From positions 197,508 to 261,507 of the forward strand of contig CAUJCN010000002.1 in assembly GCA_963169855.1 (NCBI GenBank): a stretch of 64,000 nt of DNA. The letters run 5' to 3'. The stretch's first letter is position 1, and every line of letters begins with the position of its first letter. Of this stretch, positions 1-64,000 are shown piece after piece. Below the pieces are notes generated by a model that did not search any database, had not been told where the DNA came from, and saw nothing but the letters and a program-made list of their open reading frames with translations. The translations under genes were made by a program, and so were the position numbers. Source of the stretch: Patescibacteria group bacterium (GTDB taxonomy: Bacteria > Patescibacteriota > Dojkabacteria > J137).

Positions 1-180
1 TCCATTCTCGCGGATCCCCTACTAAAGTAGCTTTTGCTAATTTTTTCAAGGTTTCTAGAGGGACGTGTGCTTTATCATCTAAAACGAACCCTTCCAAACC
101 TAGTCTCGTGAGCTCATCTGCTTCCAGCTCTTTCAATCTAAAGTACTCAGCCATTTCTTGAATATCTTCTGTTCTCATAT
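1..180 (-). CDS. hypothetical protein, N-terminal part only (start codon at 180, runs off window edge)
   Basis: Minus-strand ORF begins ATG at 178-180 (MRTEDIQEMAEYFRLKELEADELTRLGLEGFVLDDKAHVPLETL...) and continues past position 1; no recognisable motif. Confidence 0.3.
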
Positions 181-300
181 TAAAAAAGTAAAAAAAAGGA
201 GCTACTTTGCTCCGTAAATATGATTATTTTATTATTTTTTTGATCTTCATAAGCCTAGAAGATCATAATACAAAAAACGTGTTGTTTGCAACTATAGAAA

Positions 301-1245
301 TTAAAGTGCTTTGTCTACTATGTAAATGACACCATTTGACGATATGATATCTTTAAACAAAATAGTTGAATTGTTTACAAGAATATTTTGGTCATCAACA
401 ATGAAGCTTAGTTCTTGACCTTGCTCAGTAACGAATTTAGTTCCATTAGTAAAGTCCTGGGATAAATATTTCCCCGACAAAATGTGAGAGTTTAAAAAAT
501 CTTTCATGGCATCTTTGCTTAATGTTAATGAAGCGAAAGCTGAGTCGACTGGAACAAAAATTGTGTATGGACCCGAAGTATTCAATTCTGCCTGCAAACC
601 TTCTGACTCAATCATACTGGTGAAGATTGTAAGATTGTTTGCCTTCATAAGATTTTCCACGATAGAAGAGTCTCTTGTCATAATTCCACCACCGACTGTA
701 ATTCCTGAATCAGGAACAAGAACACTATCTATAATAAAAATAGTTCCATTTTTCGATTCAATGTTTGGATGTAATACTTTTGCATCATTTACGAAAAGGT
801 CAGCACCAATTTTCGAAAAACTTAATTGTTGACTGTTTACTGTTGCCAATCTCATCCCATCAGAAAGTTCTTCGGCTTTGTAATTACCCACAATAAAATG
901 ATAAGTCAGCAAATCTGTTAAGGATGAAATTCTCTCTGGTCTTAATAAATCTTCCAACATTCCCTCTGGCAAATTGTTAAACGCTTCATTCACTGGAATG
1001 AAAATTGTGTATGGACCAACTGATTTTAGAGTTCCTGTTAAATCTGCAGCGGAAAGTGCTACAAGAGACGTTTCTAAATTTGAGGATTTGTTTACGTTCT
1101 CAATAATATCCTGTTTCGAAGACATGATGACGCCATCTACTTCTATTCCATCAACTTCTTTTTTATTGAAAAAGGCGATGTAGCCAATAGCTGCAAAAAC
1201 AACTATTAGTCCAAGAATCAGCATTCCATTGTTGCCTTTCTCCAT
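301..1245 (-). CDS. fasciclin (FAS1) domain protein, two FAS1 repeats, N-terminal membrane anchor
   Basis: Two copies of the FAS1 signature GPYTIF(I/V)PV(N/D)(E/S)AF; N-terminal hydrophobic helix (LILGLIVVFAAIGYIAFF). Confidence 0.75.
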   Translation of the reverse strand: MEKGNNGMLILGLIVVFAAIGYIAFFNKKEVDGIEVDGVIMSSKQDIIENVNKSSNLETSLVALSAADLTGTLKSVGPYTIFIPVNEAFNNLPEGMLEDLLRPERISSLTDLLTYHFIVGNYKAEELSDGMRLATVNSQQLSFSKIGADLFVNDAKVLHPNIESKNGTIFIIDSVLVPDSGITVGGGIMTRDSSIVENLMKANNLTIFTSMIESEGLQAELNTSGPYTIFVPVDSAFASLTLSKDAMKDFLNSHILSGKYLSQDFTNGTKFVTEQGQELSFIVDDQNILVNNSTILFKDIISSNGVIYIVDKAL

Positions 1246-1264
1246 AAATTGCCCTAATAAGTAA

Positions 1265-2131
1265 TTACATTACTTTGTGCAAGCTGTTTAGAACATCATC
1301 CAGTAAAGTTAATTTAGATTCTGAGCTTACACCCTCTTCGATTCCAAAATAGTAAGCATTTCCTACATAACTTCCGAATTCGTCTGTTACATTAAATGCA
1401 AATTCATTTGTTACAATAAAGTTTTCATCAATTCCACAAGCTGTATTAAATACTGTTGGATTTTCCTCTCTAGCAACATAAAGTTGAGATTCAACTCTTC
1501 GTATATTTCTACCGAAAACGAATATTTGAACGTAATCTGCATTTGTATAGTCGATAACTTGAGTTGGATCGAGTTCGAATTCTGCTCTTTCATCCCTAAC
1601 CATTTGTATGTAACTTGCTTCTGTATCTGCAAATTGTGCTACTGATGAACAACCACCGGCTCCGCCAATTCCTAGAACTCCAGCAAATTTAAAAACAACA
1701 TTGCTATTTTCATCGACAATTTCAAAACCAGTCAAACCTGAAAAAGTTGCTGCATCAGCAGCTCCTTCGTAAAGTCCTTGTGAATTAGAATATTCTATAA
1801 TATTCCATTGAGTTGGAATTGTTGCTTCTACATATATACCTCTGAATAATCTTGTGTTGCTAACTTCTTCTTCATCATTATTTGGACTGTCATCCTCATC
1901 AGAATCGTTTTCATCATCTTCATTTTGATTATTCTGATCATTTTGAGTATCTTCTTGTTGATTGTTATTTGTATCCGCAACTTGGGTGGGTCGGGTCGCC
2001 GAATAAAGCACAAACAAAATAAGTCCTATTACTATAAAGGTGAAGCACAACAAAAGACTAATTATTATAATCAACAACTTTTTTTTACTAGGTTTTTGAA
2101 TTTGAGTTTGCTCAGTTGAAACATTTTCCAT
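1265..2131 (-). CDS. membrane-anchored hypothetical protein with acidic low-complexity linker
   Basis: N-terminal TM helix (LLIIIISLLLCFTFIVIGLILFVLY) followed by Asn/Gln/Asp/Glu-rich tract (QNDQNNQNEDDENDSDEDDSPNNDEEE) and a C-terminal globular region; no recognised motif. Confidence 0.45.
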   Translation of the reverse strand: MENVSTEQTQIQKPSKKKLLIIIISLLLCFTFIVIGLILFVLYSATRPTQVADTNNNQQEDTQNDQNNQNEDDENDSDEDDSPNNDEEEVSNTRLFRGIYVEATIPTQWNIIEYSNSQGLYEGAADAATFSGLTGFEIVDENSNVVFKFAGVLGIGGAGGCSSVAQFADTEASYIQMVRDERAEFELDPTQVIDYTNADYVQIFVFGRNIRRVESQLYVAREENPTVFNTACGIDENFIVTNEFAFNVTDEFGSYVGNAYYFGIEEGVSSESKLTLLDDVLNSLHKVM

Positions 2132-2230
2132 GCATTTTGATTAACTAAGATAAGTATAAGACAGACTAAATTGAATTGATACTACGACTACAAAAATCCA
2201 TGATAATATTTAATTAGTTACTTTAAAAAT

Positions 2231-2530
2231 ATGTCTTCATTACCAAAGTTATCTAAAGATTTACTAGAAGAGCTCTTAAAATCAAGTGAGTTGGATTGGG
2301 AAATACTAGAGGATGGGGTAACTAAATTACGAAAAGAATTTAAATTCGATACATTCGAAGATGCGGTTGCATTTGTAGATAAAGCAACACAAGAAATCTC
2401 TAAACATAATCACCACCCCGATATACAAATTTCGTATAACAAAGTGGTGTTTACTACTTGGGATCACGAAGCTGAAGGAGTCACCCAAAAGGATCTTGAT
2501 CTAGCAAAAAGCATTACGCTTTTGTTTTAA
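2231..2530 (+). CDS. pterin-4-alpha-carbinolamine dehydratase (PCD/DCoH family)
   Basis: 99 aa with PCD signature ...EISKHNHHPDIQISYNKVVFTTWDHEAEGVTQKDLDLAKSI... Confidence 0.75.
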   Translation: MSSLPKLSKDLLEELLKSSELDWEILEDGVTKLRKEFKFDTFEDAVAFVDKATQEISKHNHHPDIQISYNKVVFTTWDHEAEGVTQKDLDLAKSITLLF

Positions 2531-2909
2531 GAGCAAGGTTGTAATCAGAAATCATTGCAATTGCCATGTTGTAAATTTCGAATCCGATCTCGAATCCAAA
2601 CTCCGAATGACTCACTTTACTTGATGCTCTAATCAAATCCTTTTGCAGAATATCTCTACATAACTCATCAAAGAATATTGCTCTTTCTTTTAGTTCGTCA
2701 GGTGAAACACGAGTTCTGTTTTCTGCATATCTTTTTGCTAAATACATAACTGAGCTGGATTGATCTGGAGTTGCTGGGTATTTTGTATTGATGAATTCTT
2801 CTAAACTTCCTGCAAACTGCTGCTTAGGTAAAGGAGGTGCCGCAGTTGTATCTAAAAGTGCTTCCGCGTCCAGCTTCTCGTCTTCAATAAACATATCATC
2901 ACCTGACAT
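2514..2909 (-). CDS. hypothetical protein
   Basis: 131-aa ORF, no recognisable motif; overlaps convergent PCD gene by 17 nt. Confidence 0.35.
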   Translation of the reverse strand: MSGDDMFIEDEKLDAEALLDTTAAPPLPKQQFAGSLEEFINTKYPATPDQSSSVMYLAKRYAENRTRVSPDELKERAIFFDELCRDILQKDLIRASSKVSHSEFGFEIGFEIYNMAIAMISDYNLALKTKA

Positions 2910-3006
2910 AAATTGTATTTAACAAATAAATTCTTAGTAGTCCTGAACTTGTTCAGGAATAAATATTATTCTATCACGGTATATTATCTAAGCGAAATTA
3001 CACATA

Positions 3007-3438
3007 TTATAGCGACGTATCTGAAAGTTTTAAAATAGCATCCCACTCGCCTTTCGATACCGACGAGACAGAAAGTCTAGATAATTTTACTAATTCCATG
3101 TTACTAAATTTGGGATTCATTTTGATTTCCTCCAAGGTTACTGGTTTATTTAATTTTTTAACGGGTGAAAAATCAACTACAACCCATTGACCTACGCCAA
3201 GTTTTCGGTCAATTTTCTCTGTAGGGTCTTGATAAAATTCTTTTGTAACTTTAGCAACGCCAACAATTTCTTTTCCAACATTACTATGGTAATAAAAAGC
3301 CAAGTCACCTACTTTCATTTCTTTTAAATTATTTCTTGCTCTGTAATTTCTAACTCCAGTCCATATCGACTTTCCATCTTTCACAAGATCATCCCAAGAG
3401 AATTCGTCAGGTTCTGATTTAATAAGCCAGTAGTTCAT
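3007..3438 (-). CDS. EVE domain (PUA-like) protein
   Basis: N-terminus MNYWLIKSEPDEFSWDDLVKDGKSIWTGVRNYRARNNL...GDLAFYYHS matches the EVE/thymocyte-nuclear-protein-like fold consensus. Confidence 0.75.
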   Translation of the reverse strand: MNYWLIKSEPDEFSWDDLVKDGKSIWTGVRNYRARNNLKEMKVGDLAFYYHSNVGKEIVGVAKVTKEFYQDPTEKIDRKLGVGQWVVVDFSPVKKLNKPVTLEEIKMNPKFSNMELVKLSRLSVSSVSKGEWDAILKLSDTSL

Positions 3439-3444
3439 ACGTTT

Positions 3445-4035
3445 TTAGTTAAAAATTGATAAATCTATTTTATCAAAATCTATTGGTGGATTTTCATCGA
3501 AAACTTTTTTGATTAGAACTTTATACTCGTCTTCGGTCCATAAAACTAAATTCATTTCTGATATAAACTCTTCAATTTGGTCTTCTGCTTTATTACGTTG
3601 CGATTCGTCTTCAAGCTCAATTTCAATTTCGTAGTGATCTTGTAGCAAACCCTGATTTTTTAAAGAAATTGTAAAATTCTTATATTTGTAATCCTCTCGA
3701 TAGTAAAATCTTGGACAACCATTTACAACTCCAAACATCCTTAGGAAATCGAAAATTGAGTCAATATTTTTAAGATCAAAGGGAAGGGATAGCTCCTGCC
3801 TTGCTGTATCTTTCAAGTCTCCCAATTTTGCTTTAAGTCTTGCTGTAGTTGAATTTTCAGAAAGATTCTGGGAAATTGAGATATTTATTTGATTCTTGTT
3901 TTGATCATTCTTGAAAGTGGTAAAGATTCCCAATTGATTATACTTTCCTAAGAGTTGTGAATTCTTCGAGAGGAATTTCTGAAATTCTTGAAACTGTTCC
4001 TCTAATAGTGGACCTCTTTTTTCGATTTCGATCAT
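3445..4035 (-). CDS. CYTH-like (triphosphate tunnel metalloenzyme) domain protein, paralog 1
   Basis: N-terminal acidic motif MIEIEKRG (ExExK-like) and C-terminal CPRFYYREDYKYKNFTISLK...DHYEIEIELED (R..Y...lD...ExExE pattern of CYTH); paralogous to 10346..10975 and 13422..14030. Confidence 0.45.
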   Translation of the reverse strand: MIEIEKRGPLLEEQFQEFQKFLSKNSQLLGKYNQLGIFTTFKNDQNKNQINISISQNLSENSTTARLKAKLGDLKDTARQELSLPFDLKNIDSIFDFLRMFGVVNGCPRFYYREDYKYKNFTISLKNQGLLQDHYEIEIELEDESQRNKAEDQIEEFISEMNLVLWTEDEYKVLIKKVFDENPPIDFDKIDLSIFN

Positions 4036-4121
4036 AAGATTTTGTACAAAGTTAATGATATCAGCAATCTTTTTCTTAAAGATCCACCTAAAGTTCTATG
4101 TATGTTCAGAGATAAATCACA

Positions 4122-4934
4122 TCATTTCAATATATTGCTATTTAATGATATTAGAGGAGCGAATGTTATATAACCTTCTGGTCGAGTTTTATCTGCCCCT
4201 AATAACTCTGAATAAATCTCCCTCATAGAATTGTTCAATTTAGAAGCATCCACAGTTATCTCTGGCTGAAGTGCTTCTGTATGAGCATAGTGAATATTTT
4301 TGGTTCCTAATCTCTGTACAACATCGTTTTTGGAGTAATAAAAGGCTTCGGTAAGATAAATTGCCAAACTGTTTGTTAAATTCACAGAAATTGGGATTCC
4401 TGCATATGCTGTAATATAACCATAGGTTGCCAGGACTCTACTTCTCGCAATCACAGCACCGGGGGTTTTTGTTTGACCAACAATCAATGCTGGATTAATG
4501 TATTCAATTCCAGCTTTGTACAGAGCACCAGCAACTCCTTTACCCTGGAAGTCTGGATGGACAACTATACCTACATCACATGCAAGAACTTTATAACTAA
4601 ATAATTTTTTTGAATCTAGTTCTGATGAGGTGTTTGATTTAATAAATTCTATTAGTCTACCTCCACGTTTATCCTCGATATCGTTCTTCCAAAGAATAAA
4701 ATACAAACTTCCCACCACTCTACCTTCTACTTCAGCTAGAAAAATTACAGTACGGTTTTCTCCATGATCAAATTCTTCTTCTACAACTTGTTCTTTTGTT
4801 TTGTCTCCAACAGGCATCCCATAGCCATCAATTATATGATCAGCAATGCTAGGATTCCTTTTGCCTGCTTCTACGATTTCACTTGGTGTAAAGATTTTTA
4901 TTTTGACTTCAGGAAAAGATTCAATGTGCTCCAT
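4122..4934 (-). CDS. GNAT family N-acetyltransferase with C-terminal extension
   Basis: GNAT motif A region VHPDFQGKGVAGALYKAG preceded by TVIFLAEVEGRVVGSLYFIL. Confidence 0.6.
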   Translation of the reverse strand: MEHIESFPEVKIKIFTPSEIVEAGKRNPSIADHIIDGYGMPVGDKTKEQVVEEEFDHGENRTVIFLAEVEGRVVGSLYFILWKNDIEDKRGGRLIEFIKSNTSSELDSKKLFSYKVLACDVGIVVHPDFQGKGVAGALYKAGIEYINPALIVGQTKTPGAVIARSRVLATYGYITAYAGIPISVNLTNSLAIYLTEAFYYSKNDVVQRLGTKNIHYAHTEALQPEITVDASKLNNSMREIYSELLGADKTRPEGYITFAPLISLNSNILK

Positions 4935-5257
4935 TAGTTATAAAACATAATATCTAAAACATCGATGGTTGGAGTTTCGTAAGGATGAATTTCTTTTATT
5001 GCTTTGACGACTTCAACTAATCTATCTTTGGGACAAATCATTTCTACTTTATCCTCTGGTTCTCTAGACATTTTATTCTGACTTCCAATAAAGGGAGCTG
5101 CATTTTCACTGGGGAGGTAATTACCAAAACCTTTTGTAATAAATGCACAGTGAGTATAGTTGCCTACAACACCTGCCCCTGCGTGAGACATTGCCTCTAT
5201 TAACTCGTCGGTATAGGCTTCTGGAATTGTCACAAAAATTTTATAGACTTCTTGCAT
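4934..5257 (-). CDS. CutA/PII-like small protein
   Basis: 107 aa, C-terminal HPYETP motif reminiscent of the HPYE(V/T)P motif of CutA1/Nif3; coupled by 1-nt overlap to downstream GNAT gene. Confidence 0.4.
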   Translation of the reverse strand: MQEVYKIFVTIPEAYTDELIEAMSHAGAGVVGNYTHCAFITKGFGNYLPSENAAPFIGSQNKMSREPEDKVEMICPKDRLVEVVKAIKEIHPYETPTIDVLDIMFYN

Positions 5258-5266
5258 ACAATTATT

Positions 5267-6544
5267 TTAACTATAAGGGCCGTATTGAGCAATGACAACT
5301 AGAAACTTAATACTCATGATTACAAACGCTACATAAGGAATAAACCTGAACTTATCAGAAATAGTTAAATATTTACTTAACAATAGAATAACAATAAACT
5401 GAACGACTAATACAATATTGTAGAGTAAACGGTCCCAATAGTTCCCCAAGCCAAAAAAGAAAAGAATAAACAGTCCCAGAAGTAGAAAGTATGGTCTAAA
5501 TTCAGCGACAATCTCCTTCTTCTGACTTTTCTTTAAAACAAGTAATCCAATGTACAGGACAATCATCGTTAATAACGAAATCCACATTTCAGTAGTTTGA
5601 GATAGAATGAATGAGCGAATGTGATTAACAATATTTTGAATCCCTGCACCAAATCCATTCTCAAATCCATCCAGCACCCAAACAAATTGTCGGTAAGATT
5701 CCGCTGCATGATTAAAGTATGTGCCTGTTTTCCACTTTACTACCATCGGCCAAATAATAGTTGGTAAAGCTGTAAGAGTAATTATTATACCTAGTGGTAA
5801 ATGTTTCAAAGGATTTAGTTTTCTCAAGTTAATATTTTTAAGTAAATATTGAAGTGCTAAAGCACCTGAAATCAAAACTACACTTGGGTAAAGTGTGGCC
5901 CCTAGACCAACTGAAGCAGCGATCAGATACTTTACTGAATTTTTTATTCCGTACTTATATTCATAGTAAATGATGGAAACAGAAGCAATTGGTATTAGTG
6001 CATTAAAAATTTGCTGATGAGGAGTAAACACAAATGCTTTTACAACTTCATTTGAAGCAAGCGCTATAACTCCAGTTAGTATTAAAAACAGACTGAATGA
6101 TTCTTTCTTGGCAATTTTCAAGAATAAGAAAATACTTGTAAACAATAAAGAGAAATTGAAAAGAATGAATCCCGCAAGAAATCTTGCGTCAATAAATAAT
6201 CCAGTTTCGGCTGGTGGAAATCCTGTAACTTTTGATAATGCTATAAAGGGTAACGAGTATACAATTCCAGTTGGAATCACTCCAGGTCTACTCTGCAATA
6301 ATTGACTTTCGTCAAAAACCGTTTTTGGATACTTCGCTAAATTAATTAACGCACTTGAATCGCAATTTAGAACAAACCCTGCAGAATCATTAAGTTCAAT
6401 GTACACTCCACAAACTTGATCTATTCCTTCTCTTGGAGCTGGTGAGAATAAAAATGCAAATGGCAGTAAACAAAAGATTGCTGATGTGATTAAAAACCTG
6501 GAGTTGCTTCGAATTAACATGGAGGATTTTTTAAGAAGATTCAT
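5267..6544 (-). CDS. polytopic integral membrane protein (possible GT-C type glycosyltransferase)
   Basis: 425 aa, at least ten hydrophobic helices; family assignment not supported by a specific motif. Confidence 0.4.
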   Translation of the reverse strand: MNLLKKSSMLIRSNSRFLITSAIFCLLPFAFLFSPAPREGIDQVCGVYIELNDSAGFVLNCDSSALINLAKYPKTVFDESQLLQSRPGVIPTGIVYSLPFIALSKVTGFPPAETGLFIDARFLAGFILFNFSLLFTSIFLFLKIAKKESFSLFLILTGVIALASNEVVKAFVFTPHQQIFNALIPIASVSIIYYEYKYGIKNSVKYLIAASVGLGATLYPSVVLISGALALQYLLKNINLRKLNPLKHLPLGIIITLTALPTIIWPMVVKWKTGTYFNHAAESYRQFVWVLDGFENGFGAGIQNIVNHIRSFILSQTTEMWISLLTMIVLYIGLLVLKKSQKKEIVAEFRPYFLLLGLFILFFFGLGNYWDRLLYNIVLVVQFIVILLLSKYLTISDKFRFIPYVAFVIMSIKFLVVIAQYGPYS

Positions 6545-6625
6545 TCTAGATTAGTAATTTATTTTATCTTAACATTAAATTGATAAATTTAAATCTGCTA
6601 CATTACTGAGGTATAAATTCTGATT

Positions 6626-7294
6626 TTACAATATTCTTTGATCATAAGTTTCTTGATCGACTAAATATACTCCCGTACAGGTAATTAAGTTTAGCTGACT
6701 TTGAACTCCTGAATTTTGAGAGAATAGAAATTTCCCAGCATCTTCTGTATTAACTGTGATCACTTCTAACACTTTGAATTTCTTCGAAGTTCCGTCCCCT
6801 ATCTCAATAGAAAATTCGTCATTTGGATTCAAAGAACCGAGATTTTTGAAAATCCCTCCTAAATTTGGACCATCTACATGACCATCAATAATACTCAATC
6901 CTGTATCTCCAGGTCTGACGCTGTCTACAAACCATCCAGCAAAGTGAATATTTGGAGGAACCGCGATCTCTACATTCTGATCTACACCTACTTTTAAAAC
7001 GTATCCTTCTGTGGAAATAGTTGGAAGATTAATATATTTAGGATCGGATTCTTTCCCATACCAGATATAATTTTCATCTGGTGGAACTTCATCAGGAATA
7101 TCTGTGGAATGAGTTATTACAACATCATTAGGATCAACCACCTCTGGTTCAGATTGTGGAGGCTGCTTCTGAAAGATCAGTGAAGTGTGTTCGCTAGTTT
7201 CGATAACTACATAAGGATGAGCAACAGTTTCTTGATCTAGTTTAAGCCAGTAAAGCTCTCCTTGATTGATGGCCATAATTAGTAAGTACTCCAT
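6626..7294 (-). CDS. sortase family transpeptidase
   Basis: Catalytic motifs IIDGHVDGPNLGGIFKNL (His) and LNLITCTG (TLxTC Cys) characteristic of sortases. Confidence 0.7.
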   Translation of the reverse strand: MEYLLIMAINQGELYWLKLDQETVAHPYVVIETSEHTSLIFQKQPPQSEPEVVDPNDVVITHSTDIPDEVPPDENYIWYGKESDPKYINLPTISTEGYVLKVGVDQNVEIAVPPNIHFAGWFVDSVRPGDTGLSIIDGHVDGPNLGGIFKNLGSLNPNDEFSIEIGDGTSKKFKVLEVITVNTEDAGKFLFSQNSGVQSQLNLITCTGVYLVDQETYDQRIL

Positions 7295-8025
7295 CCTCCA
7301 TCAGCTACGAGAATCGCTCCATTTATAAAACTTGCCTCGTCGGAAGCTAAGAAAAGAGCTGCTTGTGCAACCTCCATAGGATCACCAATTTTTTGATTAC
7401 CTTGATTTGAAAGCATTGATTTAATTAACTTACCCGCAGTAGAAAGATTAATACTGCCCGACATTATATTGGTATTCATTGCCCCTGGAGCTACAGCATT
7501 ACATCTAATACCAGATTTAGCATAAAAGTAAGCAGTATTTTTTGTAAGACCAACCACACCATGTTTACTTGCAGTGTATGCTGCTCCTGCTCTCCCACCT
7601 TCTAATCCTCCAATTGATGCTATATTCACAATAACCCCAGCCTTCTTTTTTTGAAAGATTTTGATTGCTTCTCTCATCATATAAAAAGTTCCTTTTAGAT
7701 TTATATTAATCACTCTATCGAATATCTCATCTGATACATCACCAACGGGATCTAGTTTATCCATAACTCCTGCATTGTTTATTAGAATATCAATCTCAGA
7801 ATTTTCAAAAACTTTCTTCACATCATCTTTGTTTGAAATATCTGCAGTAACAGAAGTTACGGTTGATCCCTGCGGAAGCTCAGACATAAATTGAGCTAAT
7901 GTTTGTTGGTTATAATCTATTGCGATTACATTAGCTCCCTGCTTCGCGAATAGGAGCGCGATCTCTTTACCTAAACCTGAGGCTGCTCCTGTAACTATAG
8001 CCGTTTTATTTCGAAGTGATAACAT
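7279..8025 (-). CDS. SDR family oxidoreductase (FabG-like)
   Basis: TGAASGLGKEIA cofactor-binding motif, NNAG, catalytic YTASKHGVVGLTK. Confidence 0.85.
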   Translation of the reverse strand: MLSLRNKTAIVTGAASGLGKEIALLFAKQGANVIAIDYNQQTLAQFMSELPQGSTVTSVTADISNKDDVKKVFENSEIDILINNAGVMDKLDPVGDVSDEIFDRVININLKGTFYMMREAIKIFQKKKAGVIVNIASIGGLEGGRAGAAYTASKHGVVGLTKNTAYFYAKSGIRCNAVAPGAMNTNIMSGSINLSTAGKLIKSMLSNQGNQKIGDPMEVAQAALFLASDEASFINGAILVADGGWSTY

Positions 8026-8047
8026 AACTGGAGTGATAAGAAATAAA

Positions 8048-8488
8048 TTAACTAACAGCTTTCTTTACTAATTCAATAATTCTTTTTTCCTCGACTGGGG
8101 TTAGCTTTAACAGTACAAACGATGTTGGCCACATGTTTCCATCATCTAAATTCGCTGAATCATTAAACCCTAATGTTGAATATCTTGCTTCGAATTTGCT
8201 TCCTGCTTGGAAAAAACAAACTACTTTTCCATCAGCATTTGCGTATGCTGGCATACTGTACCAAGTTTTTGGGAATAACTGAGGAGCTGTTTCTGTAACA
8301 AGTTTATGAATTCTTTTTGCCATAGATTTATCCGGTTCTTTCATAAGTGCAATCACAGCATCAATGGCTTTTTCGCCTTCTGCTCTATTCTTATTCATCT
8401 TTGCTTCTGCTCGTAACTCTTTTGCTCTTTCTCTCATTGCTTGTTTTTCGAAATCGGAAAATACTGGTTCTGCAGGTTTTGTTGCCAT
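8048..8488 (-). CDS. hypothetical protein
   Basis: 146-aa ORF with N-terminal Lys/Glu/Ala-rich helix; no recognised motif. Confidence 0.4.
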
Positions 8489-8579
8489 ACTTTTTTATTA
8501 AGAGTTATTAAGATCATCTTATCAGAAAAGGTGATTTTGATAAATTTTTGTGTAAAATGTTAATAGTTAATAAAAGAAA

Positions 8580-8948
8580 ATGATTTCGACACAAATTCTA
8601 ATTGCAGCTTTATGGGTAATGTTAATGCTCGTTTATCTACTTGGTGATGTTTTAAGAATATTCAGTGGAGACTTTAAACCCGGAGAAATTATGGGAAAGA
8701 AAGTAGGTCAAGCTGTGTGGTTGGGAATATCGATATTTATGTTAATTCCAATTCTAATGATCTTTTCTACTTTGACGTTGGATTATTCAGCAAATAGGAT
8801 CCTGAATATTGCTGTGGCAGCATTGTTCCTTGTCTTCAACCTGTTTGGTTTACCTAGCTACCCTTCTTGGTACGATAGATTCCTAATCGTTGTTGGATTG
8901 GTGTTTAATGTACTGACGATTGGTTACGCTTGGAATTGGGTTGTCTAA
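8580..8948 (+). CDS. small integral membrane protein
   Basis: 122 aa, four predicted hydrophobic helices. Confidence 0.4.
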   Translation: MISTQILIAALWVMLMLVYLLGDVLRIFSGDFKPGEIMGKKVGQAVWLGISIFMLIPILMIFSTLTLDYSANRILNIAVAALFLVFNLFGLPSYPSWYDRFLIVVGLVFNVLTIGYAWNWVV

Positions 8949-9787
8949 GTCTCACCAAAACCAGTAATAAGATCCTGTAATGCTTGTAGTGGTTTTCCTC
9001 CATTCAAAGAACGTGTTGGAGGAACTCCATGAACTTTTACATTAGGTACATTTTCTAAGTCAGAAACTAAAGTGCCGTCCACAGTCGCCGATCTTGCATA
9101 CTCAGGAGCATTATCTCTACGCAGAATATTGTAAGCATCTTTTTGAAACACTAAAACATTACCCCCTTTAGGCATGAATTCTCTTATTATTTTAAGATGT
9201 TTTTGTTTTTCTGCTTGTTGGATTCTTTTAAACACATTCGATCCAAATAACCTCCGAACTCCAGAGACCCCTGTCCATGGTTCGGTACTTGGAGTCGAAG
9301 GCATGGAAATAAAAGATATGAAACCTAATCTAAATGGAGATTGATAATCCAACTCTAAAAGTTGAGTTCTTCTTGTTGAATTTAACTGCTCTCTTGATTG
9401 ATTATGTAGTGTTTGATCAGTATTAAAATTTAAGAGTTGGATTTTTCTAAAGATCCTCCAAATTCTGTGTTCACGTCCATTACCTTCATACGAAAAAATC
9501 ATTTTTAGATTGATAGAACTTGGTGCTGGATTTCCAAACATGAGTAACAGAGGCGATCGGCCATCATCTTTGTCAGGAATCATCCTTTCTGAAAGATATG
9601 TTATTCTGTGACCATCTTTAAACAAGACGCCATCATTCATCTCATCAGATTTGTAGAAACTATCCCATCTACCTTCGAAAGCTTTTCTATCTAATTCGTC
9701 AGGATACAATTCGTTTAGATTTAGTACATACTTTTCTATCACATCATCATGTCTTTCTAAACTCAGTAAATTTCCAAAATCTTCCAT
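8945..9787 (-). CDS. uracil-DNA glycosylase superfamily protein (Mug/TDG-like) with N-terminal extension
   Basis: LLLMFGNPAPSS...HRIWRIFRKI resembles Mug FCGINPGLSS...NRFWKVIYQA (the motifs that in Mug/TDG enzymes form the active-site pocket). Confidence 0.4.
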   Translation of the reverse strand: MEDFGNLLSLERHDDVIEKYVLNLNELYPDELDRKAFEGRWDSFYKSDEMNDGVLFKDGHRITYLSERMIPDKDDGRSPLLLMFGNPAPSSINLKMIFSYEGNGREHRIWRIFRKIQLLNFNTDQTLHNQSREQLNSTRRTQLLELDYQSPFRLGFISFISMPSTPSTEPWTGVSGVRRLFGSNVFKRIQQAEKQKHLKIIREFMPKGGNVLVFQKDAYNILRRDNAPEYARSATVDGTLVSDLENVPNVKVHGVPPTRSLNGGKPLQALQDLITGFGET

Positions 9788-9790
9788 AAA

Positions 9791-10336
9791 TTATTTATAT
9801 GACTCTAGTAAATCATTAACGAGATCCATAATTTGGATTTCGTCTTCGACATTGATATCATATTCTACCCCTGTATTAGTAAAATCTTCAATAAAGTTTT
9901 TAACTTCCTCGGGTCTCCAATCATCAATTCTTTTAATCCTAATAGCTTTAACATTTCGAAGGATCAAGTGTTTGATATATGGATTTACTGAATCCGAAAA
10001 CATCGGTTTATATAGAAATAGAATTGGCTTATCGTGAAGTATTGCATAAGCGATTTCTATACTAGCACTAACTCCGATATATCCTATCTGATCAACGAAT
10101 TTGTTATGAACAACGTGAATAGGATTTCTCTTGATTGCTTTAAAGAAATCTATCTCTACTGAATGGAAGTTCTTTTCTTCTGTAGGAATAAAAGTGACAT
10201 CTATTCCGTTATGCTGACCGATAATTCCATCATTAAAAGGAAATTCAACAATAACTCCAGCAGACTCTAGTTTCTTTTTAAGTTCGAAAAGTCCATTTTC
10301 TAGCTTTGAAAATTTACCACCAAGTTGAGTTTTCAT
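9791..10336 (-). CDS. nucleoside 2-deoxyribosyltransferase-like (NDT/Rossmannoid) protein
   Basis: IGYIGVSASIEIAYAILHDKPILFL resembles the D-GTxFE(L/I)GyA...KP(V/I) core of NDT-like proteins; weak. Confidence 0.35.
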   Translation of the reverse strand: MKTQLGGKFSKLENGLFELKKKLESAGVIVEFPFNDGIIGQHNGIDVTFIPTEEKNFHSVEIDFFKAIKRNPIHVVHNKFVDQIGYIGVSASIEIAYAILHDKPILFLYKPMFSDSVNPYIKHLILRNVKAIRIKRIDDWRPEEVKNFIEDFTNTGVEYDINVEDEIQIMDLVNDLLESYK

Positions 10337-10345
10337 ATGAGAATA

Positions 10346-10975
10346 TTAAATATTACAAGAAATAAATTCTTTCCATTGACTAAACCACTGATCAACTGAT
10401 AATTTTGTAAAATCTACTTGAGTTTCTTCAATCTGATTAATTTTGTTGATGAATGAAATTGTATCTTCGGAATTGAGAACTTTTAAATTCTGAGCTAAGA
10501 AGAAATCTTCGATATCTTTTTCAGCTATAGTAGTTGAAGATTTCTCATCTACCGTCTTTTCAACTTCGACAAGGATTTCATCCATATGATGATACGAATC
10601 AATAGTTATGATGAGACCATTTAATTCATACTTTTTTCTAGTTACATACATTGATACAAAGTAGTTGAATCCTAGAGAAGTAAGCATGTTTACAATTTCT
10701 GAAATCTCATCATTCTGAAAATGAATTTCGTTCTCTTTTCTACCAGAACTATCATGCCAATTTCCTTTCTTCACTGTGAATAGGGACTCATTTTTAGTTG
10801 TTCTAATTTTAATATCAAGATCATTGTTAGGATCGGAAGTAAAATCAGAGTTTTGAACTTTTACTAAAGTATATCTTTTAACTTCACTTAATTTCTTACT
10901 ATTCGAATTTAAGTATATAAGAAGCTCATCGTTTTTGGCGTTTGATATCAAAGCACGTTTTTCAACTTCAATCAT
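10346..10975 (-). CDS. CYTH-like domain protein, paralog 2 (divergent)
   Basis: N-terminus MIEVEKRA and C-terminal TRKKYELNGLIITIDSYHHMDEILVEVE matching the R..Y...l.lD....G.f.EvE CYTH motif. Confidence 0.4.
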   Translation of the reverse strand: MIEVEKRALISNAKNDELLIYLNSNSKKLSEVKRYTLVKVQNSDFTSDPNNDLDIKIRTTKNESLFTVKKGNWHDSSGRKENEIHFQNDEISEIVNMLTSLGFNYFVSMYVTRKKYELNGLIITIDSYHHMDEILVEVEKTVDEKSSTTIAEKDIEDFFLAQNLKVLNSEDTISFINKINQIEETQVDFTKLSVDQWFSQWKEFISCNI

Positions 10976-10984
10976 AGTAATATA

Positions 10985-11623
10985 TTAATAAATATGATGT
11001 AACTCCGTATTAAGATTAAGTATTTCAGCAACAATTGAATCCGCTGCTCCAGCAGGATTCTCAATCGAGTTTTCGACTAAATGCTCATAACTAATGTGTT
11101 CCCTTAACTGCTCACTTGCAACATTTAATCTGTGCTCAATGACTGATTCATCTACATCGAATCCTCTATTTCTTGAAAGTATTCTTCTTCTAATTTCTTC
11201 CAATGCTAACTCTATCCCATCATCTTTTAGTAATATTTCATTAGATACAGGACTGATGAAGTATCTCCTTGATGAAATTCCTAGTTCTGATAATAATGCA
11301 TTAAGCTTTACTCCTGATAAAACATCTAGATCTAAAATAGCAGTCTTCCCATCTCGAATAATTTCTATTATATCTATTAACCTTGTACCATAATACCCAT
11401 GTTTGAAATTTGTAAACTCTCCAAACTCTTGTCGTACTAACATCTCTTCAAATTCAATCTGAGATACAAAATTGTATGTAACTCCATTAATCTCATTTTT
11501 CCCAATAGATCTGGATGTATATCGAATTACTTTTGTAACTTTAGAATCAGATTTTTTTATTATTTGGTCAAGTACAGTTCCTTTTCCAACTGTATTTGGT
11601 CCAGAAATTATTACTACATTCAT
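10985..11623 (-). CDS. guanylate kinase-like P-loop kinase
   Basis: P-loop ISGPNTVGKGT; TSRSIGKNEINGVTYNFVSQIEFEEM and FKHGYYGT align with GMK TTR...GE.DG.DY.FVS.EEFE and GN.YGT motifs. Confidence 0.6.
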   Translation of the reverse strand: MNVVIISGPNTVGKGTVLDQIIKKSDSKVTKVIRYTSRSIGKNEINGVTYNFVSQIEFEEMLVRQEFGEFTNFKHGYYGTRLIDIIEIIRDGKTAILDLDVLSGVKLNALLSELGISSRRYFISPVSNEILLKDDGIELALEEIRRRILSRNRGFDVDESVIEHRLNVASEQLREHISYEHLVENSIENPAGAADSIVAEILNLNTELHHIY

Positions 11624-11625
11624 AA

Positions 11626-12432
11626 CTAAAAGTTTTCAATAAATGAACACAATTGATTTGGTAAAGCAATTGTAACTTTTGCACTTGCAATAGAGTTTTG
11701 TTTTCTAGCTTCATCTCCACCCAATAGTTTTCTTGTTCTTTTAGAAGTTGCATCCCATAAACGTTCCATTGTTTTATCACTGTAACCCAGAGCTACATCA
11801 GCAAGATGAGCTTCTTCTTGATTATCGTTTAACCTATAAAATAGATGATCGCCCTTCAATTTAGTTCTAATTGCAAGTTCAAATACTGGAGCTTGCCGAG
11901 TTACTGGCATGTATTCCAGTGGGGCGAATGCTACCAACCAGGAAAGTACGTCCTCATCTCCGAGAGGCGTTCTTAAACCAATTGAAACTAAATCACCTAC
12001 AGGCTTTATATGTCCAACTCGGATATTTTTTAAACATACAAGAGAATTAACTATCCGAGAAACTTGTTCTGGAGTCGTTACATCTGGAAAAAGAAAACTA
12101 ATAACTTCGTTATGCGGATCAGCAATTGCTTGCGATATCATTTCGTCTAATTCAGCAAGAGTCTGATCCTCTAAGTTTCTTATAATTTTGCTTTCCCAGC
12201 CAATCTCTTCCTGCTTATATGCAATTGATTGAGCAAAGACACAACCATTTTGACCAGTGTGATGCCAATGTTGCTGTATCATTTTTACAGAGTGATCATT
12301 TTCCCAAACTTCATCTGGTGCTTTAGCGTATCCTTTCCCTAAGCAGTACTCCTCGTAATCGTTTCTCGTAGGAAAACTATCTTCCCCCACAATAAGAGAT
12401 TTAGAAATAACATGGTTTATATTATCTCTCAT
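11626..12432 (-). CDS. hypothetical protein (locally higher GC)
   Basis: 268-aa ORF in a locally GC-richer stretch; no recognised motif. Confidence 0.4.
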   Translation of the reverse strand: MRDNINHVISKSLIVGEDSFPTRNDYEEYCLGKGYAKAPDEVWENDHSVKMIQQHWHHTGQNGCVFAQSIAYKQEEIGWESKIIRNLEDQTLAELDEMISQAIADPHNEVISFLFPDVTTPEQVSRIVNSLVCLKNIRVGHIKPVGDLVSIGLRTPLGDEDVLSWLVAFAPLEYMPVTRQAPVFELAIRTKLKGDHLFYRLNDNQEEAHLADVALGYSDKTMERLWDATSKRTRKLLGGDEARKQNSIASAKVTIALPNQLCSFIENF

Positions 12433-12720
12433 AATATTATTAGTAATAATTAAGTAGCTTATGAATTAATGCCTTTTACAACTAAATTCTGTGCGAGTAC
12501 TTTTTTATTAAATGTCCTTTATTATGATTGCGAAAACTCGCCAATTCTCTTTCCCAGCAATACGATAGTGCCAATATTGATTGACATTTTTTGAAGACTA
12601 ATGTAGAATTATGATTGCAAGAAAAACACAGAGAACACTCTGATGTTAATCTTGGTACGAAGCTGATTGGTTTAGACCTCGAAATCAAAAACCAACCAGC
12701 TTTTTTTACATTGACTCTCC

Positions 12721-12778
12721 ATACACACATGTGTATAATTATACAGTTATGTGTAATACCATGTGTATAAATATTACT
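12721..12778. promoter_or_regulatory. candidate operator: 10-bp palindrome ACACATGTGT plus three direct ATGTGTA(T/A)TA repeats in divergent promoter region
   Basis: Read directly: atacacacatgtgtataattatacagttatgtgtaataccatgtgtataaatatt immediately upstream of 12780 (+) gene. Confidence 0.3.
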
Positions 12779-12779
12779 A

Positions 12780-13439
12780 TTGCAATTGATTTTATGTCAA
12801 GCAATTTTGTCAATTATATTAATCAAATACATTAATTTCATGAAAGTCTTCTTTAGTTGTTCAACAAACGATATCTTAAAACATAGAGAAAATTACGAAA
12901 CAATAGTAAAGACTATCTCAGAAGAAGGTCATGAATTAACAAGAGACTGGCTAAAACGTTCTGTTGACTTAGCTGCAAAGAATGAGCCTGAGTTAAATAG
13001 GGGTAATCACTACTCTTCAGTAATGTCGGCAATAATTGATGCAGACGTCGTTATTTTCGACAGTACTGTAAAAAGTATGAGCATAGGACATCAACTAACT
13101 TTTGCTCTAGACAAATCAAAACCTGCACTACTACTTGCAAATATATCTGATAAAGCGATGGAAGATCTGTTTATCAGCGGTTCGAAATCCTCTTTCCTTA
13201 CAATGAAAAACTACGCAAATGCAAAGGATCTTAAAGCATTAGTCAAAGACTTTTTAACAAAGAGTTCCTCAAAATCAAAAGTCCGATTTCAAATAGTATT
13301 GGACAAGGAACAGAATGACTACCTTGAATGGGCAGCATTTAAATACAAGAAGAACAAAAGTGATATTGTAAAAGTATCTTTGAATAATTCCGCCGAACAA
13401 GACGAAGATTACAACCAAAGACTATCCAATCAACCCTAG
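12780..13439 (+). CDS. DNPH1/Rcl-like (2'-deoxynucleoside 5'-phosphate N-hydrolase-like) NDT-superfamily protein, catalytic-Glu position is Gln
   Basis: MKVFFSCSTND...AIIDADVVIFDSTVKSMSIGHQLTFALDKSKPALLLA parallels DNPH1 YFCGSIRGG...ADVVVAEVTQPSLGVGYELGRA...KRILCLF; Q replaces E in the G(Y/H)(E/Q)LG element; the first Met of the ORF is probably not the true start (MKVFF internal start plausible). Confidence 0.5.
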   Translation: MQLILCQAILSIILIKYINFMKVFFSCSTNDILKHRENYETIVKTISEEGHELTRDWLKRSVDLAAKNEPELNRGNHYSSVMSAIIDADVVIFDSTVKSMSIGHQLTFALDKSKPALLLANISDKAMEDLFISGSKSSFLTMKNYANAKDLKALVKDFLTKSSSKSKVRFQIVLDKEQNDYLEWAAFKYKKNKSDIVKVSLNNSAEQDEDYNQRLSNQP

Positions 13440-14030
13440 ATCAATTTCACTCATTGGAATTGGAGGATTTTCCTTGAATACATTAAGCATGATTTCTTTA
13501 TATTCACTCTCGGTATAAGCCTGTAGATTATGTTGTGATAAAAAGTCTTCAATTAATTTTTCTGCATCATCTTCTTGGTCTTTATCTTCCAGTTCAATAT
13601 CGATTTCAAAATGATCTGGTGCTAAACCGCCTTCTTTTAAAGTAATGTTCAGTCCATTGTACGAGTAATCTTCTCTATGATAAAAACGAGGACACCCTTC
13701 AGTTATTTGAAATATTGAGAGGAATTTAAATACTTCATCAAGATCTGATTTAGTAAAATCCATACTACTTTCAATACGTTTTCCAGATTCCATTCTTCCA
13801 GTTTTACTTTTCAGTTTGCATTTAATAGTATGATTAATTTTATCTTTTGAAATTGATACATTTATGGAAGCTTTTGTATTCTCTATATCACCTAAGAATG
13901 GATTGTTGAACTCGATAAAAATATTTAATTGATTACAATCATTTACCAAAGTTGCATTCTTCTGCAAAAAGTTCCTTAGTTTTAGCTTGTTTTGAGGATC
14001 TAACCTGCCTCTTTTTTCAATTTCGATCAT
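13422..14030 (-). CDS. CYTH-like domain protein, paralog 3
   Basis: MIEIEKRG N-terminus; EGCPRFYHREDYSYNGLNITLKEGGLAPDHFEIDIELED closely parallels paralog 1. Confidence 0.45.
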   Translation of the reverse strand: MIEIEKRGRLDPQNKLKLRNFLQKNATLVNDCNQLNIFIEFNNPFLGDIENTKASINVSISKDKINHTIKCKLKSKTGRMESGKRIESSMDFTKSDLDEVFKFLSIFQITEGCPRFYHREDYSYNGLNITLKEGGLAPDHFEIDIELEDKDQEDDAEKLIEDFLSQHNLQAYTESEYKEIMLNVFKENPPIPMSEIDLGLIG

Positions 14031-14035
14031 AGGGC

Positions 14036-15004
14036 TTAACCTTGTAAGTAGGATTCTTCTGAAATATGCACAATTTTACTATCCATAAATTTATCTGCAA
14101 TCTTTTTTGAGAAACCATGTCCCATCCAAATTGTCGGTTTACATTCGATTTTAGTTCTGATTAGTTTCCCTGAATTCATTGTATCAGTACCTTCGATAGA
14201 TTTTCTTGTAACATAGTTTCCATCGAAATAGATTGGCAAAAAAGGAACCGTAGCAAAGGTATAAAATGAGGATCCTTTAAAGATTGAACCATAAAATAAA
14301 ATATTTGGATTGACCGCTGATATTATTCCTGTGTAAGTTTCTTTAAACTTCTGCACAATGAACTGCGCGCCTAAACTAAATAATAATGACATCGCGTTCA
14401 CAGGCGCACCATTAATATTGTATGCTCGAGTTAAAACTAGCATTTTTTCCATTTCTACATCAAAGGGAAGTGCTTTCTGCAAATAAATTCTATCTAATTT
14501 TGAGTAAGCAGAATATGCGAATGGAAATTGCTCACCTTTTCTAAAAAGTCCCAGATGTATAAGAGTATCTTCTCGTCTTTTACCAATATAGTGAAGGTTC
14601 TCTTGAATTGCAAAACCAATCTCGGGATCTACTTCTTTAAATTCAATTTCTAGTTCTTTACCCTGTATGTCAACTTCGATTATCTTTCCATGATTATGTT
14701 TAACTTTTGATAACTTATCGGTAGAGCTTGTTACTAAATGCTTTAAACCTTTAGGCAAACTATTGATTTTCTTTCCTAATATAAGAGCCAACCTTTTCGC
14801 CTCAAGATAAGGTGTCTGAAATTCCACATTTCCATCAGTATAGATTTCTTCAAGTGAAAATTTAGGGATGTGCAATGCAAGAGCAGTTTTTAGATAACCT
14901 GCTGGAATACTGTGCTTTTTTTCTAGATCGATAATTCTATCCCTCAGCACATCTGTAATTTCTTTTACAATCAGATTGGGACTAAAGATATCTTCTGTTG
15001 ACAT
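14036..15004 (-). CDS. hypothetical protein
   Basis: 322-aa ORF, no recognised motif; 5 nt upstream of CYTH paralog 3. Confidence 0.4.
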   Translation of the reverse strand: MSTEDIFSPNLIVKEITDVLRDRIIDLEKKHSIPAGYLKTALALHIPKFSLEEIYTDGNVEFQTPYLEAKRLALILGKKINSLPKGLKHLVTSSTDKLSKVKHNHGKIIEVDIQGKELEIEFKEVDPEIGFAIQENLHYIGKRREDTLIHLGLFRKGEQFPFAYSAYSKLDRIYLQKALPFDVEMEKMLVLTRAYNINGAPVNAMSLLFSLGAQFIVQKFKETYTGIISAVNPNILFYGSIFKGSSFYTFATVPFLPIYFDGNYVTRKSIEGTDTMNSGKLIRTKIECKPTIWMGHGFSKKIADKFMDSKIVHISEESYLQG

Positions 15005-15046
15005 TAGCTCGTGTTATACACGGGAAGTATATCATTAATGGACTAA

Positions 15047-15080
15047 AGCAAAAAGCCCTGTCATCCGACTGGGCTTTTTG
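15047..15080 (-). terminator. Rho-independent terminator downstream of tRNA
   Basis: Hairpin AAAAGCCC-loop-GGGCUUUUU followed by U-rich tract on the minus strand. Confidence 0.4.
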
Positions 15081-15081
15081 T

Positions 15082-15153
15082 ATGACCTCACGGAGAATCG
15101 AACTCCGATTAGCAGATTGAGAATCTGCTGTCCTAACCGTTAGACGATGAGGC
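15082..15153 (-). tRNA. tRNA-Glu (anticodon CUC)
   Basis: Minus-strand cloverleaf GGCCTCA/TGAGGTC acceptor, T-arm CGGAG-TTCGATT-CTCCG, anticodon stem GCAGA/TCTGC with loop TTCTCAA; CCA not encoded. Confidence 0.7.
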
Positions 15154-15261
15154 CAATTGCAGCCTTCGACTGAAAATTCAAACAAATGAAAGATCCAAGT
15201 TCGAGATTTCAGTTCCATGGCTCGCAATTATATCACGTAGTAATTAAGCTTTGTGTATAAC

Positions 15262-15286
15262 AAAAAACTCCCTTTCGGGAGTTTTC
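15262..15286 (-). terminator. Rho-independent terminator downstream of nusA
   Basis: AAACTCCC-TTTC-GGGAGTTT hairpin followed by T-run on the minus strand, 20 nt after the nusA stop. Confidence 0.5.
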
Positions 15287-15306
15287 AAAATTCAACTTAA
15301 ATTCAA

Positions 15307-16443
15307 TTATTCTACAGCACCCTCTGCTACTACAGTTGGCTCTTCAGCTACAACTTCTGCTTCTGGTTTAGCTCTTCCAGCTGCTTCTGATTCTCCTTTA
15401 ATTTCAATTGACCATCCAGTCAATTTGCTTGCCAATCTTACGTTCTGGCCATCTCTTCCGATTGCCAATGATTCTTTAGTATCTGGAACAACTATAATAG
15501 CTTGCTTTTCTTCTTCGCTTACAATCTTCACTTCGATAGCTTCTGCAGGACTAATAGAGTTCATTAAGAATTTCTCTCTGTCTTCTGCCCATGGAATAAT
15601 GTCAATTTTTTCTTCGAATGCTCCAGCTTTTAGTTCATTAGAAATTGCATTAATTCTAATTCCCTTTTGTCCAACGCATGATCCAATTGGGTCAACACCT
15701 TGTGCCAATGATCTAACAGCTACTTTTGATCTTGATCCAGGTTCTCTTGCAATGCTTACAATTTCAACTGTTCCAGATTCAATTTCAGGAACTTCCATCT
15801 TGAATAATCCGTGTAAGAATTCAGGATCAGCTCTAGAAACTAATAAGTATTTGTTTCCACTTTCTTCCTCTATAATTTCTTTTAACAATACTTTGATATT
15901 GCTTCCTAATTTGTAGAATTCTCCGTTAATCTTCTCTTCCTTAGGCATTACTGCTTTAGCTCTATTGATTTCGCAGATAACATCTCCAGTTTGTGTAACT
16001 TTCTGAACGAATACAGTAACAACTTCTCCAACCTTGTCCTGAACTTGTCTGATTGCTGCATCTTTCTCAGCTTCTCTTAATCTCTGAACAATGATCTGTC
16101 TTGCTGTTTGAGCTGCAATTCTTCCGAAGTCTCCTTTTGGAGTAATATCAACTAATACAAAATCTCCTAGTTTTAATGATTTATCTGTCTTCTTAGCAGC
16201 TTCTAAACTGATCTCGATACTTTCATCCTCTACAGTAGCCACCACTTCTTTTTCAGCAAAAACCTGAATATTTCCTTCTTCTGGGTTGATTTCAACTTTT
16301 AATCTATCTTGATCTCCAAAACCGTATTCTGCTTTATATGTAGAAGCTACAGCTTCTTTCACTGCATTAATGATCTCATCGGCATCTATCTTTCTTTCAG
16401 CTGCAATTTGTCTAATTGCTGATATAAAATCTGATTGTGACAT
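15307..16443 (-). CDS. nusA: transcription termination/antitermination factor NusA
   Basis: 378 aa; N-terminal NusA domain, S1 (GDVICEINRAKAVMPKEE...) and KH regions (RIAAQTARQIIVQRLREAEKD). Confidence 0.85.
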   Translation of the reverse strand: MSQSDFISAIRQIAAERKIDADEIINAVKEAVASTYKAEYGFGDQDRLKVEINPEEGNIQVFAEKEVVATVEDESIEISLEAAKKTDKSLKLGDFVLVDITPKGDFGRIAAQTARQIIVQRLREAEKDAAIRQVQDKVGEVVTVFVQKVTQTGDVICEINRAKAVMPKEEKINGEFYKLGSNIKVLLKEIIEEESGNKYLLVSRADPEFLHGLFKMEVPEIESGTVEIVSIAREPGSRSKVAVRSLAQGVDPIGSCVGQKGIRINAISNELKAGAFEEKIDIIPWAEDREKFLMNSISPAEAIEVKIVSEEEKQAIIVVPDTKESLAIGRDGQNVRLASKLTGWSIEIKGESEAAGRAKPEAEVVAEEPTVVAEGAVE

Positions 16444-16553
16444 AAGTGTTTTCTAAAACTTAAACATCGAATTATATCACAAGGGATTGGCTATTTCTAA
16501 TTGTATAAGCTAAAATAAAATAGCAACCGGAGACTTCCGGAACCCAAATTTTT

Positions 16554-17006
16554 ATGAATATAGAAGAAGATAATTTTGAACTCCAAAATGTTGTATTGCC
16601 TGGTCAAATGGGTTTTGATTTTGGAAATCGAAGAACTATCAATAAGCTAATAGGGCAAATCGAATATTTCCCAATTTCTAGAACTTTTGCCTTTATCTTA
16701 GCAGTAGTCTCTTCTATCCTAACAAATTTAGGTATTTTCGCCTATTTGTTGTTCAAAATTGGAGAGTTACCAGAGAAAATGCCATTGATCTACAACTATA
16801 TCGAGAAAATCTGGGTCCAGATTGACAAATTCTTACTAGTTATTGTGCCGTTTATAGTTCTAGCAATTGAGATTTCGGTGATTTTTTATTGTATACGAGT
16901 CAGTTTCATAGATAGAAGGTTATCTATTATAGCTTTGGGAATAGTATCATTATTCAATATTTTGATAATAATCAGTGCTATTCAAATTTTTAGCCTTGTT
17001 TCCTAA
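16554..17006 (+). CDS. integral membrane protein
   Basis: 150 aa with several hydrophobic helices; shares stop/start junction with downstream GT4 gene. Confidence 0.4.
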   Translation: MNIEEDNFELQNVVLPGQMGFDFGNRRTINKLIGQIEYFPISRTFAFILAVVSSILTNLGIFAYLLFKIGELPEKMPLIYNYIEKIWVQIDKFLLVIVPFIVLAIEISVIFYCIRVSFIDRRLSIIALGIVSLFNILIIISAIQIFSLVS

Positions 17007-18268
17007 TGAACGAAATCCTAATTCAAAACTTATCCAACTTGCTTTTTCTTACTCTAGTAGCTTTTTTGATTACATTCTTTGTTACACCGTTAGTTGGGAG
17101 ATTAGCTAAATTTGTTGGTGCAATAGATCTACCTGCTTCACTCAGAAATCGAACAGAAAGAGGTCTTACATCCAGAGTCCACTCATATCCTTACCCCAAA
17201 TTAGGTGGACTAGCTATGGTTATTTCCATGTCTATATTGCTTTTGTTCTTTGTTTTAAGGTCTTCGAACTACTCATCTTTATCAAATTATCTTGGAGTTT
17301 TCATAGGGCTGGGAATTATTATCCTTCTTGGTTTTATGGACGATATTTTTGAGATATCGGCAGCGGCTCAGCTTGGACTTCAGTTCCTTGCTGCCTTTTG
17401 TGTAGTTATTTCAGGAATTTCTATTAATTCGATATCATTGTTTGGCTTCCAGATTGATTTCCAATGGTTCAATGTGATGATTCAGGCAGGTGATTTTAGC
17501 TTTAGTTTAATTTTCCCCGCGGCTATCCTTACGGTTCTTTGGATAGTTGGACTTATAAATGTCATTAACTGGGTTGGTGGCGTTGATGCTTTAAACGCAA
17601 CTGTTACTAGTATCGCATTAATAACATTGTTGATTTTAGTTACTTCAGCAAACAACTTACCTTTAGCAGCTTTAATTTCTGTTCATTTAGGTTCTGTGTT
17701 GGGAGTTTTACCTTTCAATTATAATCCTGGGAAAATCATGTATGGTTCGATTGGAGACTATTTGAACGGCTATCTACTGTCAATTTTCGCAATACTTGGA
17801 GGTGCCAGGTGGTCTGCAACACTGCTTATCTTGGCTTTACCTATAATGGATGGACTTTATGTTGTTTACACAAGACTGAGGGATCACCCTGAATTAAGAA
17901 GCAAGCCTTGGAAAATTTTTGGAGTCAGCGGTTACAACCATTTTCATCATAGACTCTTGGCGAGCGGATATTCAAAGAAACTTGTAGTGCTGATCGAGGG
18001 AGCAATTATGGCAGTTGTAGCTGCAGTTATATTATTATTCAGTGATTTGAAATTTGAGTATGTAGCTTTGATTATAGTTGGTGTAATTATGCTTGCAGTG
18101 TTTGCTCTTTCTTCTTACCAAAAGAAACGCGCTGAACTTCAAAATAGAGTAAAACTTGCTTCTAATCTAGTAGACGAAGAACAAAAGGCAGGGAAAAAGA
18201 AAGGTGACGTTGTTGTAAATACAATCTACAAAGACAAAGATGCTGACCAAGAAAAGTTTATATACTAA
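17006..18268 (+). CDS. glycosyltransferase family 4 (MraY/WecA superfamily) polyprenyl-phosphate sugar-1-phosphate transferase, WecA/TagO-like
   Basis: LGFMDDIFEIS (DD motif), NVINWVGGVDALNA (N.IN..DG.DGL motif) and HFHHRLL (WecA-type IHHRL rather than MraY HHHFEL). Confidence 0.7.
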   Translation: MNEILIQNLSNLLFLTLVAFLITFFVTPLVGRLAKFVGAIDLPASLRNRTERGLTSRVHSYPYPKLGGLAMVISMSILLLFFVLRSSNYSSLSNYLGVFIGLGIIILLGFMDDIFEISAAAQLGLQFLAAFCVVISGISINSISLFGFQIDFQWFNVMIQAGDFSFSLIFPAAILTVLWIVGLINVINWVGGVDALNATVTSIALITLLILVTSANNLPLAALISVHLGSVLGVLPFNYNPGKIMYGSIGDYLNGYLLSIFAILGGARWSATLLILALPIMDGLYVVYTRLRDHPELRSKPWKIFGVSGYNHFHHRLLASGYSKKLVVLIEGAIMAVVAAVILLFSDLKFEYVALIIVGVIMLAVFALSSYQKKRAELQNRVKLASNLVDEEQKAGKKKGDVVVNTIYKDKDADQEKFIY

Positions 18269-18312
18269 AAAAGAGCTTCTTTCGAAACTCCTTTTCTGCG
18301 TTTGAGTATCTC

Positions 18313-19302
18313 TTACTTACTTACATCGTTTATTCGATTCCCTGTGATAATAGCTTCTCTAATTTGAGCTGAGATATCACTTATCGCTCCCGGTGAATGA
18401 GGTAATAGTATTGTATTAGTATGACCTGATTGACCCATCTCCTTTAGTGTGTCGAAATACTGAGTAACTAGAACTAAATTCATAACATCCTGTGCTGTTG
18501 AACCTTGAATGCTGTTTTTAAAGTCTTCTACTGAATCTTTAAGACCTTCAATAATAGCTTTCCTCTGATCAGCAATACCTTTTCCTTGTAATGCTTTTGA
18601 TTGAGCATCAGCTTCAGCAGATTTTACTTTTAAAATTCTATCTGCTTCTCCTTTTTCGCTAGCAGCTACTCTCATTCTTTGTGCTGCGTTAATTTCGTTC
18701 ATAGCTTCTTTTACTTTTTTGTCTGGTTCAATATCTGTTACCAAAGCATTTAAAATTGCGAATCCAAAGCTGTTCATTGTTTCATTCAATTCTTCCTTAA
18801 CTGCAATAGCGATTTCGTCTTTCTTTTCGAATAAATCGTCTAGATTGATTGAAGGAACTCTTGCTCTAACAACATCAAAAACATACGAATTGATCTGTCT
18901 GTCTGGACTATTCAATTTATAGTAAGCATCATATACTTTATCCGATAGTACATAGTACTGAACAGAAATAATAACGTTTACGAAAACGTTGTCCTTAGTT
19001 TTTGTTTCTGCTTTCATATCAAGCTGCATAACCCTTAAAGATAGTTTTCCAGCTATTCGTTGTACTAGAGGGATTTTGAAATGTAATCCTGGATTAGCAA
19101 TATACGAGAATTTACCGAAAGTCTCAACAATGAAAACACTTTGCTGCTCTACAATAAAGAACGTTAGAAAAAATATTATTACAGCCAATGGTAGTAAGCA
19201 GAATAAACATACAATGATGAATACTTCCATAATCTTAGTTAATAAATTATAGGACAATTGTACCATAACAGGACTCGAGCCTAGATAGACACCTAAATTC
19301 AT
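18313..19302 (-). CDS. SPFH/band-7 (stomatin/flotillin-like) membrane protein
   Basis: N-terminal TM plus SPFH core; C-terminal coiled coil EAMNEINAAQRMRVAASEKGEADRILKVKSAEADAQSKALQGKG. Confidence 0.75.
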   Translation of the reverse strand: MNLGVYLGSSPVMVQLSYNLLTKIMEVFIIVCLFCLLPLAVIIFFLTFFIVEQQSVFIVETFGKFSYIANPGLHFKIPLVQRIAGKLSLRVMQLDMKAETKTKDNVFVNVIISVQYYVLSDKVYDAYYKLNSPDRQINSYVFDVVRARVPSINLDDLFEKKDEIAIAVKEELNETMNSFGFAILNALVTDIEPDKKVKEAMNEINAAQRMRVAASEKGEADRILKVKSAEADAQSKALQGKGIADQRKAIIEGLKDSVEDFKNSIQGSTAQDVMNLVLVTQYFDTLKEMGQSGHTNTILLPHSPGAISDISAQIREAIITGNRINDVSK

Positions 19303-19323
19303 TAGTGGTATTTTGATAGTAAT

Positions 19324-20058
19324 ATGAAAATAGTAGTTTCGGGATGGCCAGGTTGCGGAGCAACAACACTTACTCTTTTACTCGCGAAAATTTACAAACT
19401 AAAGCTCGTTCGTGGCTCAGAAACGTTTCGATTAATTCTTAAAGGAATGAACCTCGGCGAAACTGGCGCAGATATCGTTAAAGCTGAAAGCCTTATTCAA
19501 CCATACTACGGACCTCTTTACGACAAATATATTTCAACACTTTTTGCAGAAAGTTCAGATGATTTAATAGTAGATAGCGATATAGCAGGATTCTTCATAC
19601 CTGATAGCGAAAATCTAACTAAGATCTTCCTTATCGGATCGGACGAATCTCGAAGAAGTCACTTCATAACTGATTCTAGAGCAGAAGATGTTGATATTCA
19701 GAAAGAAAGAGACGCATCTTTGCGAGAAGCTTATAAGATGTACGGGTTTGATATTTTTGATCAGGTACAAATAAGGGAACATTACGACATTCTGTTCGAT
19801 AATTCAGAAACACTAATCGCTGAGCAGCTCTTTCAAATTACTAACAAAATCAGACCTTTGCTGACTTTAGAACAGGCAGCCGAAATTGAGTCAGATTACT
19901 GGAAGATTGGTAAATCTGGTTTAATTGATCAATTAGCGGAGCAAAACTTAATTCTTAGAGGAAAAGAAATTCTTCAGGATATATTTAAGAAATTCGCTGA
20001 CGAAATTGAGCAATTACCCGAAGAAGTTAGGTCTGCGATACGAAAGTCAATTCTTTAG
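19324..20058 (+). CDS. P-loop nucleoside monophosphate kinase, archaeal-type cytidylate kinase-like
   Basis: MKIVVSGWPGCGATTLTLLLAKIYKLKLV N-terminus parallels archaeal CMP kinase [29 protein letters not shown]; C-terminal extension. Confidence 0.5.
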   Translation: MKIVVSGWPGCGATTLTLLLAKIYKLKLVRGSETFRLILKGMNLGETGADIVKAESLIQPYYGPLYDKYISTLFAESSDDLIVDSDIAGFFIPDSENLTKIFLIGSDESRRSHFITDSRAEDVDIQKERDASLREAYKMYGFDIFDQVQIREHYDILFDNSETLIAEQLFQITNKIRPLLTLEQAAEIESDYWKIGKSGLIDQLAEQNLILRGKEILQDIFKKFADEIEQLPEEVRSAIRKSIL

Positions 20059-21703
20059 AGTTTTTCTTCTTAACAAAGAACACCAAAACGAAAATTATTA
20101 CCCCACCTGCAATCAAAAGCGATGTTTTTACGACAGAGTCCAATGCAGTATTTACAGGATAAGATGCGCTCGATAGCACTGTAAGTTCTAGAATCTTGCC
20201 ATTGCTCAGTTCGATTTTTAATGTACCAGGAGCTTTGTTTATTGGAATTAGATTCTCTCCAGGAATTATTACTCTATCAAAACTGTTCACAATCAAATTC
20301 AGTGCTCCATTAAGTTCAGATTTGTTAATAGTAAAAATTGAATTCGTTTTATTTGAAATCTGTACAAGGTTAGCAGAAGTGTCTGTTATTGTAATTTCAC
20401 CTTGTTCTGGCATTGTTAACGCAGACATCGGTTCGATTCTTACAACCTCTGGAGTATCACCAAAAACTCCCAATGCAAGATCTTTAACATTATTAGTTAC
20501 TCTTCCCATTATTAGTTTCGTAGGATTTTGGTTTCCTAAAAACTGTTCAGCAAATAGGTTAATTTCCCCTACCTCCGAAGCTACCCAAGCAATGGGGAAA
20601 TTGATTTCAAAAGGATCTAAAATATATCCATATCTTACTTCTGCTTTAACTCCAGCTTTGTTTAAGGATGAACTGATTATCATTGCAGCTTCGAAACTAT
20701 TCAGAGCTTCGCCACTATCGGCTTTAGTCCACAACACATCTGTTAAATCTCTAGAAACTTTAAAGCCTCTATTAAGATTCATACTCGATTTCAAATAATC
20801 TAGAACCTTTGTCCTGTCTTTAAATTGAGCTTCTTGAGCTAACTCCTTATAGAATGTTGAATCCTCGTTAACCTCAATTCCTTCTGTCTCTGACACAGTA
20901 TCAGATTCCTGTGATTGAATATCTGCTGAGGCTTCTATTAGGACTTCACCGGGTTTAGCAACCCCATAATAGTTAGAATGACCTTTTAAACCCGCTATAA
21001 CCCCAGTCATTTTTGAATACTGAATACTTTGCCCTGCATCTTGAGCGGGTAGATTCACAAGAATATCGCTGCCTTCCTCTGCAAGCAATGTGTACTTAAG
21101 TCTAAAACTGTACATGTTACTTGTTCTCCAGGTAACCTTCAAATTTTCTGTAGAGGTGAAAGTCGAAATTTTCTGATTCTGAGAAGTGATCGTTGATGGA
21201 CTAACATCTCTCGATAGATAAGCACTGCCATAGCTCTCTGGAAAAGCTAAGGTGTAGTAAACGTTTTGACCTGTAATTGGATTCACAAGATCTAACTCTC
21301 TAAAGCCACTGATATTACTTTCCACTGTCGAGACAGTTAAATTCACATAAACAGAACTTCTAGCCATGTACGGGAGTGGTCTTGCGAAGTTTAAAAGAAT
21401 GCTATTGTATTCGCCTGGAGTTACTTTATAGTCTTGCAAATCATTTGTGCTTACATTCAATGCTGAGTATTCTTTGAATGGGATAGAAAATTCAAAAGAG
21501 GTAATGTATTTGTCTGGTGTGGTATTTTCAATTTCAAAATTTAATGTATACGACAACGAGTTATCGTCATAAACTTGGTATTCAGCTTTTATTGATCCTT
21601 CCACAATGTTACCGCTTGCCTTTACACTTGCAGTAAATAGTAATAAAAATCCGACAAAAATGGTAAAATGTAAGACGTATTTAGTAAATTTCAAGTGTCG
21701 CAT
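20027..21703 (-). CDS. large secreted/cell-surface protein with C-terminal membrane anchor
   Basis: 558 aa; N-terminal signal-like helix, C-terminal TM LLIAGGVIIFVLVFFV followed by KKKN. Confidence 0.4.
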   Translation of the reverse strand: MRHLKFTKYVLHFTIFVGFLLLFTASVKASGNIVEGSIKAEYQVYDDNSLSYTLNFEIENTTPDKYITSFEFSIPFKEYSALNVSTNDLQDYKVTPGEYNSILLNFARPLPYMARSSVYVNLTVSTVESNISGFRELDLVNPITGQNVYYTLAFPESYGSAYLSRDVSPSTITSQNQKISTFTSTENLKVTWRTSNMYSFRLKYTLLAEEGSDILVNLPAQDAGQSIQYSKMTGVIAGLKGHSNYYGVAKPGEVLIEASADIQSQESDTVSETEGIEVNEDSTFYKELAQEAQFKDRTKVLDYLKSSMNLNRGFKVSRDLTDVLWTKADSGEALNSFEAAMIISSSLNKAGVKAEVRYGYILDPFEINFPIAWVASEVGEINLFAEQFLGNQNPTKLIMGRVTNNVKDLALGVFGDTPEVVRIEPMSALTMPEQGEITITDTSANLVQISNKTNSIFTINKSELNGALNLIVNSFDRVIIPGENLIPINKAPGTLKIELSNGKILELTVLSSASYPVNTALDSVVKTSLLIAGGVIIFVLVFFVKKKNSKELTFVSQT

Positions 21704-22498
21704 AATTTCAAAAAAAGATTTGGTCAGAACTTCTTAAAGAATACCAGATTTGCGTGGAGATTGGTTGAAGTATCTGATCCACAAGAAGGTGATCAATACA
21801 TCGAAATAGGTCCGGGAGATGGAAACATCACCCAATTTTTGTTGGAATCTCATGTAAAAGTAATGTGTGTAGAGGTCGATTATGACCTAATTCCTAAATT
21901 GATTAAGAGATTCGACATCGATGCAGATCCAGATTCACAAATTCAGATTGTACACAAAGACGTAATGGATTTAGATAAAGATTTCTACGATAAATTCGCG
22001 GGAAAGTCAGTGAAAATTATCGGTTCTTTACCTTACAATATTTCAAAGAAGATCATCGATAAATTCTTATCAGCCCATGAGCAAGGACTTTTAGATGTTT
22101 CCAACATGACATTCATTGTTCAGGAAGAGGTGTCTCAAGATATTGTATCTATGCCACCAAAAGCTAATTTCTTTAGCACCTTAATGCACATTAGATCAAA
22201 AGTGAAAAAGTTCGAAAGTATTCCTGCAAGACACTTTTTTCCAGTTCCTAAGGTAAACGGAGGTATTCTACAGATCACACCAAATGGTAAAGGTTTCTCT
22301 GAATCATTAATCAAATTTATCAAAATTGCTTACTCATCTCCAAGAAAACAGATGGTAGGAAACATAGTAAATTCAAACAAGTATAAAGCTGAAGATGTTC
22401 GAAACGCTGTAAAAGAGCTAGGGATCAGTGAAACAGCTCGAGCTCAGGAGGTCGAAATCGAAAAATGGGAACCTTTCTACAAGAAATTGAATCCTTAA
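21695..22498 (+). CDS. rsmA: 16S rRNA (adenine1518-N6/adenine1519-N6)-dimethyltransferase RsmA/KsgA
   Basis: N-terminal RFGQNFL motif and SAM-binding EIGPGDGNITQFL. Confidence 0.85.
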   Translation: MSHNFKKRFGQNFLKNTRFAWRLVEVSDPQEGDQYIEIGPGDGNITQFLLESHVKVMCVEVDYDLIPKLIKRFDIDADPDSQIQIVHKDVMDLDKDFYDKFAGKSVKIIGSLPYNISKKIIDKFLSAHEQGLLDVSNMTFIVQEEVSQDIVSMPPKANFFSTLMHIRSKVKKFESIPARHFFPVPKVNGGILQITPNGKGFSESLIKFIKIAYSSPRKQMVGNIVNSNKYKAEDVRNAVKELGISETARAQEVEIEKWEPFYKKLNP

Positions 22499-24258
22499 AG
22501 TCTTAATCCTCCAAGTCTGAATATTGGATTCAGGTATCTTCTCAGGATTTTTAGCTCCTCCATCTTTAATAGATGGGAAACTAGGTAATACACCATAGAT
22601 GAAGTTGCAACAGTAATCATTGTAAGAATGAACAAGTTTATTGTTGTAGATCCTCTATAAGCATTACCCGTCGAAGTTGGCACTGTGTAATAAAGTACAT
22701 TCCAAGTTTTGTACATTAAATACATTGTTACAAACATAGCTAGACCTGCAATGAATTTTGGGATTAGTGATTTGAATAATTTTCCTAGTTCAAGTTTGAA
22801 TTTTGTATAGTTAAATACAAGAATCAAAGCCACAAATTCGATAGTGTAAGCTACACTCATCCCTAAAGAGATTCCTCCAACTGCAGCCATCCCCTCACCT
22901 CTAGTTGTCAGATTTTCCATTGTTACGTGAGTTGCGGTAATTGCATATTCAGCATTATGACTAAACAAGTTTGTAAATGCGATTGCAAGTACGATGTTTA
23001 ATATTAGCGATCCTAAAGATATCAAAAATGGCATTAGAGTTTCCTTGGATGCGTAGTAAAGCCTGTACATGTACCATTTGCCAATAACGAAAATGTGTCC
23101 CACAGCGAACCACAAAAGAACCCAAGCAATTTGATAAGTTCCATCTAAGTCTAAAGCTGTATCCGTTTTTAAACCAAACGTAAGTCTAACTACAGGAACT
23201 CTCATAATTATCAAAGTAATTATGAAAGGCAACGCTAAGAAAATCATTTCATTGAAAGTTTTATTCACAATGTAAACGATTCCTTTATAATCTTTATCTT
23301 CGTAGTGTTCAGAAAGCTTTGGGAAAGACGCATATGCAAAAGTAAATGCGAACAATTGCGGAACAACTAACGATAAGGAATTTGCAAAGTTCAAAGAAGT
23401 TGCAGCTTTAACCCCAAATGCGATTGCATCGTTGATAGTCAAAGCAATATGTTCCGATGCTACTGCAAACATTCTAGGTATCGAAATTCGCAGCAATTCA
23501 CCCAAATAAGGACCCTTAAATGAGAAAATCATCATATACCTCAATCCAAGGTAACGAGCTAACGGAATTTGAACAAGCAAGTGTAAAACTGAACCGATAT
23601 AAACTCCAATTACAACAGCCCATGGGGAAGGATTTCCACCCATTAACGGGATAAGTACAATCAATCCAAAAATTCTTCCTAAGTTGAAAAATAACGGTGA
23701 AAGCTGAGGAACTAAGTATCTATTATAAATATTAATTCCATTAGAAATGAAAACACTTATTGCCAAGATTATTTGTGGCAATAAAAGTACTCTTAAATAA
23801 TCAACAATGTTGGACATTTGATCTGGTGTGGGATAATTCTCACCAGCAAATGCTCCTAAATACAATGGGAAGAATCTATCAGCAAAGAAGAAAATTACTA
23901 TTGAAAGAATTCCAAAGATTAGCAAAGACCAATTCAAAATAGCATTGTACAATCTCAAGAAGGCTTCTTCTCCTTCCTTTTTTCTTGCAGAAATCAGCGT
24001 TGGAATTACAACCGCTCCTACAGAACCTAAAATTAATACATTCGAAATTAAATCAGGAATTGAGCTAGCAAGAATAAATTGATTGTATTCAACACTTTTT
24101 GTTCCAAATGATGATGCAGCAAGAAGATTGAAAACCTGTCCAGTTATCTTTGTTAAAAGTACTGGTAACATTGCGAATAAAGCAGTCTGCAAAATCTCAG
24201 TCTGTTCCATCGACAGGATATTTCTAAGATTTTGCAGACTTCTTCTGATAGGTGTCAT
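22495..24258 (-). CDS. murJ: lipid II flippase MurJ/MviN-like (MOP superfamily)
   Basis: 587 aa polytopic protein whose N-terminal pattern (...LLTKITGQVFNLLAASSFGTKS...ASSIPDLISNV...GAVVIP) follows the MurJ consensus. Confidence 0.55.
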   Translation of the reverse strand: MTPIRRSLQNLRNILSMEQTEILQTALFAMLPVLLTKITGQVFNLLAASSFGTKSVEYNQFILASSIPDLISNVLILGSVGAVVIPTLISARKKEGEEAFLRLYNAILNWSLLIFGILSIVIFFFADRFFPLYLGAFAGENYPTPDQMSNIVDYLRVLLLPQIILAISVFISNGINIYNRYLVPQLSPLFFNLGRIFGLIVLIPLMGGNPSPWAVVIGVYIGSVLHLLVQIPLARYLGLRYMMIFSFKGPYLGELLRISIPRMFAVASEHIALTINDAIAFGVKAATSLNFANSLSLVVPQLFAFTFAYASFPKLSEHYEDKDYKGIVYIVNKTFNEMIFLALPFIITLIIMRVPVVRLTFGLKTDTALDLDGTYQIAWVLLWFAVGHIFVIGKWYMYRLYYASKETLMPFLISLGSLILNIVLAIAFTNLFSHNAEYAITATHVTMENLTTRGEGMAAVGGISLGMSVAYTIEFVALILVFNYTKFKLELGKLFKSLIPKFIAGLAMFVTMYLMYKTWNVLYYTVPTSTGNAYRGSTTINLFILTMITVATSSMVYYLVSHLLKMEELKILRRYLNPIFRLGGLRL

Positions 24259-24259
24259 G

Positions 24260-24883
24260 TTATACGAATGTCCAAGATATTAAACCAATAAACATTCCCA
24301 AAGCTGCTCCAATGAATAGTTGAAATTTATTATGCTTTTCCAAAACCAATCTTGATTGAGCAATTAAAGGCAGTCCAATCAATCCCACTAACCACCATAA
24401 CGAAATCGCATTTGCTAAGAAAATCATTGTGAATCCCCAAGAATAGGTATGAAAACTCATTTTATCTATAAATTTATTAACAAAATACAAAATTCCAAAA
24501 AGCACAGTTAGAAGCATGGCAATGTACATCCAAAAGTAATTCATGTTGAAAGCTTTTGTAATCACAACTGCAAAAACTGCACCGAATAACGCAGACAAGT
24601 AAACAATATTTCTATTTTCTCTAGAAAGTGCAAATCCGTTTCCATTTCTATTCTCTTTAAATAACTGCCAAAGATAGAAGTATACAGGAATTACAGTTAC
24701 TAAGAAAAGGAAAGCTATATACTGGAATGGATCGTACTGAATAACAAGACTGTATAAGCCAAAAGACATACCTAGAACTAGTACAAATAGTGGATGCGAT
24801 ATCCCTGAGATGAATTTTGCCCAGTTTTCTTCCTTCAAAGTAGTATTGATAACTTTATTTATTGTAGAACAAATAATCGACAA
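24260..24883 (-). CDS. integral membrane protein
   Basis: 207 aa, six hydrophobic helices; start overlaps murJ-like stop. Confidence 0.4.
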   Translation of the reverse strand: MSIICSTINKVINTTLKEENWAKFISGISHPLFVLVLGMSFGLYSLVIQYDPFQYIAFLFLVTVIPVYFYLWQLFKENRNGNGFALSRENRNIVYLSALFGAVFAVVITKAFNMNYFWMYIAMLLTVLFGILYFVNKFIDKMSFHTYSWGFTMIFLANAISLWWLVGLIGLPLIAQSRLVLEKHNKFQLFIGAALGMFIGLISWTFV

Positions 24884-24899
24884 GTAGAAGCGGATTCTA

Positions 24900-24960
24900 A
24901 AACCCTAGTTCCCGCCTCCCTTCGACTACGCTCAGGGTGACAGCGGGATCTGCATAGCTT
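24900..24960 (-). terminator. GC-rich hairpin terminator downstream of pnp
   Basis: Minus-strand TCCCGCTGTCACCCT...AGGGAGGCGGGA stem-loop followed by U-rich tract, unusually GC-rich for this genome. Confidence 0.4.
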
Positions 24961-24971
24961 TTTCGAATCTA

Positions 24972-27155
24972 TTACTTCTTCTGATTATATTTTTCAAGCT
25001 TAGCTGCCATTTCTGCAGGTTGCTCTACTCCCTTCATTGTGAAGCTTAGTTTTCCTCTTTCGATTTTTTCAACTTTTACGTTTACGATTTCTCCCGGTTT
25101 GAAAACTTCTTCAACTTTCATGTCTCGAGTATTTTCTGCGATAGCTGAAACATGACAAAGTCCTGAAATATTCTGAGTTACATCAACAAAGATTCCGTAA
25201 GGCATTGGCTTAGAAATTCTTCCAGTGTAAGTCTTTCCAATCTCAGCCTGCTCGAATCTTGAATCTAATTGACTCTTAACAAAGTCTAATTGAGCTTTAT
25301 TTGAGGCAGTCACAAGAATTGTTCCTTCGTCGTCGATATTTAAGTCAAGATCTTTTCCAAGTTCTTTTCCTCTCTCAATTAATTCTCGGATATTCTTTCC
25401 TCCTGGGCCAATAAACTCACCTATTCTTTCTTTATCGATTGAGATTGTAGTTACAATTGGTGCATTAGGACTAACTTCTGGTCTTGGTGCAGGAATTGCT
25501 GCCTTCATAACTTCTAATACTTGAAGTCTTCCAGTTTTAGCAAGTCTGAATGCTTCTTTAAGAACAGCTGGTTTTACTCCTCTCAATTTGTTTTCGTATT
25601 GAATAGCTGTAATTCCTTCTGTAGTTCCTGTAACTTTAAAGTCCATGTCTCCATAGAAATCTTCAATTCCTTCGATGTCTAACAATAGTCTGTAGTCATC
25701 TTCATTTTCTGAGTTTGTAATCAAACCAACTCCGATTCCAGCAACTGCTGCCTTCATTGGGACTCCTGCAGCCATCAACGCCATGCAAGATGCACAAGTT
25801 GCAGCCATAGATGTTGATCCGTTAGAAGATAGAATTTCTGATACAACTCTAATTGTGTATGGGAATACATCCTCAGAAGGCAACATGTTCTTCAAAGCGT
25901 TTTCTCCAATTGCTCCGTGTCCAACCTCTCTTCTACCAGGTCTAAAATTGAATTTTCCAGCTTCTCCTGTTGAGTATGGAGGCATGTTGTAGTGGTGCAT
26001 AAAGCTTTTTGTGGATTCTCCTTCCATCTCATCAAGAACTTGAGCGTCTCCTAGAGAACCTAAAGTTACAATAGATAAGGACTGAGTTAATCCTCTATTG
26101 AACAACGCACTTCCGTGAACTGTATTGATTACATCAACTTCAGCAGACAAAGGTCTGATTTGGTCTAAACCTCTTTCTAATCTTCTCTTATTATTTTTCA
26201 TAATAGAATCTCTTAGAACTTTTCTAGCAACGTAGTCAATTCCCATGTCTAAATCGTGAGCAGTGAATTCTGCACCTTCTTTTGTAAACAATTCGTCCTC
26301 TAACAATTCTTTTGTGATTGTTGCAATCATTCCATTTCTATCAGCTTTTTCTGGTTGGAAAATGCTGTTTTCAATTTCAGCAATCTTTTTAGCTTTGATC
26401 AATTCGATAACCTCTTTTGGAGCTGGTAATTCGATGTCATCACCAAAATCAGTCATTCGTTCTTCCCCTTTCTTTGAGAAGTATTCGTTTACAAAGTCGT
26501 TCTGAATTTCGTTTAAAGCAGTAATTGCTTCCATAGACTTATCAAGAACCTGGTCCATCTTATCTTCTGGTAATTCTTTACCCCATCCTTCGATGTTTAA
26601 GAATTTTCCTGTTACTCCAGAGATTAAGAATTCAGCGATTTCGTCGTTTCTTTCTGTAACTAATGAATTCAAATGAATATCTCCGTTAGTACTTACTGAT
26701 GTAACAACGCTTGAAGAAGGTCCAAAATATGGAACTCCAGCCATCATTAAAGCGATACTTGCCCCAAAAACAGCTAGTGGCTCAGGGTCATTAATTCCAT
26801 CGTAGCTCATAACTGTAAGAGCCACTAAAACAGGTTTTCTAAATCCCTTTGGGAATAAAGATCTGATTGAATGGTCTACCTGTCTAGCTTTGATAATAGC
26901 TTCGTCAGAAGGTGATCCTTCTCTTTTTAAATATTTAGAGCTGTTGATTGCTCCTCTAGCGTACATTTTTTCTACGTATTCAACAGACAATGGAAAGAAA
27001 TCTTGCTGAGTTTCTTCCTTAGAAACTGTTACAGTAGCAAACAAAGTTGTTCCGCCCAGTTCAAGCAATACAGATCCTGCTGCCTGCCAAGCCAATTTGC
27101 CTGTGGAAAGTTTAACTTCTTTTCCTAAGAAGTCGTATGTTTTGGATATCTCCAT
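24972..27155 (-). CDS. pnp: polyribonucleotide nucleotidyltransferase (PNPase)
   Basis: Two RNase PH domains (RREVGHGAIGENAL), KH and C-terminal S1 (GKTYTGRISKPMPYGIFVDV); likely true start MEISKTYDF at 27155 rather than ORF-track start 27245. Confidence 0.9.
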   Translation of the reverse strand: MEISKTYDFLGKEVKLSTGKLAWQAAGSVLLELGGTTLFATVTVSKEETQQDFFPLSVEYVEKMYARGAINSSKYLKREGSPSDEAIIKARQVDHSIRSLFPKGFRKPVLVALTVMSYDGINDPEPLAVFGASIALMMAGVPYFGPSSSVVTSVSTNGDIHLNSLVTERNDEIAEFLISGVTGKFLNIEGWGKELPEDKMDQVLDKSMEAITALNEIQNDFVNEYFSKKGEERMTDFGDDIELPAPKEVIELIKAKKIAEIENSIFQPEKADRNGMIATITKELLEDELFTKEGAEFTAHDLDMGIDYVARKVLRDSIMKNNKRRLERGLDQIRPLSAEVDVINTVHGSALFNRGLTQSLSIVTLGSLGDAQVLDEMEGESTKSFMHHYNMPPYSTGEAGKFNFRPGRREVGHGAIGENALKNMLPSEDVFPYTIRVVSEILSSNGSTSMAATCASCMALMAAGVPMKAAVAGIGVGLITNSENEDDYRLLLDIEGIEDFYGDMDFKVTGTTEGITAIQYENKLRGVKPAVLKEAFRLAKTGRLQVLEVMKAAIPAPRPEVSPNAPIVTTISIDKERIGEFIGPGGKNIRELIERGKELGKDLDLNIDDEGTILVTASNKAQLDFVKSQLDSRFEQAEIGKTYTGRISKPMPYGIFVDVTQNISGLCHVSAIAENTRDMKVEEVFKPGEIVNVKVEKIERGKLSFTMKGVEQPAEMAAKLEKYNQKK

Positions 27156-27360
27156 ACTTTTATAATAAAAATTAATTAGGAGGTGATTGCGAAAAGAATA
27201 TGTATAAAAGCTCCTTGAACTTGCACACATATCCTTTCGCTGCAATTTCTCCTAAGGGCTATTATATAACATTTTTAGGCAATAAAGCACCCTTGTGGAA
27301 GTGGAATTTATAAAGTAAAATCCTGAGAATTTACAAGAAACATACACATCAATTTACAAA

Positions 27361-27975
27361 ATGGAAAATGTAAGAGAAATCGAAGCTGAATTGCATGCAC
27401 TTTTGGTTGACGAATTTGGAGAAGCTAAAGTTAACGAGATGATGAGAGATCTAGATACAGAAAACGAAACTATAAACAATAACTTGTTTAACGCTAGGAG
27501 TGATGGTTTGTGTGTATTTTTAAAAGCATGTGGAATTTCTGATCAGAAGGCACAACATTTCTTAGAGGTTGTGCTATTTAATGATGAATTAATGAAATCG
27601 TTTAATCTTATCTACATTATTTTAAAAAATACAGGAGGTGTTCATATATTTCCAGAAACAATGTCATTAGCTTCTTTCAGAATAATGCTATTTGATGGAG
27701 TAACGTCAGTCTTCATGGATCTGATAGAAAAATGCCTAGGCAAGAATCTCAGATTTCACTCAGCAACTTTGAAAGAACAACTTGAACTCGAATATTCTTT
27801 GGCAATAGTTTTTAATGCAATTATATTTGGGAAGGAGATGGTTAACCCGGTAAATGTTGATAGGGCTGAATACCACGAATCAATGCCTGAAAAAGATTTA
27901 CCTGAAGTTCGAGTGGAAGATTTTATAAACGAAAGGGCTGATATATTTCAATACTACTTTGCAGAAGCAGCCTAA
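27361..27975 (+). CDS. hypothetical protein
   Basis: 204-aa ORF, no recognised motif. Confidence 0.4.
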   Translation: MENVREIEAELHALLVDEFGEAKVNEMMRDLDTENETINNNLFNARSDGLCVFLKACGISDQKAQHFLEVVLFNDELMKSFNLIYIILKNTGGVHIFPETMSLASFRIMLFDGVTSVFMDLIEKCLGKNLRFHSATLKEQLELEYSLAIVFNAIIFGKEMVNPVNVDRAEYHESMPEKDLPEVRVEDFINERADIFQYYFAEAA

Positions 27976-29126
27976 AGAGCTTTAATAATCTCAGCGATTT
28001 TTCTTGGGGCATCTAGGTCAATTAAAGTTTTTGCGAAGTCTTGGCAGCTCTCTAAACTTTCTCCATTGAATCCTTTTTTCGACTTCTTTTGATTGATTCC
28101 GATTAGAATTGCTTGGTAAAGAGTTTCTGGCATCATCTTTTCATTTTGGATTAATGTATAACCCAATCCAGTTTTCTCTACATACTTAGCGTTTACCACT
28201 TGCTCATCATGCGAAGTATTGGGAATAGGAATCAAAACACACAATTTCCCAAGAGCAAGAATTTCTGTAATTGTGTTCGCACCACTTCTACCCACAACTA
28301 GGTCAGCTCTTCCGAATACTTCCCCAATATGTTCTGTAGAAACATAATCTGTAATAACGTATCTCCTTTTCTTTTCAATCGGTAAACTGTTCTGAATTTC
28401 TTTTGCTCTCTGGAAGTCATTAGTAACTGTAGAATTTCCTGTTTGATGAATTACGTTTACATCTTCTAAAAGTTTATCAATAAAATCGAAAACTCTTTTG
28501 TTGATTTGGTTAGACCCTTGATTTCCGCCAGTAATGTATACAGTTGGTCTTTTTGGATCTAAATCTTTAGTATAGAAATCAGTTTTAGAAACCAAAACCT
28601 CTCTTCGTATTGGGTTCCCAACTAGAACAGTCTTATTTTTTGGATAGTACTTTAGTGATGTATCCCAAGAAACTAAAACCTTATTAGCAAACTTGGCAAT
28701 TATTTTATTTGATAATCCTGCGACTACTGTTTGCTCATGAGTAACAATCTTCTTGCGGAACAACCAACCTGCAATTGCAATTGGAACTGCGGTGTATCCA
28801 CCAAAGCTTACAATGGTTTGAGGTTGCTCTTTCAGAACTATCCAAAACGCTTTAATAATTCCCACGAAAACCATAAATAAATCCCAGAAGAATTTATAGA
28901 ACTTTCGCAGAGGAAGATGTCTATTTAGTTTCCCTGAATTTAAGTTAATGAATGGAATTCCTAGTTTAGAAATTGTAATGTATTCTGCGGAATGAGATTG
29001 GTTTCCCATCTGATTGTACTTCTGTCCAACCCAAACAAATTTTGCATATCCATTTTTTCGAAGTTCTGAAAGTACTGCCAGTGCAGGTGTCATGTGACCA
29101 CCAATAAGCATTACTTTACCCTTCAT
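27972..29126 (-). CDS. murG: UDP-N-acetylglucosamine--N-acetylmuramyl-(pentapeptide) pyrophosphoryl-undecaprenol N-acetylglucosamine transferase MurG
   Basis: N-terminal LIGGHMTPALAV (G-loop 1) and ITGGNQGS; GT28 architecture. Confidence 0.8.
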   Translation of the reverse strand: MKGKVMLIGGHMTPALAVLSELRKNGYAKFVWVGQKYNQMGNQSHSAEYITISKLGIPFINLNSGKLNRHLPLRKFYKFFWDLFMVFVGIIKAFWIVLKEQPQTIVSFGGYTAVPIAIAGWLFRKKIVTHEQTVVAGLSNKIIAKFANKVLVSWDTSLKYYPKNKTVLVGNPIRREVLVSKTDFYTKDLDPKRPTVYITGGNQGSNQINKRVFDFIDKLLEDVNVIHQTGNSTVTNDFQRAKEIQNSLPIEKKRRYVITDYVSTEHIGEVFGRADLVVGRSGANTITEILALGKLCVLIPIPNTSHDEQVVNAKYVEKTGLGYTLIQNEKMMPETLYQAILIGINQKKSKKGFNGESLESCQDFAKTLIDLDAPRKIAEIIKAL

Positions 29127-31338
29127 AGACTTTGTCTTTTCTTCTTTTTCTTAAATAATTCCTAGCGCTTCCAAAAACGATTACCGAAGCAATTGGCAAT
29201 CCAAAAGCTGCAATGAACAATGTACTAATTTGAGCCTCATCTGGAGTAAATCTGACAACCTGTCTAATTTTTGATCGAAGCTCTGTTAGACTCTGTTCCT
29301 TACTCAACCATTCCAAAGAATTAATCAAGAATGTAAATACTAGTTGGTCTTGTGAATCTCTTTGAACGAGCGATGTAATAATATCGTCCGAGAATACGTC
29401 TGAATCTCCAACAACAATTGCTCTTGATTCACCTTTCTCTAAAGACGCTGCGATAGTTAAAGATTTATCATTCTCTCTTTCCGAGAACATTCTTTGAACC
29501 GAAACATCCAAAGTATCTTTATTTTCTGTGTTCGATTGAGTAGACGTTACATACAAAGGAGTTACAGTTACACCTTCCGCAGTGCCTATTGTTAAAGAAT
29601 TGCTCCATAAAATTGGAAGTGATGGTGCACCCTGAGTAATTTCGTTATTTGAATCTGGTCTAGTTGGAAGAATCCAGAATGGATAATCAATAGGTACTTG
29701 AAATAAACCATTATTAATACTTACTACATTATTTTGAAGTAAATCGTATGCTACTTCGTTATTCACTTCGATTCCGTATTCTGAGAAGAGTTTAGCTAAA
29801 GTGAATTCTGTTTCTGTTCCACCAACATCGCCTGTTTCACTAATTTCCAAAGTATCCTGAAGAAGCATTATTGATCCACCTCTTTCGAAGAATGCTTTAA
29901 TTTCATTTACCACGGAGTCATCCAATTGTTGGTTCACGCTTGGAATTAATAACACTTTTAAATCCTCAGGTAGCGTTAGTGATCCATCCTCAATTTTAAT
30001 TTGTTCGAAATCAAACAACTTTCCGATTTCAGATCTAACTATAGTATAAGTAGAATCCAATGTATGTTTAGTCCCAGTAGCCAAAACTCCGATCTTTAGT
30101 TTATTTAAACCTGCCAAAGCTTTGATTTTTGTTGTAATTTGAAACTCCAAATCATTTGATGCAGAGGTAATATTGATCACCTCTTTGGTCCCTTTGTAAT
30201 CAATTACAATACCAAAGTACCCAACTACACTCTGAGAAGAGTCTTCCGAATTAATTTGAAACAAGATTTCCTGTAATCCAGCATCAGAAGCTTCGTTTCT
30301 TGAATCCTCTGACGAGCTTGTGTTTATTCTTTCATAATCAATTTTACCTGGCAAGAATCTTGCATAGTCAGTTAGTAAATCGTTTATGCTTTTTTGAGTT
30401 GATTGTAATTCGCCTGGAAGATTTCCTGAGGTATAGAATTTTATGCTTACTTCTTCAGGCACTTGGCTAACAATATTTTTTGTTGCTTCTGATAATGAGT
30501 ATCGTTTATCTGAAGTTAAATCAATTCTAAAATACACATTTTGAAATAGAAAAATAATTCCAAACCCTAAAACGATTGTTAGTGCTAAATTTACATACAA
30601 TTTCTTGAACATTTCGCTCTTCTTCGAAAGAATCTCAGACTTAATTCCCCAATGAGCAAGTACAAAGAAAATCAGAATGAATCCAGCAAAGAAACTTAAA
30701 TCTTTTATGTCAAAAACTCCGTTAGACAAGCTCTGGTAATGAAATAGGATACTCAAATTCTGAAATGTATCTCTAGCAAATGTTGGAATAATATTTAACC
30801 AGTCTGTTCCTCCTAAAATTAAAAGTAGACTTAAAATCAAAGTAATAAGAAAAGAGGGAATTTCTGAATTAAAGAAGGTAGATACCCAGATTCCTAGTGA
30901 TAATAATGCGGAAGCAAACAAAACGATTCCCACATACTGAGCGAAAACTTGACCCAGGTCTAATGGAACAATTAAACCTACACTTAGTACAAATGGGATT
31001 GTTAAAAGTAACAAAACTGAAATCAATCCTAAGTAGGCTGTAAATTTTCCTAAGATAATATCTCTAACTTTTACTGGTATCGTAAGTAGATACTCATAAG
31101 TTCCTGTTCCTTTTTCTCGAGCAAAAGCACCCATTGTTAACGTCGGAACAATGAATGTCATTGTAATTGCCATCGCATTAAACAACTGAGTTGTATCCGC
31201 AGTTCCAAATTTTAGATACTGAAAAGCAAAGAATAGTATTAGGAATGTTACAAGGAAAAAAACTCCTGCAACAACGTAGAATGTTGGTGTATTAAGAAAA
31301 CTTTTGATTTCTTTTTTTGCGATACTTAAAAATTTCAT
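29116..31338 (-). CDS. ABC-2 type permease fused to GldG-like auxiliary domain
   Basis: N-terminal six-helix ABC-2 permease region, large extracytoplasmic domain, C-terminal TM; start overlaps the ABC ATPase gene. Confidence 0.6.
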   Translation of the reverse strand: MKFLSIAKKEIKSFLNTPTFYVVAGVFFLVTFLILFFAFQYLKFGTADTTQLFNAMAITMTFIVPTLTMGAFAREKGTGTYEYLLTIPVKVRDIILGKFTAYLGLISVLLLLTIPFVLSVGLIVPLDLGQVFAQYVGIVLFASALLSLGIWVSTFFNSEIPSFLITLILSLLLILGGTDWLNIIPTFARDTFQNLSILFHYQSLSNGVFDIKDLSFFAGFILIFFVLAHWGIKSEILSKKSEMFKKLYVNLALTIVLGFGIIFLFQNVYFRIDLTSDKRYSLSEATKNIVSQVPEEVSIKFYTSGNLPGELQSTQKSINDLLTDYARFLPGKIDYERINTSSSEDSRNEASDAGLQEILFQINSEDSSQSVVGYFGIVIDYKGTKEVINITSASNDLEFQITTKIKALAGLNKLKIGVLATGTKHTLDSTYTIVRSEIGKLFDFEQIKIEDGSLTLPEDLKVLLIPSVNQQLDDSVVNEIKAFFERGGSIMLLQDTLEISETGDVGGTETEFTLAKLFSEYGIEVNNEVAYDLLQNNVVSINNGLFQVPIDYPFWILPTRPDSNNEITQGAPSLPILWSNSLTIGTAEGVTVTPLYVTSTQSNTENKDTLDVSVQRMFSERENDKSLTIAASLEKGESRAIVVGDSDVFSDDIITSLVQRDSQDQLVFTFLINSLEWLSKEQSLTELRSKIRQVVRFTPDEAQISTLFIAAFGLPIASVIVFGSARNYLRKRRKDKVYEG

Positions 31339-32237
31339 TCTTTTAGTTTAATGAATAATTCTTCTAGATTTGTATTTCCTGGCTGCATGCTTACAACATT
31401 CAAACTATTTTCTCTTAAGACTTTGTTAATTTTGACAATTTCGTCATTACCAGATTTAACTTTCAATGAAAGCTTTGTACCTTCTTTAGATTCTTCGATC
31501 GATGGTTCAAATTCTGCAAATAGTTCTTTTTTCACTTTATCTTCAAGTATATGAATATTGTAACGAGATGAGTTTTCTCTTAAAGATTGTAGACTTCCAT
31601 CCGCAATAATTTTCCCTTTATTAATAAGGATAATTCTAGAACAAAGTGCATCTACTTCCTGAAGAACGTGCGTACTTACTAAGACTAAGCTATCTTCTGC
31701 TAATGACTTAATTAAATTTCGAATTTCATTTCTTTGTAAAGGGTCAAGACCTTCCGTAGGTTCATCGAGAATTATAATTTTAGGTTTTCCAATAATCGCA
31801 ATCGCTATTCCTAATCTTTGTTTATAGCCTTTTGATAATTCAGAAACTCTTTTGAAAAAAACTTCACTTATCCCTGTAGCTTTAACTACCCTATCTATTT
31901 CCGATTTTCGCGTTTCAACTTCGGAGATTCCTTTAAAATCCAACGCAGAATTAATACTATCTTGAACACTCAATTCTTTGTAAAGTGGATTACTTTCAGG
32001 CATGAACCCAACATTGTTTTTATAATCTTCAAAATTCTCGTAAATGGATTTGCCTTCAAACTCTACTTTTCCTGAATCAGAAAAGAAATATCCTGCAAGA
32101 ACTCTCATTGTTGTAGTTTTACCCGCCCCGTTTGGACCTAAAAGACCAACTACTTCACCTTTGCTAAGTTCGAAGGATAAGTCACTTAAAACTTCCCTAT
32201 CTCCTAAAATTTTTGAAACTTTTTCTAGTTTAAGCAT
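31335..32237 (-). CDS. ABC transporter ATP-binding protein (GldA-like)
   Basis: Walker A GPNGAGKTT, signature LSKGYKQRL, Walker B ILDEPTEGLDP. Confidence 0.85.
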   Translation of the reverse strand: MLKLEKVSKILGDREVLSDLSFELSKGEVVGLLGPNGAGKTTTMRVLAGYFFSDSGKVEFEGKSIYENFEDYKNNVGFMPESNPLYKELSVQDSINSALDFKGISEVETRKSEIDRVVKATGISEVFFKRVSELSKGYKQRLGIAIAIIGKPKIIILDEPTEGLDPLQRNEIRNLIKSLAEDSLVLVSTHVLQEVDALCSRIILINKGKIIADGSLQSLRENSSRYNIHILEDKVKKELFAEFEPSIEESKEGTKLSLKVKSGNDEIVKINKVLRENSLNVVSMQPGNTNLEELFIKLKE

Positions 32238-32239
32238 TT

Positions 32240-33271
32240 TTAAAATAATGATGGTTCATCTAAAGGTGTCATTTCTGGTTCAGAAACTTTTGTCTCTGGA
32301 GTATCTTTATCCTGCTTTTTAATTCTTTCTTTTTTCCATAATCTTACTCCTCCAAGCCACTTATTGTAATCAGAGAATTCTTCTCCTTCTGTAATTCTTG
32401 TTGTAGCTGTATCTGCAGTTCTTGTTTTTGCAGATAGATTATCTATATTTGTTAACGCCAAGGCTTCTGTAGTTGCTGGCAATACTGGGCTTCCAAATTC
32501 GTGAGAACCATGATGAGATAAGATCAAATGACAAATATGTTCAAAAGTATCGTGATCGATTTTGCCTTCTGCATATTTTGTGAACATAAGCATTCCCAAG
32601 TTAATATGTCCCATTAGAGTTCCTGTTGTTGAATATTTAACACCAATTCCAGAATAGTCAAATTCCTGAACTTTACCAATGTCATGCAATACAATTCCTG
32701 CTGTCAAAACGTCGTAATTGATTGTTGGGTAGAATCTTTTGAGTGATCTAGAAATTTCCAACATTTCTAAAATGTGTTGTAAAAGTCCTGATCTAAATTC
32801 ATGGTGAACAGTTTTGCTCGCTGGAAGATATTTTAGAATTTCGCTTGTTGTTTTATTGTTTACTATTTCTAGAACAACTTTTTTAAGCTTAGCATCTTTG
32901 ATTGTATTAATTTCTTTTATAAGCTCTTCCCACATTTCTTCTGCTGGAATTACGCTGCTTTCTAAGAAATTATCAAAATTTGTTTCGTCCGAAGTTCGTG
33001 CATCTGTAACGTTCATTTGGAAAACTCCTTTAAATTCTTCAATTTTTGCGCTTAGTGTTAATAAATTTCCTGGAGTAAAAATTGCTTTGTCTAGAAAATT
33101 TAATTTATCTGCCCAGACTTTTCCTTCGATTCGTCCAGTATTATCCATCAATGTTACTTTGCAGTATTCATTTCCATTTTTATCTAATGCTCTATCTGAT
33201 TCTAAAACCAAAAAGTCTTCGTCAAAAAGAGAATCCCCTTTCTTAAGATCTTTTACAAAAATATTTTTCAT
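32240..33271 (-). CDS. OB-fold + HD domain phosphohydrolase (YhaM-like 3'-5' exoribonuclease family)
   Basis: N-terminal OB-fold region, HD motif VLHDIGK and downstream HLILSHHG. Confidence 0.6.
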   Translation of the reverse strand: MKNIFVKDLKKGDSLFDEDFLVLESDRALDKNGNEYCKVTLMDNTGRIEGKVWADKLNFLDKAIFTPGNLLTLSAKIEEFKGVFQMNVTDARTSDETNFDNFLESSVIPAEEMWEELIKEINTIKDAKLKKVVLEIVNNKTTSEILKYLPASKTVHHEFRSGLLQHILEMLEISRSLKRFYPTINYDVLTAGIVLHDIGKVQEFDYSGIGVKYSTTGTLMGHINLGMLMFTKYAEGKIDHDTFEHICHLILSHHGSHEFGSPVLPATTEALALTNIDNLSAKTRTADTATTRITEGEEFSDYNKWLGGVRLWKKERIKKQDKDTPETKVSEPEMTPLDEPSLF

Positions 33272-33277
33272 TTGGAA

Positions 33278-33550
33278 TTATTTTATGTATATAAAATAGT
33301 ATAACCAGTATAGCACTACTGTTACTATTTCGAACACGATCGAGAAGATCTGAATGATTACTCGGCCACCTCGCAATATTAATGCGTTACCGAAGATTTT
33401 AAAGAGTTGCCACAAGATTGAAAAAATATTTACGATTGTTAATACAATCGCTACTGCAAGAAATGCTCCTTGTAATCCAATTGCTGTTTGAGAAAGCAAA
33501 TAAATTGCTGCAATAGGAATTCCAATATTTCTTAAAAGTAAACCAAACAT
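33278..33550 (-). CDS. small membrane protein
   Basis: 90 aa, two to three hydrophobic helices. Confidence 0.35.
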   Translation of the reverse strand: MFGLLLRNIGIPIAAIYLLSQTAIGLQGAFLAVAIVLTIVNIFSILWQLFKIFGNALILRGGRVIIQIFSIVFEIVTVVLYWLYYFIYIK

Positions 33551-33671
33551 ATATTAAAGTATAAGAATTAGGTTAAGGTAGAAGGCTTTTTAGAATTTCT
33601 TAGTCTTCCTCTCATCCTTTACCTCTTTTTAGTATACATTGGTGTACGCTAAGTTGAAAGTGAGAAGCTGA

Positions 33672-34412
33672 TTACTCTTGGAGCAAATTTGAAAGAGTCT
33701 TGTCTCTAGAATTTAGAAAATGTTTTGTAAGCTGATAATGTTCTGTATCTTCGTAAGCTACTTGTTGAATCGACTTTTCATCAATATGATAAATGTCCGC
33801 AGAGGGATAACCTAACAATATTGGCGAATGTGTCGCAATAATAAATTGGGAATTCTTCTTTATTAATTCGTCGATCAGAACTAACAATTTGAGCTGATTC
33901 TTCGGTGATAAAGCTGATTCTGGCTCATCTAGTATATATAGACCATTTCCCTTAAATCGATTCTCAATTAATGATAGGAAAGATTCTCCCCGTGATTGAT
34001 TATGCAATGACTTACCACCGTAAATAGAACTATCTGAATAACCTAAATTATCAACTTCTGTAGATACATTGTAAAAAGTCTCTGCTCGAAAGAAGAACCC
34101 ATCTTTAGGCAATGTTAACCCTTTCTTTAATTTAAGATATTCGTGCAGATCGGAATGAGTTTCCTTTGTACTAAATTGAAAGTTCCTTGAACCTCCTTCA
34201 GCATTAAATCCTAATGATATTGCTATCGCTTCTAAGAGTGTTGATTTACCTGAACCGTTTTCTCCTACAAAGAAAGTAACCTTAGGATTAAAAATAATAT
34301 TTGATAAATTCTTGACTACTGGTAGATTAAATGGATAATCTTTATGAGCAATGTCTTTTTGAATTGAAACCTCAAGAAGGAAATGTGTAGAGTCAATTGT
34401 TTTCATTATCAT
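33672..34412 (-). CDS. ABC-type/AAA_21-like stand-alone ATPase (COG3910-like)
   Basis: Walker A FFVGENGSGKSTLLEAIA, Q/signature-like GESFL, Walker B LYILDEPESALSP, H-loop ATHSPILL. Confidence 0.6.
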   Translation of the reverse strand: MIMKTIDSTHFLLEVSIQKDIAHKDYPFNLPVVKNLSNIIFNPKVTFFVGENGSGKSTLLEAIAISLGFNAEGGSRNFQFSTKETHSDLHEYLKLKKGLTLPKDGFFFRAETFYNVSTEVDNLGYSDSSIYGGKSLHNQSRGESFLSLIENRFKGNGLYILDEPESALSPKNQLKLLVLIDELIKKNSQFIIATHSPILLGYPSADIYHIDEKSIQQVAYEDTEHYQLTKHFLNSRDKTLSNLLQE

Positions 34413-34992
34413 CTATTTTATCACAGAGAAAATCTGCAAAGGACTTTAATTCTTTCTGAGATTCCATTAACCAACTTCTATACCTAGCCTTTGAGAGTAA
34501 TTCCGTAAAGATCTCATCTTCAATAACAAGCCTATAACCTCCAAACCCATCTCCAATAGGGTTAATTGTGAGCCTGACATGATTATTTTTATGAATCTTG
34601 TAAAATTCATAAATAAACCTACTTAGTCTGTATGCTTCATCTTTATTGAATTGTTTAAACTTTTCAACAAAAGTTTCGTATTTAGATTGATAATTTCGAT
34701 TGTTAGGATATTTCTGTATTGAGTTTAAAGCATTAAGAAAAGCTGAGCTACTCTCCAGTTTTTCCGATTCTTTTGAGGATATTTGAACGTATGGTGTCTG
34801 ACCAGTCAAATGCCCACTGCATGAACTAGTTGTTTCAAATCCTAAGGATCTTAAGATAGCAACTATATAACGTATACCTTTATCTATTGGAAGGTTTAGA
34901 CCATCAATAATGTTCAAAACCTCGTCATAGTTTCTTTGTAGTTTTTTTGATGTGAATTTCATATTATTTGTAGGATCGGTAGTGGCGTTCAA
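34393..34992 (-). CDS. hypothetical protein (partner of ATPase)
   Basis: 199-aa ORF overlapping the ATPase start by 20 nt; no recognised motif. Confidence 0.4.
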   Translation of the reverse strand: MNATTDPTNNMKFTSKKLQRNYDEVLNIIDGLNLPIDKGIRYIVAILRSLGFETTSSCSGHLTGQTPYVQISSKESEKLESSSAFLNALNSIQKYPNNRNYQSKYETFVEKFKQFNKDEAYRLSRFIYEFYKIHKNNHVRLTINPIGDGFGGYRLVIEDEIFTELLSKARYRSWLMESQKELKSFADFLCDKIDDNENN

Positions 34993-34995
34993 GTA

Positions 34996-35229
34996 TTACT
35001 TGACCGGGGGATTCACCCCGCTGCCGCGACAAACGCGGCAGACGCCTTTGCCCGGAACTGCACAGGAAGGACACTGATGTTCTTGTCCACCGGGAGCCTT
35101 TTTACGGATCCTCCCAGTTCCTGAGCAAACGTTGCACTTGCCATTGCCATTACATCCGGTACACTTAGCCACGCTAAATCCTTTCATGTAAATGCCAGAT
35201 GGCATATCATCTCTATATACTAAGTACAA
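34996..35229 (-). CDS. small DnaJ-CR-type zinc-finger protein
   Basis: 77 aa with three CxxCxGxG repeats (CTGCNGNG, CNVCSGTG, CRVCRGSG) plus CPSC; GC-rich due to Cys/Gly/Arg/Pro codons. Confidence 0.5.
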   Translation of the reverse strand: MYLVYRDDMPSGIYMKGFSVAKCTGCNGNGKCNVCSGTGRIRKKAPGGQEHQCPSCAVPGKGVCRVCRGSGVNPPVK

Positions 35230-35296
35230 GTTGATGACAATACGCTCATAACGTTCTTAAAATATAGACTATTCCTTATCATGTTAAAATAGTTCA

Positions 35297-36310
35297 ATGC
35301 AGATTCAATCTAACTGGAAATTAAGAGCAATTCTCATAGGTTTCATCGCTCTATTCCTTGCGTACAGATTATTCGATATAGAAAGTTTCTTAACTTACGA
35401 TCTGAATGGAATTCAAATTGGCTATAGGATCAATGATTTAGTAACAACTTTCAGAAGTATTTTGATTCAGTCTTTTCCATTTTTGGTTATCGGATCTTTA
35501 GTTTCAGCTGTAGTTGCAGTGTTTATAAAAGAAGAATGGCTTTTGAAGATTATTCCTAAAAATAGATTTTTATCTCACCTCGTTGTTTCTCTTCTGGGAT
35601 TTCTGATGCCTGTTTGTGAATGCGGAAATGTCCCTGTAGCAAGGCGATTCATGCTTCAAGGTTTTAAAGTTTCTCACGCTGTTACGTTCTTAATGTCGGC
35701 TCCTATTTTGAACCCGATAACTTTGTGGAGTACCTATGAAGCTTTCCGAGGTGTTTATCAAAATGATTTAATGGTCTGGTCAAGAATTATTGCAGGATTA
35801 GTTATCGCTAATGGACTCGGATTGATTATTAGCTACAAAAGAAATCAGTTCTCCCTTTTAACAGAGAAGTTCTACAAGGAAGTTTGCGAACATCCTCAAG
35901 AACCTAAAAAAGAAAAAATTGATAATTTTACACAGACTTTTGCAAAAGAATTTACGACAGTTGCGACTGCATTGATTATTGGTGCATTCTTAGCAACATT
36001 GTTCCAACTTCTACCAAGAGAATTTATTCTTGCAGTTGGACAAAGCCCGTTGATAGCAATTCTAGCAATGATTTTATACTCTTTCATAATCTCTGTTTGC
36101 TCTAATGTAGATTCATTCTTAGTAATCCGATATACATCAACATTTAGTCCTGGCGCAATCGCATCTTACTTAACGTTTGGTCCACTGATTGATATAAAAA
36201 TGCTTACAATGCTGAGATCTTCGTTCAAAGTCAAAACATTGTTATTCTTTACAGTTTTCATTTTATTAACATCGATAATTACTGGTTTGTTAGTTAATTT
36301 ACTAATATGA
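35297..36310 (+). CDS. predicted permease (COG0701/DUF318 family)
   Basis: Polytopic protein with CECGNVPVARR motif typical of COG0701 permeases. Confidence 0.6.
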   Translation: MQIQSNWKLRAILIGFIALFLAYRLFDIESFLTYDLNGIQIGYRINDLVTTFRSILIQSFPFLVIGSLVSAVVAVFIKEEWLLKIIPKNRFLSHLVVSLLGFLMPVCECGNVPVARRFMLQGFKVSHAVTFLMSAPILNPITLWSTYEAFRGVYQNDLMVWSRIIAGLVIANGLGLIISYKRNQFSLLTEKFYKEVCEHPQEPKKEKIDNFTQTFAKEFTTVATALIIGAFLATLFQLLPREFILAVGQSPLIAILAMILYSFIISVCSNVDSFLVIRYTSTFSPGAIASYLTFGPLIDIKMLTMLRSSFKVKTLLFFTVFILLTSIITGLLVNLLI

Positions 36311-37110
36311 TTTTCGGATATTTGTTTTCAATAATTTTTGGCGGATGGATTTTATTTGCACACTTTGTTCAGAATAATTTATCTATCTATACTTCCGACA
36401 GGTATTATTCTTTAATATTGATTGCAGGATTTGTTTCAATAGTTATAGGAATTGTTGGATTGGTTTTGAATCGAAGCAAATTGAATGAATACAACTCTCC
36501 AGATACATTTACACTTTTAGCAACTCTGATAGCAGGAATTCTTTTCTCACCTATTCTTTTGATATTTTCGATCTTCATTTTGGTTGTTCCTCAATTTAAG
36601 TTTAAATTAACTGCTAACTTTATATTTTTAGCAGTTATTGCAACAAGCGTTATTTTCCCAACTAAAGGGATTTCTCCTGCACTTGCCGAAGAACGTGCCG
36701 AGGAATTAAATACTGTGAATATTCAAGGAGGAAGTAGAATTTTGAACAATTTTGCGGTTTCGACAGATAAATACGGAATTGGTGATTGGCTTGCTTCTAT
36801 GGCCTACAACGGAGATCCTCAATTCTATAACGGCAAAAGTGTTAGCGTTGATGGATTTATTTTTAGAACAGCTAATCTAGCTGAAAATGAATTTTTTGTT
36901 GCCAGATACACAATCCGTTGTTGTGTCGCAGATGCAGCTCCGGTTGGGTTAAAAGTAAAGTTTGATCTTGACGATAATTTCAAAATAGGTGATTGGGTTA
37001 ACATAAAAGGTATTTTTGAAGTAGATAGCTCTAAAGGTTATGAAGAAAACATAATTATTCCAACGGAAGTTAACTCTATTCCTGTTCCAGAAAAACAATA
37101 TATTTTCTAA
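36307..37110 (+). CDS. TIGR03943-like membrane protein, partner of COG0701 permease
   Basis: N-terminal TM helices plus C-terminal soluble domain; start overlaps the permease stop, the usual pairing for this family. Confidence 0.45.
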   Translation: MIFGYLFSIIFGGWILFAHFVQNNLSIYTSDRYYSLILIAGFVSIVIGIVGLVLNRSKLNEYNSPDTFTLLATLIAGILFSPILLIFSIFILVVPQFKFKLTANFIFLAVIATSVIFPTKGISPALAEERAEELNTVNIQGGSRILNNFAVSTDKYGIGDWLASMAYNGDPQFYNGKSVSVDGFIFRTANLAENEFFVARYTIRCCVADAAPVGLKVKFDLDDNFKIGDWVNIKGIFEVDSSKGYEENIIIPTEVNSIPVPEKQYIF

Positions 37111-38480
37111 TGAAAAAAACTATAGAAACAATAACAATCGGAATCCTTTTAATAGCAGTATTAGTTCTGAGTATCATTTCACTGAATACTGATTTCAGAG
37201 TTTCTGGTTACAATGTATATACGAATAGAAATGTGGTCAGCTTGTTCTTTAACGAACCAGTTTCTAAAGATTTGAATTTGAATGACTATATTTCTGTTTC
37301 GCCAGAAAGTTCTTTTAAAGTTACTAACTTGGGAAATCGAGCAGAAATTATCTTTGATCATATTTTATTAGGAACAAAATACGAGATATCAGTTTCTAAC
37401 TCCTTATTAAATATTTTTGGGAAAGCTATAAAGGAAAATTCATCAGTTAGTTTTAACTCTAAACACCCAACTCTTGCTTTCTACAACAAGGATGGAAATA
37501 CTTCTTTCATAAAAAGTTACGATTTACAAAGACAACACGAAGAAATTCTTTATTCTACAGAAAATGTGATCAAAGGATTCTCTATAAAAAATAATTTTCT
37601 TTTAGTTAACGAACAACCTAGTTTAACTGATACAAAGCTAGTGCTTATAAATGTGAGTTCCAAGCAAACTATTAAAACAATTGAGTTAGAAGGAAAAACT
37701 TCATTCAAAGCAGATCTTGCTGCTGATGGAAGTTTCTTTGTTTACATGAGTCAAAATGTTCGTGCCGAATCGGATTTTGTTATACCACTTGGTCCTAATG
37801 AATTAACTTTGGTAAATATTAATAACAATTCAGTTGCCGATATAAATTTCAGAAAAATTACAGAAGACGTTTTGGATGTATTTGTAACACCTGATAGTAG
37901 CGCTCTTTTGATCAGAGGATACGATTCAACATTCTATATAAAATCTGCGCACGAAGACGATGAACCTGTAACGCTTTCTAAATTCATTGGAACTGGCGGT
38001 TTCGACAACAAGGGTCAGCGAGTAATATTCTCTTCTTTTGATCCAACACAAGTTTTTACTTCTTATCCTTTCATTACAATTTATAATTCTGATAGAACTA
38101 CCGAAGATATTAGATTCACAGAAGCATTCATAACCGATCCGACTTTCTATGAAGAGAACTCTGTAATGTACGCAAAGAAACTGAAGGATTTGAACGGAAC
38201 TCCAGGAATTTTTGGAATTTTTAAATACGTTGAGGGGCAAGAAACATCTGTACTAGAATCTCCAGATCTTTATGAAAGTTTTGAATTGCCAAAACTGAGT
38301 TCAGACAGCCAATACATCTGTTACGAAAGATATTCACAGATGGCACTTTTAGATTTTAATAATCAAAGAAACTTTATTAATCAGCGAAAACCTAAGGATG
38401 CAGACATTTCTGTTCGTAAGTTTGGAGCAACTTCTGATCAGATTACTTTCGAAAATGCATACGATTGTCAGTGGTACTAG
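37110..38480 (+). CDS. membrane-anchored extracytoplasmic protein (beta-propeller-like)
   Basis: 456 aa with N-terminal TM; repetitive beta-rich composition; no specific motif. Confidence 0.4.
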   Translation: MKKTIETITIGILLIAVLVLSIISLNTDFRVSGYNVYTNRNVVSLFFNEPVSKDLNLNDYISVSPESSFKVTNLGNRAEIIFDHILLGTKYEISVSNSLLNIFGKAIKENSSVSFNSKHPTLAFYNKDGNTSFIKSYDLQRQHEEILYSTENVIKGFSIKNNFLLVNEQPSLTDTKLVLINVSSKQTIKTIELEGKTSFKADLAADGSFFVYMSQNVRAESDFVIPLGPNELTLVNINNNSVADINFRKITEDVLDVFVTPDSSALLIRGYDSTFYIKSAHEDDEPVTLSKFIGTGGFDNKGQRVIFSSFDPTQVFTSYPFITIYNSDRTTEDIRFTEAFITDPTFYEENSVMYAKKLKDLNGTPGIFGIFKYVEGQETSVLESPDLYESFELPKLSSDSQYICYERYSQMALLDFNNQRNFINQRKPKDADISVRKFGATSDQITFENAYDCQWY

Positions 38481-38610
38481 GGGCTGTGAGCTATGGGCTG
38501 TGAGTTTTGAGATTCGAAACTTGAATCTTGAATCTTTTAGTCTTTTCGCCTTTTAATCTTTAACCTTTTTCTCTTTTACCTTAGACCTTTTTGCCTTTTT
38601 AATTTATACT
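38481..38610. repeat. intergenic repeat element copy A (GGGCTGTGAG decamers + CTTGAAT heptads + TTTCGCCTTTT motif)
   Basis: Seen directly; related copies at 42172..42300 and 48634..48775. Confidence 0.55.
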
Positions 38611-38632
38611 GAACAAAGTAATACACAATAAT

Positions 38633-39544
38633 ATGAAATTAGCTTTAAAGACATTCAACACATTAGCAATACTTCTTCTTTTAACAACACTAATCGGAGT
38701 TTTATCAAGAGTGAATGCTCAGACAGGTGGAATCTCTATGACTCCTGTAGAAACAGAAATTAGAGCAACTCAAGGTGACCCAGCAAGTGGATCTTTTGTG
38801 ATAACAAATAACCACGATAAGACCTTGGGTTTCTTAGTTAATTATGGAGAAGTACAAGATGATAAAGTTACCGAAGTTGCTGATTCTGCAAGTTTCTTAG
38901 CAGCAGATGTTCGAAGTTTCGTTTTACAACCTGGACAAAGTCAAACAATCAATTTCTCATTCACTGTGCCTTCAACTCAAGTAGACGGATTCTACGTACC
39001 AGTTGTAATTGTTCGAGGATCTGAGGAGTCCGAAGGGGCAGCTGTGGTTGCCGCGATTGGTCATAGAATAAATTTATTTGTATCTGGAAATGGTCAATAC
39101 AAATCAGCAATCCAACTTAATAGCTTTGACTATACCGATTCGAATTCTTTTGACAGCAATATCTCTGTAGATGTTAACTATACAAATGCTGGAACTTATC
39201 CTAGTAAGATTTTAGGTAGATTCCAAATTGTAGATCAGAATGGAAATGTTCTTTATCAAAGAGTTATTAACGAAGGATTAAAATACCTTTCGGCTGGAAA
39301 TTCCCTAGACGAAACATTCAGTTTTGATTTTAATATCCTAGACACCATTACTTCTGCACAAAAAACTGCTGAATTGCAACTGACAGATACGTATACAGGT
39401 CAGACGCAAGTTTTCAGATTAGATATTACAACCCAAAATAAAACTTTGTACGTTCTGATTGGAGGAGGTGTAGGGATTATTCTGCTTACGTTAGTGGGGG
39501 GATCCGCATCTAGAAGAAGAAAGAAAAATTTATCTAATAAATAA
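38633..39544 (+). CDS. secreted cell-surface protein with C-terminal membrane anchor
   Basis: Signal peptide (LLLLTTLIGVLSRVNAQ), C-terminal TM followed by RRRKKN. Confidence 0.4.
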   Translation: MKLALKTFNTLAILLLLTTLIGVLSRVNAQTGGISMTPVETEIRATQGDPASGSFVITNNHDKTLGFLVNYGEVQDDKVTEVADSASFLAADVRSFVLQPGQSQTINFSFTVPSTQVDGFYVPVVIVRGSEESEGAAVVAAIGHRINLFVSGNGQYKSAIQLNSFDYTDSNSFDSNISVDVNYTNAGTYPSKILGRFQIVDQNGNVLYQRVINEGLKYLSAGNSLDETFSFDFNILDTITSAQKTAELQLTDTYTGQTQVFRLDITTQNKTLYVLIGGGVGIILLTLVGGSASRRRKKNLSNK

Positions 39545-39551
39545 ACTCCGT

Positions 39552-40493
39552 ATGTTAATTAATATTATTTTAGCTTTAGTTAGCCTTGGAGTTTTAGTTT
39601 ACTCTGCAAAACTAGTCGAAGTTGCATTTGTTCATCTAGGAAGAGTTTTTAGAATAAATGAATTCTTCTTAGGATTTGTGGTTCTGGCAGTTGTCACTTC
39701 TCTTCCAGAAATAAGTATTGCTATTTTCTCCAGCGATCATCACCCAGAGATTTCAGTTGGGAATTTGATTGGAGCAACAACCGTTATTCTTACACTTATT
39801 ATTGGGCTCTCAGCAGTTAAGTATGGAAGAGTTCCTTTTGACAAACAGTTTTCTGCAAAAGAGGCACTAGGAGGAGTCTTTATAATTTTATTAGCTGTAA
39901 CAGCACTTATAGACAGAAATTTAGCTATATTTGAAGGAATAATTCTCTTAACTGGTTACTTCACATATGTTGCAATTATAAATCGGAAAATGTGGACTCA
40001 AGGTAGACAGGTTTTCTTTTTGACTCTAGACAATACCTCTATATACAGAAATATGTTCTGGGTTCTACTCGGAATATTCCTGTTGTTATTCTCATCAAGT
40101 CAGATAGTAAGTAATCTGGAAATTATTGTTGAAGGATTTGGAATTTCCGGAACTTTTGTTGGAATGATTCTATTATCTCTAGGAACAAATTTACCTGAAC
40201 TAACTATTTTAATGACTGCGAACGGCAATGATGAGCAGAACTTAGCACTAGGTAACTTCTTTGGTAGTGCATGTATAAATGTTGCGATATTAGGAACGTT
40301 GGCTGTAATGGCAAATGGAGTTCTTGTGACAGATGCAGTTACTCTTTTGATAGGAATATTCTTCTTGGTATTTGCCTTGATCCTCTTTGTCTTCTTCTCT
40401 TTATCAGAAAGATCTTTGGATAAAAAAGAAGGGATTCTACTAGTTGCCGTTTATGTTGCAATGGTAATTAGTCAGATTATTGTTTTGCTTTAG
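39552..40493 (+). CDS. CaCA family Na+/Ca2+ (cation/Ca2+) exchanger
   Basis: Alpha-1 and alpha-2 repeat motifs VVTSLPEISIAIFS and LGTNLPELTILMTA (GTSLPE-type). Confidence 0.7.
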   Translation: MLINIILALVSLGVLVYSAKLVEVAFVHLGRVFRINEFFLGFVVLAVVTSLPEISIAIFSSDHHPEISVGNLIGATTVILTLIIGLSAVKYGRVPFDKQFSAKEALGGVFIILLAVTALIDRNLAIFEGIILLTGYFTYVAIINRKMWTQGRQVFFLTLDNTSIYRNMFWVLLGIFLLLFSSSQIVSNLEIIVEGFGISGTFVGMILLSLGTNLPELTILMTANGNDEQNLALGNFFGSACINVAILGTLAVMANGVLVTDAVTLLIGIFFLVFALILFVFFSLSERSLDKKEGILLVAVYVAMVISQIIVLL

Positions 40494-40529
40494 AGGAAGG
40501 TTTTAACAATATCTTCGATTTTAACTCAT

Positions 40530-40840
40530 ACCGCGTTACTTTAAATAATCTTTTAACCTACTTTTATAACTAAAAGTAGGCAATCCCGTATTAAATACGG
40601 GACCGGGGTAAAATGAGTGAGAATAATATCACTCTTAAGTCAAACTATCAGCACAGCATTTTACCCCCGTCCCCGACATTAAACTTAAGTCGAACAAATA
40701 TGCTATAAGTAAAACTTACACGTTCATGTTCTACGGGGTTTGGGAAGAAATCGGCGAGACTTACACTAAAAAGTTACTCGTTCCGATTTCGCCCCCAAAA
40801 CTTGGGCTCCACCTTTAGTTATAAAGGTGGAAATATCTCA
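40530..40840. other. hairpin-rich GC-elevated non-coding island (candidate structured ncRNA or MITE-like element)
   Basis: Successive long stems: CCTACTTTTA/TAAAAGTAGG, CCCGTAT/ATACGGG, GGGACCGGGGTAAAATG/CATTTTACCCCCGTCCC, GAAATCGGCGAG/CTCGTTCCGATTTC, CCACCTTT/AAAGGTGG; flanking hairpins are near-identical. Confidence 0.35.
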
Positions 40841-40911
40841 ACTACACTTATACCGAAGAAAATGATTAACTCAAAAAAAGATAGGAGGTATGGCTGTATA
40901 AGAAGCTTATT

Positions 40912-42171
40912 TTACTTAAAATTGAAATCCTCAAATTTAATCCTATCCTTCTCTACTCCAAGTTTTATAAGCATATCCCTTAAGGCGTACATCATTACGC
41001 TTGGACCACAAATATAGATTTCTCGTTCTTTGAAATCGGGAATATTATTCTGAATATATTCTGCGTTTATAAATCCTTCTGAATCCGAGAAGTGTGGGAT
41101 TAGTTTGAAATCTTTAGCTTTCGACTTCTCTTGAAGTTCAGATAAGTAAACAGCATCATTATTATTTTTATTTGAATGAACAAATACAAGATCTAATACA
41201 TCTGAATCATTAACCATCGACAAAAATGGAGTGGTTCCAATTCCGCCTGAAATCCATAATTGTTTACGCTCCGTTTTATCTACAGTAAAGTAACCGTGTG
41301 GACCAACAATCTTCACTAAATCGCCTACTCTCGCCCTATCTAATGTTGAGGTGTAATCTCCAAGTGATTTTGCCGATATACGGATTATTTCATCGTGGGG
41401 ATCGGAAGAAATTGAAAATGGATGAGCTTCCTTAGAAATAAGATTGGAATCGAGGAATTTTATGAATACAAATTGTCCAGCTTTGAATAACAGCTTCTCT
41501 GCTCTAGGTTTTAGTTGTAACTCGTTAATAATTCCTAGATTTCTTATAGCAGAAATTTCGTAAATATATTTCTTATCAAGATTTCCGTAAATCCATTCTC
41601 TGTAAATAAAAGAGCCTGTTCCTAACACTATAAGTACAAAATTAAACAACCACACTACTCCAAAACTATTTTGAAAGACATGGACTGATGATAAAAACAG
41701 CACTACAATCATAAGCTTGTGGGTATACTTCCAGATATGATAAGGAAGTTTTATAACTAAAGTGAACAGCAGCAAAATGTTTAGAAGATAAAACGCTCCC
41801 ATTCCAGTATTGTAATTGAGTAAACTTCCAGGAATATAGTGCAACTTTAGACTTTCCAAGTTAAACACAGAAGAAGTTGCGAGGAATAAAGGATGAAGAA
41901 AAATGAAAACATACGCATATCTTCCAGACTTTTTATGGGATTTATAGACTTTGTCCAAACCTCCGTAAATCTTTTCCACAAAGCCGAATCTTGATGCATG
42001 GAGAAAACTATTTGCAATAAATGCTATTCCAATAAGTCCTGATAATTTCGCCAAGCCTTTCACTATTGTTACAGGAGGAGATGCATAAGCATCCAGCACC
42101 CAGACAAAAATTGCTAACAGTGGAAGAATCCAAAAAAAGATTTTATTTAATAATGAAGATTTCAAAAACAT
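40912..42171 (-). CDS. ferric reductase-like transmembrane protein with FAD/NAD(P)-binding domain
   Basis: N-terminal polytopic heme-type membrane domain; HPFSISS (FAD-binding HPF[ST]) and GGIGTTPF (NAD-binding GGxGxxP). Confidence 0.65.
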   Translation of the reverse strand: MFLKSSLLNKIFFWILPLLAIFVWVLDAYASPPVTIVKGLAKLSGLIGIAFIANSFLHASRFGFVEKIYGGLDKVYKSHKKSGRYAYVFIFLHPLFLATSSVFNLESLKLHYIPGSLLNYNTGMGAFYLLNILLLFTLVIKLPYHIWKYTHKLMIVVLFLSSVHVFQNSFGVVWLFNFVLIVLGTGSFIYREWIYGNLDKKYIYEISAIRNLGIINELQLKPRAEKLLFKAGQFVFIKFLDSNLISKEAHPFSISSDPHDEIIRISAKSLGDYTSTLDRARVGDLVKIVGPHGYFTVDKTERKQLWISGGIGTTPFLSMVNDSDVLDLVFVHSNKNNNDAVYLSELQEKSKAKDFKLIPHFSDSEGFINAEYIQNNIPDFKEREIYICGPSVMMYALRDMLIKLGVEKDRIKFEDFNFK

Positions 42172-42300
42172 TTTCTAAGTATAAAGGAAAAAGATTAAAA
42201 GGTCTAAAAATAAAGAGAAAAAGATTAAAAAGCGAAAAGGCGAAAAGAAGAAAAGACTAAAAGACTCAAGGTTCAAGGTTCAAGGTTCAAGGTTCAAGAA
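42172..42300. repeat. intergenic repeat element copy B (inverted orientation; AAAGGCGAAAAG motif + 4.5x CAAGGTT tandem)
   Basis: aaaagcgaaaaggcgaaaag...ctcaaggttcaaggttcaaggttcaaggttcaag; heptad array 42267..42298. Confidence 0.55.
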
Positions 42301-42303
42301 ATC

Positions 42304-42648
42304 CTACTTTAGATTTTTGAGTATAGCAACAAAAATTAATACCAGCTCCTTCGATTCTTTCTCAAATTCTCTAAATTTCGGATCTTGGGTCACCTCTGCA
42401 AGGATATTACACCAGTAAACAGTCTCTGTTGCCTCTTTCTTAGAAATTCTAATTCTCATTTTGAAATCTTGCGTTCCAAGATTTTGATTTGCCTCTATAT
42501 AATTTGATCCAATAGAACCAGAAGATCTTATCAGCTGTCTGAAATCGTCTACGAGCAAGGAGTTGAATTTATATACACGAAGGTGCTTCCTCACATTTAT
42601 AGAAAAACTTGAAGTTCTTTGTATTAGATCAAACTTAGGCATATCCAA
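42304..42648 (-). CDS. four-helix-bundle protein (TIGR02436; formerly '23S rRNA intervening sequence protein')
   Basis: SIGSNYIEANQ and ETVYWCNIL match the SIGANIAEG...E..YWL signature. Confidence 0.7.
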   Translation of the reverse strand: MDMPKFDLIQRTSSFSINVRKHLRVYKFNSLLVDDFRQLIRSSGSIGSNYIEANQNLGTQDFKMRIRISKKEATETVYWCNILAEVTQDPKFREFEKESKELVLIFVAILKNLK

Positions 42649-42740
42649 AGTTTAACTATGACAGTATGAGGAAAACAATGTGTTTGGATACAATAATCAA
42701 TGATTCTTTGAATCTTATAACTTGTATCTTGAAACTTTCT

Positions 42741-45014
42741 TTATATACTTCCTGCAGGTAAGATATCAAGAATGTTAATACCAATAATTCTTAATATTAA
42801 GATACTGAATGTTAAAACGATTAGTCCAGTTACAGTTCGAATTATCAACTCTCTAGCTTTTTTAACATTAGCCTCATTACCTGTCTGATACATGATTCCT
42901 GCGTAAATTAACATAATCAATGCAACACCTCCCATTACTCCGTAAACGATTCTAATCAAACCTGTAATCAATCCCGATGGTGTTGTATCTGTACATCCAA
43001 TCCCTGTCCAGACGCCTCCTTGAGCTCTGCAATTACAACAAAGGTTATAGTTTTCTGAATCGACGCCACCTGCTGAAGCACTCTGACTTGCGGAATTTGC
43101 TCCGCCTAGACATGCGATTGTATCTATAACTGAGCCGTTGCAAAGTGGAACACTTCTGGTACTATCAGTTTGAGAAGGATCGCAAATATTAAGAGTGCTT
43201 GTTGCTGCATCTACATTAATAGGCTCCCCTGGGCTGAAACATCTCTCGCATTTTAGACCAACATTTGCTGGTTGATCAAATACATTAACACCTCCTTGCT
43301 GAATACTTCTTAGAGTATCAGTATTATCTAAGAAACAACCAAAATTGCTGGCACATTTTTTTGGCGCGAGTTTTTGAGGAGCTACTGTAATTGAACCTGA
43401 AGGATAACCAACTCCCATCCCCAATCCAAATTGAGGTTTGATAATATCTGAGCCTACCTCAGTAGTCGCATCTACACTGGGAACGAATTTACCTCCAACT
43501 ACTTTAACACCAATAATCATATTCGCACCTACCATTGCTTTCAATGCCTCATCAAGCGTGTCATAAGCAATTTCATCTGCTTGATTCAATTTGTCAGCAG
43601 AATAAATTATCTGTTTATCACTTGTGTAGCAACCTTTTTGTGATGGATCAACTCCTTCAACTATATAGATACCTGGTGTCACTCCTGAGTTTGGAATCTT
43701 ACAACAAACTCCAGCTTGTAATGCTTCAACAGCACTTTGTTCTGAAGTATTTACAAACTTATACCCGCTAGGACAACACCCAGACACGAATCCAACTGTA
43801 AAATTCAATCTGTTTGGCGCTCTTTGAGGATTCCATCCAACAGGACAATATCTTGGAACTGCAAATAGTCTATCTTGAAATCCAGTTGTGCTTGCAACAC
43901 TTTCTATATTTTGACAAGATGGATTTGGTTCATTGACTTTACAAATCCCAGCATTGTTAAATTCTGAAAAAGCCATCCATCTAACTATTACATCAGAGAA
44001 TGATTGCTTAACACAAATATTGGCGTAATCATTGCCATAAGATAATTCTAAACTTTCTTGAAGTTTGTTTCTAGTAATAGTATCAAAAAGTTGTGAAGAT
44101 ATAGTTCGTTCCAACAAATTATACCCACCTGGGCAGTTCCCATAATTGTTTACACAACTAATACCTGAACCTAGAGTAGTATAATCATATTCACCGCCAG
44201 TAGTGCTGCCGGTTGTCGTCGCGACAGGAATAGTACTCCCAACAGTTAATAGACCCCCTACATTCAAGTTATTTAGTATACCTGATACTTCAGATCTACA
44301 TGACGAAGTATAATCTCCTCCAGCTAGTTTAAAATTCGTAGAAGAAGGTCTGACTGTTCTATTAAATATCAAAGCTGTAGAATTGACAGGATCTGGCTCA
44401 ATGCAAGTTACATTAGTTAAATCACTGTTAAAACAATCTTGAATTTGACCTAGAATAGAAGTAATTGCAGGTTGAAAAACATCGAAACTACCTAATGTTA
44501 AGTCCTCATCAAGTTCCGCAGTAAATCCTGGATGAGAAAGTATAAAATCAGTACCTAGATCCATAGCAAAGAAACCTCCACAAGCAAAATTTGTTAGGTT
44601 TGACTTAATGTTCGATTCATTAATATTATTCGTTTGAATATCATTAGATAAAGCTATCAGATAAGGTTTTAATATTGAATCTCTAAATTGATTTCTAAGT
44701 GGAGAGTCTGTATCAAAAAATATTTGAGCATTTGGATTAAAAGAACCCATATTGTTTTCCAGATATGTATAAAGCAAATTTATCACTTCAAGTTGATTGG
44801 ACTTTAACTGAGCGACAGTACTGCTCGAACCAGAGACATTGATTAACTGTTGTAATGCAGCATCATAGTCAATATTAGCTGCGGCACAAACTACACCTTC
44901 ATCAGGATTAACAGTTTGCTGAACTACTCTAAAAGGATTAAGTGGTGTAATACTTAAAGCTATACTGAAGAAGATTACAACTATACTTTTGATTTTAGTA
45001 AACTTCGAAACCAT
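42741..45014 (-). CDS. large Cys-rich extracellular protein with C-terminal double-TM (VirB2/TrbC-pilin-like) tail
   Basis: 757 aa, signal peptide, >40 Cys, C-terminal GLITGLIRIVYGVMGGVALIMLIYAGIMY...LIVLTFSILILRIIGI hydrophobic hairpin. Confidence 0.45.
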   Translation of the reverse strand: MVSKFTKIKSIVVIFFSIALSITPLNPFRVVQQTVNPDEGVVCAAANIDYDAALQQLINVSGSSSTVAQLKSNQLEVINLLYTYLENNMGSFNPNAQIFFDTDSPLRNQFRDSILKPYLIALSNDIQTNNINESNIKSNLTNFACGGFFAMDLGTDFILSHPGFTAELDEDLTLGSFDVFQPAITSILGQIQDCFNSDLTNVTCIEPDPVNSTALIFNRTVRPSSTNFKLAGGDYTSSCRSEVSGILNNLNVGGLLTVGSTIPVATTTGSTTGGEYDYTTLGSGISCVNNYGNCPGGYNLLERTISSQLFDTITRNKLQESLELSYGNDYANICVKQSFSDVIVRWMAFSEFNNAGICKVNEPNPSCQNIESVASTTGFQDRLFAVPRYCPVGWNPQRAPNRLNFTVGFVSGCCPSGYKFVNTSEQSAVEALQAGVCCKIPNSGVTPGIYIVEGVDPSQKGCYTSDKQIIYSADKLNQADEIAYDTLDEALKAMVGANMIIGVKVVGGKFVPSVDATTEVGSDIIKPQFGLGMGVGYPSGSITVAPQKLAPKKCASNFGCFLDNTDTLRSIQQGGVNVFDQPANVGLKCERCFSPGEPINVDAATSTLNICDPSQTDSTRSVPLCNGSVIDTIACLGGANSASQSASAGGVDSENYNLCCNCRAQGGVWTGIGCTDTTPSGLITGLIRIVYGVMGGVALIMLIYAGIMYQTGNEANVKKARELIIRTVTGLIVLTFSILILRIIGINILDILPAGSI

Positions 45015-45086
45015 ACTAATTAAAGTCTGAAATTGAAAGATTGAAGATCGAATTTTTTGTTTTCGATCTTCTTTCTTCGAGCTTCG

Positions 45087-46190
45087 TTAATTACTCATTA
45101 AACTTTTCTTCTTTCCCTGTTTTTTATTTACCATTCTATTCTTAAAGTAGTAGTATCCTACAATTATTACGGCTGTAATCAAAATAACTTTCCAAGGAAG
45201 TAGCCAGAATGACACAGCATAATCTACTCTTGCATTCTCTCCTGTTGCTTTATCCTTGTAGAATAATTGCAGTGTAGCGTTATATCTTCCAAATCTAATT
45301 TTATTTAAATCTTCCGGGTGAACAGCGAAACTGTAGTCAGTAGTTTTCGTCTGCTCATTGTAAGTTCCATCGAATCTGAATGCTCCATCACTCCAAGTGT
45401 TTACAAATTCTCTTGTTGTTCCGGAAAGAACGGAACCTTTTCCCTCGTTAATGTTTTGAATTAAGTATGTAGGTTTTGCTAAATCCCCTTGATGAACAGT
45501 AATTGATCCTCCAGGAGTTAAGTAAACGTTACCTGTATTTCTTAAAGTTAAAACGAAATTCAAAGGATGCCATTCAAACATTCCTAAAAATGGACCATTC
45601 CCCCATGCATCTTTAACATCGAAGCTACTAACTTCCAAATTGGATTTAATATCTCCAGGAACTGTTACAAAGATTAACGGTCCTAATCTAGAAGCCAATG
45701 CTACTTGGTTTGGACCTGCAGAAGGATTATATTCAGAATCTGAAAGCAATAATGCTGCTGTATATGATCCTGGTTCTGCATCTGCAGGTACAGAAATCTC
45801 GAATCTAACTTCAGCTGTATCTCCTAGTTCAGTAACAGTATAAGATTTATCTAACGGTTTAATCCAATCTTCTAAAGATGTTTTCGGTTTGTTTCTACCT
45901 TTCTCTAGGAAGACCGGTGTTCCAGATTTACCATCAGCAGTAAAGTCCGAAGTGACAGGGAATAAAGTTACAACTAAATCTGCTTCAGGATAATCATGTC
46001 TTAGCTCAAAAGAATCAGAAATTGTTCTACCCTTTTCAACTGTGTATTCCAAAACTGTTGCGTTAATAACCGCCCCATAAACTCCTTGACGAGTATCTTC
46101 ATCGACTGCCGTATCTTGTGCCAACACAAAAACCGGTGATCCTACTAAAAATAAAATGAATGAAAAGGAAAGGACTCGAAAATATTTCAT
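45087..46190 (-). CDS. secreted protein with C-terminal membrane anchor
   Basis: Signal peptide (FILFLVGSPVFVLA), C-terminal TM + KKQGKKK. Confidence 0.4.
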   Translation of the reverse strand: MKYFRVLSFSFILFLVGSPVFVLAQDTAVDEDTRQGVYGAVINATVLEYTVEKGRTISDSFELRHDYPEADLVVTLFPVTSDFTADGKSGTPVFLEKGRNKPKTSLEDWIKPLDKSYTVTELGDTAEVRFEISVPADAEPGSYTAALLLSDSEYNPSAGPNQVALASRLGPLIFVTVPGDIKSNLEVSSFDVKDAWGNGPFLGMFEWHPLNFVLTLRNTGNVYLTPGGSITVHQGDLAKPTYLIQNINEGKGSVLSGTTREFVNTWSDGAFRFDGTYNEQTKTTDYSFAVHPEDLNKIRFGRYNATLQLFYKDKATGENARVDYAVSFWLLPWKVILITAVIIVGYYYFKNRMVNKKQGKKKSLMSN

Positions 46191-46372
46191 AGAATGATTA
46201 ATAAACTAAAACAATATCATCTTACAAGAATTCATGATAGTCGACAATACTTTTTAGAGGGAAAGATGAAAATATTTTGAAGAACCTTTAAAACAAAAAC
46301 ATAGAATTAAGAACCCTCCTTCGCTCTTTCGAGCTTAGGAGGGTGGGGAATCTTTAAGTTAGTTTGCTAAGC

Positions 46373-47524
46373 TTAGAAAGAAGCTGTAACAGTGTAAGTT
46401 ACTACGTGTGAGTAAGCACCTACTTCCTGAGCAGCATCGATTCTAACTCCGTGTTCCACTAATGTAGTGTTAACTAAGTCAGTACCTGCAGGTGAAACTG
46501 GACCAGCATTAGAAACAATGTCATCAGCAGTGTTATCTGTGATTACATAGTAGTCTGTTGGAGTAGCTCCAAAGTCGCCTCCTCTAGTATGACCAGCAGC
46601 AGGTGTTAATCTAACACCGTATCCTGATGCAGCAGTTAAATCGTCTCCAGCACCAGCAACATCTGGGATACTAACAGTAGCAGTCTTTGCTAATCTGTCT
46701 TGAGTAACTCCAGCTGTGTCTGCAGAACTTGAAACATAGTTAATTGTATATCCAGATCCAGCATTTGTAGCAACCTTTAATCTATATTGACATCCGTTTA
46801 CTCCTGTACCAGGGTTTGGTGTAGCGGCAAGTTGTAGAATTCCCATATCACAAACTCTGTTTCCAGCAGTTAAACCAGGCGCTAATAAAGCAGTATCAGC
46901 AGCATTCTTCAACACAAATGATAGTGTTGGAGGAACTAAAGCAGTAATGTTAACATCGTTAGCATCTCCAATGTACCAAAGGAAAGCTCCGAAGTCCCCA
47001 GACTGGGTAGTAATTCCAACTGAAGTGTTTCCAGCTTCAACATTAGTATCTAATCTACTTGCTGCAATAATAATTTCGCAAGTACCAGGTACTCCAGTAA
47101 TTCCAGTTAAAGATAAAGTAGGATTAGCAGTGTTGTCCGCAATTGGTGAACCCGCTAGAGTTACAGCACCAGAACAACCGTTTGCTACAGTAATGTCCGC
47201 TGAGGCAAGACCTCCGGCATTATCAACGATAATTCCGTTGTTAGCAGTTAATGGACCTCCAGTAAATGTTATTTGAACAACATCTGTAGGAGCGATAGCA
47301 GTAGTAAAATCAAATGTAATTGTTGGCGTAACGTCAACGTTTACAGCTGAGGATGTAGCAACAATACCAGCTCCAGTAACATCCATGTTTGTTAACGCTG
47401 CTGCGGAAACACCAAAGAAGCCTGAAAAAGGCGCTGCTAATAGAGCAAAAACAGTTAATAGTGCAACTTGTTTTTTCATTCTATTAAAATAAAATAAATA
47501 AAATAATTTAGCATATAACAACAC
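46373..47524 (-). CDS. Thr/Ala/Gly-rich secreted surface protein
   Basis: Signal peptide; low-complexity T/A/G/V-rich beta-type sequence; locally high GC driven by composition. Confidence 0.4.
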   Translation of the reverse strand: MLLYAKLFYLFYFNRMKKQVALLTVFALLAAPFSGFFGVSAAALTNMDVTGAGIVATSSAVNVDVTPTITFDFTTAIAPTDVVQITFTGGPLTANNGIIVDNAGGLASADITVANGCSGAVTLAGSPIADNTANPTLSLTGITGVPGTCEIIIAASRLDTNVEAGNTSVGITTQSGDFGAFLWYIGDANDVNITALVPPTLSFVLKNAADTALLAPGLTAGNRVCDMGILQLAATPNPGTGVNGCQYRLKVATNAGSGYTINYVSSSADTAGVTQDRLAKTATVSIPDVAGAGDDLTAASGYGVRLTPAAGHTRGGDFGATPTDYYVITDNTADDIVSNAGPVSPAGTDLVNTTLVEHGVRIDAAQEVGAYSHVVTYTVTASF

Positions 47525-47726
47525 CTATCTTAAGATAACCCCATGCATCTCAGTAATAGTTGTGTAATAGCATTACCCTAACAGTAAAACATTTATCGAA
47601 AGTGATGTCAAGGGCCTTGGAAGCACTCAATCTGCAAAGCAGGATCTCGATCGAGAAATGAAAACACTCATTCTGAGTAAATTTGTTGATTGATTTTCTT
47701 GTAACTTTTTAGTGGAATTTGGAGTA

Positions 47727-48614
47727 TTAAGCTTGATGTTCAGCTTCTACTTTTTTGTATCTTGATTTTGCTTGGCAATCTTCTGAGCAACCGCCTTCAA
47801 ATTTTGCTTCGCATTCTTCGCAACAAATAAATTGCTTGTTGCACTTTGCATTGCAACAGTTAATGTATCTTGCAATTTTTTTCTTACAATGTTCACATTC
47901 AGAAATAACTTCTGGGTTTACTGAGTTAACAGGTACGTGAATTCTTGAATCAAAAACATAGCAAGTTCCTTCGAAATCTTTTCCTCCTGTTTCTTCGCCG
48001 TATCTAACGATACCTCCGTGAAGCTGTCTTACGTTCTTAAATCCTTTTTCAACCAAATATGCAGAGGCTTTTTCGCATCTGATTCCGCCTGTACAGTAAG
48101 TAACAATTGTCTTATCTTTTAAATCTTCAATTGAATCTACAAACTCAGACCATTCCCTAAAGTTATCGATATCTGGTGCAATTGCATTTTTAAACTTACC
48201 AATCTTAGATTCGTAGTTATTTCTGGCATCGATAAGAATAATTTCATCACCTTTTTCTTCCAACTCTTTTTTTAAATCTTTTGGTTCGATATATGGAGCT
48301 TTGTTCTTTACAGAAACTTTTGTTCTTAAAGATACAATTTCGTCTCTAACCACAACTCTTAATTTTGGAAATGGATCTTCTTCTGTATAACTGATTTTCC
48401 ATTCAATATCGCTAAATTCGGGATATTTCTGAGTAGCTTCCATATACTCATTTATAGACTCTTCACTTCCACCTACAGTGCCGTTTAATCCTTCGTCTCC
48501 AATAAGAATCCTACCCTTTAATCCGAGTCTTGCACACAAGTTGTACTGTTCGTCCCTGAATTTCTTAGGGTCTGCCAGTTCAATATATTTGTAGTATAAA
48601 AGGACTTTAAACAT
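47727..48614 (-). CDS. trhO: rhodanese-domain tRNA uridine(34) hydroxylase TrhO (YceA/UPF0176) with Cys-rich C-terminal extension
   Basis: MFKVLLYYKYIELADPKKFRDEQYNLCARLGLKGRILIGDEGLNGTVGG N-terminus; rhodanese active-site CTGGIRCE; C-terminal CxxC-rich tail. Confidence 0.7.
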   Translation of the reverse strand: MFKVLLYYKYIELADPKKFRDEQYNLCARLGLKGRILIGDEGLNGTVGGSEESINEYMEATQKYPEFSDIEWKISYTEEDPFPKLRVVVRDEIVSLRTKVSVKNKAPYIEPKDLKKELEEKGDEIILIDARNNYESKIGKFKNAIAPDIDNFREWSEFVDSIEDLKDKTIVTYCTGGIRCEKASAYLVEKGFKNVRQLHGGIVRYGEETGGKDFEGTCYVFDSRIHVPVNSVNPEVISECEHCKKKIARYINCCNAKCNKQFICCEECEAKFEGGCSEDCQAKSRYKKVEAEHQA

Positions 48615-48633
48615 AAGTGGGTTAATTATACCA

Positions 48634-48775
48634 TATGGGCTGTGGGTTATGAGCTGTGAGCTTTGGGCTTTTGGCTGTGAGTTTTAAAGACCTTTTACCC
48701 TAGTTATTTGATACTTCAAGATTCAAGATTCAAGATTCAAGATTTAAATATAATCTTTCGCCTTTGACCTTTTTC
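48634..48775. repeat. intergenic repeat element copy C (4 GGGCTGTGAG-like decamers + 4x CAAGATT tandem + TTTCGCCTTT)
   Basis: gggctgtgggttatgagctgtgagctttgggcttttggctgtgag ... caagattcaagattcaagattcaagatt; heptads at 48717..48744. Confidence 0.55.
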
Positions 48776-48817
48776 ACTTATAATAAAGAATACTTAATTT
48801 ACCACTTCAACTTTAAT

Positions 48818-50647
48818 ATGTGCGGAATTGTAGGATTTACAGGTAAGCCTGACAACGATACCCTTAAAAAAATGACTGATTGCATCATCCATAGAGGACC
48901 AGATGATGACGGATTTATCGAGACTAAAGCTTTCTCAATCGGATTTCGAAGATTGGCTTTTATTGACCTTACTGAAAACATTTATCCATTAGAGAACGAA
49001 ACTGGAAATGTAAAAGTTGTTTGTAATGGAGAAATCTATAACTATAAAGAACTTAGAGAAGAACTTATTAATAGAGGTCACAAATTCAGAACACAATCTG
49101 ATGTAGAAGTCATTGCTCATGGATATGAAGAATGGGGAATGGATGTTGTTAAATATTTAAGAGGAATGTTTGTTTTTGTTCTGTTTGATCAATTAAAAGA
49201 AATTCTATTTATTGCAAGAGACCGAATTGGAATCAAACCTTTCTACTATACAGAAGTTGATGGAAGACTAGTTTTCTCCTCAGAAATTAAAGGAATTTTA
49301 TCAGGCTACGATGTCGACAGAACTCCTGATGAAACTGCTGTTTACAAATTCTTAGCTTACAGAATTCACGATACAGATAAAAACACTTTCTTCCAAAATA
49401 TCAAGAGATTACTTCCTGGTCACTACATGGTTGTTGATGACAAAGGAAATTTTAGAACTGAAAAATTCTGGAACCCTACATACAACTCAAGTTTTTCTTC
49501 AACTAAATCTGACGAGGCTTACGCCGAAGAATTTAGAGAATTATTTGTTGATACTGTAGACAGACATTTACTTTCAGATGTTCCAGTTGGAACAACACTA
49601 TCTGGAGGTTTAGACTCAAGCGGAATTACATCTTTAGCAGCAAGACTTTATGCAGAAAAACAAAATCCAGCTCCGCTCTATTCATTCTCTGCTGTTCACC
49701 CTGGAGAAACTGTAAACGAAGAAGAATACATCGATGCAGTTGTTGACTACACAGGAGTTGAAAGCATAAAAGTTGCTCCAAGTGTTGATCAATTTTGGGA
49801 AGAATTGGATGAATGGACTTATTACCAAGAAGAACCAGTAATCAGTGGAGCGCCCTATGCATATTATGTTGTTATGAGAGAAGCACGAAAGAAAGTTAAG
49901 GCAATTCTTTCTGGACAAGGTGGAGACGAACTTTTGGCTGGATACATTCCTTATTTCATGAGTTACTGGCAGTCAGCAATGGATCAAGGAAAATCTCTTA
50001 AAGCTTTTAGTGAAGCATTTGCAGGAAAAGATTTGTACTTCAAATACCTTTTGAAAAAGATGGACGACTATCTTCACAGAGGTAATCAGATTAAAGGTGT
50101 TCACTTTTTGAATAAACCAGAAGGTTTTGAAATTCCTGAATTCAAACATAAAAGAAATTTGAACGAAAGGTTATTCGAAGATGTGACTTCTACAACAACT
50201 CCTTGTCTTTTGAGATACGAAGATAAGAACTCAATGGCAAACTCTTTAGAGTCTAGAGTTCCTTTCTACGATCATGTTATGGTTGAACACATTTTCAATC
50301 TTCCTATTGACCAGAAAATTAAACATGGATGGAACCGATGGGTTTACAGAAATGCGATGAAAGGATTAATGCCTGAGAAAAATAGAACACGAAGAAGCAA
50401 GATTGGATTTACAAACCCAGAGTGGGAATGGATCGAAAGAAAGAAGGAAAACTTCATAGAGATATTCAGTTCAGATATATTTAAATCCCGGAAATTCTGG
50501 GATGCAGATAAAATTTTAGAGGGTTTCAAACTTGCTTTGGATAACAAACTTAGAGGTGATATTTTATTCTTCTGGAGAGTCTTCTCTGTAGAAATGTGGA
50601 TGAGAACTTATGTTGATAAATTCGAAGTTCTTAAAAAGGAGAGTTAA
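48818..50647 (+). CDS. asnB: asparagine synthase (glutamine-hydrolysing) family amidotransferase
   Basis: N-terminal MCGIVGF (catalytic Cys2), SGGLDSS PP-loop; start moved to 48818 because Ntn amidotransferases require Cys at position 2. Confidence 0.85.
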   Translation: MCGIVGFTGKPDNDTLKKMTDCIIHRGPDDDGFIETKAFSIGFRRLAFIDLTENIYPLENETGNVKVVCNGEIYNYKELREELINRGHKFRTQSDVEVIAHGYEEWGMDVVKYLRGMFVFVLFDQLKEILFIARDRIGIKPFYYTEVDGRLVFSSEIKGILSGYDVDRTPDETAVYKFLAYRIHDTDKNTFFQNIKRLLPGHYMVVDDKGNFRTEKFWNPTYNSSFSSTKSDEAYAEEFRELFVDTVDRHLLSDVPVGTTLSGGLDSSGITSLAARLYAEKQNPAPLYSFSAVHPGETVNEEEYIDAVVDYTGVESIKVAPSVDQFWEELDEWTYYQEEPVISGAPYAYYVVMREARKKVKAILSGQGGDELLAGYIPYFMSYWQSAMDQGKSLKAFSEAFAGKDLYFKYLLKKMDDYLHRGNQIKGVHFLNKPEGFEIPEFKHKRNLNERLFEDVTSTTTPCLLRYEDKNSMANSLESRVPFYDHVMVEHIFNLPIDQKIKHGWNRWVYRNAMKGLMPEKNRTRRSKIGFTNPEWEWIERKKENFIEIFSSDIFKSRKFWDADKILEGFKLALDNKLRGDILFFWRVFSVEMWMRTYVDKFEVLKKES

Positions 50648-51798
50648 GCTAAATCTAAGTAAGCTTTAGCGTTTGGAATAAGGCAGTTGAATCTCTTCTG
50701 CTTTACCTTTAACTTGTTGATTGCAACCAACGTAGAAGCTCCTAACGCAACTTTCACACAATCTTTACTTGCAGATAACGCTATGTACTCTCCGATAGAT
50801 TCTGTACCTCTATTGAAGTCTTCAATTTCGTATCTTCCCATTGGTCCATACCAAGCGATTGTTTTTGCACTTTCGATTACTTCTCTAAAAAGAACAAGCG
50901 TCTTTTCTCCAAGATCCACAATAAATTTGTTGTTTGGAACAACCTGAACGTCGTTATCAATAGCTACTGGGTTTTCTAGGCTTTCTGAAACAATATGATC
51001 AATTGGTAAAATCAATTGAATTTTCTTAGATTCTACTAGTTTAATAATCTCTTGAGTTTTCTTTAAAGCTTTTTCGTCTAGTTTTGTCTTACCTGTCTTC
51101 ACACCTTTTGCTGAAAGGAAATACAATGCCATTTCTCCTCCGACTAAGATCTGATTGAACTTAGTAACTACCTTTTTAAGACCAGTTAGTTTATCTAGTC
51201 TTCCTTCACCACCGATAATCAAAACAGCAGGTTCTCTAAAACCTTCTTTCATTTTCTCGATACTATCAAGATCCTTTTGATAACTAAGACCGTAGTAAGA
51301 TGGTAATTTCTTTTCTAATATTGAAATTGAAGCTAAAGATTCATCCCCACCGAAAGCTTCGTTTACAAAAGAAGTACAGTAAGTAGTAATCTTTTCCATG
51401 AAATTTTCTTTATCTGCTGGCTTACCTTTGAATTCTTCTTTGTGGAAATTCAGGTTCTCTAGTATAAGAACATCTCCGAATTCCATGAATTTAATTGAGT
51501 TGTCGCAGTTTGCAACATCAACGAATTTTATTGGTTTTGCCAGTAAATTTCCGATTGCAAATCTAACCTGCATTAAGGAATTCTCGTCGTTGTATTCTCC
51601 AGTCTGCTCGCCTAAAGAAGCTAAAATAACTACTTTTGCCTGAGCTTTAATTAGTTCCTGTAATGTTGGGATAAGATTTCTAATCTTCGTATCGTCAAGG
51701 ATTTCACCATTAGAAAGAGGCACGTCCAAATCAGCTCTGATAGCTACGATCTTTCTTGCGAAATTACCGTCTGAAAACCTTTTATAAGTTGTTGTCAT
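50644..51798 (-). CDS. pgk: phosphoglycerate kinase
   Basis: KIVAIRADLDVPL (PGK signature R.D.N/D.P) and overall two-domain length. Confidence 0.8.
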   Translation of the reverse strand: MTTTYKRFSDGNFARKIVAIRADLDVPLSNGEILDDTKIRNLIPTLQELIKAQAKVVILASLGEQTGEYNDENSLMQVRFAIGNLLAKPIKFVDVANCDNSIKFMEFGDVLILENLNFHKEEFKGKPADKENFMEKITTYCTSFVNEAFGGDESLASISILEKKLPSYYGLSYQKDLDSIEKMKEGFREPAVLIIGGEGRLDKLTGLKKVVTKFNQILVGGEMALYFLSAKGVKTGKTKLDEKALKKTQEIIKLVESKKIQLILPIDHIVSESLENPVAIDNDVQVVPNNKFIVDLGEKTLVLFREVIESAKTIAWYGPMGRYEIEDFNRGTESIGEYIALSASKDCVKVALGASTLVAINKLKVKQKRFNCLIPNAKAYLDLA

Positions 51799-51855
51799 AT
51801 AGCTATTATATCATTTTGCCAAGGTTTTTGCAATGGATGTCCTCGCCAATATCGT

Positions 51856-53073
51856 TTACTGTTCGATATTATCGATGTTTTGCCGAGTCTCAAAAGAAGG
51901 GAAAACAACTCCATCTTTTCGAAAAATCCCTGTGCCAGTAACGAATTCCAGCCCCTTACCCTTCATTTGTCTAAACAAATTTAGGGTGCTACTTCTAATG
52001 GCATCAAGCTTTTTAGGAGGCAAGTAGCCCAATTTCAAGAATAAATCGTTACCAAATTCTTCTATAATGTCCTTTTGATGCTCTGTAATTTCGAAGTAGT
52101 AACTTTTATTACCATGGCTTAATATCAAAAGAAACGGTTTTTTCTTTGAAATGGCAATTTCCATGCCAACGATCTTACTAGCAATCTCCAAGTTAATAAG
52201 GGTTAATTTCGTGGACTTTCCAAGCAACTCTCTATACCCTTGCATATTCACTATCTTCACAGAACTAGCGAGCATAGGACTTTTTTGAGCTACTTGTGCC
52301 AACCTCGAAAGAGTAATTTGATCGAATGCTTTAAATGCCTTTCGTAATAGATCTTCTCGGGCTAAAGGAAACCCTGTTCGAGTTGCGCCAGCAGGATAAC
52401 ATTGCTCAAAAGGAACTCTAGTATTTAGGTTCACCAGGATTTTGTTAGCTTCTGTTGTATGGGTAGTAACATCTGTAAAGCCACTTTGAATCCTCCATAC
52501 TTGTTCATCGATGTAGTCTCCTGTGAATCCTGCTATAAATTTTATATAACGATACCCTGCTTGGTTTCTTGAGCAAGCAAATTTTACTGTATTCGTTGTG
52601 GGATCTGTAAGAACATAGAAATAGAAATCTCCTCCTCCATAGATCGTATATTTAAATGATGCAGAGTCTAGTTTATAAATGAGCAACTCTTTCCCTTCCC
52701 ACCCAATAACATTTTTAGGATTGTAAAAACCTTTTACGTCATCAAAGAACTCACGGTTCATAATCTCTATCTTCTCTTCTAAATCATCTTCAGACTTGGA
52801 AATTACAACTCCACCTGAACTATTAAGCCTTCCCGGACTCAATTTCTTTATTCGCCAACCCTCATTTATGATTTCCCGATTGATTCTAGCCATCGAGATC
52901 TCAAGTGTTCTTGGAGAATATCCCCTAGAAAATCTTCGTAAGTCCCATAGATTTAAATGTCCTTTTCTGAGCAATTCATCGTAAAGAAAGTTGGTGATGG
53001 ATTCTATTCCTGCTGATTCTATTATTGGTATTTTGTTCCTAAGGTCTTCCATAAAAACGATTATAACTCTCAA
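51856..53073 (-). CDS. hypothetical protein, paralog of 53134..54327
   Basis: 405 aa; shares ...R..PG....GG.VI...EDD... N-terminal block and ...LLI(L/I)S(H/N)G... C-terminal block with neighbour. Confidence 0.4.
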   Translation of the reverse strand: MRVIIVFMEDLRNKIPIIESAGIESITNFLYDELLRKGHLNLWDLRRFSRGYSPRTLEISMARINREIINEGWRIKKLSPGRLNSSGGVVISKSEDDLEEKIEIMNREFFDDVKGFYNPKNVIGWEGKELLIYKLDSASFKYTIYGGGDFYFYVLTDPTTNTVKFACSRNQAGYRYIKFIAGFTGDYIDEQVWRIQSGFTDVTTHTTEANKILVNLNTRVPFEQCYPAGATRTGFPLAREDLLRKAFKAFDQITLSRLAQVAQKSPMLASSVKIVNMQGYRELLGKSTKLTLINLEIASKIVGMEIAISKKKPFLLILSHGNKSYYFEITEHQKDIIEEFGNDLFLKLGYLPPKKLDAIRSSTLNLFRQMKGKGLEFVTGTGIFRKDGVVFPSFETRQNIDNIEQ

Positions 53074-53133
53074 TCCTCTTTTCCGAGTATCTATTTACGA
53101 AATGAAGTTACAAAAATACTCACTAAAGTCTTA

Positions 53134-54327
53134 CTAGCTTTCCCATACGGGGACTGGAAATATCAGAAATCTGTCGATCACGCATCCAGTCCCATCTGCT
53201 ATGGCAATTCCGTCTCTTTTCATAGCTGCAACCAGTCCTTTAAAGTAGTAATGAATGCTATCGTAACCATTCGTTCGCGTACCACCATATAAAATCACAT
53301 CTCCATCAAACGCGCTGATTGCACTTGCTTGTAGGGTAGAAATTTCTGCTAGCTGTAGCTCTTTTCCATTGGATATTATTAAAAGCCTGGTTCGCTCTTT
53401 AAAGAGGTTAAGCGGAATCTTGAGCTTATGTATTACTTGAGCGGTATCTAGAGGGATAAGTTTAACTTCTCCTTGTTTAAAAGCTTTTTTGGTAGCTTCG
53501 AAAGCCTTTCCAGAAGAAAGAATTTTTTGAGAAAATTTTGATGGACTCATAGAAAACGAAACCCAGTTGCTTACTAGATCTATCCTATTTCTCAAAATAC
53601 TTAGCAATGGATGCTTTCCAAGCATGGTTTTTAGGTAATCTATCCTGGCATTAGAGTTGGTAATTATGGAATACCCTCCTGCATTCGTAGCTTTAAATAA
53701 TGGTTCCATCTGGAGAATTTTGCCTAATCTTTTTACTTCGTTAACAAAATGATCGTACTTGATTACTGTTGAGAGGGTCTCCCAAATTAAGGAATCGAAG
53801 TACTCTACTTCGGCATCGTTTAACCTTTGCAGTTGGATTCCGATCAATGAATTTAAAGTAGCATAAAAAAGTCTGCTTTTTTCATTCACCCTTACATACA
53901 AAGTTATTGACTGGACACTGTAGTCAGCATCTTTAAAGTCTTCAGTACCGAAATTGAATATCTGGACTTCTCCTTCTGATGTTTTATACGAAGCTGATGG
54001 TTTCTTTTGGAGCGATTCTAGCTGAGAGTAAAATCTTTCGTTAATTTGTTGGACATAGATTGATGGATCATCTTCAAGATTAATAATGACCATCCCACCG
54101 ATACAACCTCCTGAGCCTGGTCTAATTCTAACAATTCTCTTCCCCTCATCTTTTAATTTTTCATTTAAATAATGTTGAACAGCATCTTTATAACTTTCTG
54201 AATAACCTTTTAATAGAACTGACATATCCATCCGGGTTAGGAATTTCAGATCATTTATTACCTCTACTATCCTTTCCCCTAAAGCTATCTCATTATTGAC
54301 TGGCGGAATAATTGGGTCTGTAAGCAT
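53134..54327 (-). CDS. hypothetical protein, paralog of 51856..53073
   Basis: 397 aa; RIRPGSGGCIGGMVIINLEDD parallels KKLSPGRLNSSGGVVISKSEDD. Confidence 0.4.
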   Translation of the reverse strand: MLTDPIIPPVNNEIALGERIVEVINDLKFLTRMDMSVLLKGYSESYKDAVQHYLNEKLKDEGKRIVRIRPGSGGCIGGMVIINLEDDPSIYVQQINERFYSQLESLQKKPSASYKTSEGEVQIFNFGTEDFKDADYSVQSITLYVRVNEKSRLFYATLNSLIGIQLQRLNDAEVEYFDSLIWETLSTVIKYDHFVNEVKRLGKILQMEPLFKATNAGGYSIITNSNARIDYLKTMLGKHPLLSILRNRIDLVSNWVSFSMSPSKFSQKILSSGKAFEATKKAFKQGEVKLIPLDTAQVIHKLKIPLNLFKERTRLLIISNGKELQLAEISTLQASAISAFDGDVILYGGTRTNGYDSIHYYFKGLVAAMKRDGIAIADGTGCVIDRFLIFPVPVWES

Positions 54328-54332
54328 TACTG

Positions 54333-55862
54333 TTATGAAATACGAACTAGTTGTTTATTTAAAATTTCATAAGAATATCTTACATCTATTTTCTCTAAAA
54401 AATCTACATCGTGGCTTACAACTACAATCGCTCCTTCGTATTGTAATAGTAACTCAGAAAGCCTTTCTTTGGTTTCAATATCTAGGTTGTTGGTTGGCTC
54501 ATCTAAAATTACTAAATCCGACTGAGAAACCGTAGCCAAAACAAAAGCTAGTTTTGCTACTTCACCTCCGCTTAAACTTGCTGCTTTTGAATACTTGATT
54601 TGGTTCGAAGAGAACCCTACACTACTTAATGCTTTAATTATTAATTCATCCTCCATCTCACTAGTTACTTGTTTTACATTCTCTATTGGGGTTAATTCAA
54701 GATTTACAACATCATATTTTTGATTTACGAAGAGGGTTTTAAATTCCTTTCCATATGTTACTTCACCTACAATTTGTGACGAGTGAGCGTATGGCAAGTT
54801 CTTTATGAATGTAGTTTTCCCTGAGCCGTTATCTCCAGAAATCGATACTCTATCATTTCCGTATAAAGAAAAATTGATATTTTCGAGCAGAACTTTATCT
54901 TGCAATTTTAAGAATCCATTCGTGATGTTCACTAACAATCCCTTTCTATTTGATGATTTAAATTCAATAAATATCTTTTTTCTTTTTTGTTGAGAAAACT
55001 GCTTCATTTCAGATTCGTGTTCCGCTACTCCCTGCTCGAGTTTCGATTTTGCAGCACCGTGCTTAACTTGACCGCTAAGTTTAAGAGCATTTCGAACTAT
55101 CTTTGGCATACTTCTGTCGTTACTCTTAGCAGCTCTTGTTAGTTTTGATTGAGCTTTTTGAAACTTAATATTTTCTTTGTGTAGAGAATTTTTTGCTTTG
55201 CTAAGTTCCTTCTGTGCTGATTCGTATTTTCTTGCAATTGATTCTTCAGTTTTTCTTTTTTCTTCTAAATAGAAATCATAATCTCCTCCAAAGACTTTAA
55301 GATTCCCACTCTTTAGTTCCCAGATTTTGTTTACAGTAGAGTTTAGAAAGTTAATATCGTGACTTACGACAATGAATGTTAGATTTTCCTTAATAAGGTA
55401 GTTCGACAAAAAGTTCATTGATTTCTTATCTAGATGATTAGTCGGTTCATCTAAAAGTAAAACATCCGGATTTTGATGCAATGCTATACAGATTTTAAGC
55501 TTCATTAGCTCTCCTCCACTTAAGCAACTCAGTTTCGAATCCTCGGATATTTTTGTTTGAAAGATTTCTTCTATTTTTGAGAATATTTCCCACCACTCTT
55601 CAGTGATTCTTGATAAGTACTGGTAAACCAATTCCTCGCTTCTATATTCGTCGAAATCCAGTTGACTTACATAAACGACTTTAACTTCGTTACCTGCATT
55701 GTTTTTTATTGCTTTCAGCAGAGTGGATTTACCAGTTCCGTTAACACCTATAAGACCAATGTGATCACCTTGTAGAACTGATCCGCTAACTGCGTTCAGA
55801 ATTTCCCTATCGAATGATAGGTTAAGATTATTGAATGTTATTAATGATTTTTGATTATGCAT
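54333..55862 (-). CDS. ABC-F family ATPase (tandem ABC domains, no TM domain)
   Basis: Two Walker A sites (GVNGTGKSTLL; GDNGSGKTTFI), two signature/Walker B sets (LSGGELMKL/LLLDEPTNHLD; LSGGEVAKL/LVILDEPTNNLD), charged linker. Confidence 0.8.
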   Translation of the reverse strand: MHNQKSLITFNNLNLSFDREILNAVSGSVLQGDHIGLIGVNGTGKSTLLKAIKNNAGNEVKVVYVSQLDFDEYRSEELVYQYLSRITEEWWEIFSKIEEIFQTKISEDSKLSCLSGGELMKLKICIALHQNPDVLLLDEPTNHLDKKSMNFLSNYLIKENLTFIVVSHDINFLNSTVNKIWELKSGNLKVFGGDYDFYLEEKRKTEESIARKYESAQKELSKAKNSLHKENIKFQKAQSKLTRAAKSNDRSMPKIVRNALKLSGQVKHGAAKSKLEQGVAEHESEMKQFSQQKRKKIFIEFKSSNRKGLLVNITNGFLKLQDKVLLENINFSLYGNDRVSISGDNGSGKTTFIKNLPYAHSSQIVGEVTYGKEFKTLFVNQKYDVVNLELTPIENVKQVTSEMEDELIIKALSSVGFSSNQIKYSKAASLSGGEVAKLAFVLATVSQSDLVILDEPTNNLDIETKERLSELLLQYEGAIVVVSHDVDFLEKIDVRYSYEILNKQLVRIS

Positions 55863-56002
55863 AATTCCAGATTAACAAAGTAAAGTTTGCTGGAACTTGC
55901 TGAAGATATAGAAAATCTAACTCAACGAGTTTCAGCGATTAGTTGTTTACTTTATTTCGCATCGGAATTAGTTAATCTTAAAAATGTTTACTGTGTGTAA
56001 TA

Positions 56003-56073
56003 TTCGGAGACTAGGATTCGAACCTAGACAAGCAGCTTCAAAGGCTGCGGTCCTACCATTAGACGATCTCCGA
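56003..56073 (-). tRNA. tRNA-Gln (anticodon UUG)
   Basis: Minus-strand cloverleaf: acceptor TCGGAGA/TCTCCGA, D-arm, anticodon stem GCAGC/GCTGC with loop CTTTGAA, T-arm CTAGG-TTCGAAT-CCTAG; CCA not encoded. Confidence 0.75.
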
Positions 56074-56092
56074 ATACTACACACATTCTTTT

Positions 56093-56175
56093 TGCGGGAC
56101 TAGCCCCGTATCCAGTACGGGGGAACCTAGACAAGCAGCTTCAAAGGCTGCGGTCCTACCATTAGACGATCCCGC
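56093..56175 (-). tRNA. tRNA-Gln(UUG)-like second copy with aberrant/expanded T-arm (possible pseudo-tRNA)
   Basis: 48 nt identical to the body of the first copy (D-arm through variable region) but different acceptor (GCGGGAT/GTCCCGC) and a CCCCGTA-CTGGA-TACGGGG hairpin in place of the T-loop. Confidence 0.4.
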
Positions 56176-56244
56176 AATAATGCATAGCATTTTATCAATA
56201 AAAGCTAAAAGATAGAAGTGCCAATATGCCTAATATTACTATTC

Positions 56245-56562
56245 TTATGAGGCATCTCGTAAGGAGAATACATACCCTTTAAATGAAGTTGTGCTTTCTT
56301 CAGACCTTCTCCAAGTTCTACCATCAAATTCACTATAGAACTCTCCAAAGGATGATGGTCCAAACCTGGATCCTACAGTACCTTCGAATTCTAACTTAAT
56401 AGCTCCATTGAGAGCCGATTCTAATTGGCTAGGTGGCAATAGCTGCTTTAATGTATTTTCTGGTATAACAAGTTGAAATGACATTCCAATCTGCTCTCTT
56501 AATGCTTGTAACTTTTCTACTAAAATACTAATTGCTCCAATTAAGTTCATCGAGTTAGCCAC
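56245..56562 (-). CDS. hypothetical protein
   Basis: 105-aa ORF, no motif. Confidence 0.3.
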   Translation of the reverse strand: MANSMNLIGAISILVEKLQALREQIGMSFQLVIPENTLKQLLPPSQLESALNGAIKLEFEGTVGSRFGPSSFGEFYSEFDGRTWRRSEESTTSFKGYVFSLRDAS

Positions 56563-56630
56563 TCCGTACTTTCCATAGTGTATATACTCTTGATATTCTA
56601 CACTTTTTTATGGAGAGGATCTAAGCAAAC

Positions 56631-57362
56631 TTAAAATTCTTCAACTTTCACCAATTGAAGCGAATCGTCTTTTGCCACAACCGTGTAATGATTGTGTAGT
56701 TTTAAATCTATGTGTAGTTTTTCCAGAAATTTTCTAACCTGAGAAGTTAATACCTGTATGTACGATCTTGTTAATTCTTCTCCAAAACAGTTTGCAGTAA
56801 TGTTTTCGATTGTTACAGGTCCAGCCTCTATTGTAGGTAACAGAAACTTTAACAGGAATTCCATTTTGGATTTACTCTTATATAAAAAGTTTTCAATCAA
56901 CGCAATATCTTCATCAATTTTGTTATCTCTTTTCTGTCTTTCAAGAGTAATTTTACTTTGTAATCTTTTCTGAAAAAGAAAAACGACATCCAAGTATTCT
57001 AAATGACCACCAATTACTGCTCTAAGGTAGTACAAAATATGCTGCACTGTTTTTATCTCATTTTTATCCACTTCGTAGTAGTGACTAAAAGAGTCTAATA
57101 TATCTGAAAAAAGCTCTGCCCAATCGCTTACAACTCCAAACTTCTCTTCAGAATTTGCATGGATTCTTCGAACTTTACTTTCCCATATTCTCAAAATGTC
57201 ACAAACATAATTAAACAACTTTGGTGATTGAGTATTGAACTCCGTGAGTTGTTCTCGGAAATTTACCGATTCGGTTGTGAAAATATATCTTAAATCTACA
57301 GAGTCATTCAAAGGCTGTCTTTTCGTATCTAATCTTTGTCGCTCTGAAAATGTTGCTCCCAT
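56631..57362 (-). CDS. hypothetical protein
   Basis: 243-aa ORF, no motif. Confidence 0.35.
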   Translation of the reverse strand: MGATFSERQRLDTKRQPLNDSVDLRYIFTTESVNFREQLTEFNTQSPKLFNYVCDILRIWESKVRRIHANSEEKFGVVSDWAELFSDILDSFSHYYEVDKNEIKTVQHILYYLRAVIGGHLEYLDVVFLFQKRLQSKITLERQKRDNKIDEDIALIENFLYKSKSKMEFLLKFLLPTIEAGPVTIENITANCFGEELTRSYIQVLTSQVRKFLEKLHIDLKLHNHYTVVAKDDSLQLVKVEEF

Positions 57363-57625
57363 AATGCATAATTTTTGTGATTATACTATCAATTCTTCTG
57401 ACGTCAATACGGTTGAATTTAGTTTAAATACTGTATTCTGAAATTTAGCTACAAAGAAGATTTCAGTACCGCATTGGGAATTTTTGAAATGAGCTAAGAA
57501 CTCTCCTTTAGAGTATTCAGCGTATTCTTTTGTCTCCTGTGGTGACATCTCCACAAAGCCTATATAACTGCTATATTATAGCATAGCAAGTCGCTATATA
57601 TCGGCATCAGGGAATAGTTTTAGCT

Positions 57626-59488
57626 TTAGTAGCTAATCTCGTAATCTTCGTTTTCTAGACGCAAATCTTGAATATGATCCTTAAGGAAGTTGAATGTTTG
57701 CTCTGCCTTCATTTCTTTATTTCTTAGAAGCTCATCAGCAAACGATTGAATTAATGATTTATGCTCACCTACAAGCTTTTCAGCTTCCCATTTTGATTCA
57801 GAAGCCATTTCTTGCAAGTACGAATTTGTTTTTTCGAAGTCAGTGTCATAATTTTCGCTATGCATTTCTGTGACCGGTTTGACAGATGTATTAACTCTAT
57901 CGTCTAGACCGAACTTTCTAATATAGTTTGCAATAAGACTTGTGGCTCTTTCGATATCTGATTGACTTCCGGCAGAAACCTTTTCTTCTCCCATGAATAG
58001 TTTTTCGGCCGCCATTCCAGCATATAGAACAATTAACTTCTTCTTCACATTTTCTTTAATATTAACAATCTGATGCGGGAACACAAAACCAGAGATACTG
58101 TTTGACGACGAATTCACCACAACTTGCATTGGAGCGATTTTAAATAGCTCTGAATAAAGAACTGCATGAGCCGCTTCGTGAATTGCTGTAACTTTTCTAT
58201 AAATCTCACTTTTACTTGTTCTTATTCTGTCTAATGTTCCTTGATATGAAATCTCTGAGAAAACAGAGTCTGAATTGTCCTTCCCTACGATTTGCTGTGC
58301 TTTTTCATTGTAAGAAAGATGGATTGTATTCACATTTATTTTTAGAGCTTGAGCAAGAATCATTGCTACTTTATTTTCAACAATTTCTGTAATAGTACTG
58401 AATAATGGTCTTGTTCCTTGAACTGGGAAAACACCGTTCTTGTAAATTAAGTTATGAATTGTTTGATCGAACGAAACTTCTACTCTAAAAGACTCACTAA
58501 TTTTTTCTGCTATCTTTTTAAGTCTTTCGGAAATAATTCTTTTATATGCACTTTCACTTAAACTTGGATAAATTATATGAGTGTTACCTAATCTACTTAT
58601 TTGTTCAGGTTTAAATCTTAAAGACAATGCCTCTTTAATTTTAATTACGTTGATTTGTTTGGTTTGTGCATGAAAAATATCCGCATCTACATCAGCTTGA
58701 TCGGCCTCTGCAGCCATTTCATAGGCTTCGTCTAAGTTTCCACTAATAATTACTAGTGATTTAGAAAAATCAGCCTCCTTAAGAACTGATTTTGTACTGA
58801 ACTTTTCAAAAACTAAATCATATAGTGTTGAAGCAGTGAATGTTTTTATGACTTCGATATCAAGCGGTAAATCTACAACGTTCTTTAATTTGCTAAGATC
58901 CCAACTACTCAATCTTAGTTTTGGCGGTGCTTCACCAGCTGCTTTTGCTCTTTCTTCACTTTCTCTTTCAGAATCAAGCATCGAAAGAATCGAGTAAAGC
59001 TCCATTACTGAATCCTTTACAGCAAATTTACCATCACTCAAAAGTTCCCAGAAATCTCCAAATTTTGTTTCGAAAATATCTTTTCCTTCTTGATCAATTG
59101 TTCTAAATTTCTGAATTTCGTCAAAGAAAATTATGTTTGGCTGCGATGGGTCTACAGACGTTATTCTTATTGCTTCGGCAACTGTAGACATATATCTATT
59201 GTAGCCTGCGTCTCCGTTCGTTAGAGTTATCTCTGTGAATCTTTCTCTTAAGTCCAGAAAGTCGACAAGTTTTCTAACCAAATCAGTTTTTCCGACTCCA
59301 GTTAATCCCCACAAATTTATTACAACTGGACGTGTAATAATTTCTGGCATTACATACCAGACGTATAAAGAATCAATTAGTAGATCAATTTGTTCGTCTA
59401 TTCCGAAAAATAAATTCTTCAAGTAAGATCTAGCACTGTTTAATTTTTCTTCTTGTGAGATTCTCTCGTTCATAAATCGATTATACAA
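57626..59488 (-). CDS. soluble P-loop NTPase fused to peptidase M41 (FtsH-like protease domain) without membrane anchor
   Basis: Walker A GLTGVGKTDL, Walker B IIFFDEIQK; C-terminal AIHEAAHAV (HExxH), LYAGMAAEKLFMGE and SAGSQSDIERATSLIANYIRKFGL align with FtsH HEAGHA / LYGGRLAEE / [24 protein letters not shown]; no TM helices. Confidence 0.6.
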   Translation of the reverse strand: MYNRFMNERISQEEKLNSARSYLKNLFFGIDEQIDLLIDSLYVWYVMPEIITRPVVINLWGLTGVGKTDLVRKLVDFLDLRERFTEITLTNGDAGYNRYMSTVAEAIRITSVDPSQPNIIFFDEIQKFRTIDQEGKDIFETKFGDFWELLSDGKFAVKDSVMELYSILSMLDSERESEERAKAAGEAPPKLRLSSWDLSKLKNVVDLPLDIEVIKTFTASTLYDLVFEKFSTKSVLKEADFSKSLVIISGNLDEAYEMAAEADQADVDADIFHAQTKQINVIKIKEALSLRFKPEQISRLGNTHIIYPSLSESAYKRIISERLKKIAEKISESFRVEVSFDQTIHNLIYKNGVFPVQGTRPLFSTITEIVENKVAMILAQALKINVNTIHLSYNEKAQQIVGKDNSDSVFSEISYQGTLDRIRTSKSEIYRKVTAIHEAAHAVLYSELFKIAPMQVVVNSSSNSISGFVFPHQIVNIKENVKKKLIVLYAGMAAEKLFMGEEKVSAGSQSDIERATSLIANYIRKFGLDDRVNTSVKPVTEMHSENYDTDFEKTNSYLQEMASESKWEAEKLVGEHKSLIQSFADELLRNKEMKAEQTFNFLKDHIQDLRLENEDYEISY

Positions 59489-59494
59489 TTTATT

Positions 59495-60460
59495 TTAGCG
59501 AGTTGTTACTTCTGAAGGATCTATAAATCTTTCAATTAGTGAGTGGAATTGTTCCGCCAGCTGTTCAATTAATTCTTCCTTTGAAATTTCCTTTTGAAGA
59601 TATCGTTTTAAAACAGGAGCTCCTTTTTCAATCTCAGAATAAAGTTGCACCCAGCGATCGCGCCTCGACGGATCCTTTTCATAAAGCTTTCTATAGTGTT
59701 CTAAATTCTTTGAAGGTGACATTCCAAAAACTAATACATCATTCAAGGAGTAAACTATCACTTCTTCGATAAAGTAAGAAAACGTAGCTTTATAAATGGC
59801 CTCGATAGTTCTATCAAATTCTGGGAAATGTTTTTCAAAATATACTGCTGGATTAAGTTCTTTATGAGTAAATTCGTGAGCTAAAATTAGTAGAGAATTG
59901 TTGAAATTACTTTTAGTATTTCCAGTAGTAGAAACTTGAGCGACAATTCCCTCCCCATTTGCACCACCTTGAGAAGAGTTTGGATCAGGAGAATAGGTTA
60001 TATATGCTGGTAAAACTCCACTTTTTGGAGTTGTTTCGAAAACTTCTGTAAAAATCAGAATGTTTTTTTGAGTTGTTAAATTGTTAAACTGTCTTTCTAG
60101 TTCTACTGATGTTTCTTGAATTGTTGGGAGAACAGACTCGAGCTCCTCTTTTAAAGTTTTCCCATCTTTTCTTTTGGCTTCTGCAATCGCAACTAAATGT
60201 TCTAACAACTGAGAAAATTTATCGTTTTCAGGAAATCCAGAGTAAGCCCAATTTAGTAATTCAGCTTCCTGATCCCATCCAAGCTCTGCTTTAATTCTTG
60301 CGTATTCTGACAAGTGCTGCTGGACTTCATCTGTAATTTGATAATTGGCAGTAAAGTATCTTGGAATATGTGGGCCAACAAAATAATCCCATTTAGAAGC
60401 ACCGTTTATGAAATCAACTAAAAGTACATTGTAGTTTGTTCTTACGTCAAGCGTTCGCAT
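59495..60460 (-). CDS. putative zinc metallopeptidase-like protein (HExxH)
   Basis: Single HExxH motif LILAHEFTHKEL; otherwise unrecognised. Confidence 0.4.
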   Translation of the reverse strand: MRTLDVRTNYNVLLVDFINGASKWDYFVGPHIPRYFTANYQITDEVQQHLSEYARIKAELGWDQEAELLNWAYSGFPENDKFSQLLEHLVAIAEAKRKDGKTLKEELESVLPTIQETSVELERQFNNLTTQKNILIFTEVFETTPKSGVLPAYITYSPDPNSSQGGANGEGIVAQVSTTGNTKSNFNNSLLILAHEFTHKELNPAVYFEKHFPEFDRTIEAIYKATFSYFIEEVIVYSLNDVLVFGMSPSKNLEHYRKLYEKDPSRRDRWVQLYSEIEKGAPVLKRYLQKEISKEELIEQLAEQFHSLIERFIDPSEVTTR

Positions 60461-61011
60461 TACTTTCCTCCTAATCTTACGTATTTTATGTAAGCAATTA
60501 TTAATTCATAAGCTTCGAATGCTGGAACTAAAATTGGATCTTTGTTTTCAACCATACTTTTAAATTCCTCAAACGAAAACCATTTTAATCCATCGACTTC
60601 ATCATTTTTTATATCAAGATTAAAATCGTAATTACCAAGATCAATAAATGTATGTATGAATTCGTTTTCAACGATCCCCTTTTCTGAATCAGAAAATCCA
60701 CCTCTTACAATTCCCTGCAAAAATAGTGTATCAATATTAATATCTATTCCTAATTCTTCTTTTGCTTCTTTGATTGCTGTAGAAACTGGATCTGAGCCAG
60801 CGTCAATGTGACCTGAGACTGGTGCAATCCAAAGATTAGGAAAAAGTTTTTTCAACGGAGTTCTTTTTTGTAGAAGAATATCATTGTTTTCGTTGATAAA
60901 CCAGACATGAGAAGAAGCATGCCAATCACCATCTCTATGAACTTCTGAACGATTTTTTATAGCTTCTGTTGGTCTTCCAAATTTATCGTAAAGTGTTAGA
61001 TTGTCGTCCAT
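60460..61011 (-). CDS. NUDIX hydrolase
   Basis: Nudix box GHIDAGSDPVSTAIKEAKEELGI (G.5E.7(R/K)EuxEExGu). Confidence 0.65.
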   Translation of the reverse strand: MDDNLTLYDKFGRPTEAIKNRSEVHRDGDWHASSHVWFINENNDILLQKRTPLKKLFPNLWIAPVSGHIDAGSDPVSTAIKEAKEELGIDINIDTLFLQGIVRGGFSDSEKGIVENEFIHTFIDLGNYDFNLDIKNDEVDGLKWFSFEEFKSMVENKDPILVPAFEAYELIIAYIKYVRLGGK

Positions 61012-61046
61012 TTTGATGTGTTAAATAGAATTATTCTATCACAACC

Positions 61047-61550
61047 TTACGGAGTTAAAGTGTAACCGAATACCCCTTTTGAATAGTACAAGTCGCCCCT
61101 TTTTTCGATCACAATATATGCTTGAGCATTGTAGTAAACTGAAATATTTGGATCTGTAATTTCTCCTCTGTATGTAATGTTACCTTCAATGTATTGATTA
61201 GGCTCTCCAGGTATAAATAATTTCCAGACAGTGAAGTTCTGAAAAATTCTGTCGAAGTTTAAGTAACAATAAGGTTCCCCAGGGCTCATGAAAAAGTACT
61301 GTCCTACCCAAGGATAAGATGTGATTAACGCTTCTGGACTTTCGTGACCAATTTGGAATACAGTGTTTCCATTCAAATTGAATAATCCTGGCGCATCGTT
61401 AAAATATTTATCACATACTTTATCTGGACCTGTAATTTCCAAAATTGCTGGCAACCAATAGTCTTTTGTAACAACGAACAGGAAACAACAGGAAGAGGCA
61501 ATGCAACATGCGATTAGAATGACGAAAACAAAGATAAATGGAACTTTCAT
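61047..61550 (-). CDS. secreted hypothetical protein
   Basis: Signal peptide with cysteine cluster (ILIACCIASSCCFLFV); no motif. Confidence 0.35.
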   Translation of the reverse strand: MKVPFIFVFVILIACCIASSCCFLFVVTKDYWLPAILEITGPDKVCDKYFNDAPGLFNLNGNTVFQIGHESPEALITSYPWVGQYFFMSPGEPYCYLNFDRIFQNFTVWKLFIPGEPNQYIEGNITYRGEITDPNISVYYNAQAYIVIEKRGDLYYSKGVFGYTLTP

Positions 61551-61591
61551 AATTATTTGATAACTAGTTTATGAGTACTAAATAGTGTACA

Positions 61592-61972
61592 TTACAAAGT
61601 TGCGTATAAATCGCATTTGTATCCATCGGGATCTTCCACAATACAATATCTCTGCCCCCAAAAAGCATCCCATGGTTCTTTGAAAATTGCAAATCCTGAT
61701 GATTTAATCTTTTCCGCAACTGAATTTAGTTCTTCTACAGAATCGTATTGGATTGCAAAGTGAGAATGATTACTTGGTTTTGGTTCTTCTCCTAATATTT
61801 CTGTAATCAATTTCTTGGAATCAATCATCAGTCTAGCATAACCTTCTGGTGTTTCTGGTTCTAGATGATCTTCGTCTTCTTTGTATTCTGGAAATTTGAA
61901 GCCAAGAATTGTGTAGAATTCTACAGTTCTCTTAAGATTGCTTGAGCAGACTCCAATTGCGTTTAGTTTCAT
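61592..61972 (-). CDS. VOC (glyoxalase/bleomycin-resistance) family protein
   Basis: 126 aa; MKLNAIGVCSSNLKRTVEFYTILGFKF N-terminal beta-alpha-beta-beta-beta module. Confidence 0.65.
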   Translation of the reverse strand: MKLNAIGVCSSNLKRTVEFYTILGFKFPEYKEDEDHLEPETPEGYARLMIDSKKLITEILGEEPKPSNHSHFAIQYDSVEELNSVAEKIKSSGFAIFKEPWDAFWGQRYCIVEDPDGYKCDLYATL

Positions 61973-62274
61973 ATATTTATTATACGATCGTAGTTGGAAA
62001 AAGGAAACTTAGTAAGAAAGCCGGTGGGTTATTAGAAAATTTCCAATAACACTATTGCTCAGCTTACCAAATATCCCACGGGATACTGGAATCGCTGGAC
62101 CTAAAATTCTGTGTTGAAACTCTGTGGCCACCGGCTAAATTAATTATAACTTCAAGGAAAAGAATTAGTCCAGAATTTTGTTCCAATCTTCTTATGAAAT
62201 AGAAGTATCCAAACTTTTAGCTTTTTACGTTTACATCGTCTATACTTATAGAATTCTATTTTATTCGAAATATT

Positions 62275-62796
62275 ATGAATCTAGCCATCCTCTCAGTTTT
62301 AGTTTGTGAAATTCTTCTTATCTTATTTGCAGGTTATTTGGTAATTTCCTGGATTAGCCAAACTCCGTTCTATCCTTCTTCAACGAGTAAATTGGACAAA
62401 GTTTTAAAAGATCCTTCATTGAATCTTCCAGAACACATCAATTTTGTAGATATTGGATCTGGGGACGGAAGGTTCGTTATCTGGGCAGCCAAGAAAGGTT
62501 TTAACGCGGAAGGAATCGAATACAATCCCTTTTTATCGCTTTATAGCCGTTTTAAAATATTTGTTTGGAGACTTAAAAATGCGGTGATTCATAATAAAGA
62601 TTTCAAAAAACACGACTTTAGCAAGTACAATTTTGCTTACCTGTACATCTTTTCCGAACATATGGATGGAATTAAGGAGAAATTATTCTCAGAAATGTCC
62701 GAAGGAAGTGTGATTATCACCAACAGCTTTAAGTTTGGGGATTTGCATCCAGATGCTAAAATAGACAAGTATAATATCTACTACGTTAAGAAATGA
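62275..62796 (+). CDS. class I SAM-dependent methyltransferase (small, N-terminal TM)
   Basis: Motif I VDIGSGDGRFVIWAA; N-terminal hydrophobic helix. Confidence 0.6.
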   Translation: MNLAILSVLVCEILLILFAGYLVISWISQTPFYPSSTSKLDKVLKDPSLNLPEHINFVDIGSGDGRFVIWAAKKGFNAEGIEYNPFLSLYSRFKIFVWRLKNAVIHNKDFKKHDFSKYNFAYLYIFSEHMDGIKEKLFSEMSEGSVIITNSFKFGDLHPDAKIDKYNIYYVKK

Positions 62797-63374
62797 GACT
62801 TTTTATAGGATTATTCCCACCACAAAGTTTTCTTCGGTTTGTTACGGAGACAATGCGTGAGTTCGACAAGGAAAAGAGAAATTTGAATAACATTCCTTTG
62901 GAACAAATTCATTTGACGCTTAAATTTATAGGTTCCGAAGTGAGCCTGGAAACTTATGACGAAATTTATGATCTTTTGAAAAGATTTGAAGGCCAATATA
63001 CTAAGCCTGAAATCTCGGTTAATAAAGTTCGATTGGGATTCCCTGGGCAAATCGATCCTAGACATTTAATTCTGGATATCGAATCAACAGATACTCTTTT
63101 GGAGCTTTCAAATTCTTTACATAAATTGATTAAACATCTTGGCTTAAGAGATACTATTCGATGGAAAGATAAACAGTTCAATGAATTCCATGTTTCCATT
63201 TCGAAATTGAAGGACAGTGCCTCTTCTACAAAAGGTAAAGATATTAAAAGAATTTGCGAAACTTTAAAAACTCCTATTCCAGAATCGTTCTACCCCGAAG
63301 AAATGCTTTTAATGGAAAGCGTGTTAATAAATGGAGTTCCTAAATACAGAAAACTTGCGAGTATAAAGTTGTAA
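62793..63374 (+). CDS. RNA 2',3'-cyclic phosphodiesterase (2H phosphoesterase, ThpR/LigT family)
   Basis: Two H-x-(T/S)-x motifs: HLTLKFIG and FHVSISK. Confidence 0.7.
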   Translation: MRLFIGLFPPQSFLRFVTETMREFDKEKRNLNNIPLEQIHLTLKFIGSEVSLETYDEIYDLLKRFEGQYTKPEISVNKVRLGFPGQIDPRHLILDIESTDTLLELSNSLHKLIKHLGLRDTIRWKDKQFNEFHVSISKLKDSASSTKGKDIKRICETLKTPIPESFYPEEMLLMESVLINGVPKYRKLASIKL

Positions 63375-63480
63375 AGTTTTTCAGCCTTTTTGAATATTTC
63401 GAGACTGTAAGCTAATCTATCTTAATCTTTCTGACTCTCTTTACATTCGAATGCTACTTCGTTGACATACCCAATCTCTG

Positions 63481-63954
63481 CTATTTTGAAACAACTGTAG
63501 CAAGTCCATTAAAATTGATCCGTAGCGTATCTAGATCCGCTCTTTGTAAATAGTTCTCTAAATCAGATAATGGGTCGACTGTGAAAAAGGATTTTTTAAG
63601 TATATCGAAGTACAGGACCACAAGATGCCTACTGCCTAAAACTTCATGTTGAATAGAAATCATGGCATAGCTATTCGAAACATTGGTTAAGAACCTGCAT
63701 ACTGTTGATAAATCCACACCTATAAGAGCTTCTGCTCGTAAATCAAAAACTTCGAAAAGTTGACTTGATATTCTATGGTCATATCCTCCCAATATACTAA
63801 ATGCCGGTACAAGATTTTCATCAGGATCGCTAACATAAAAATTTTGTGTATAAATAGAGTCAGCTGGTCCTAAAGTAATATCCAGTACCTCATTGCCCTC
63901 TAGGTATCTAGCCTTTGCCACTCTCACATTATTTTTGTGGAGTCCTGCTAACAT
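63481..63954 (-). CDS. hypothetical protein
   Basis: 157-aa ORF, no motif. Confidence 0.35.
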   Translation of the reverse strand: MLAGLHKNNVRVAKARYLEGNEVLDITLGPADSIYTQNFYVSDPDENLVPAFSILGGYDHRISSQLFEVFDLRAEALIGVDLSTVCRFLTNVSNSYAMISIQHEVLGSRHLVVLYFDILKKSFFTVDPLSDLENYLQRADLDTLRINFNGLATVVSK

Positions 63955-64000
63955 TATAGCTATTTGCTTTGGTGTAACAGTACTTGCTAGCTCAGAAACC

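What the first reader, a model, noticed from the sequence alone, without database searches (positions are those of the whole stretch)
57626..61011. Operon of NUDIX hydrolase, HExxH protein and a membrane-less P-loop/M41 FtsH-like protease
ORF 57626..59488 has an unmistakable M41 peptidase C-terminus (HEAAHAV; LYAGMAAEKLF; SAGSQSDIERATSLIANYIRKFGL) but no transmembrane segment. Its N-terminal ATPase is a divergent P-loop (GLTGVGKTDL ... IIFFDEIQK) with a long insert rather than the canonical FtsH AAA+ module. It is co-directional with and tightly spaced to a second HExxH-containing protein (7-nt gap) and a NUDIX hydrolase (stop/start sharing at 60460). The cluster lies immediately beside the tandem tRNA-Gln locus. 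A soluble FtsH-like protease with a remodelled NTPase, teamed with a nucleotide-diphosphate hydrolase, is not a described housekeeping unit.
Basis: partly seen in the sequence, partly recalled or inferred. Interest (0 to 1): 0.6.

Follow-up and report, generated by a model that had tools for sequence, protein, structure and literature searches.

The report
Soluble Clp-type AAA+ M41 protease
The large gene encodes a membrane-less, single-chain ATP-dependent zinc protease that joins a Clp/Hsp100-type motor to an FtsH-type protease domain; it belongs to a widespread family I found no study of, but its pairing with the neighbouring NUDIX and HExxH genes occurs only in this genome.

Summary
The three minus-strand ORFs are real: NUDIX (61011..60460), HExxH protein (60460..59495) and a 615/620-aa AAA+/M41 protein (59473 or 59488..57626).

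**The protease.**
- Its C-terminus is a catalytically intact M41 peptidase domain.
- Its N-terminus is not an FtsH AAA module. It is a Clp/Hsp100 D2-type AAA+ module with ClpB_D2-small lid.
- An ~88-residue helical insert sits just before the sensor-1 strand.
- It has no transmembrane segment.
- All ATPase and protease catalytic residues are invariant in 80 homologues.
- The family has at least 291 species-level genome hits, in Bacteroidota, Actinomycetota, Acidobacteriota and Gammaproteobacteria. The window copy is a divergent outlier (≤43-44% identity).

**The operon idea fails its own test.**
- 75 homologous loci share no conserved neighbour.
- One Nudix-box ORF was found among 491 neighbours.
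- The HExxH homologue was never adjacent to an AAA-M41 homologue.
- Tight co-directional spacing is the norm across this window.

**Best reading.** A stand-alone cytosolic hexameric AAA+ metalloprotease that works like Lon or FtsH but is a member of neither. The HExxH protein belongs to a separate small family resembling gluzincin (zinc-peptidase) enzymes. The NUDIX is IPP-isomerase-like but lacks the catalytic Cys. I rate it a new variant of a known kind, of moderate interest.

The parts
57626..59473 (-). CDS of the soluble AAA+/M41 protease (615 aa from ATG 59473; an alternative TTG start at 59488 gives 620 aa). Residue numbers in this report use the 615-aa form.
   Evidence: ORF. Identical to public protein P0001. 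Pfam, NCBIfam and PDB domain hits. AF2 model with pLDDT 89.4 and pTM 0.84.
59024..59473 (-). Residues 1-150: N-terminal helices plus the first half of the AAA+ large subdomain. Contains Walker A G56-x-T-G-V-G-K62-T63, a candidate pore-1 aromatic Y94, Walker B F117-D118-E119, a pore-2-like loop at 124-138, and the helix DFWELLSDG.
   Evidence: Motifs are invariant in 80 homologues, and position 94 is aromatic in 78 of 80. Residues 9-89 match the start of ClpA/ClpE D2.
58760..59023 (-). Residues ~151-238: a helical insertion of about 88 residues (predicted helices 153-178, 190-200, 206-210, 214-226). It is flanked by short strands at 149-150 and 234-235 and lies immediately before the sensor-1 strand.
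   Evidence: DSSP of the AF2 model. The insert is present throughout the family, with near-invariant W191. Its equivalence to the pre-sensor-1 hairpin / ClpX RKH-loop position is my inference from known HCLR-clade anatomy.
58562..58759 (-). Residues 239-304: sensor-1 strand (LVIISGN246LD) and the Arg-finger segment F-K-P-E-Q-I-S-R294.
   Evidence: N246 and R294 are invariant. Pfam AAA_2 covers this segment (residues 232-295). ClpB and ClpV D2 equivalogs match 238-396 and 237-382 in 620-aa numbering.
58238..58561 (-). Residues 305-412: ClpB_D2-small-type lid domain with sensor-2 (Q352-G-x-R355-P356) and a three-stranded sheet that links to the protease domain.
   Evidence: Pfam ClpB_D2-small scores 34.4 bits against a cutoff of 21.9 and is present in 17 of 17 family members. 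ClpB, Hsp104 and ClpC D2 match at up to 6e-12 with the profile.
57629..58237 (-). Residues 413-615: Peptidase_M41 domain with H432-E433-x-x-H436, E490 and D506 (the third zinc ligand by alignment to FtsH).
   Evidence: Pfam M41. The alignment to A. aeolicus FtsH places D506 on the Asp of the 'ENDL' motif. H432, E433, H436, E490 and D506 are invariant in 80 sequences.
59495..60460 (-). Neighbour gene: a 321-aa protein of a small uncharacterised HExxH...E family that resembles gluzincin (zinc-peptidase) enzymes. Its linkage to the protease is not conserved.
   Evidence: No Pfam, NCBIfam or PADLOC hit. 74 cluster representatives. Invariant H195, E196, H199, E233, W24 and W71-A72, with near-invariant GGANG. 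AF2 pLDDT 95.9. Only weak fold hits, mostly M1/M61 peptidases.
60460..61011 (-). Neighbour gene: a 183-aa NUDIX-fold protein that resembles type-1 IPP isomerase but lacks the catalytic Cys. Its linkage to the protease is not conserved.
   Evidence: Pfam NUDIX 2.1e-17. Best NCBIfam hit is the IPP isomerase model, 73 bits against a cutoff of 127. The PDB IDI alignment shows NSVCGH against APVSGH, with GIVENE conserved.

Best explanation
ORF 59473..57626 (minus strand) encodes a divergent member of a widespread family of soluble, single-chain ATP-dependent zinc metalloproteases that I found no study of.

**Architecture.** One Clp/Hsp100 D2-type AAA+ module (HCLR clade, with ClpB_D2-small lid) is fused directly to an FtsH-type M41 peptidase domain. 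The module carries an ~88-residue helical insertion at the pre-sensor-1 position.

**Shown.**
- The domain architecture.
- The absence of any membrane anchor.
- Invariance of every ATPase and protease catalytic residue across the family.
- The lack of conserved gene partners.

**Inferred mechanism.**
- The protein assembles into a two-tier hexamer.
- ATP-driven pore loops, including the conserved aromatic at position 94, unfold and thread cytosolic substrates into the M41 chamber, as in Lon and FtsH.
- The insertion decorates the entry face of the ring and supplies substrate or adaptor recognition. This would be analogous to the HslU I-domain or the ClpX RKH loops.

**Neighbours.** The NUDIX and HExxH genes are chance or lineage-specific neighbours in a tightly packed, strand-biased chromosome region. 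They are not components of a conserved system.
For: **M41 domain.**
- Pfam Peptidase_M41, 60.9 bits.
- Profile hits to YME1 and FtsH protease domains at 7e-19 to 1e-14.
- HExxH, E490 and D506 are invariant. The E-to-D spacing of 16 residues equals my recollection of the E479-to-D495 spacing in E. coli FtsH.

**AAA+ module.**
- ClpB_D2-small is found in 17 of 17 family members and AAA_2 in 14 of 17.
- ClpB and ClpV D2 equivalog models match residues ~237-396 in 620-aa numbering.
- ClpB, Hsp104, ClpC, ClpA and ClpE D2 chains are hit in PDB. For every FtsH-family chain, the only significant stretch is the protease domain.
- Foldseek gives ClpB NBD2 a TM-score of 0.66-0.73 normalised to the target.
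- Walker A, Walker B, N246, R294 and R355 are invariant. The pore-1 position is aromatic in 78 of 80 sequences.

**Soluble.** No hydrophobic 19-mer scores above 1.73 in 120 members, and the top-scoring ones inspected lie in conserved core segments.

**Real, conserved family.**
- The listed homologues are about 610-740 aa (median 623) with E-values below 1e-126.
- 291 relatives were found in a collection holding one genome per species.

**Stand-alone gene.**
- 132 immediate neighbours hit 148 Pfam families. The commonest, IF-3, occurs in only 7.
- PADLOC hits among neighbours are single and scattered.
- One Nudix-box ORF occurs among 491 neighbours.
- There are no plasmid or phage copies.

**Packing.** Tight spacing is the norm in this window.
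Against: - No biochemical data exist. Hexamer formation, ATPase activity and proteolysis are all inferred from homology.
- The NUDIX/HExxH junction (TAATG with an AGGAGG ribosome-binding site) indicates real co-expression of at least those two genes. A local functional association with the protease therefore cannot be excluded.
- In the divergent subclade nearest the window protein, two of four contexts carry a nucleotide hydrolase nearby. One is an NTPase_I-T gene 9 nt downstream of P0002. The other is a NUDIX about 2 kb downstream of P0003.
- Patchy, cross-phylum distribution is unusual for a housekeeping protease. Between-phylum identity is about 0.51-0.53 and within-phylum about 0.56.
Confidence: 0.75

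Rival explanations
1. The three genes form a genuine, lineage-specific operon. In it, the NUDIX hydrolase (nucleotide or signal turnover), the gluzincin-like HExxH peptidase and the AAA+/M41 protease act in one pathway, for example a stress-response or peptide-processing cassette.
For: - NUDIX and HExxH overlap by one base, with a strong internal ribosome-binding site.
- The HExxH stop is only 6-21 nt from the protease start.
- Nucleotide hydrolases lie near two of the four closest relatives with context.
Against: - No co-occurrence was found in 75 AAA-M41 loci.
- None of six HExxH-family contexts carries an AAA-M41 gene.
- 25 of 44 same-strand gene pairs in the window are no more than 25 nt apart, and 49 of 65 genes are on this strand.
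- A TATAAT box lies directly upstream of the protease ATG, so the gene may have its own promoter.
Confidence: 0.12
2. The AAA+/M41 protein is a single-gene conflict or defence effector, such as an abortive-infection protease, that spreads by horizontal transfer.
For: - The distribution is patchy, with at least 291 hits among 185,579 species genomes.
- Cross-phylum identity is nearly equal to within-phylum identity. A Methylophaga copy is 67% identical to an Acidimicrobiales copy.
- Two paralogues occur in a Neolewinella genome and in an Arcicella MAG.
Against: - The protein has no PADLOC match.
- Neighbours are housekeeping genes such as IF-3, FabH, PheS and IMPDH, and PADLOC hits among them are only singletons.
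- No plasmid or phage copies were found.
- The window region shows no integrase and no GC shift.
Confidence: 0.1
3. It is a decayed or truncated FtsH, with a lost transmembrane region or a mis-called start, or a pseudo-protease that acts only as a chaperone.
For: Some sources label family members 'cell division protease FtsH'.
Against: - A stop codon lies directly upstream in frame.
- The AAA module is Clp-D2 type, not FtsH type.
- The TIGR01241 FtsH model scores 55 bits against a cutoff of 600.
- Members keep a similar length (median 623 aa) and architecture, and all catalytic residues are invariant in the 80 aligned.
Confidence: 0.02

Closest known systems
FtsH / YME1 / AFG3 (MEROPS family M41 AAA proteases)
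   Same: - C-terminal M41 zinc peptidase domain with HExxH, the conserved Glu and the Asp third ligand at the same spacing.
- A single polypeptide carrying both motor and protease.
- Presumably a stacked hexamer.
   Different: - No N-terminal transmembrane or periplasmic region.
- The ATPase is not the classical-clade AAA module (no SRH, no AAA_lid_3). It is a Clp/Hsp100 D2-type module with ClpB_D2-small lid and an ~88-aa insert.
- It falls far below the FtsH equivalog cutoff.
ClpB / Hsp104 / ClpA / ClpC D2 (NBD2) modules of the Hsp100 family
   Same: - N-terminal signature helices.
- GxTGVGKT Walker A, and an LLxxLxDG helix after Walker B.
- Sensor-1 Asn, an FRPE-x3-R Arg finger and a GxRP sensor-2.
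- D2-small lid.
- Foldseek TM-score of about 0.7 to ClpB NBD2.
   Different: - Only one AAA+ tier.
- No N-domain, D1 or M-domain.
- A large helical insertion before sensor-1.
- Covalently fused to a protease, rather than docking on ClpP or acting as a disaggregase.
Lon (LonA/LonB)
   Same: - A soluble, single-chain protease built from an HCLR-clade AAA+ module fused to a C-terminal protease domain.
- The closest functional analogy for a cytosolic quality-control or regulatory protease.
   Different: - Lon's protease domain is a Ser-Lys dyad S16 peptidase, not a zinc M41 domain.
- Lon has a long N-terminal substrate-binding domain that is absent here.
- I detected no homology to Lon beyond the shared AAA+ fold.
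HslU I-domain and ClpX RKH loops (insertions that decorate the entry face of HCLR unfoldases)
   Same: An accessory element is inserted into the AAA+ large subdomain. Here it lies between the post-Walker-B helix and the sensor-1 strand, the region that carries the ClpX RKH loop. It is likely to mediate substrate or adaptor recognition.
   Different: - No sequence similarity was detected.
- To my knowledge, the HslU I-domain is inserted at a different point in the large subdomain.
- The function of the insert here is inferred, not tested.

Membership tests
FtsH (TIGR01241 / membrane-anchored M41 AAA protease) | N-terminal transmembrane helices that anchor the hexamer in the membrane | tested here: not met
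   The highest 19-residue Kyte-Doolittle mean is 1.19. A stop codon lies directly upstream, and none of 120 family members has a transmembrane-like N-terminus.
FtsH (TIGR01241 / membrane-anchored M41 AAA protease) | Classical-clade AAA module (PF00004 with SRH, plus AAA_lid_3) | tested here: not met
   PF00004 matches only the Walker A/B half, at 22 bits. No AAA_lid_3 hit was found. For every FtsH-family chain in PDB, the only significant matched stretch is the protease domain. The lid is ClpB_D2-small.
FtsH (TIGR01241 / membrane-anchored M41 AAA protease) | Score above the curated equivalog cutoff | tested here: not met
   TIGR01241 scores 55.4 bits against a cutoff of 600. NF008004 scores 32.6 against 1008.
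Peptidase family M41 (catalytic domain) | M41 fold with an HExxH zinc site and a downstream Asp third ligand | tested here: met
   PF01434 scores 60.9 bits against a cutoff of 29.9. H432, E433, H436, E490 and D506 are invariant in 80 sequences, and D506 aligns with the FtsH 'ND' Asp.
Clp/Hsp100 D2-type AAA+ module (HCLR clade) | AAA_2 core with ClpB_D2-small lid, sensor-1 Asn, an Arg finger in FRPE-x3-R and a GxRP sensor-2 | tested here: met
   ClpB_D2-small scores 34.4 bits against a cutoff of 21.9 and is found in 17 of 17 members. AAA_2 is found in 14 of 17, though the window copy scores 24.6 bits, just under its cutoff of 27. Motifs are invariant. ClpB NBD2 gives a TM-score of 0.66-0.73.
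ClpB / ClpA / ClpC (full-length Hsp100 proteins) | Two AAA+ tiers with an N-domain (and an M-domain in ClpB/ClpC), and a score above the equivalog cutoff | tested here: not met
   There is only one AAA+ module. TIGR03346 ClpB scores 46.8 bits against a cutoff of 1232, and the match is confined to the D2 part.
AAA+ protease (functional class: hexameric unfoldase stacked on a protease ring) | Ring assembly, ATP-dependent unfolding and proteolysis | not testable with these tools
   Only a monomer AF2 model was obtained. No multimer prediction or biochemistry was available.
Known anti-phage defence systems (PADLOC-DB v2) | Match to a defence-protein model, or location in a defence island | tested here: not met
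   Neither the protease nor the HExxH protein has a PADLOC hit. The NUDIX has only a weak PDC-S07 hit at 5e-5. Neighbours in 72 loci give only singleton hits.
NUDIX hydrolase superfamily (gene 61011..60460) | Nudix fold and Nudix box Gx5Ex7REUxEExGU | tested here: met
   PF00293 scores 63.8 bits against a cutoff of 21.1. The box reads G-HIDAG-S-DPVSTAI-KEAKEELGI, so the first Glu is Ser and the Arg is Lys, while the REx2EE glutamates are kept (read directly from the sequence).
Type-1 isopentenyl-diphosphate isomerase (IDI) | Catalytic Cys67 with Glu116, and a score above the equivalog cutoff | tested here: not met
   The IDI motif NSVCGH aligns with APVSGH, so the Cys is Ser; the E-N-E motif is kept. 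NF002995 scores 73 bits against a cutoff of 127, and TIGR02150 scores 43 against 105.8.
Gluzincin metallopeptidases (HExxH protein 60460..59495) | HExxH plus a downstream Glu zinc ligand on a thermolysin-like catalytic fold | tested here: inconclusive
   H195, E196, H199 and E233 are invariant in 36 diverse homologues. No fold hit is significant: the best PDB hit has E=0.17 and the best named peptidase hit in BFVD has E=0.01, although most top hits are M1 or M61 peptidases. There is no Pfam hit.

The most novel reading that the evidence does not exclude
This protein family is a previously unrecognised class of bacterial cytosolic ATP-dependent protease. It would be an independent fusion of an Hsp100/Clp-type unfoldase to the M41 chamber, until now known only behind membrane-anchored FtsH-type motors. 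Its own inserted domain would handle substrate selection. That would add a new member to the short canonical list: ClpXP, ClpAP/CP, HslUV, Lon, FtsH and the proteasome. Its patchy, horizontally transferred distribution would point to a specialised stress or conflict role rather than general housekeeping.
Probability: 0.55. Interest if true: 0.7.

Novelty: new variant of a known kind. Interest (0 to 1): 0.5.

Why it matters
All characterised M41 proteases (FtsH, YME1, AFG3/paraplegin) are membrane-anchored and use a classical AAA motor. The membrane anchor is thought to drive hexamerisation and to define their substrates.

A soluble M41 protease driven by a Clp/Hsp100-type motor shows that the M41 chamber can be coupled to a different unfoldase clade and can work in the cytosol. 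This gives:
- a natural experiment on how the motor and the chamber communicate;
- a soluble, single-gene system for structural and mechanistic work on M41 proteolysis;
- a candidate addition to the repertoire of bacterial regulated-proteolysis machines, present in hundreds of environmental and some cultivable species, including Chryseobacterium and Neolewinella.

The finding also corrects a tempting but unsupported operon inference.

Tried and rejected
**Conserved linkage with NUDIX or HExxH: rejected.**
- BLASTP, clustering, Nudix-box regex and Pfam/PADLOC scans of neighbours in 75 loci showed no linkage.
- Contexts of the closest relatives and of HExxH-family members showed none either.

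**Defence-system reading: not supported.** There are no PADLOC hits and no phage or plasmid copies.

**Mis-called start or hidden transmembrane segment: rejected**.

**Promoter and terminator scan: uninformative.** It found 18 promoter-like sites against 22.9 expected by chance, and no terminator after the protease gene.

- The third homologue search, run with the HExxH profile, returned only 3 proteins, presumably because of word-index limits.

**Literature.** Searches for a described Clp/Hsp100-M41 fusion or a soluble FtsH-like bacterial protease found nothing relevant. This is absence in the held library only.

**Source organism: not identified.**
- All window proteins checked are singletons in the 90% identity clusters.
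- No paper mentions the run accessions.
- The window genome was not among the 80 loci kept from the species-representative collection.
- The window encodes PNPase, MurJ, AsnB and a GldF/G-like ABC transporter, the adjoining DNA carries LpxC, and GC is about 35%. This points to a sparsely sampled low-GC diderm.

**Canonical ftsH.** None lies in the 64-kb window. Whether the genome has one could not be tested.

Full report
**1. Observation**

The minus strand carries three consecutive ORFs:
- NUDIX, 61011..60460, 183 aa.
- An HExxH protein, 60460..59495, 321 aa.
- A 620-aa ORF, 59488..57626. Public gene calls start it at ATG 59473, giving 615 aa (P0001, 100% identical). Residue numbers below use the 615-aa form.

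Junctions:
- NUDIX and HExxH share one base (TAATG), with an AGGAGG 8 nt upstream of the HExxH ATG.
- The HExxH stop is 6 nt from the TTG and 21 nt from the ATG of the large ORF. A TATAAT box lies in between.
- An in-frame stop lies immediately upstream of the large ORF, so no N-terminal extension is possible. The most hydrophobic 19-mer scores 1.19 on the Kyte-Doolittle scale, so there is no transmembrane segment.

The 'tandem tRNA-Gln' is one genuine tRNA-Gln(UUG) at 56074..56002 plus an uncalled tRNA-like copy at 56177..56091. These lie about 1.45 kb from the protease gene, with three small orphan ORFs between.

**2. What the large protein is**

*C-terminal domain.* Residues about 413-615 form an M41 peptidase domain.
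- Pfam PF01434 scores 60.9 bits against a cutoff of 29.9.
- The FtsH and YME1 protease domains are the best PDB matches, at 6e-10 with the single sequence and 7e-19 with a family profile.
- H432-E433-x-x-H436, E490 and D506 are invariant in 80 homologues.
- D506 aligns with the Asp of the FtsH 'ND' motif.
- By my recollection of the E. coli FtsH sequence, the 16-residue spacing from E490 to D506 equals that from E479 to D495.

*N-terminal domain.* This half is not an FtsH-type AAA module.
- Pfam finds ClpB_D2-small at 34.4 bits (above cutoff) and AAA_2. PF00004 covers only the Walker A/B region.
- NCBIfam ClpB and ClpV equivalogs match residues ~237-396 (620-aa numbering) through their D2 parts.
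- A family profile hits ClpB, Hsp104, ClpC, ClpA and ClpE D2 chains in PDB. This includes the signature N-terminal helices and P-loop of D2 (profile positions 9-89). For every FtsH-family chain, the only significant matched stretch is the protease domain.
- All 17 representative family members carry ClpB_D2-small, and 14 carry AAA_2.
- An AlphaFold2 model (80-sequence alignment, pLDDT 89.4, pTM 0.84) superposes on ClpB NBD2 with a target-normalised TM-score of 0.66-0.73. It matches FtsH over its whole length only loosely, with an rmsd of 10-12 Å.
- Walker A (GxTGVGKT), Walker B (FDE), sensor-1 N246, Arg finger R294 (F-[RK]-P-E-Q-x-x-R) and sensor-2 R355 (QGxRP) are invariant.
- A candidate pore-1 position (94) is aromatic in 78 of 80 sequences.

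*The insert.* Between the post-Walker-B helix (DFWELLSDG) and the sensor-1 strand lies an insertion of about 88 residues, made of four predicted helices. It is flanked by short strands at 149-150 and 234-235. By comparison with known HCLR-clade ATPases, this is the pre-sensor-1 hairpin position, which in ClpX carries the RKH loops. That equivalence is my inference, not a computed result.

**3. The family**

- The word-indexed search returned 2402 hits. The best 120 are about 610-740 aa (median 623), have the same architecture and have E-values below 1e-126. Sources name them variously 'AAA family ATPase', 'peptidase M41' or 'cell division protease FtsH'.
- A pattern scan of one genome per species (185,579 species) found 291 relatives. 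The 80 kept are 61 from Bacteroidota (Saprospiraceae, Chitinophagales, Cytophagales, Flavobacterium, Chryseobacterium, Arcicella), 14 from Actinomycetota (mostly Acidimicrobiia), 2 from Acidobacteriota, 2 from Methylophaga and 1 unclassified.
- In the main clade, identity between phyla (medians 0.50-0.53) is nearly as high as within phyla (0.56-0.57). One Methylophaga copy is 67% identical to an Acidimicrobiales copy. This suggests horizontal spread.
- A Neolewinella genome and an Arcicella MAG each have two paralogues, at 62% and 55% identity.
- The window protein is an outlier, at most 43-44% identical to anything. Its nearest relatives are five metagenomic sequences, P0002-P0006.
- No member has a transmembrane-like segment.
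- No copy was found in 72,556 plasmids or 50,697 phage genomes.
- The window protein has no PADLOC match.
- Six literature searches of the held library, plus a term check inside an FtsH review, found no description of such a fusion.

**4. Is the three-gene cluster a unit?**

That is what I found.
- In 75 loci with usable context, BLASTP found no HExxH homologue. It found only one weak NUDIX-like ORF, about 5 kb away.
- Clustering of ±4 neighbours gave no family present in more than 9 loci. Those found were housekeeping genes held in synteny among close relatives, such as IF-3, SPFH, FabH, PheS and IMPDH.
- A Nudix-box regex hit 1 of 491 neighbour ORFs.
- The 132 immediate neighbours hit 148 different Pfam families. 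The commonest, IF-3, occurs in 7. PADLOC hits are singletons.
- The four closest relatives with context differ from each other:
  - P0002 has an NTPase_I-T gene 9 nt downstream.
  - P0003 has a NUDIX about 2 kb away, behind HTH and acetyltransferase genes.
  - P0004 has a two-component system upstream.
  - P0005 has a Wzy_C gene downstream.
- HExxH-family members sit next to VanY genes, an APH kinase plus a metallo-beta-lactamase-fold gene, a Lactamase_B_3 gene or AlaRS. They never sit next to an AAA-M41 gene.
- Within the window, 49 of 65 genes are on the minus strand. The median same-strand gap is 14 nt, and 25 of 44 pairs are no more than 25 nt apart. Co-directionality and tight spacing therefore carry little information here.
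- NUDIX and HExxH are probably co-translated in this genome. Whether the protease shares their transcript is open.

**5. The neighbours**

*HExxH protein.*
- It has no Pfam, NCBIfam or PADLOC hit.
- An exhaustive HMMER search found a small family of 74 representatives, mostly about 300-330 aa.
- H195-E196-x-x-H199, E233, W24 and W71-A72 are invariant, and a GGANG motif about 26-30 residues before the HExxH is nearly invariant.
- The AF2 model is very confident (pLDDT 95.9), yet no PDB or BFVD match is significant. The weak top hits are mostly M1 or M61 zinc peptidases.
- I read it as a new, remote gluzincin-like peptidase family. The GGANG motif resembles the GxMEN strand of M1 peptidases; this is a resemblance from memory, not a tested result.

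*NUDIX protein.*
- It is closest to type-1 IPP isomerases (PDB hits at about 1e-9 to 5e-10).
- It falls below both IDI equivalog cutoffs.
- It has Ser in place of the catalytic Cys67, while keeping the metal-site E-N-E motif.
- It is an IDI-like Nudix protein of unknown substrate.

**6. Mechanism**

*Shown:*
- The architecture.
- Solubility.
- Intact catalytic motifs for both ATP hydrolysis and zinc proteolysis.
- A family-wide stand-alone genomic habit.

*Inferred:*
- The protein forms a two-tier hexamer, like Lon and FtsH.
- The Clp-type ring threads substrates through aromatic pore loops into the M41 chamber.
- The inserted helical domain sits on the entry face and supplies substrate or adaptor specificity.

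*Rivals:*
- A lineage-specific three-gene operon (probability about 0.12).
- A horizontally spreading single-gene defence effector (about 0.10).
- A decayed FtsH or pseudo-protease (about 0.02, contradicted by the evidence).

**7. Comparison and novelty**

The protein works like Lon (soluble, single chain, HCLR motor fused to a protease) and like FtsH (M41 chamber). It fails the membership tests for FtsH: no transmembrane segment, no classical AAA module, and 55 bits against a cutoff of 600. It also fails those for full-length Hsp100 proteins. It is a member of peptidase family M41 at the domain level, and of the Clp-D2-type AAA+ group at the module level.

I rate it a new variant of a known kind. 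It is a domain combination I found no description of, represented by hundreds of database sequences that carry only generic names. The operon or 'team' idea, which made up much of the original interest, is not supported. Interest is 0.5.

Noticed in passing
window 56091..56177 (minus strand), directly 5' of tRNA-Gln 56002..56074: An 87-nt tRNA-Gln(UUG)-like copy that neither ARAGORN nor Rfam calls. Its D-arm and anticodon arm are identical to the real tRNA. Its acceptor stem is different but fully compensated (UUGCGGG/CCCGCAA against UUCGGAG/CUCCGAA). Its T-loop is replaced by GUUC plus a 7-bp hairpin (CCCCGUA-CUGGA-UACGGGG). It folds as a cloverleaf at -35 kcal/mol. Whether it is a pseudogene or an odd functional tRNA-like RNA is unresolved.
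   Followed up: partly
window 59495..60460 (minus strand): The HExxH protein belongs to a small family with no Pfam, NCBIfam or PADLOC model: 74 representatives, mostly about 300-330 aa. It has invariant HExxH...E and W residues and a near-invariant GGANG motif. The predicted fold is very confident (pLDDT 95.9) but has no significant PDB or BFVD neighbour. The weak top hits are mostly M1/M61 zinc peptidases. In one relative it is flanked by two VanY genes.
   Followed up: partly
L085 2768-3298; the JGI contig carrying P0003 (no DNA held): In the divergent subclade nearest the window protein, nucleotide 'house-cleaning' hydrolases recur nearby. An NTPase_I-T gene lies 9 nt downstream of P0002. 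A NUDIX and a weakly HD-like gene lie 2-3 kb downstream of P0003. Only four contexts are known, so this may be chance.
   Followed up: partly
window 59480..59509 (minus strand): A promoter-like site (GTAACA, 18-nt spacer, TATAAT) has its -10 box ending 6 nt before the protease ATG at 59473, and no Shine-Dalgarno sequence is present. The protease might therefore be made from its own, possibly leaderless, transcript. This is a consensus match only.
   Followed up: no
L009, L013 and three other Saprospiraceae-type loci, gene -1 relative to the AAA-M41 homologue: An SPFH/Band_7 (prohibitin/HflK-like) membrane protein lies immediately upstream and co-directional in 5 of 75 loci. This is intriguing because HflK/C regulates FtsH. 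However, it is confined to what look like closely related (Saprospiraceae-type) genomes and may simply be inherited synteny.
   Followed up: no
L024 and L040 (Neolewinella aurantiaca); L046 and L078 (Arcicella MAG): Two paralogous AAA-M41 genes occur in each of these genomes, at 62% and 55% identity. This raises the possibility of hetero-hexamers or divergent specificities.
   Followed up: no
window 1..64000: There is strong strand bias, with 49 of 65 genes on the minus strand and GC skew negative in 30 of 32 windows. The region is very compact: 91% coding, with a median same-strand gap of 14 nt. All five window proteins checked are singletons in 90% identity clusters of about 15 billion proteins. 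The source is therefore a sparsely sampled low-GC (~35%) diderm lineage.
   Followed up: partly
window 56245..57554 (minus strand): Three small orphan ORFs (105, 243 and 57 aa) lie between the protease gene and the tRNA locus. The 243-aa ORF has no significant Pfam, NCBIfam or PADLOC match; the 105-aa and 57-aa ORFs were not scanned. None of the three had a BLASTP hit among the homologous loci.
   Followed up: no
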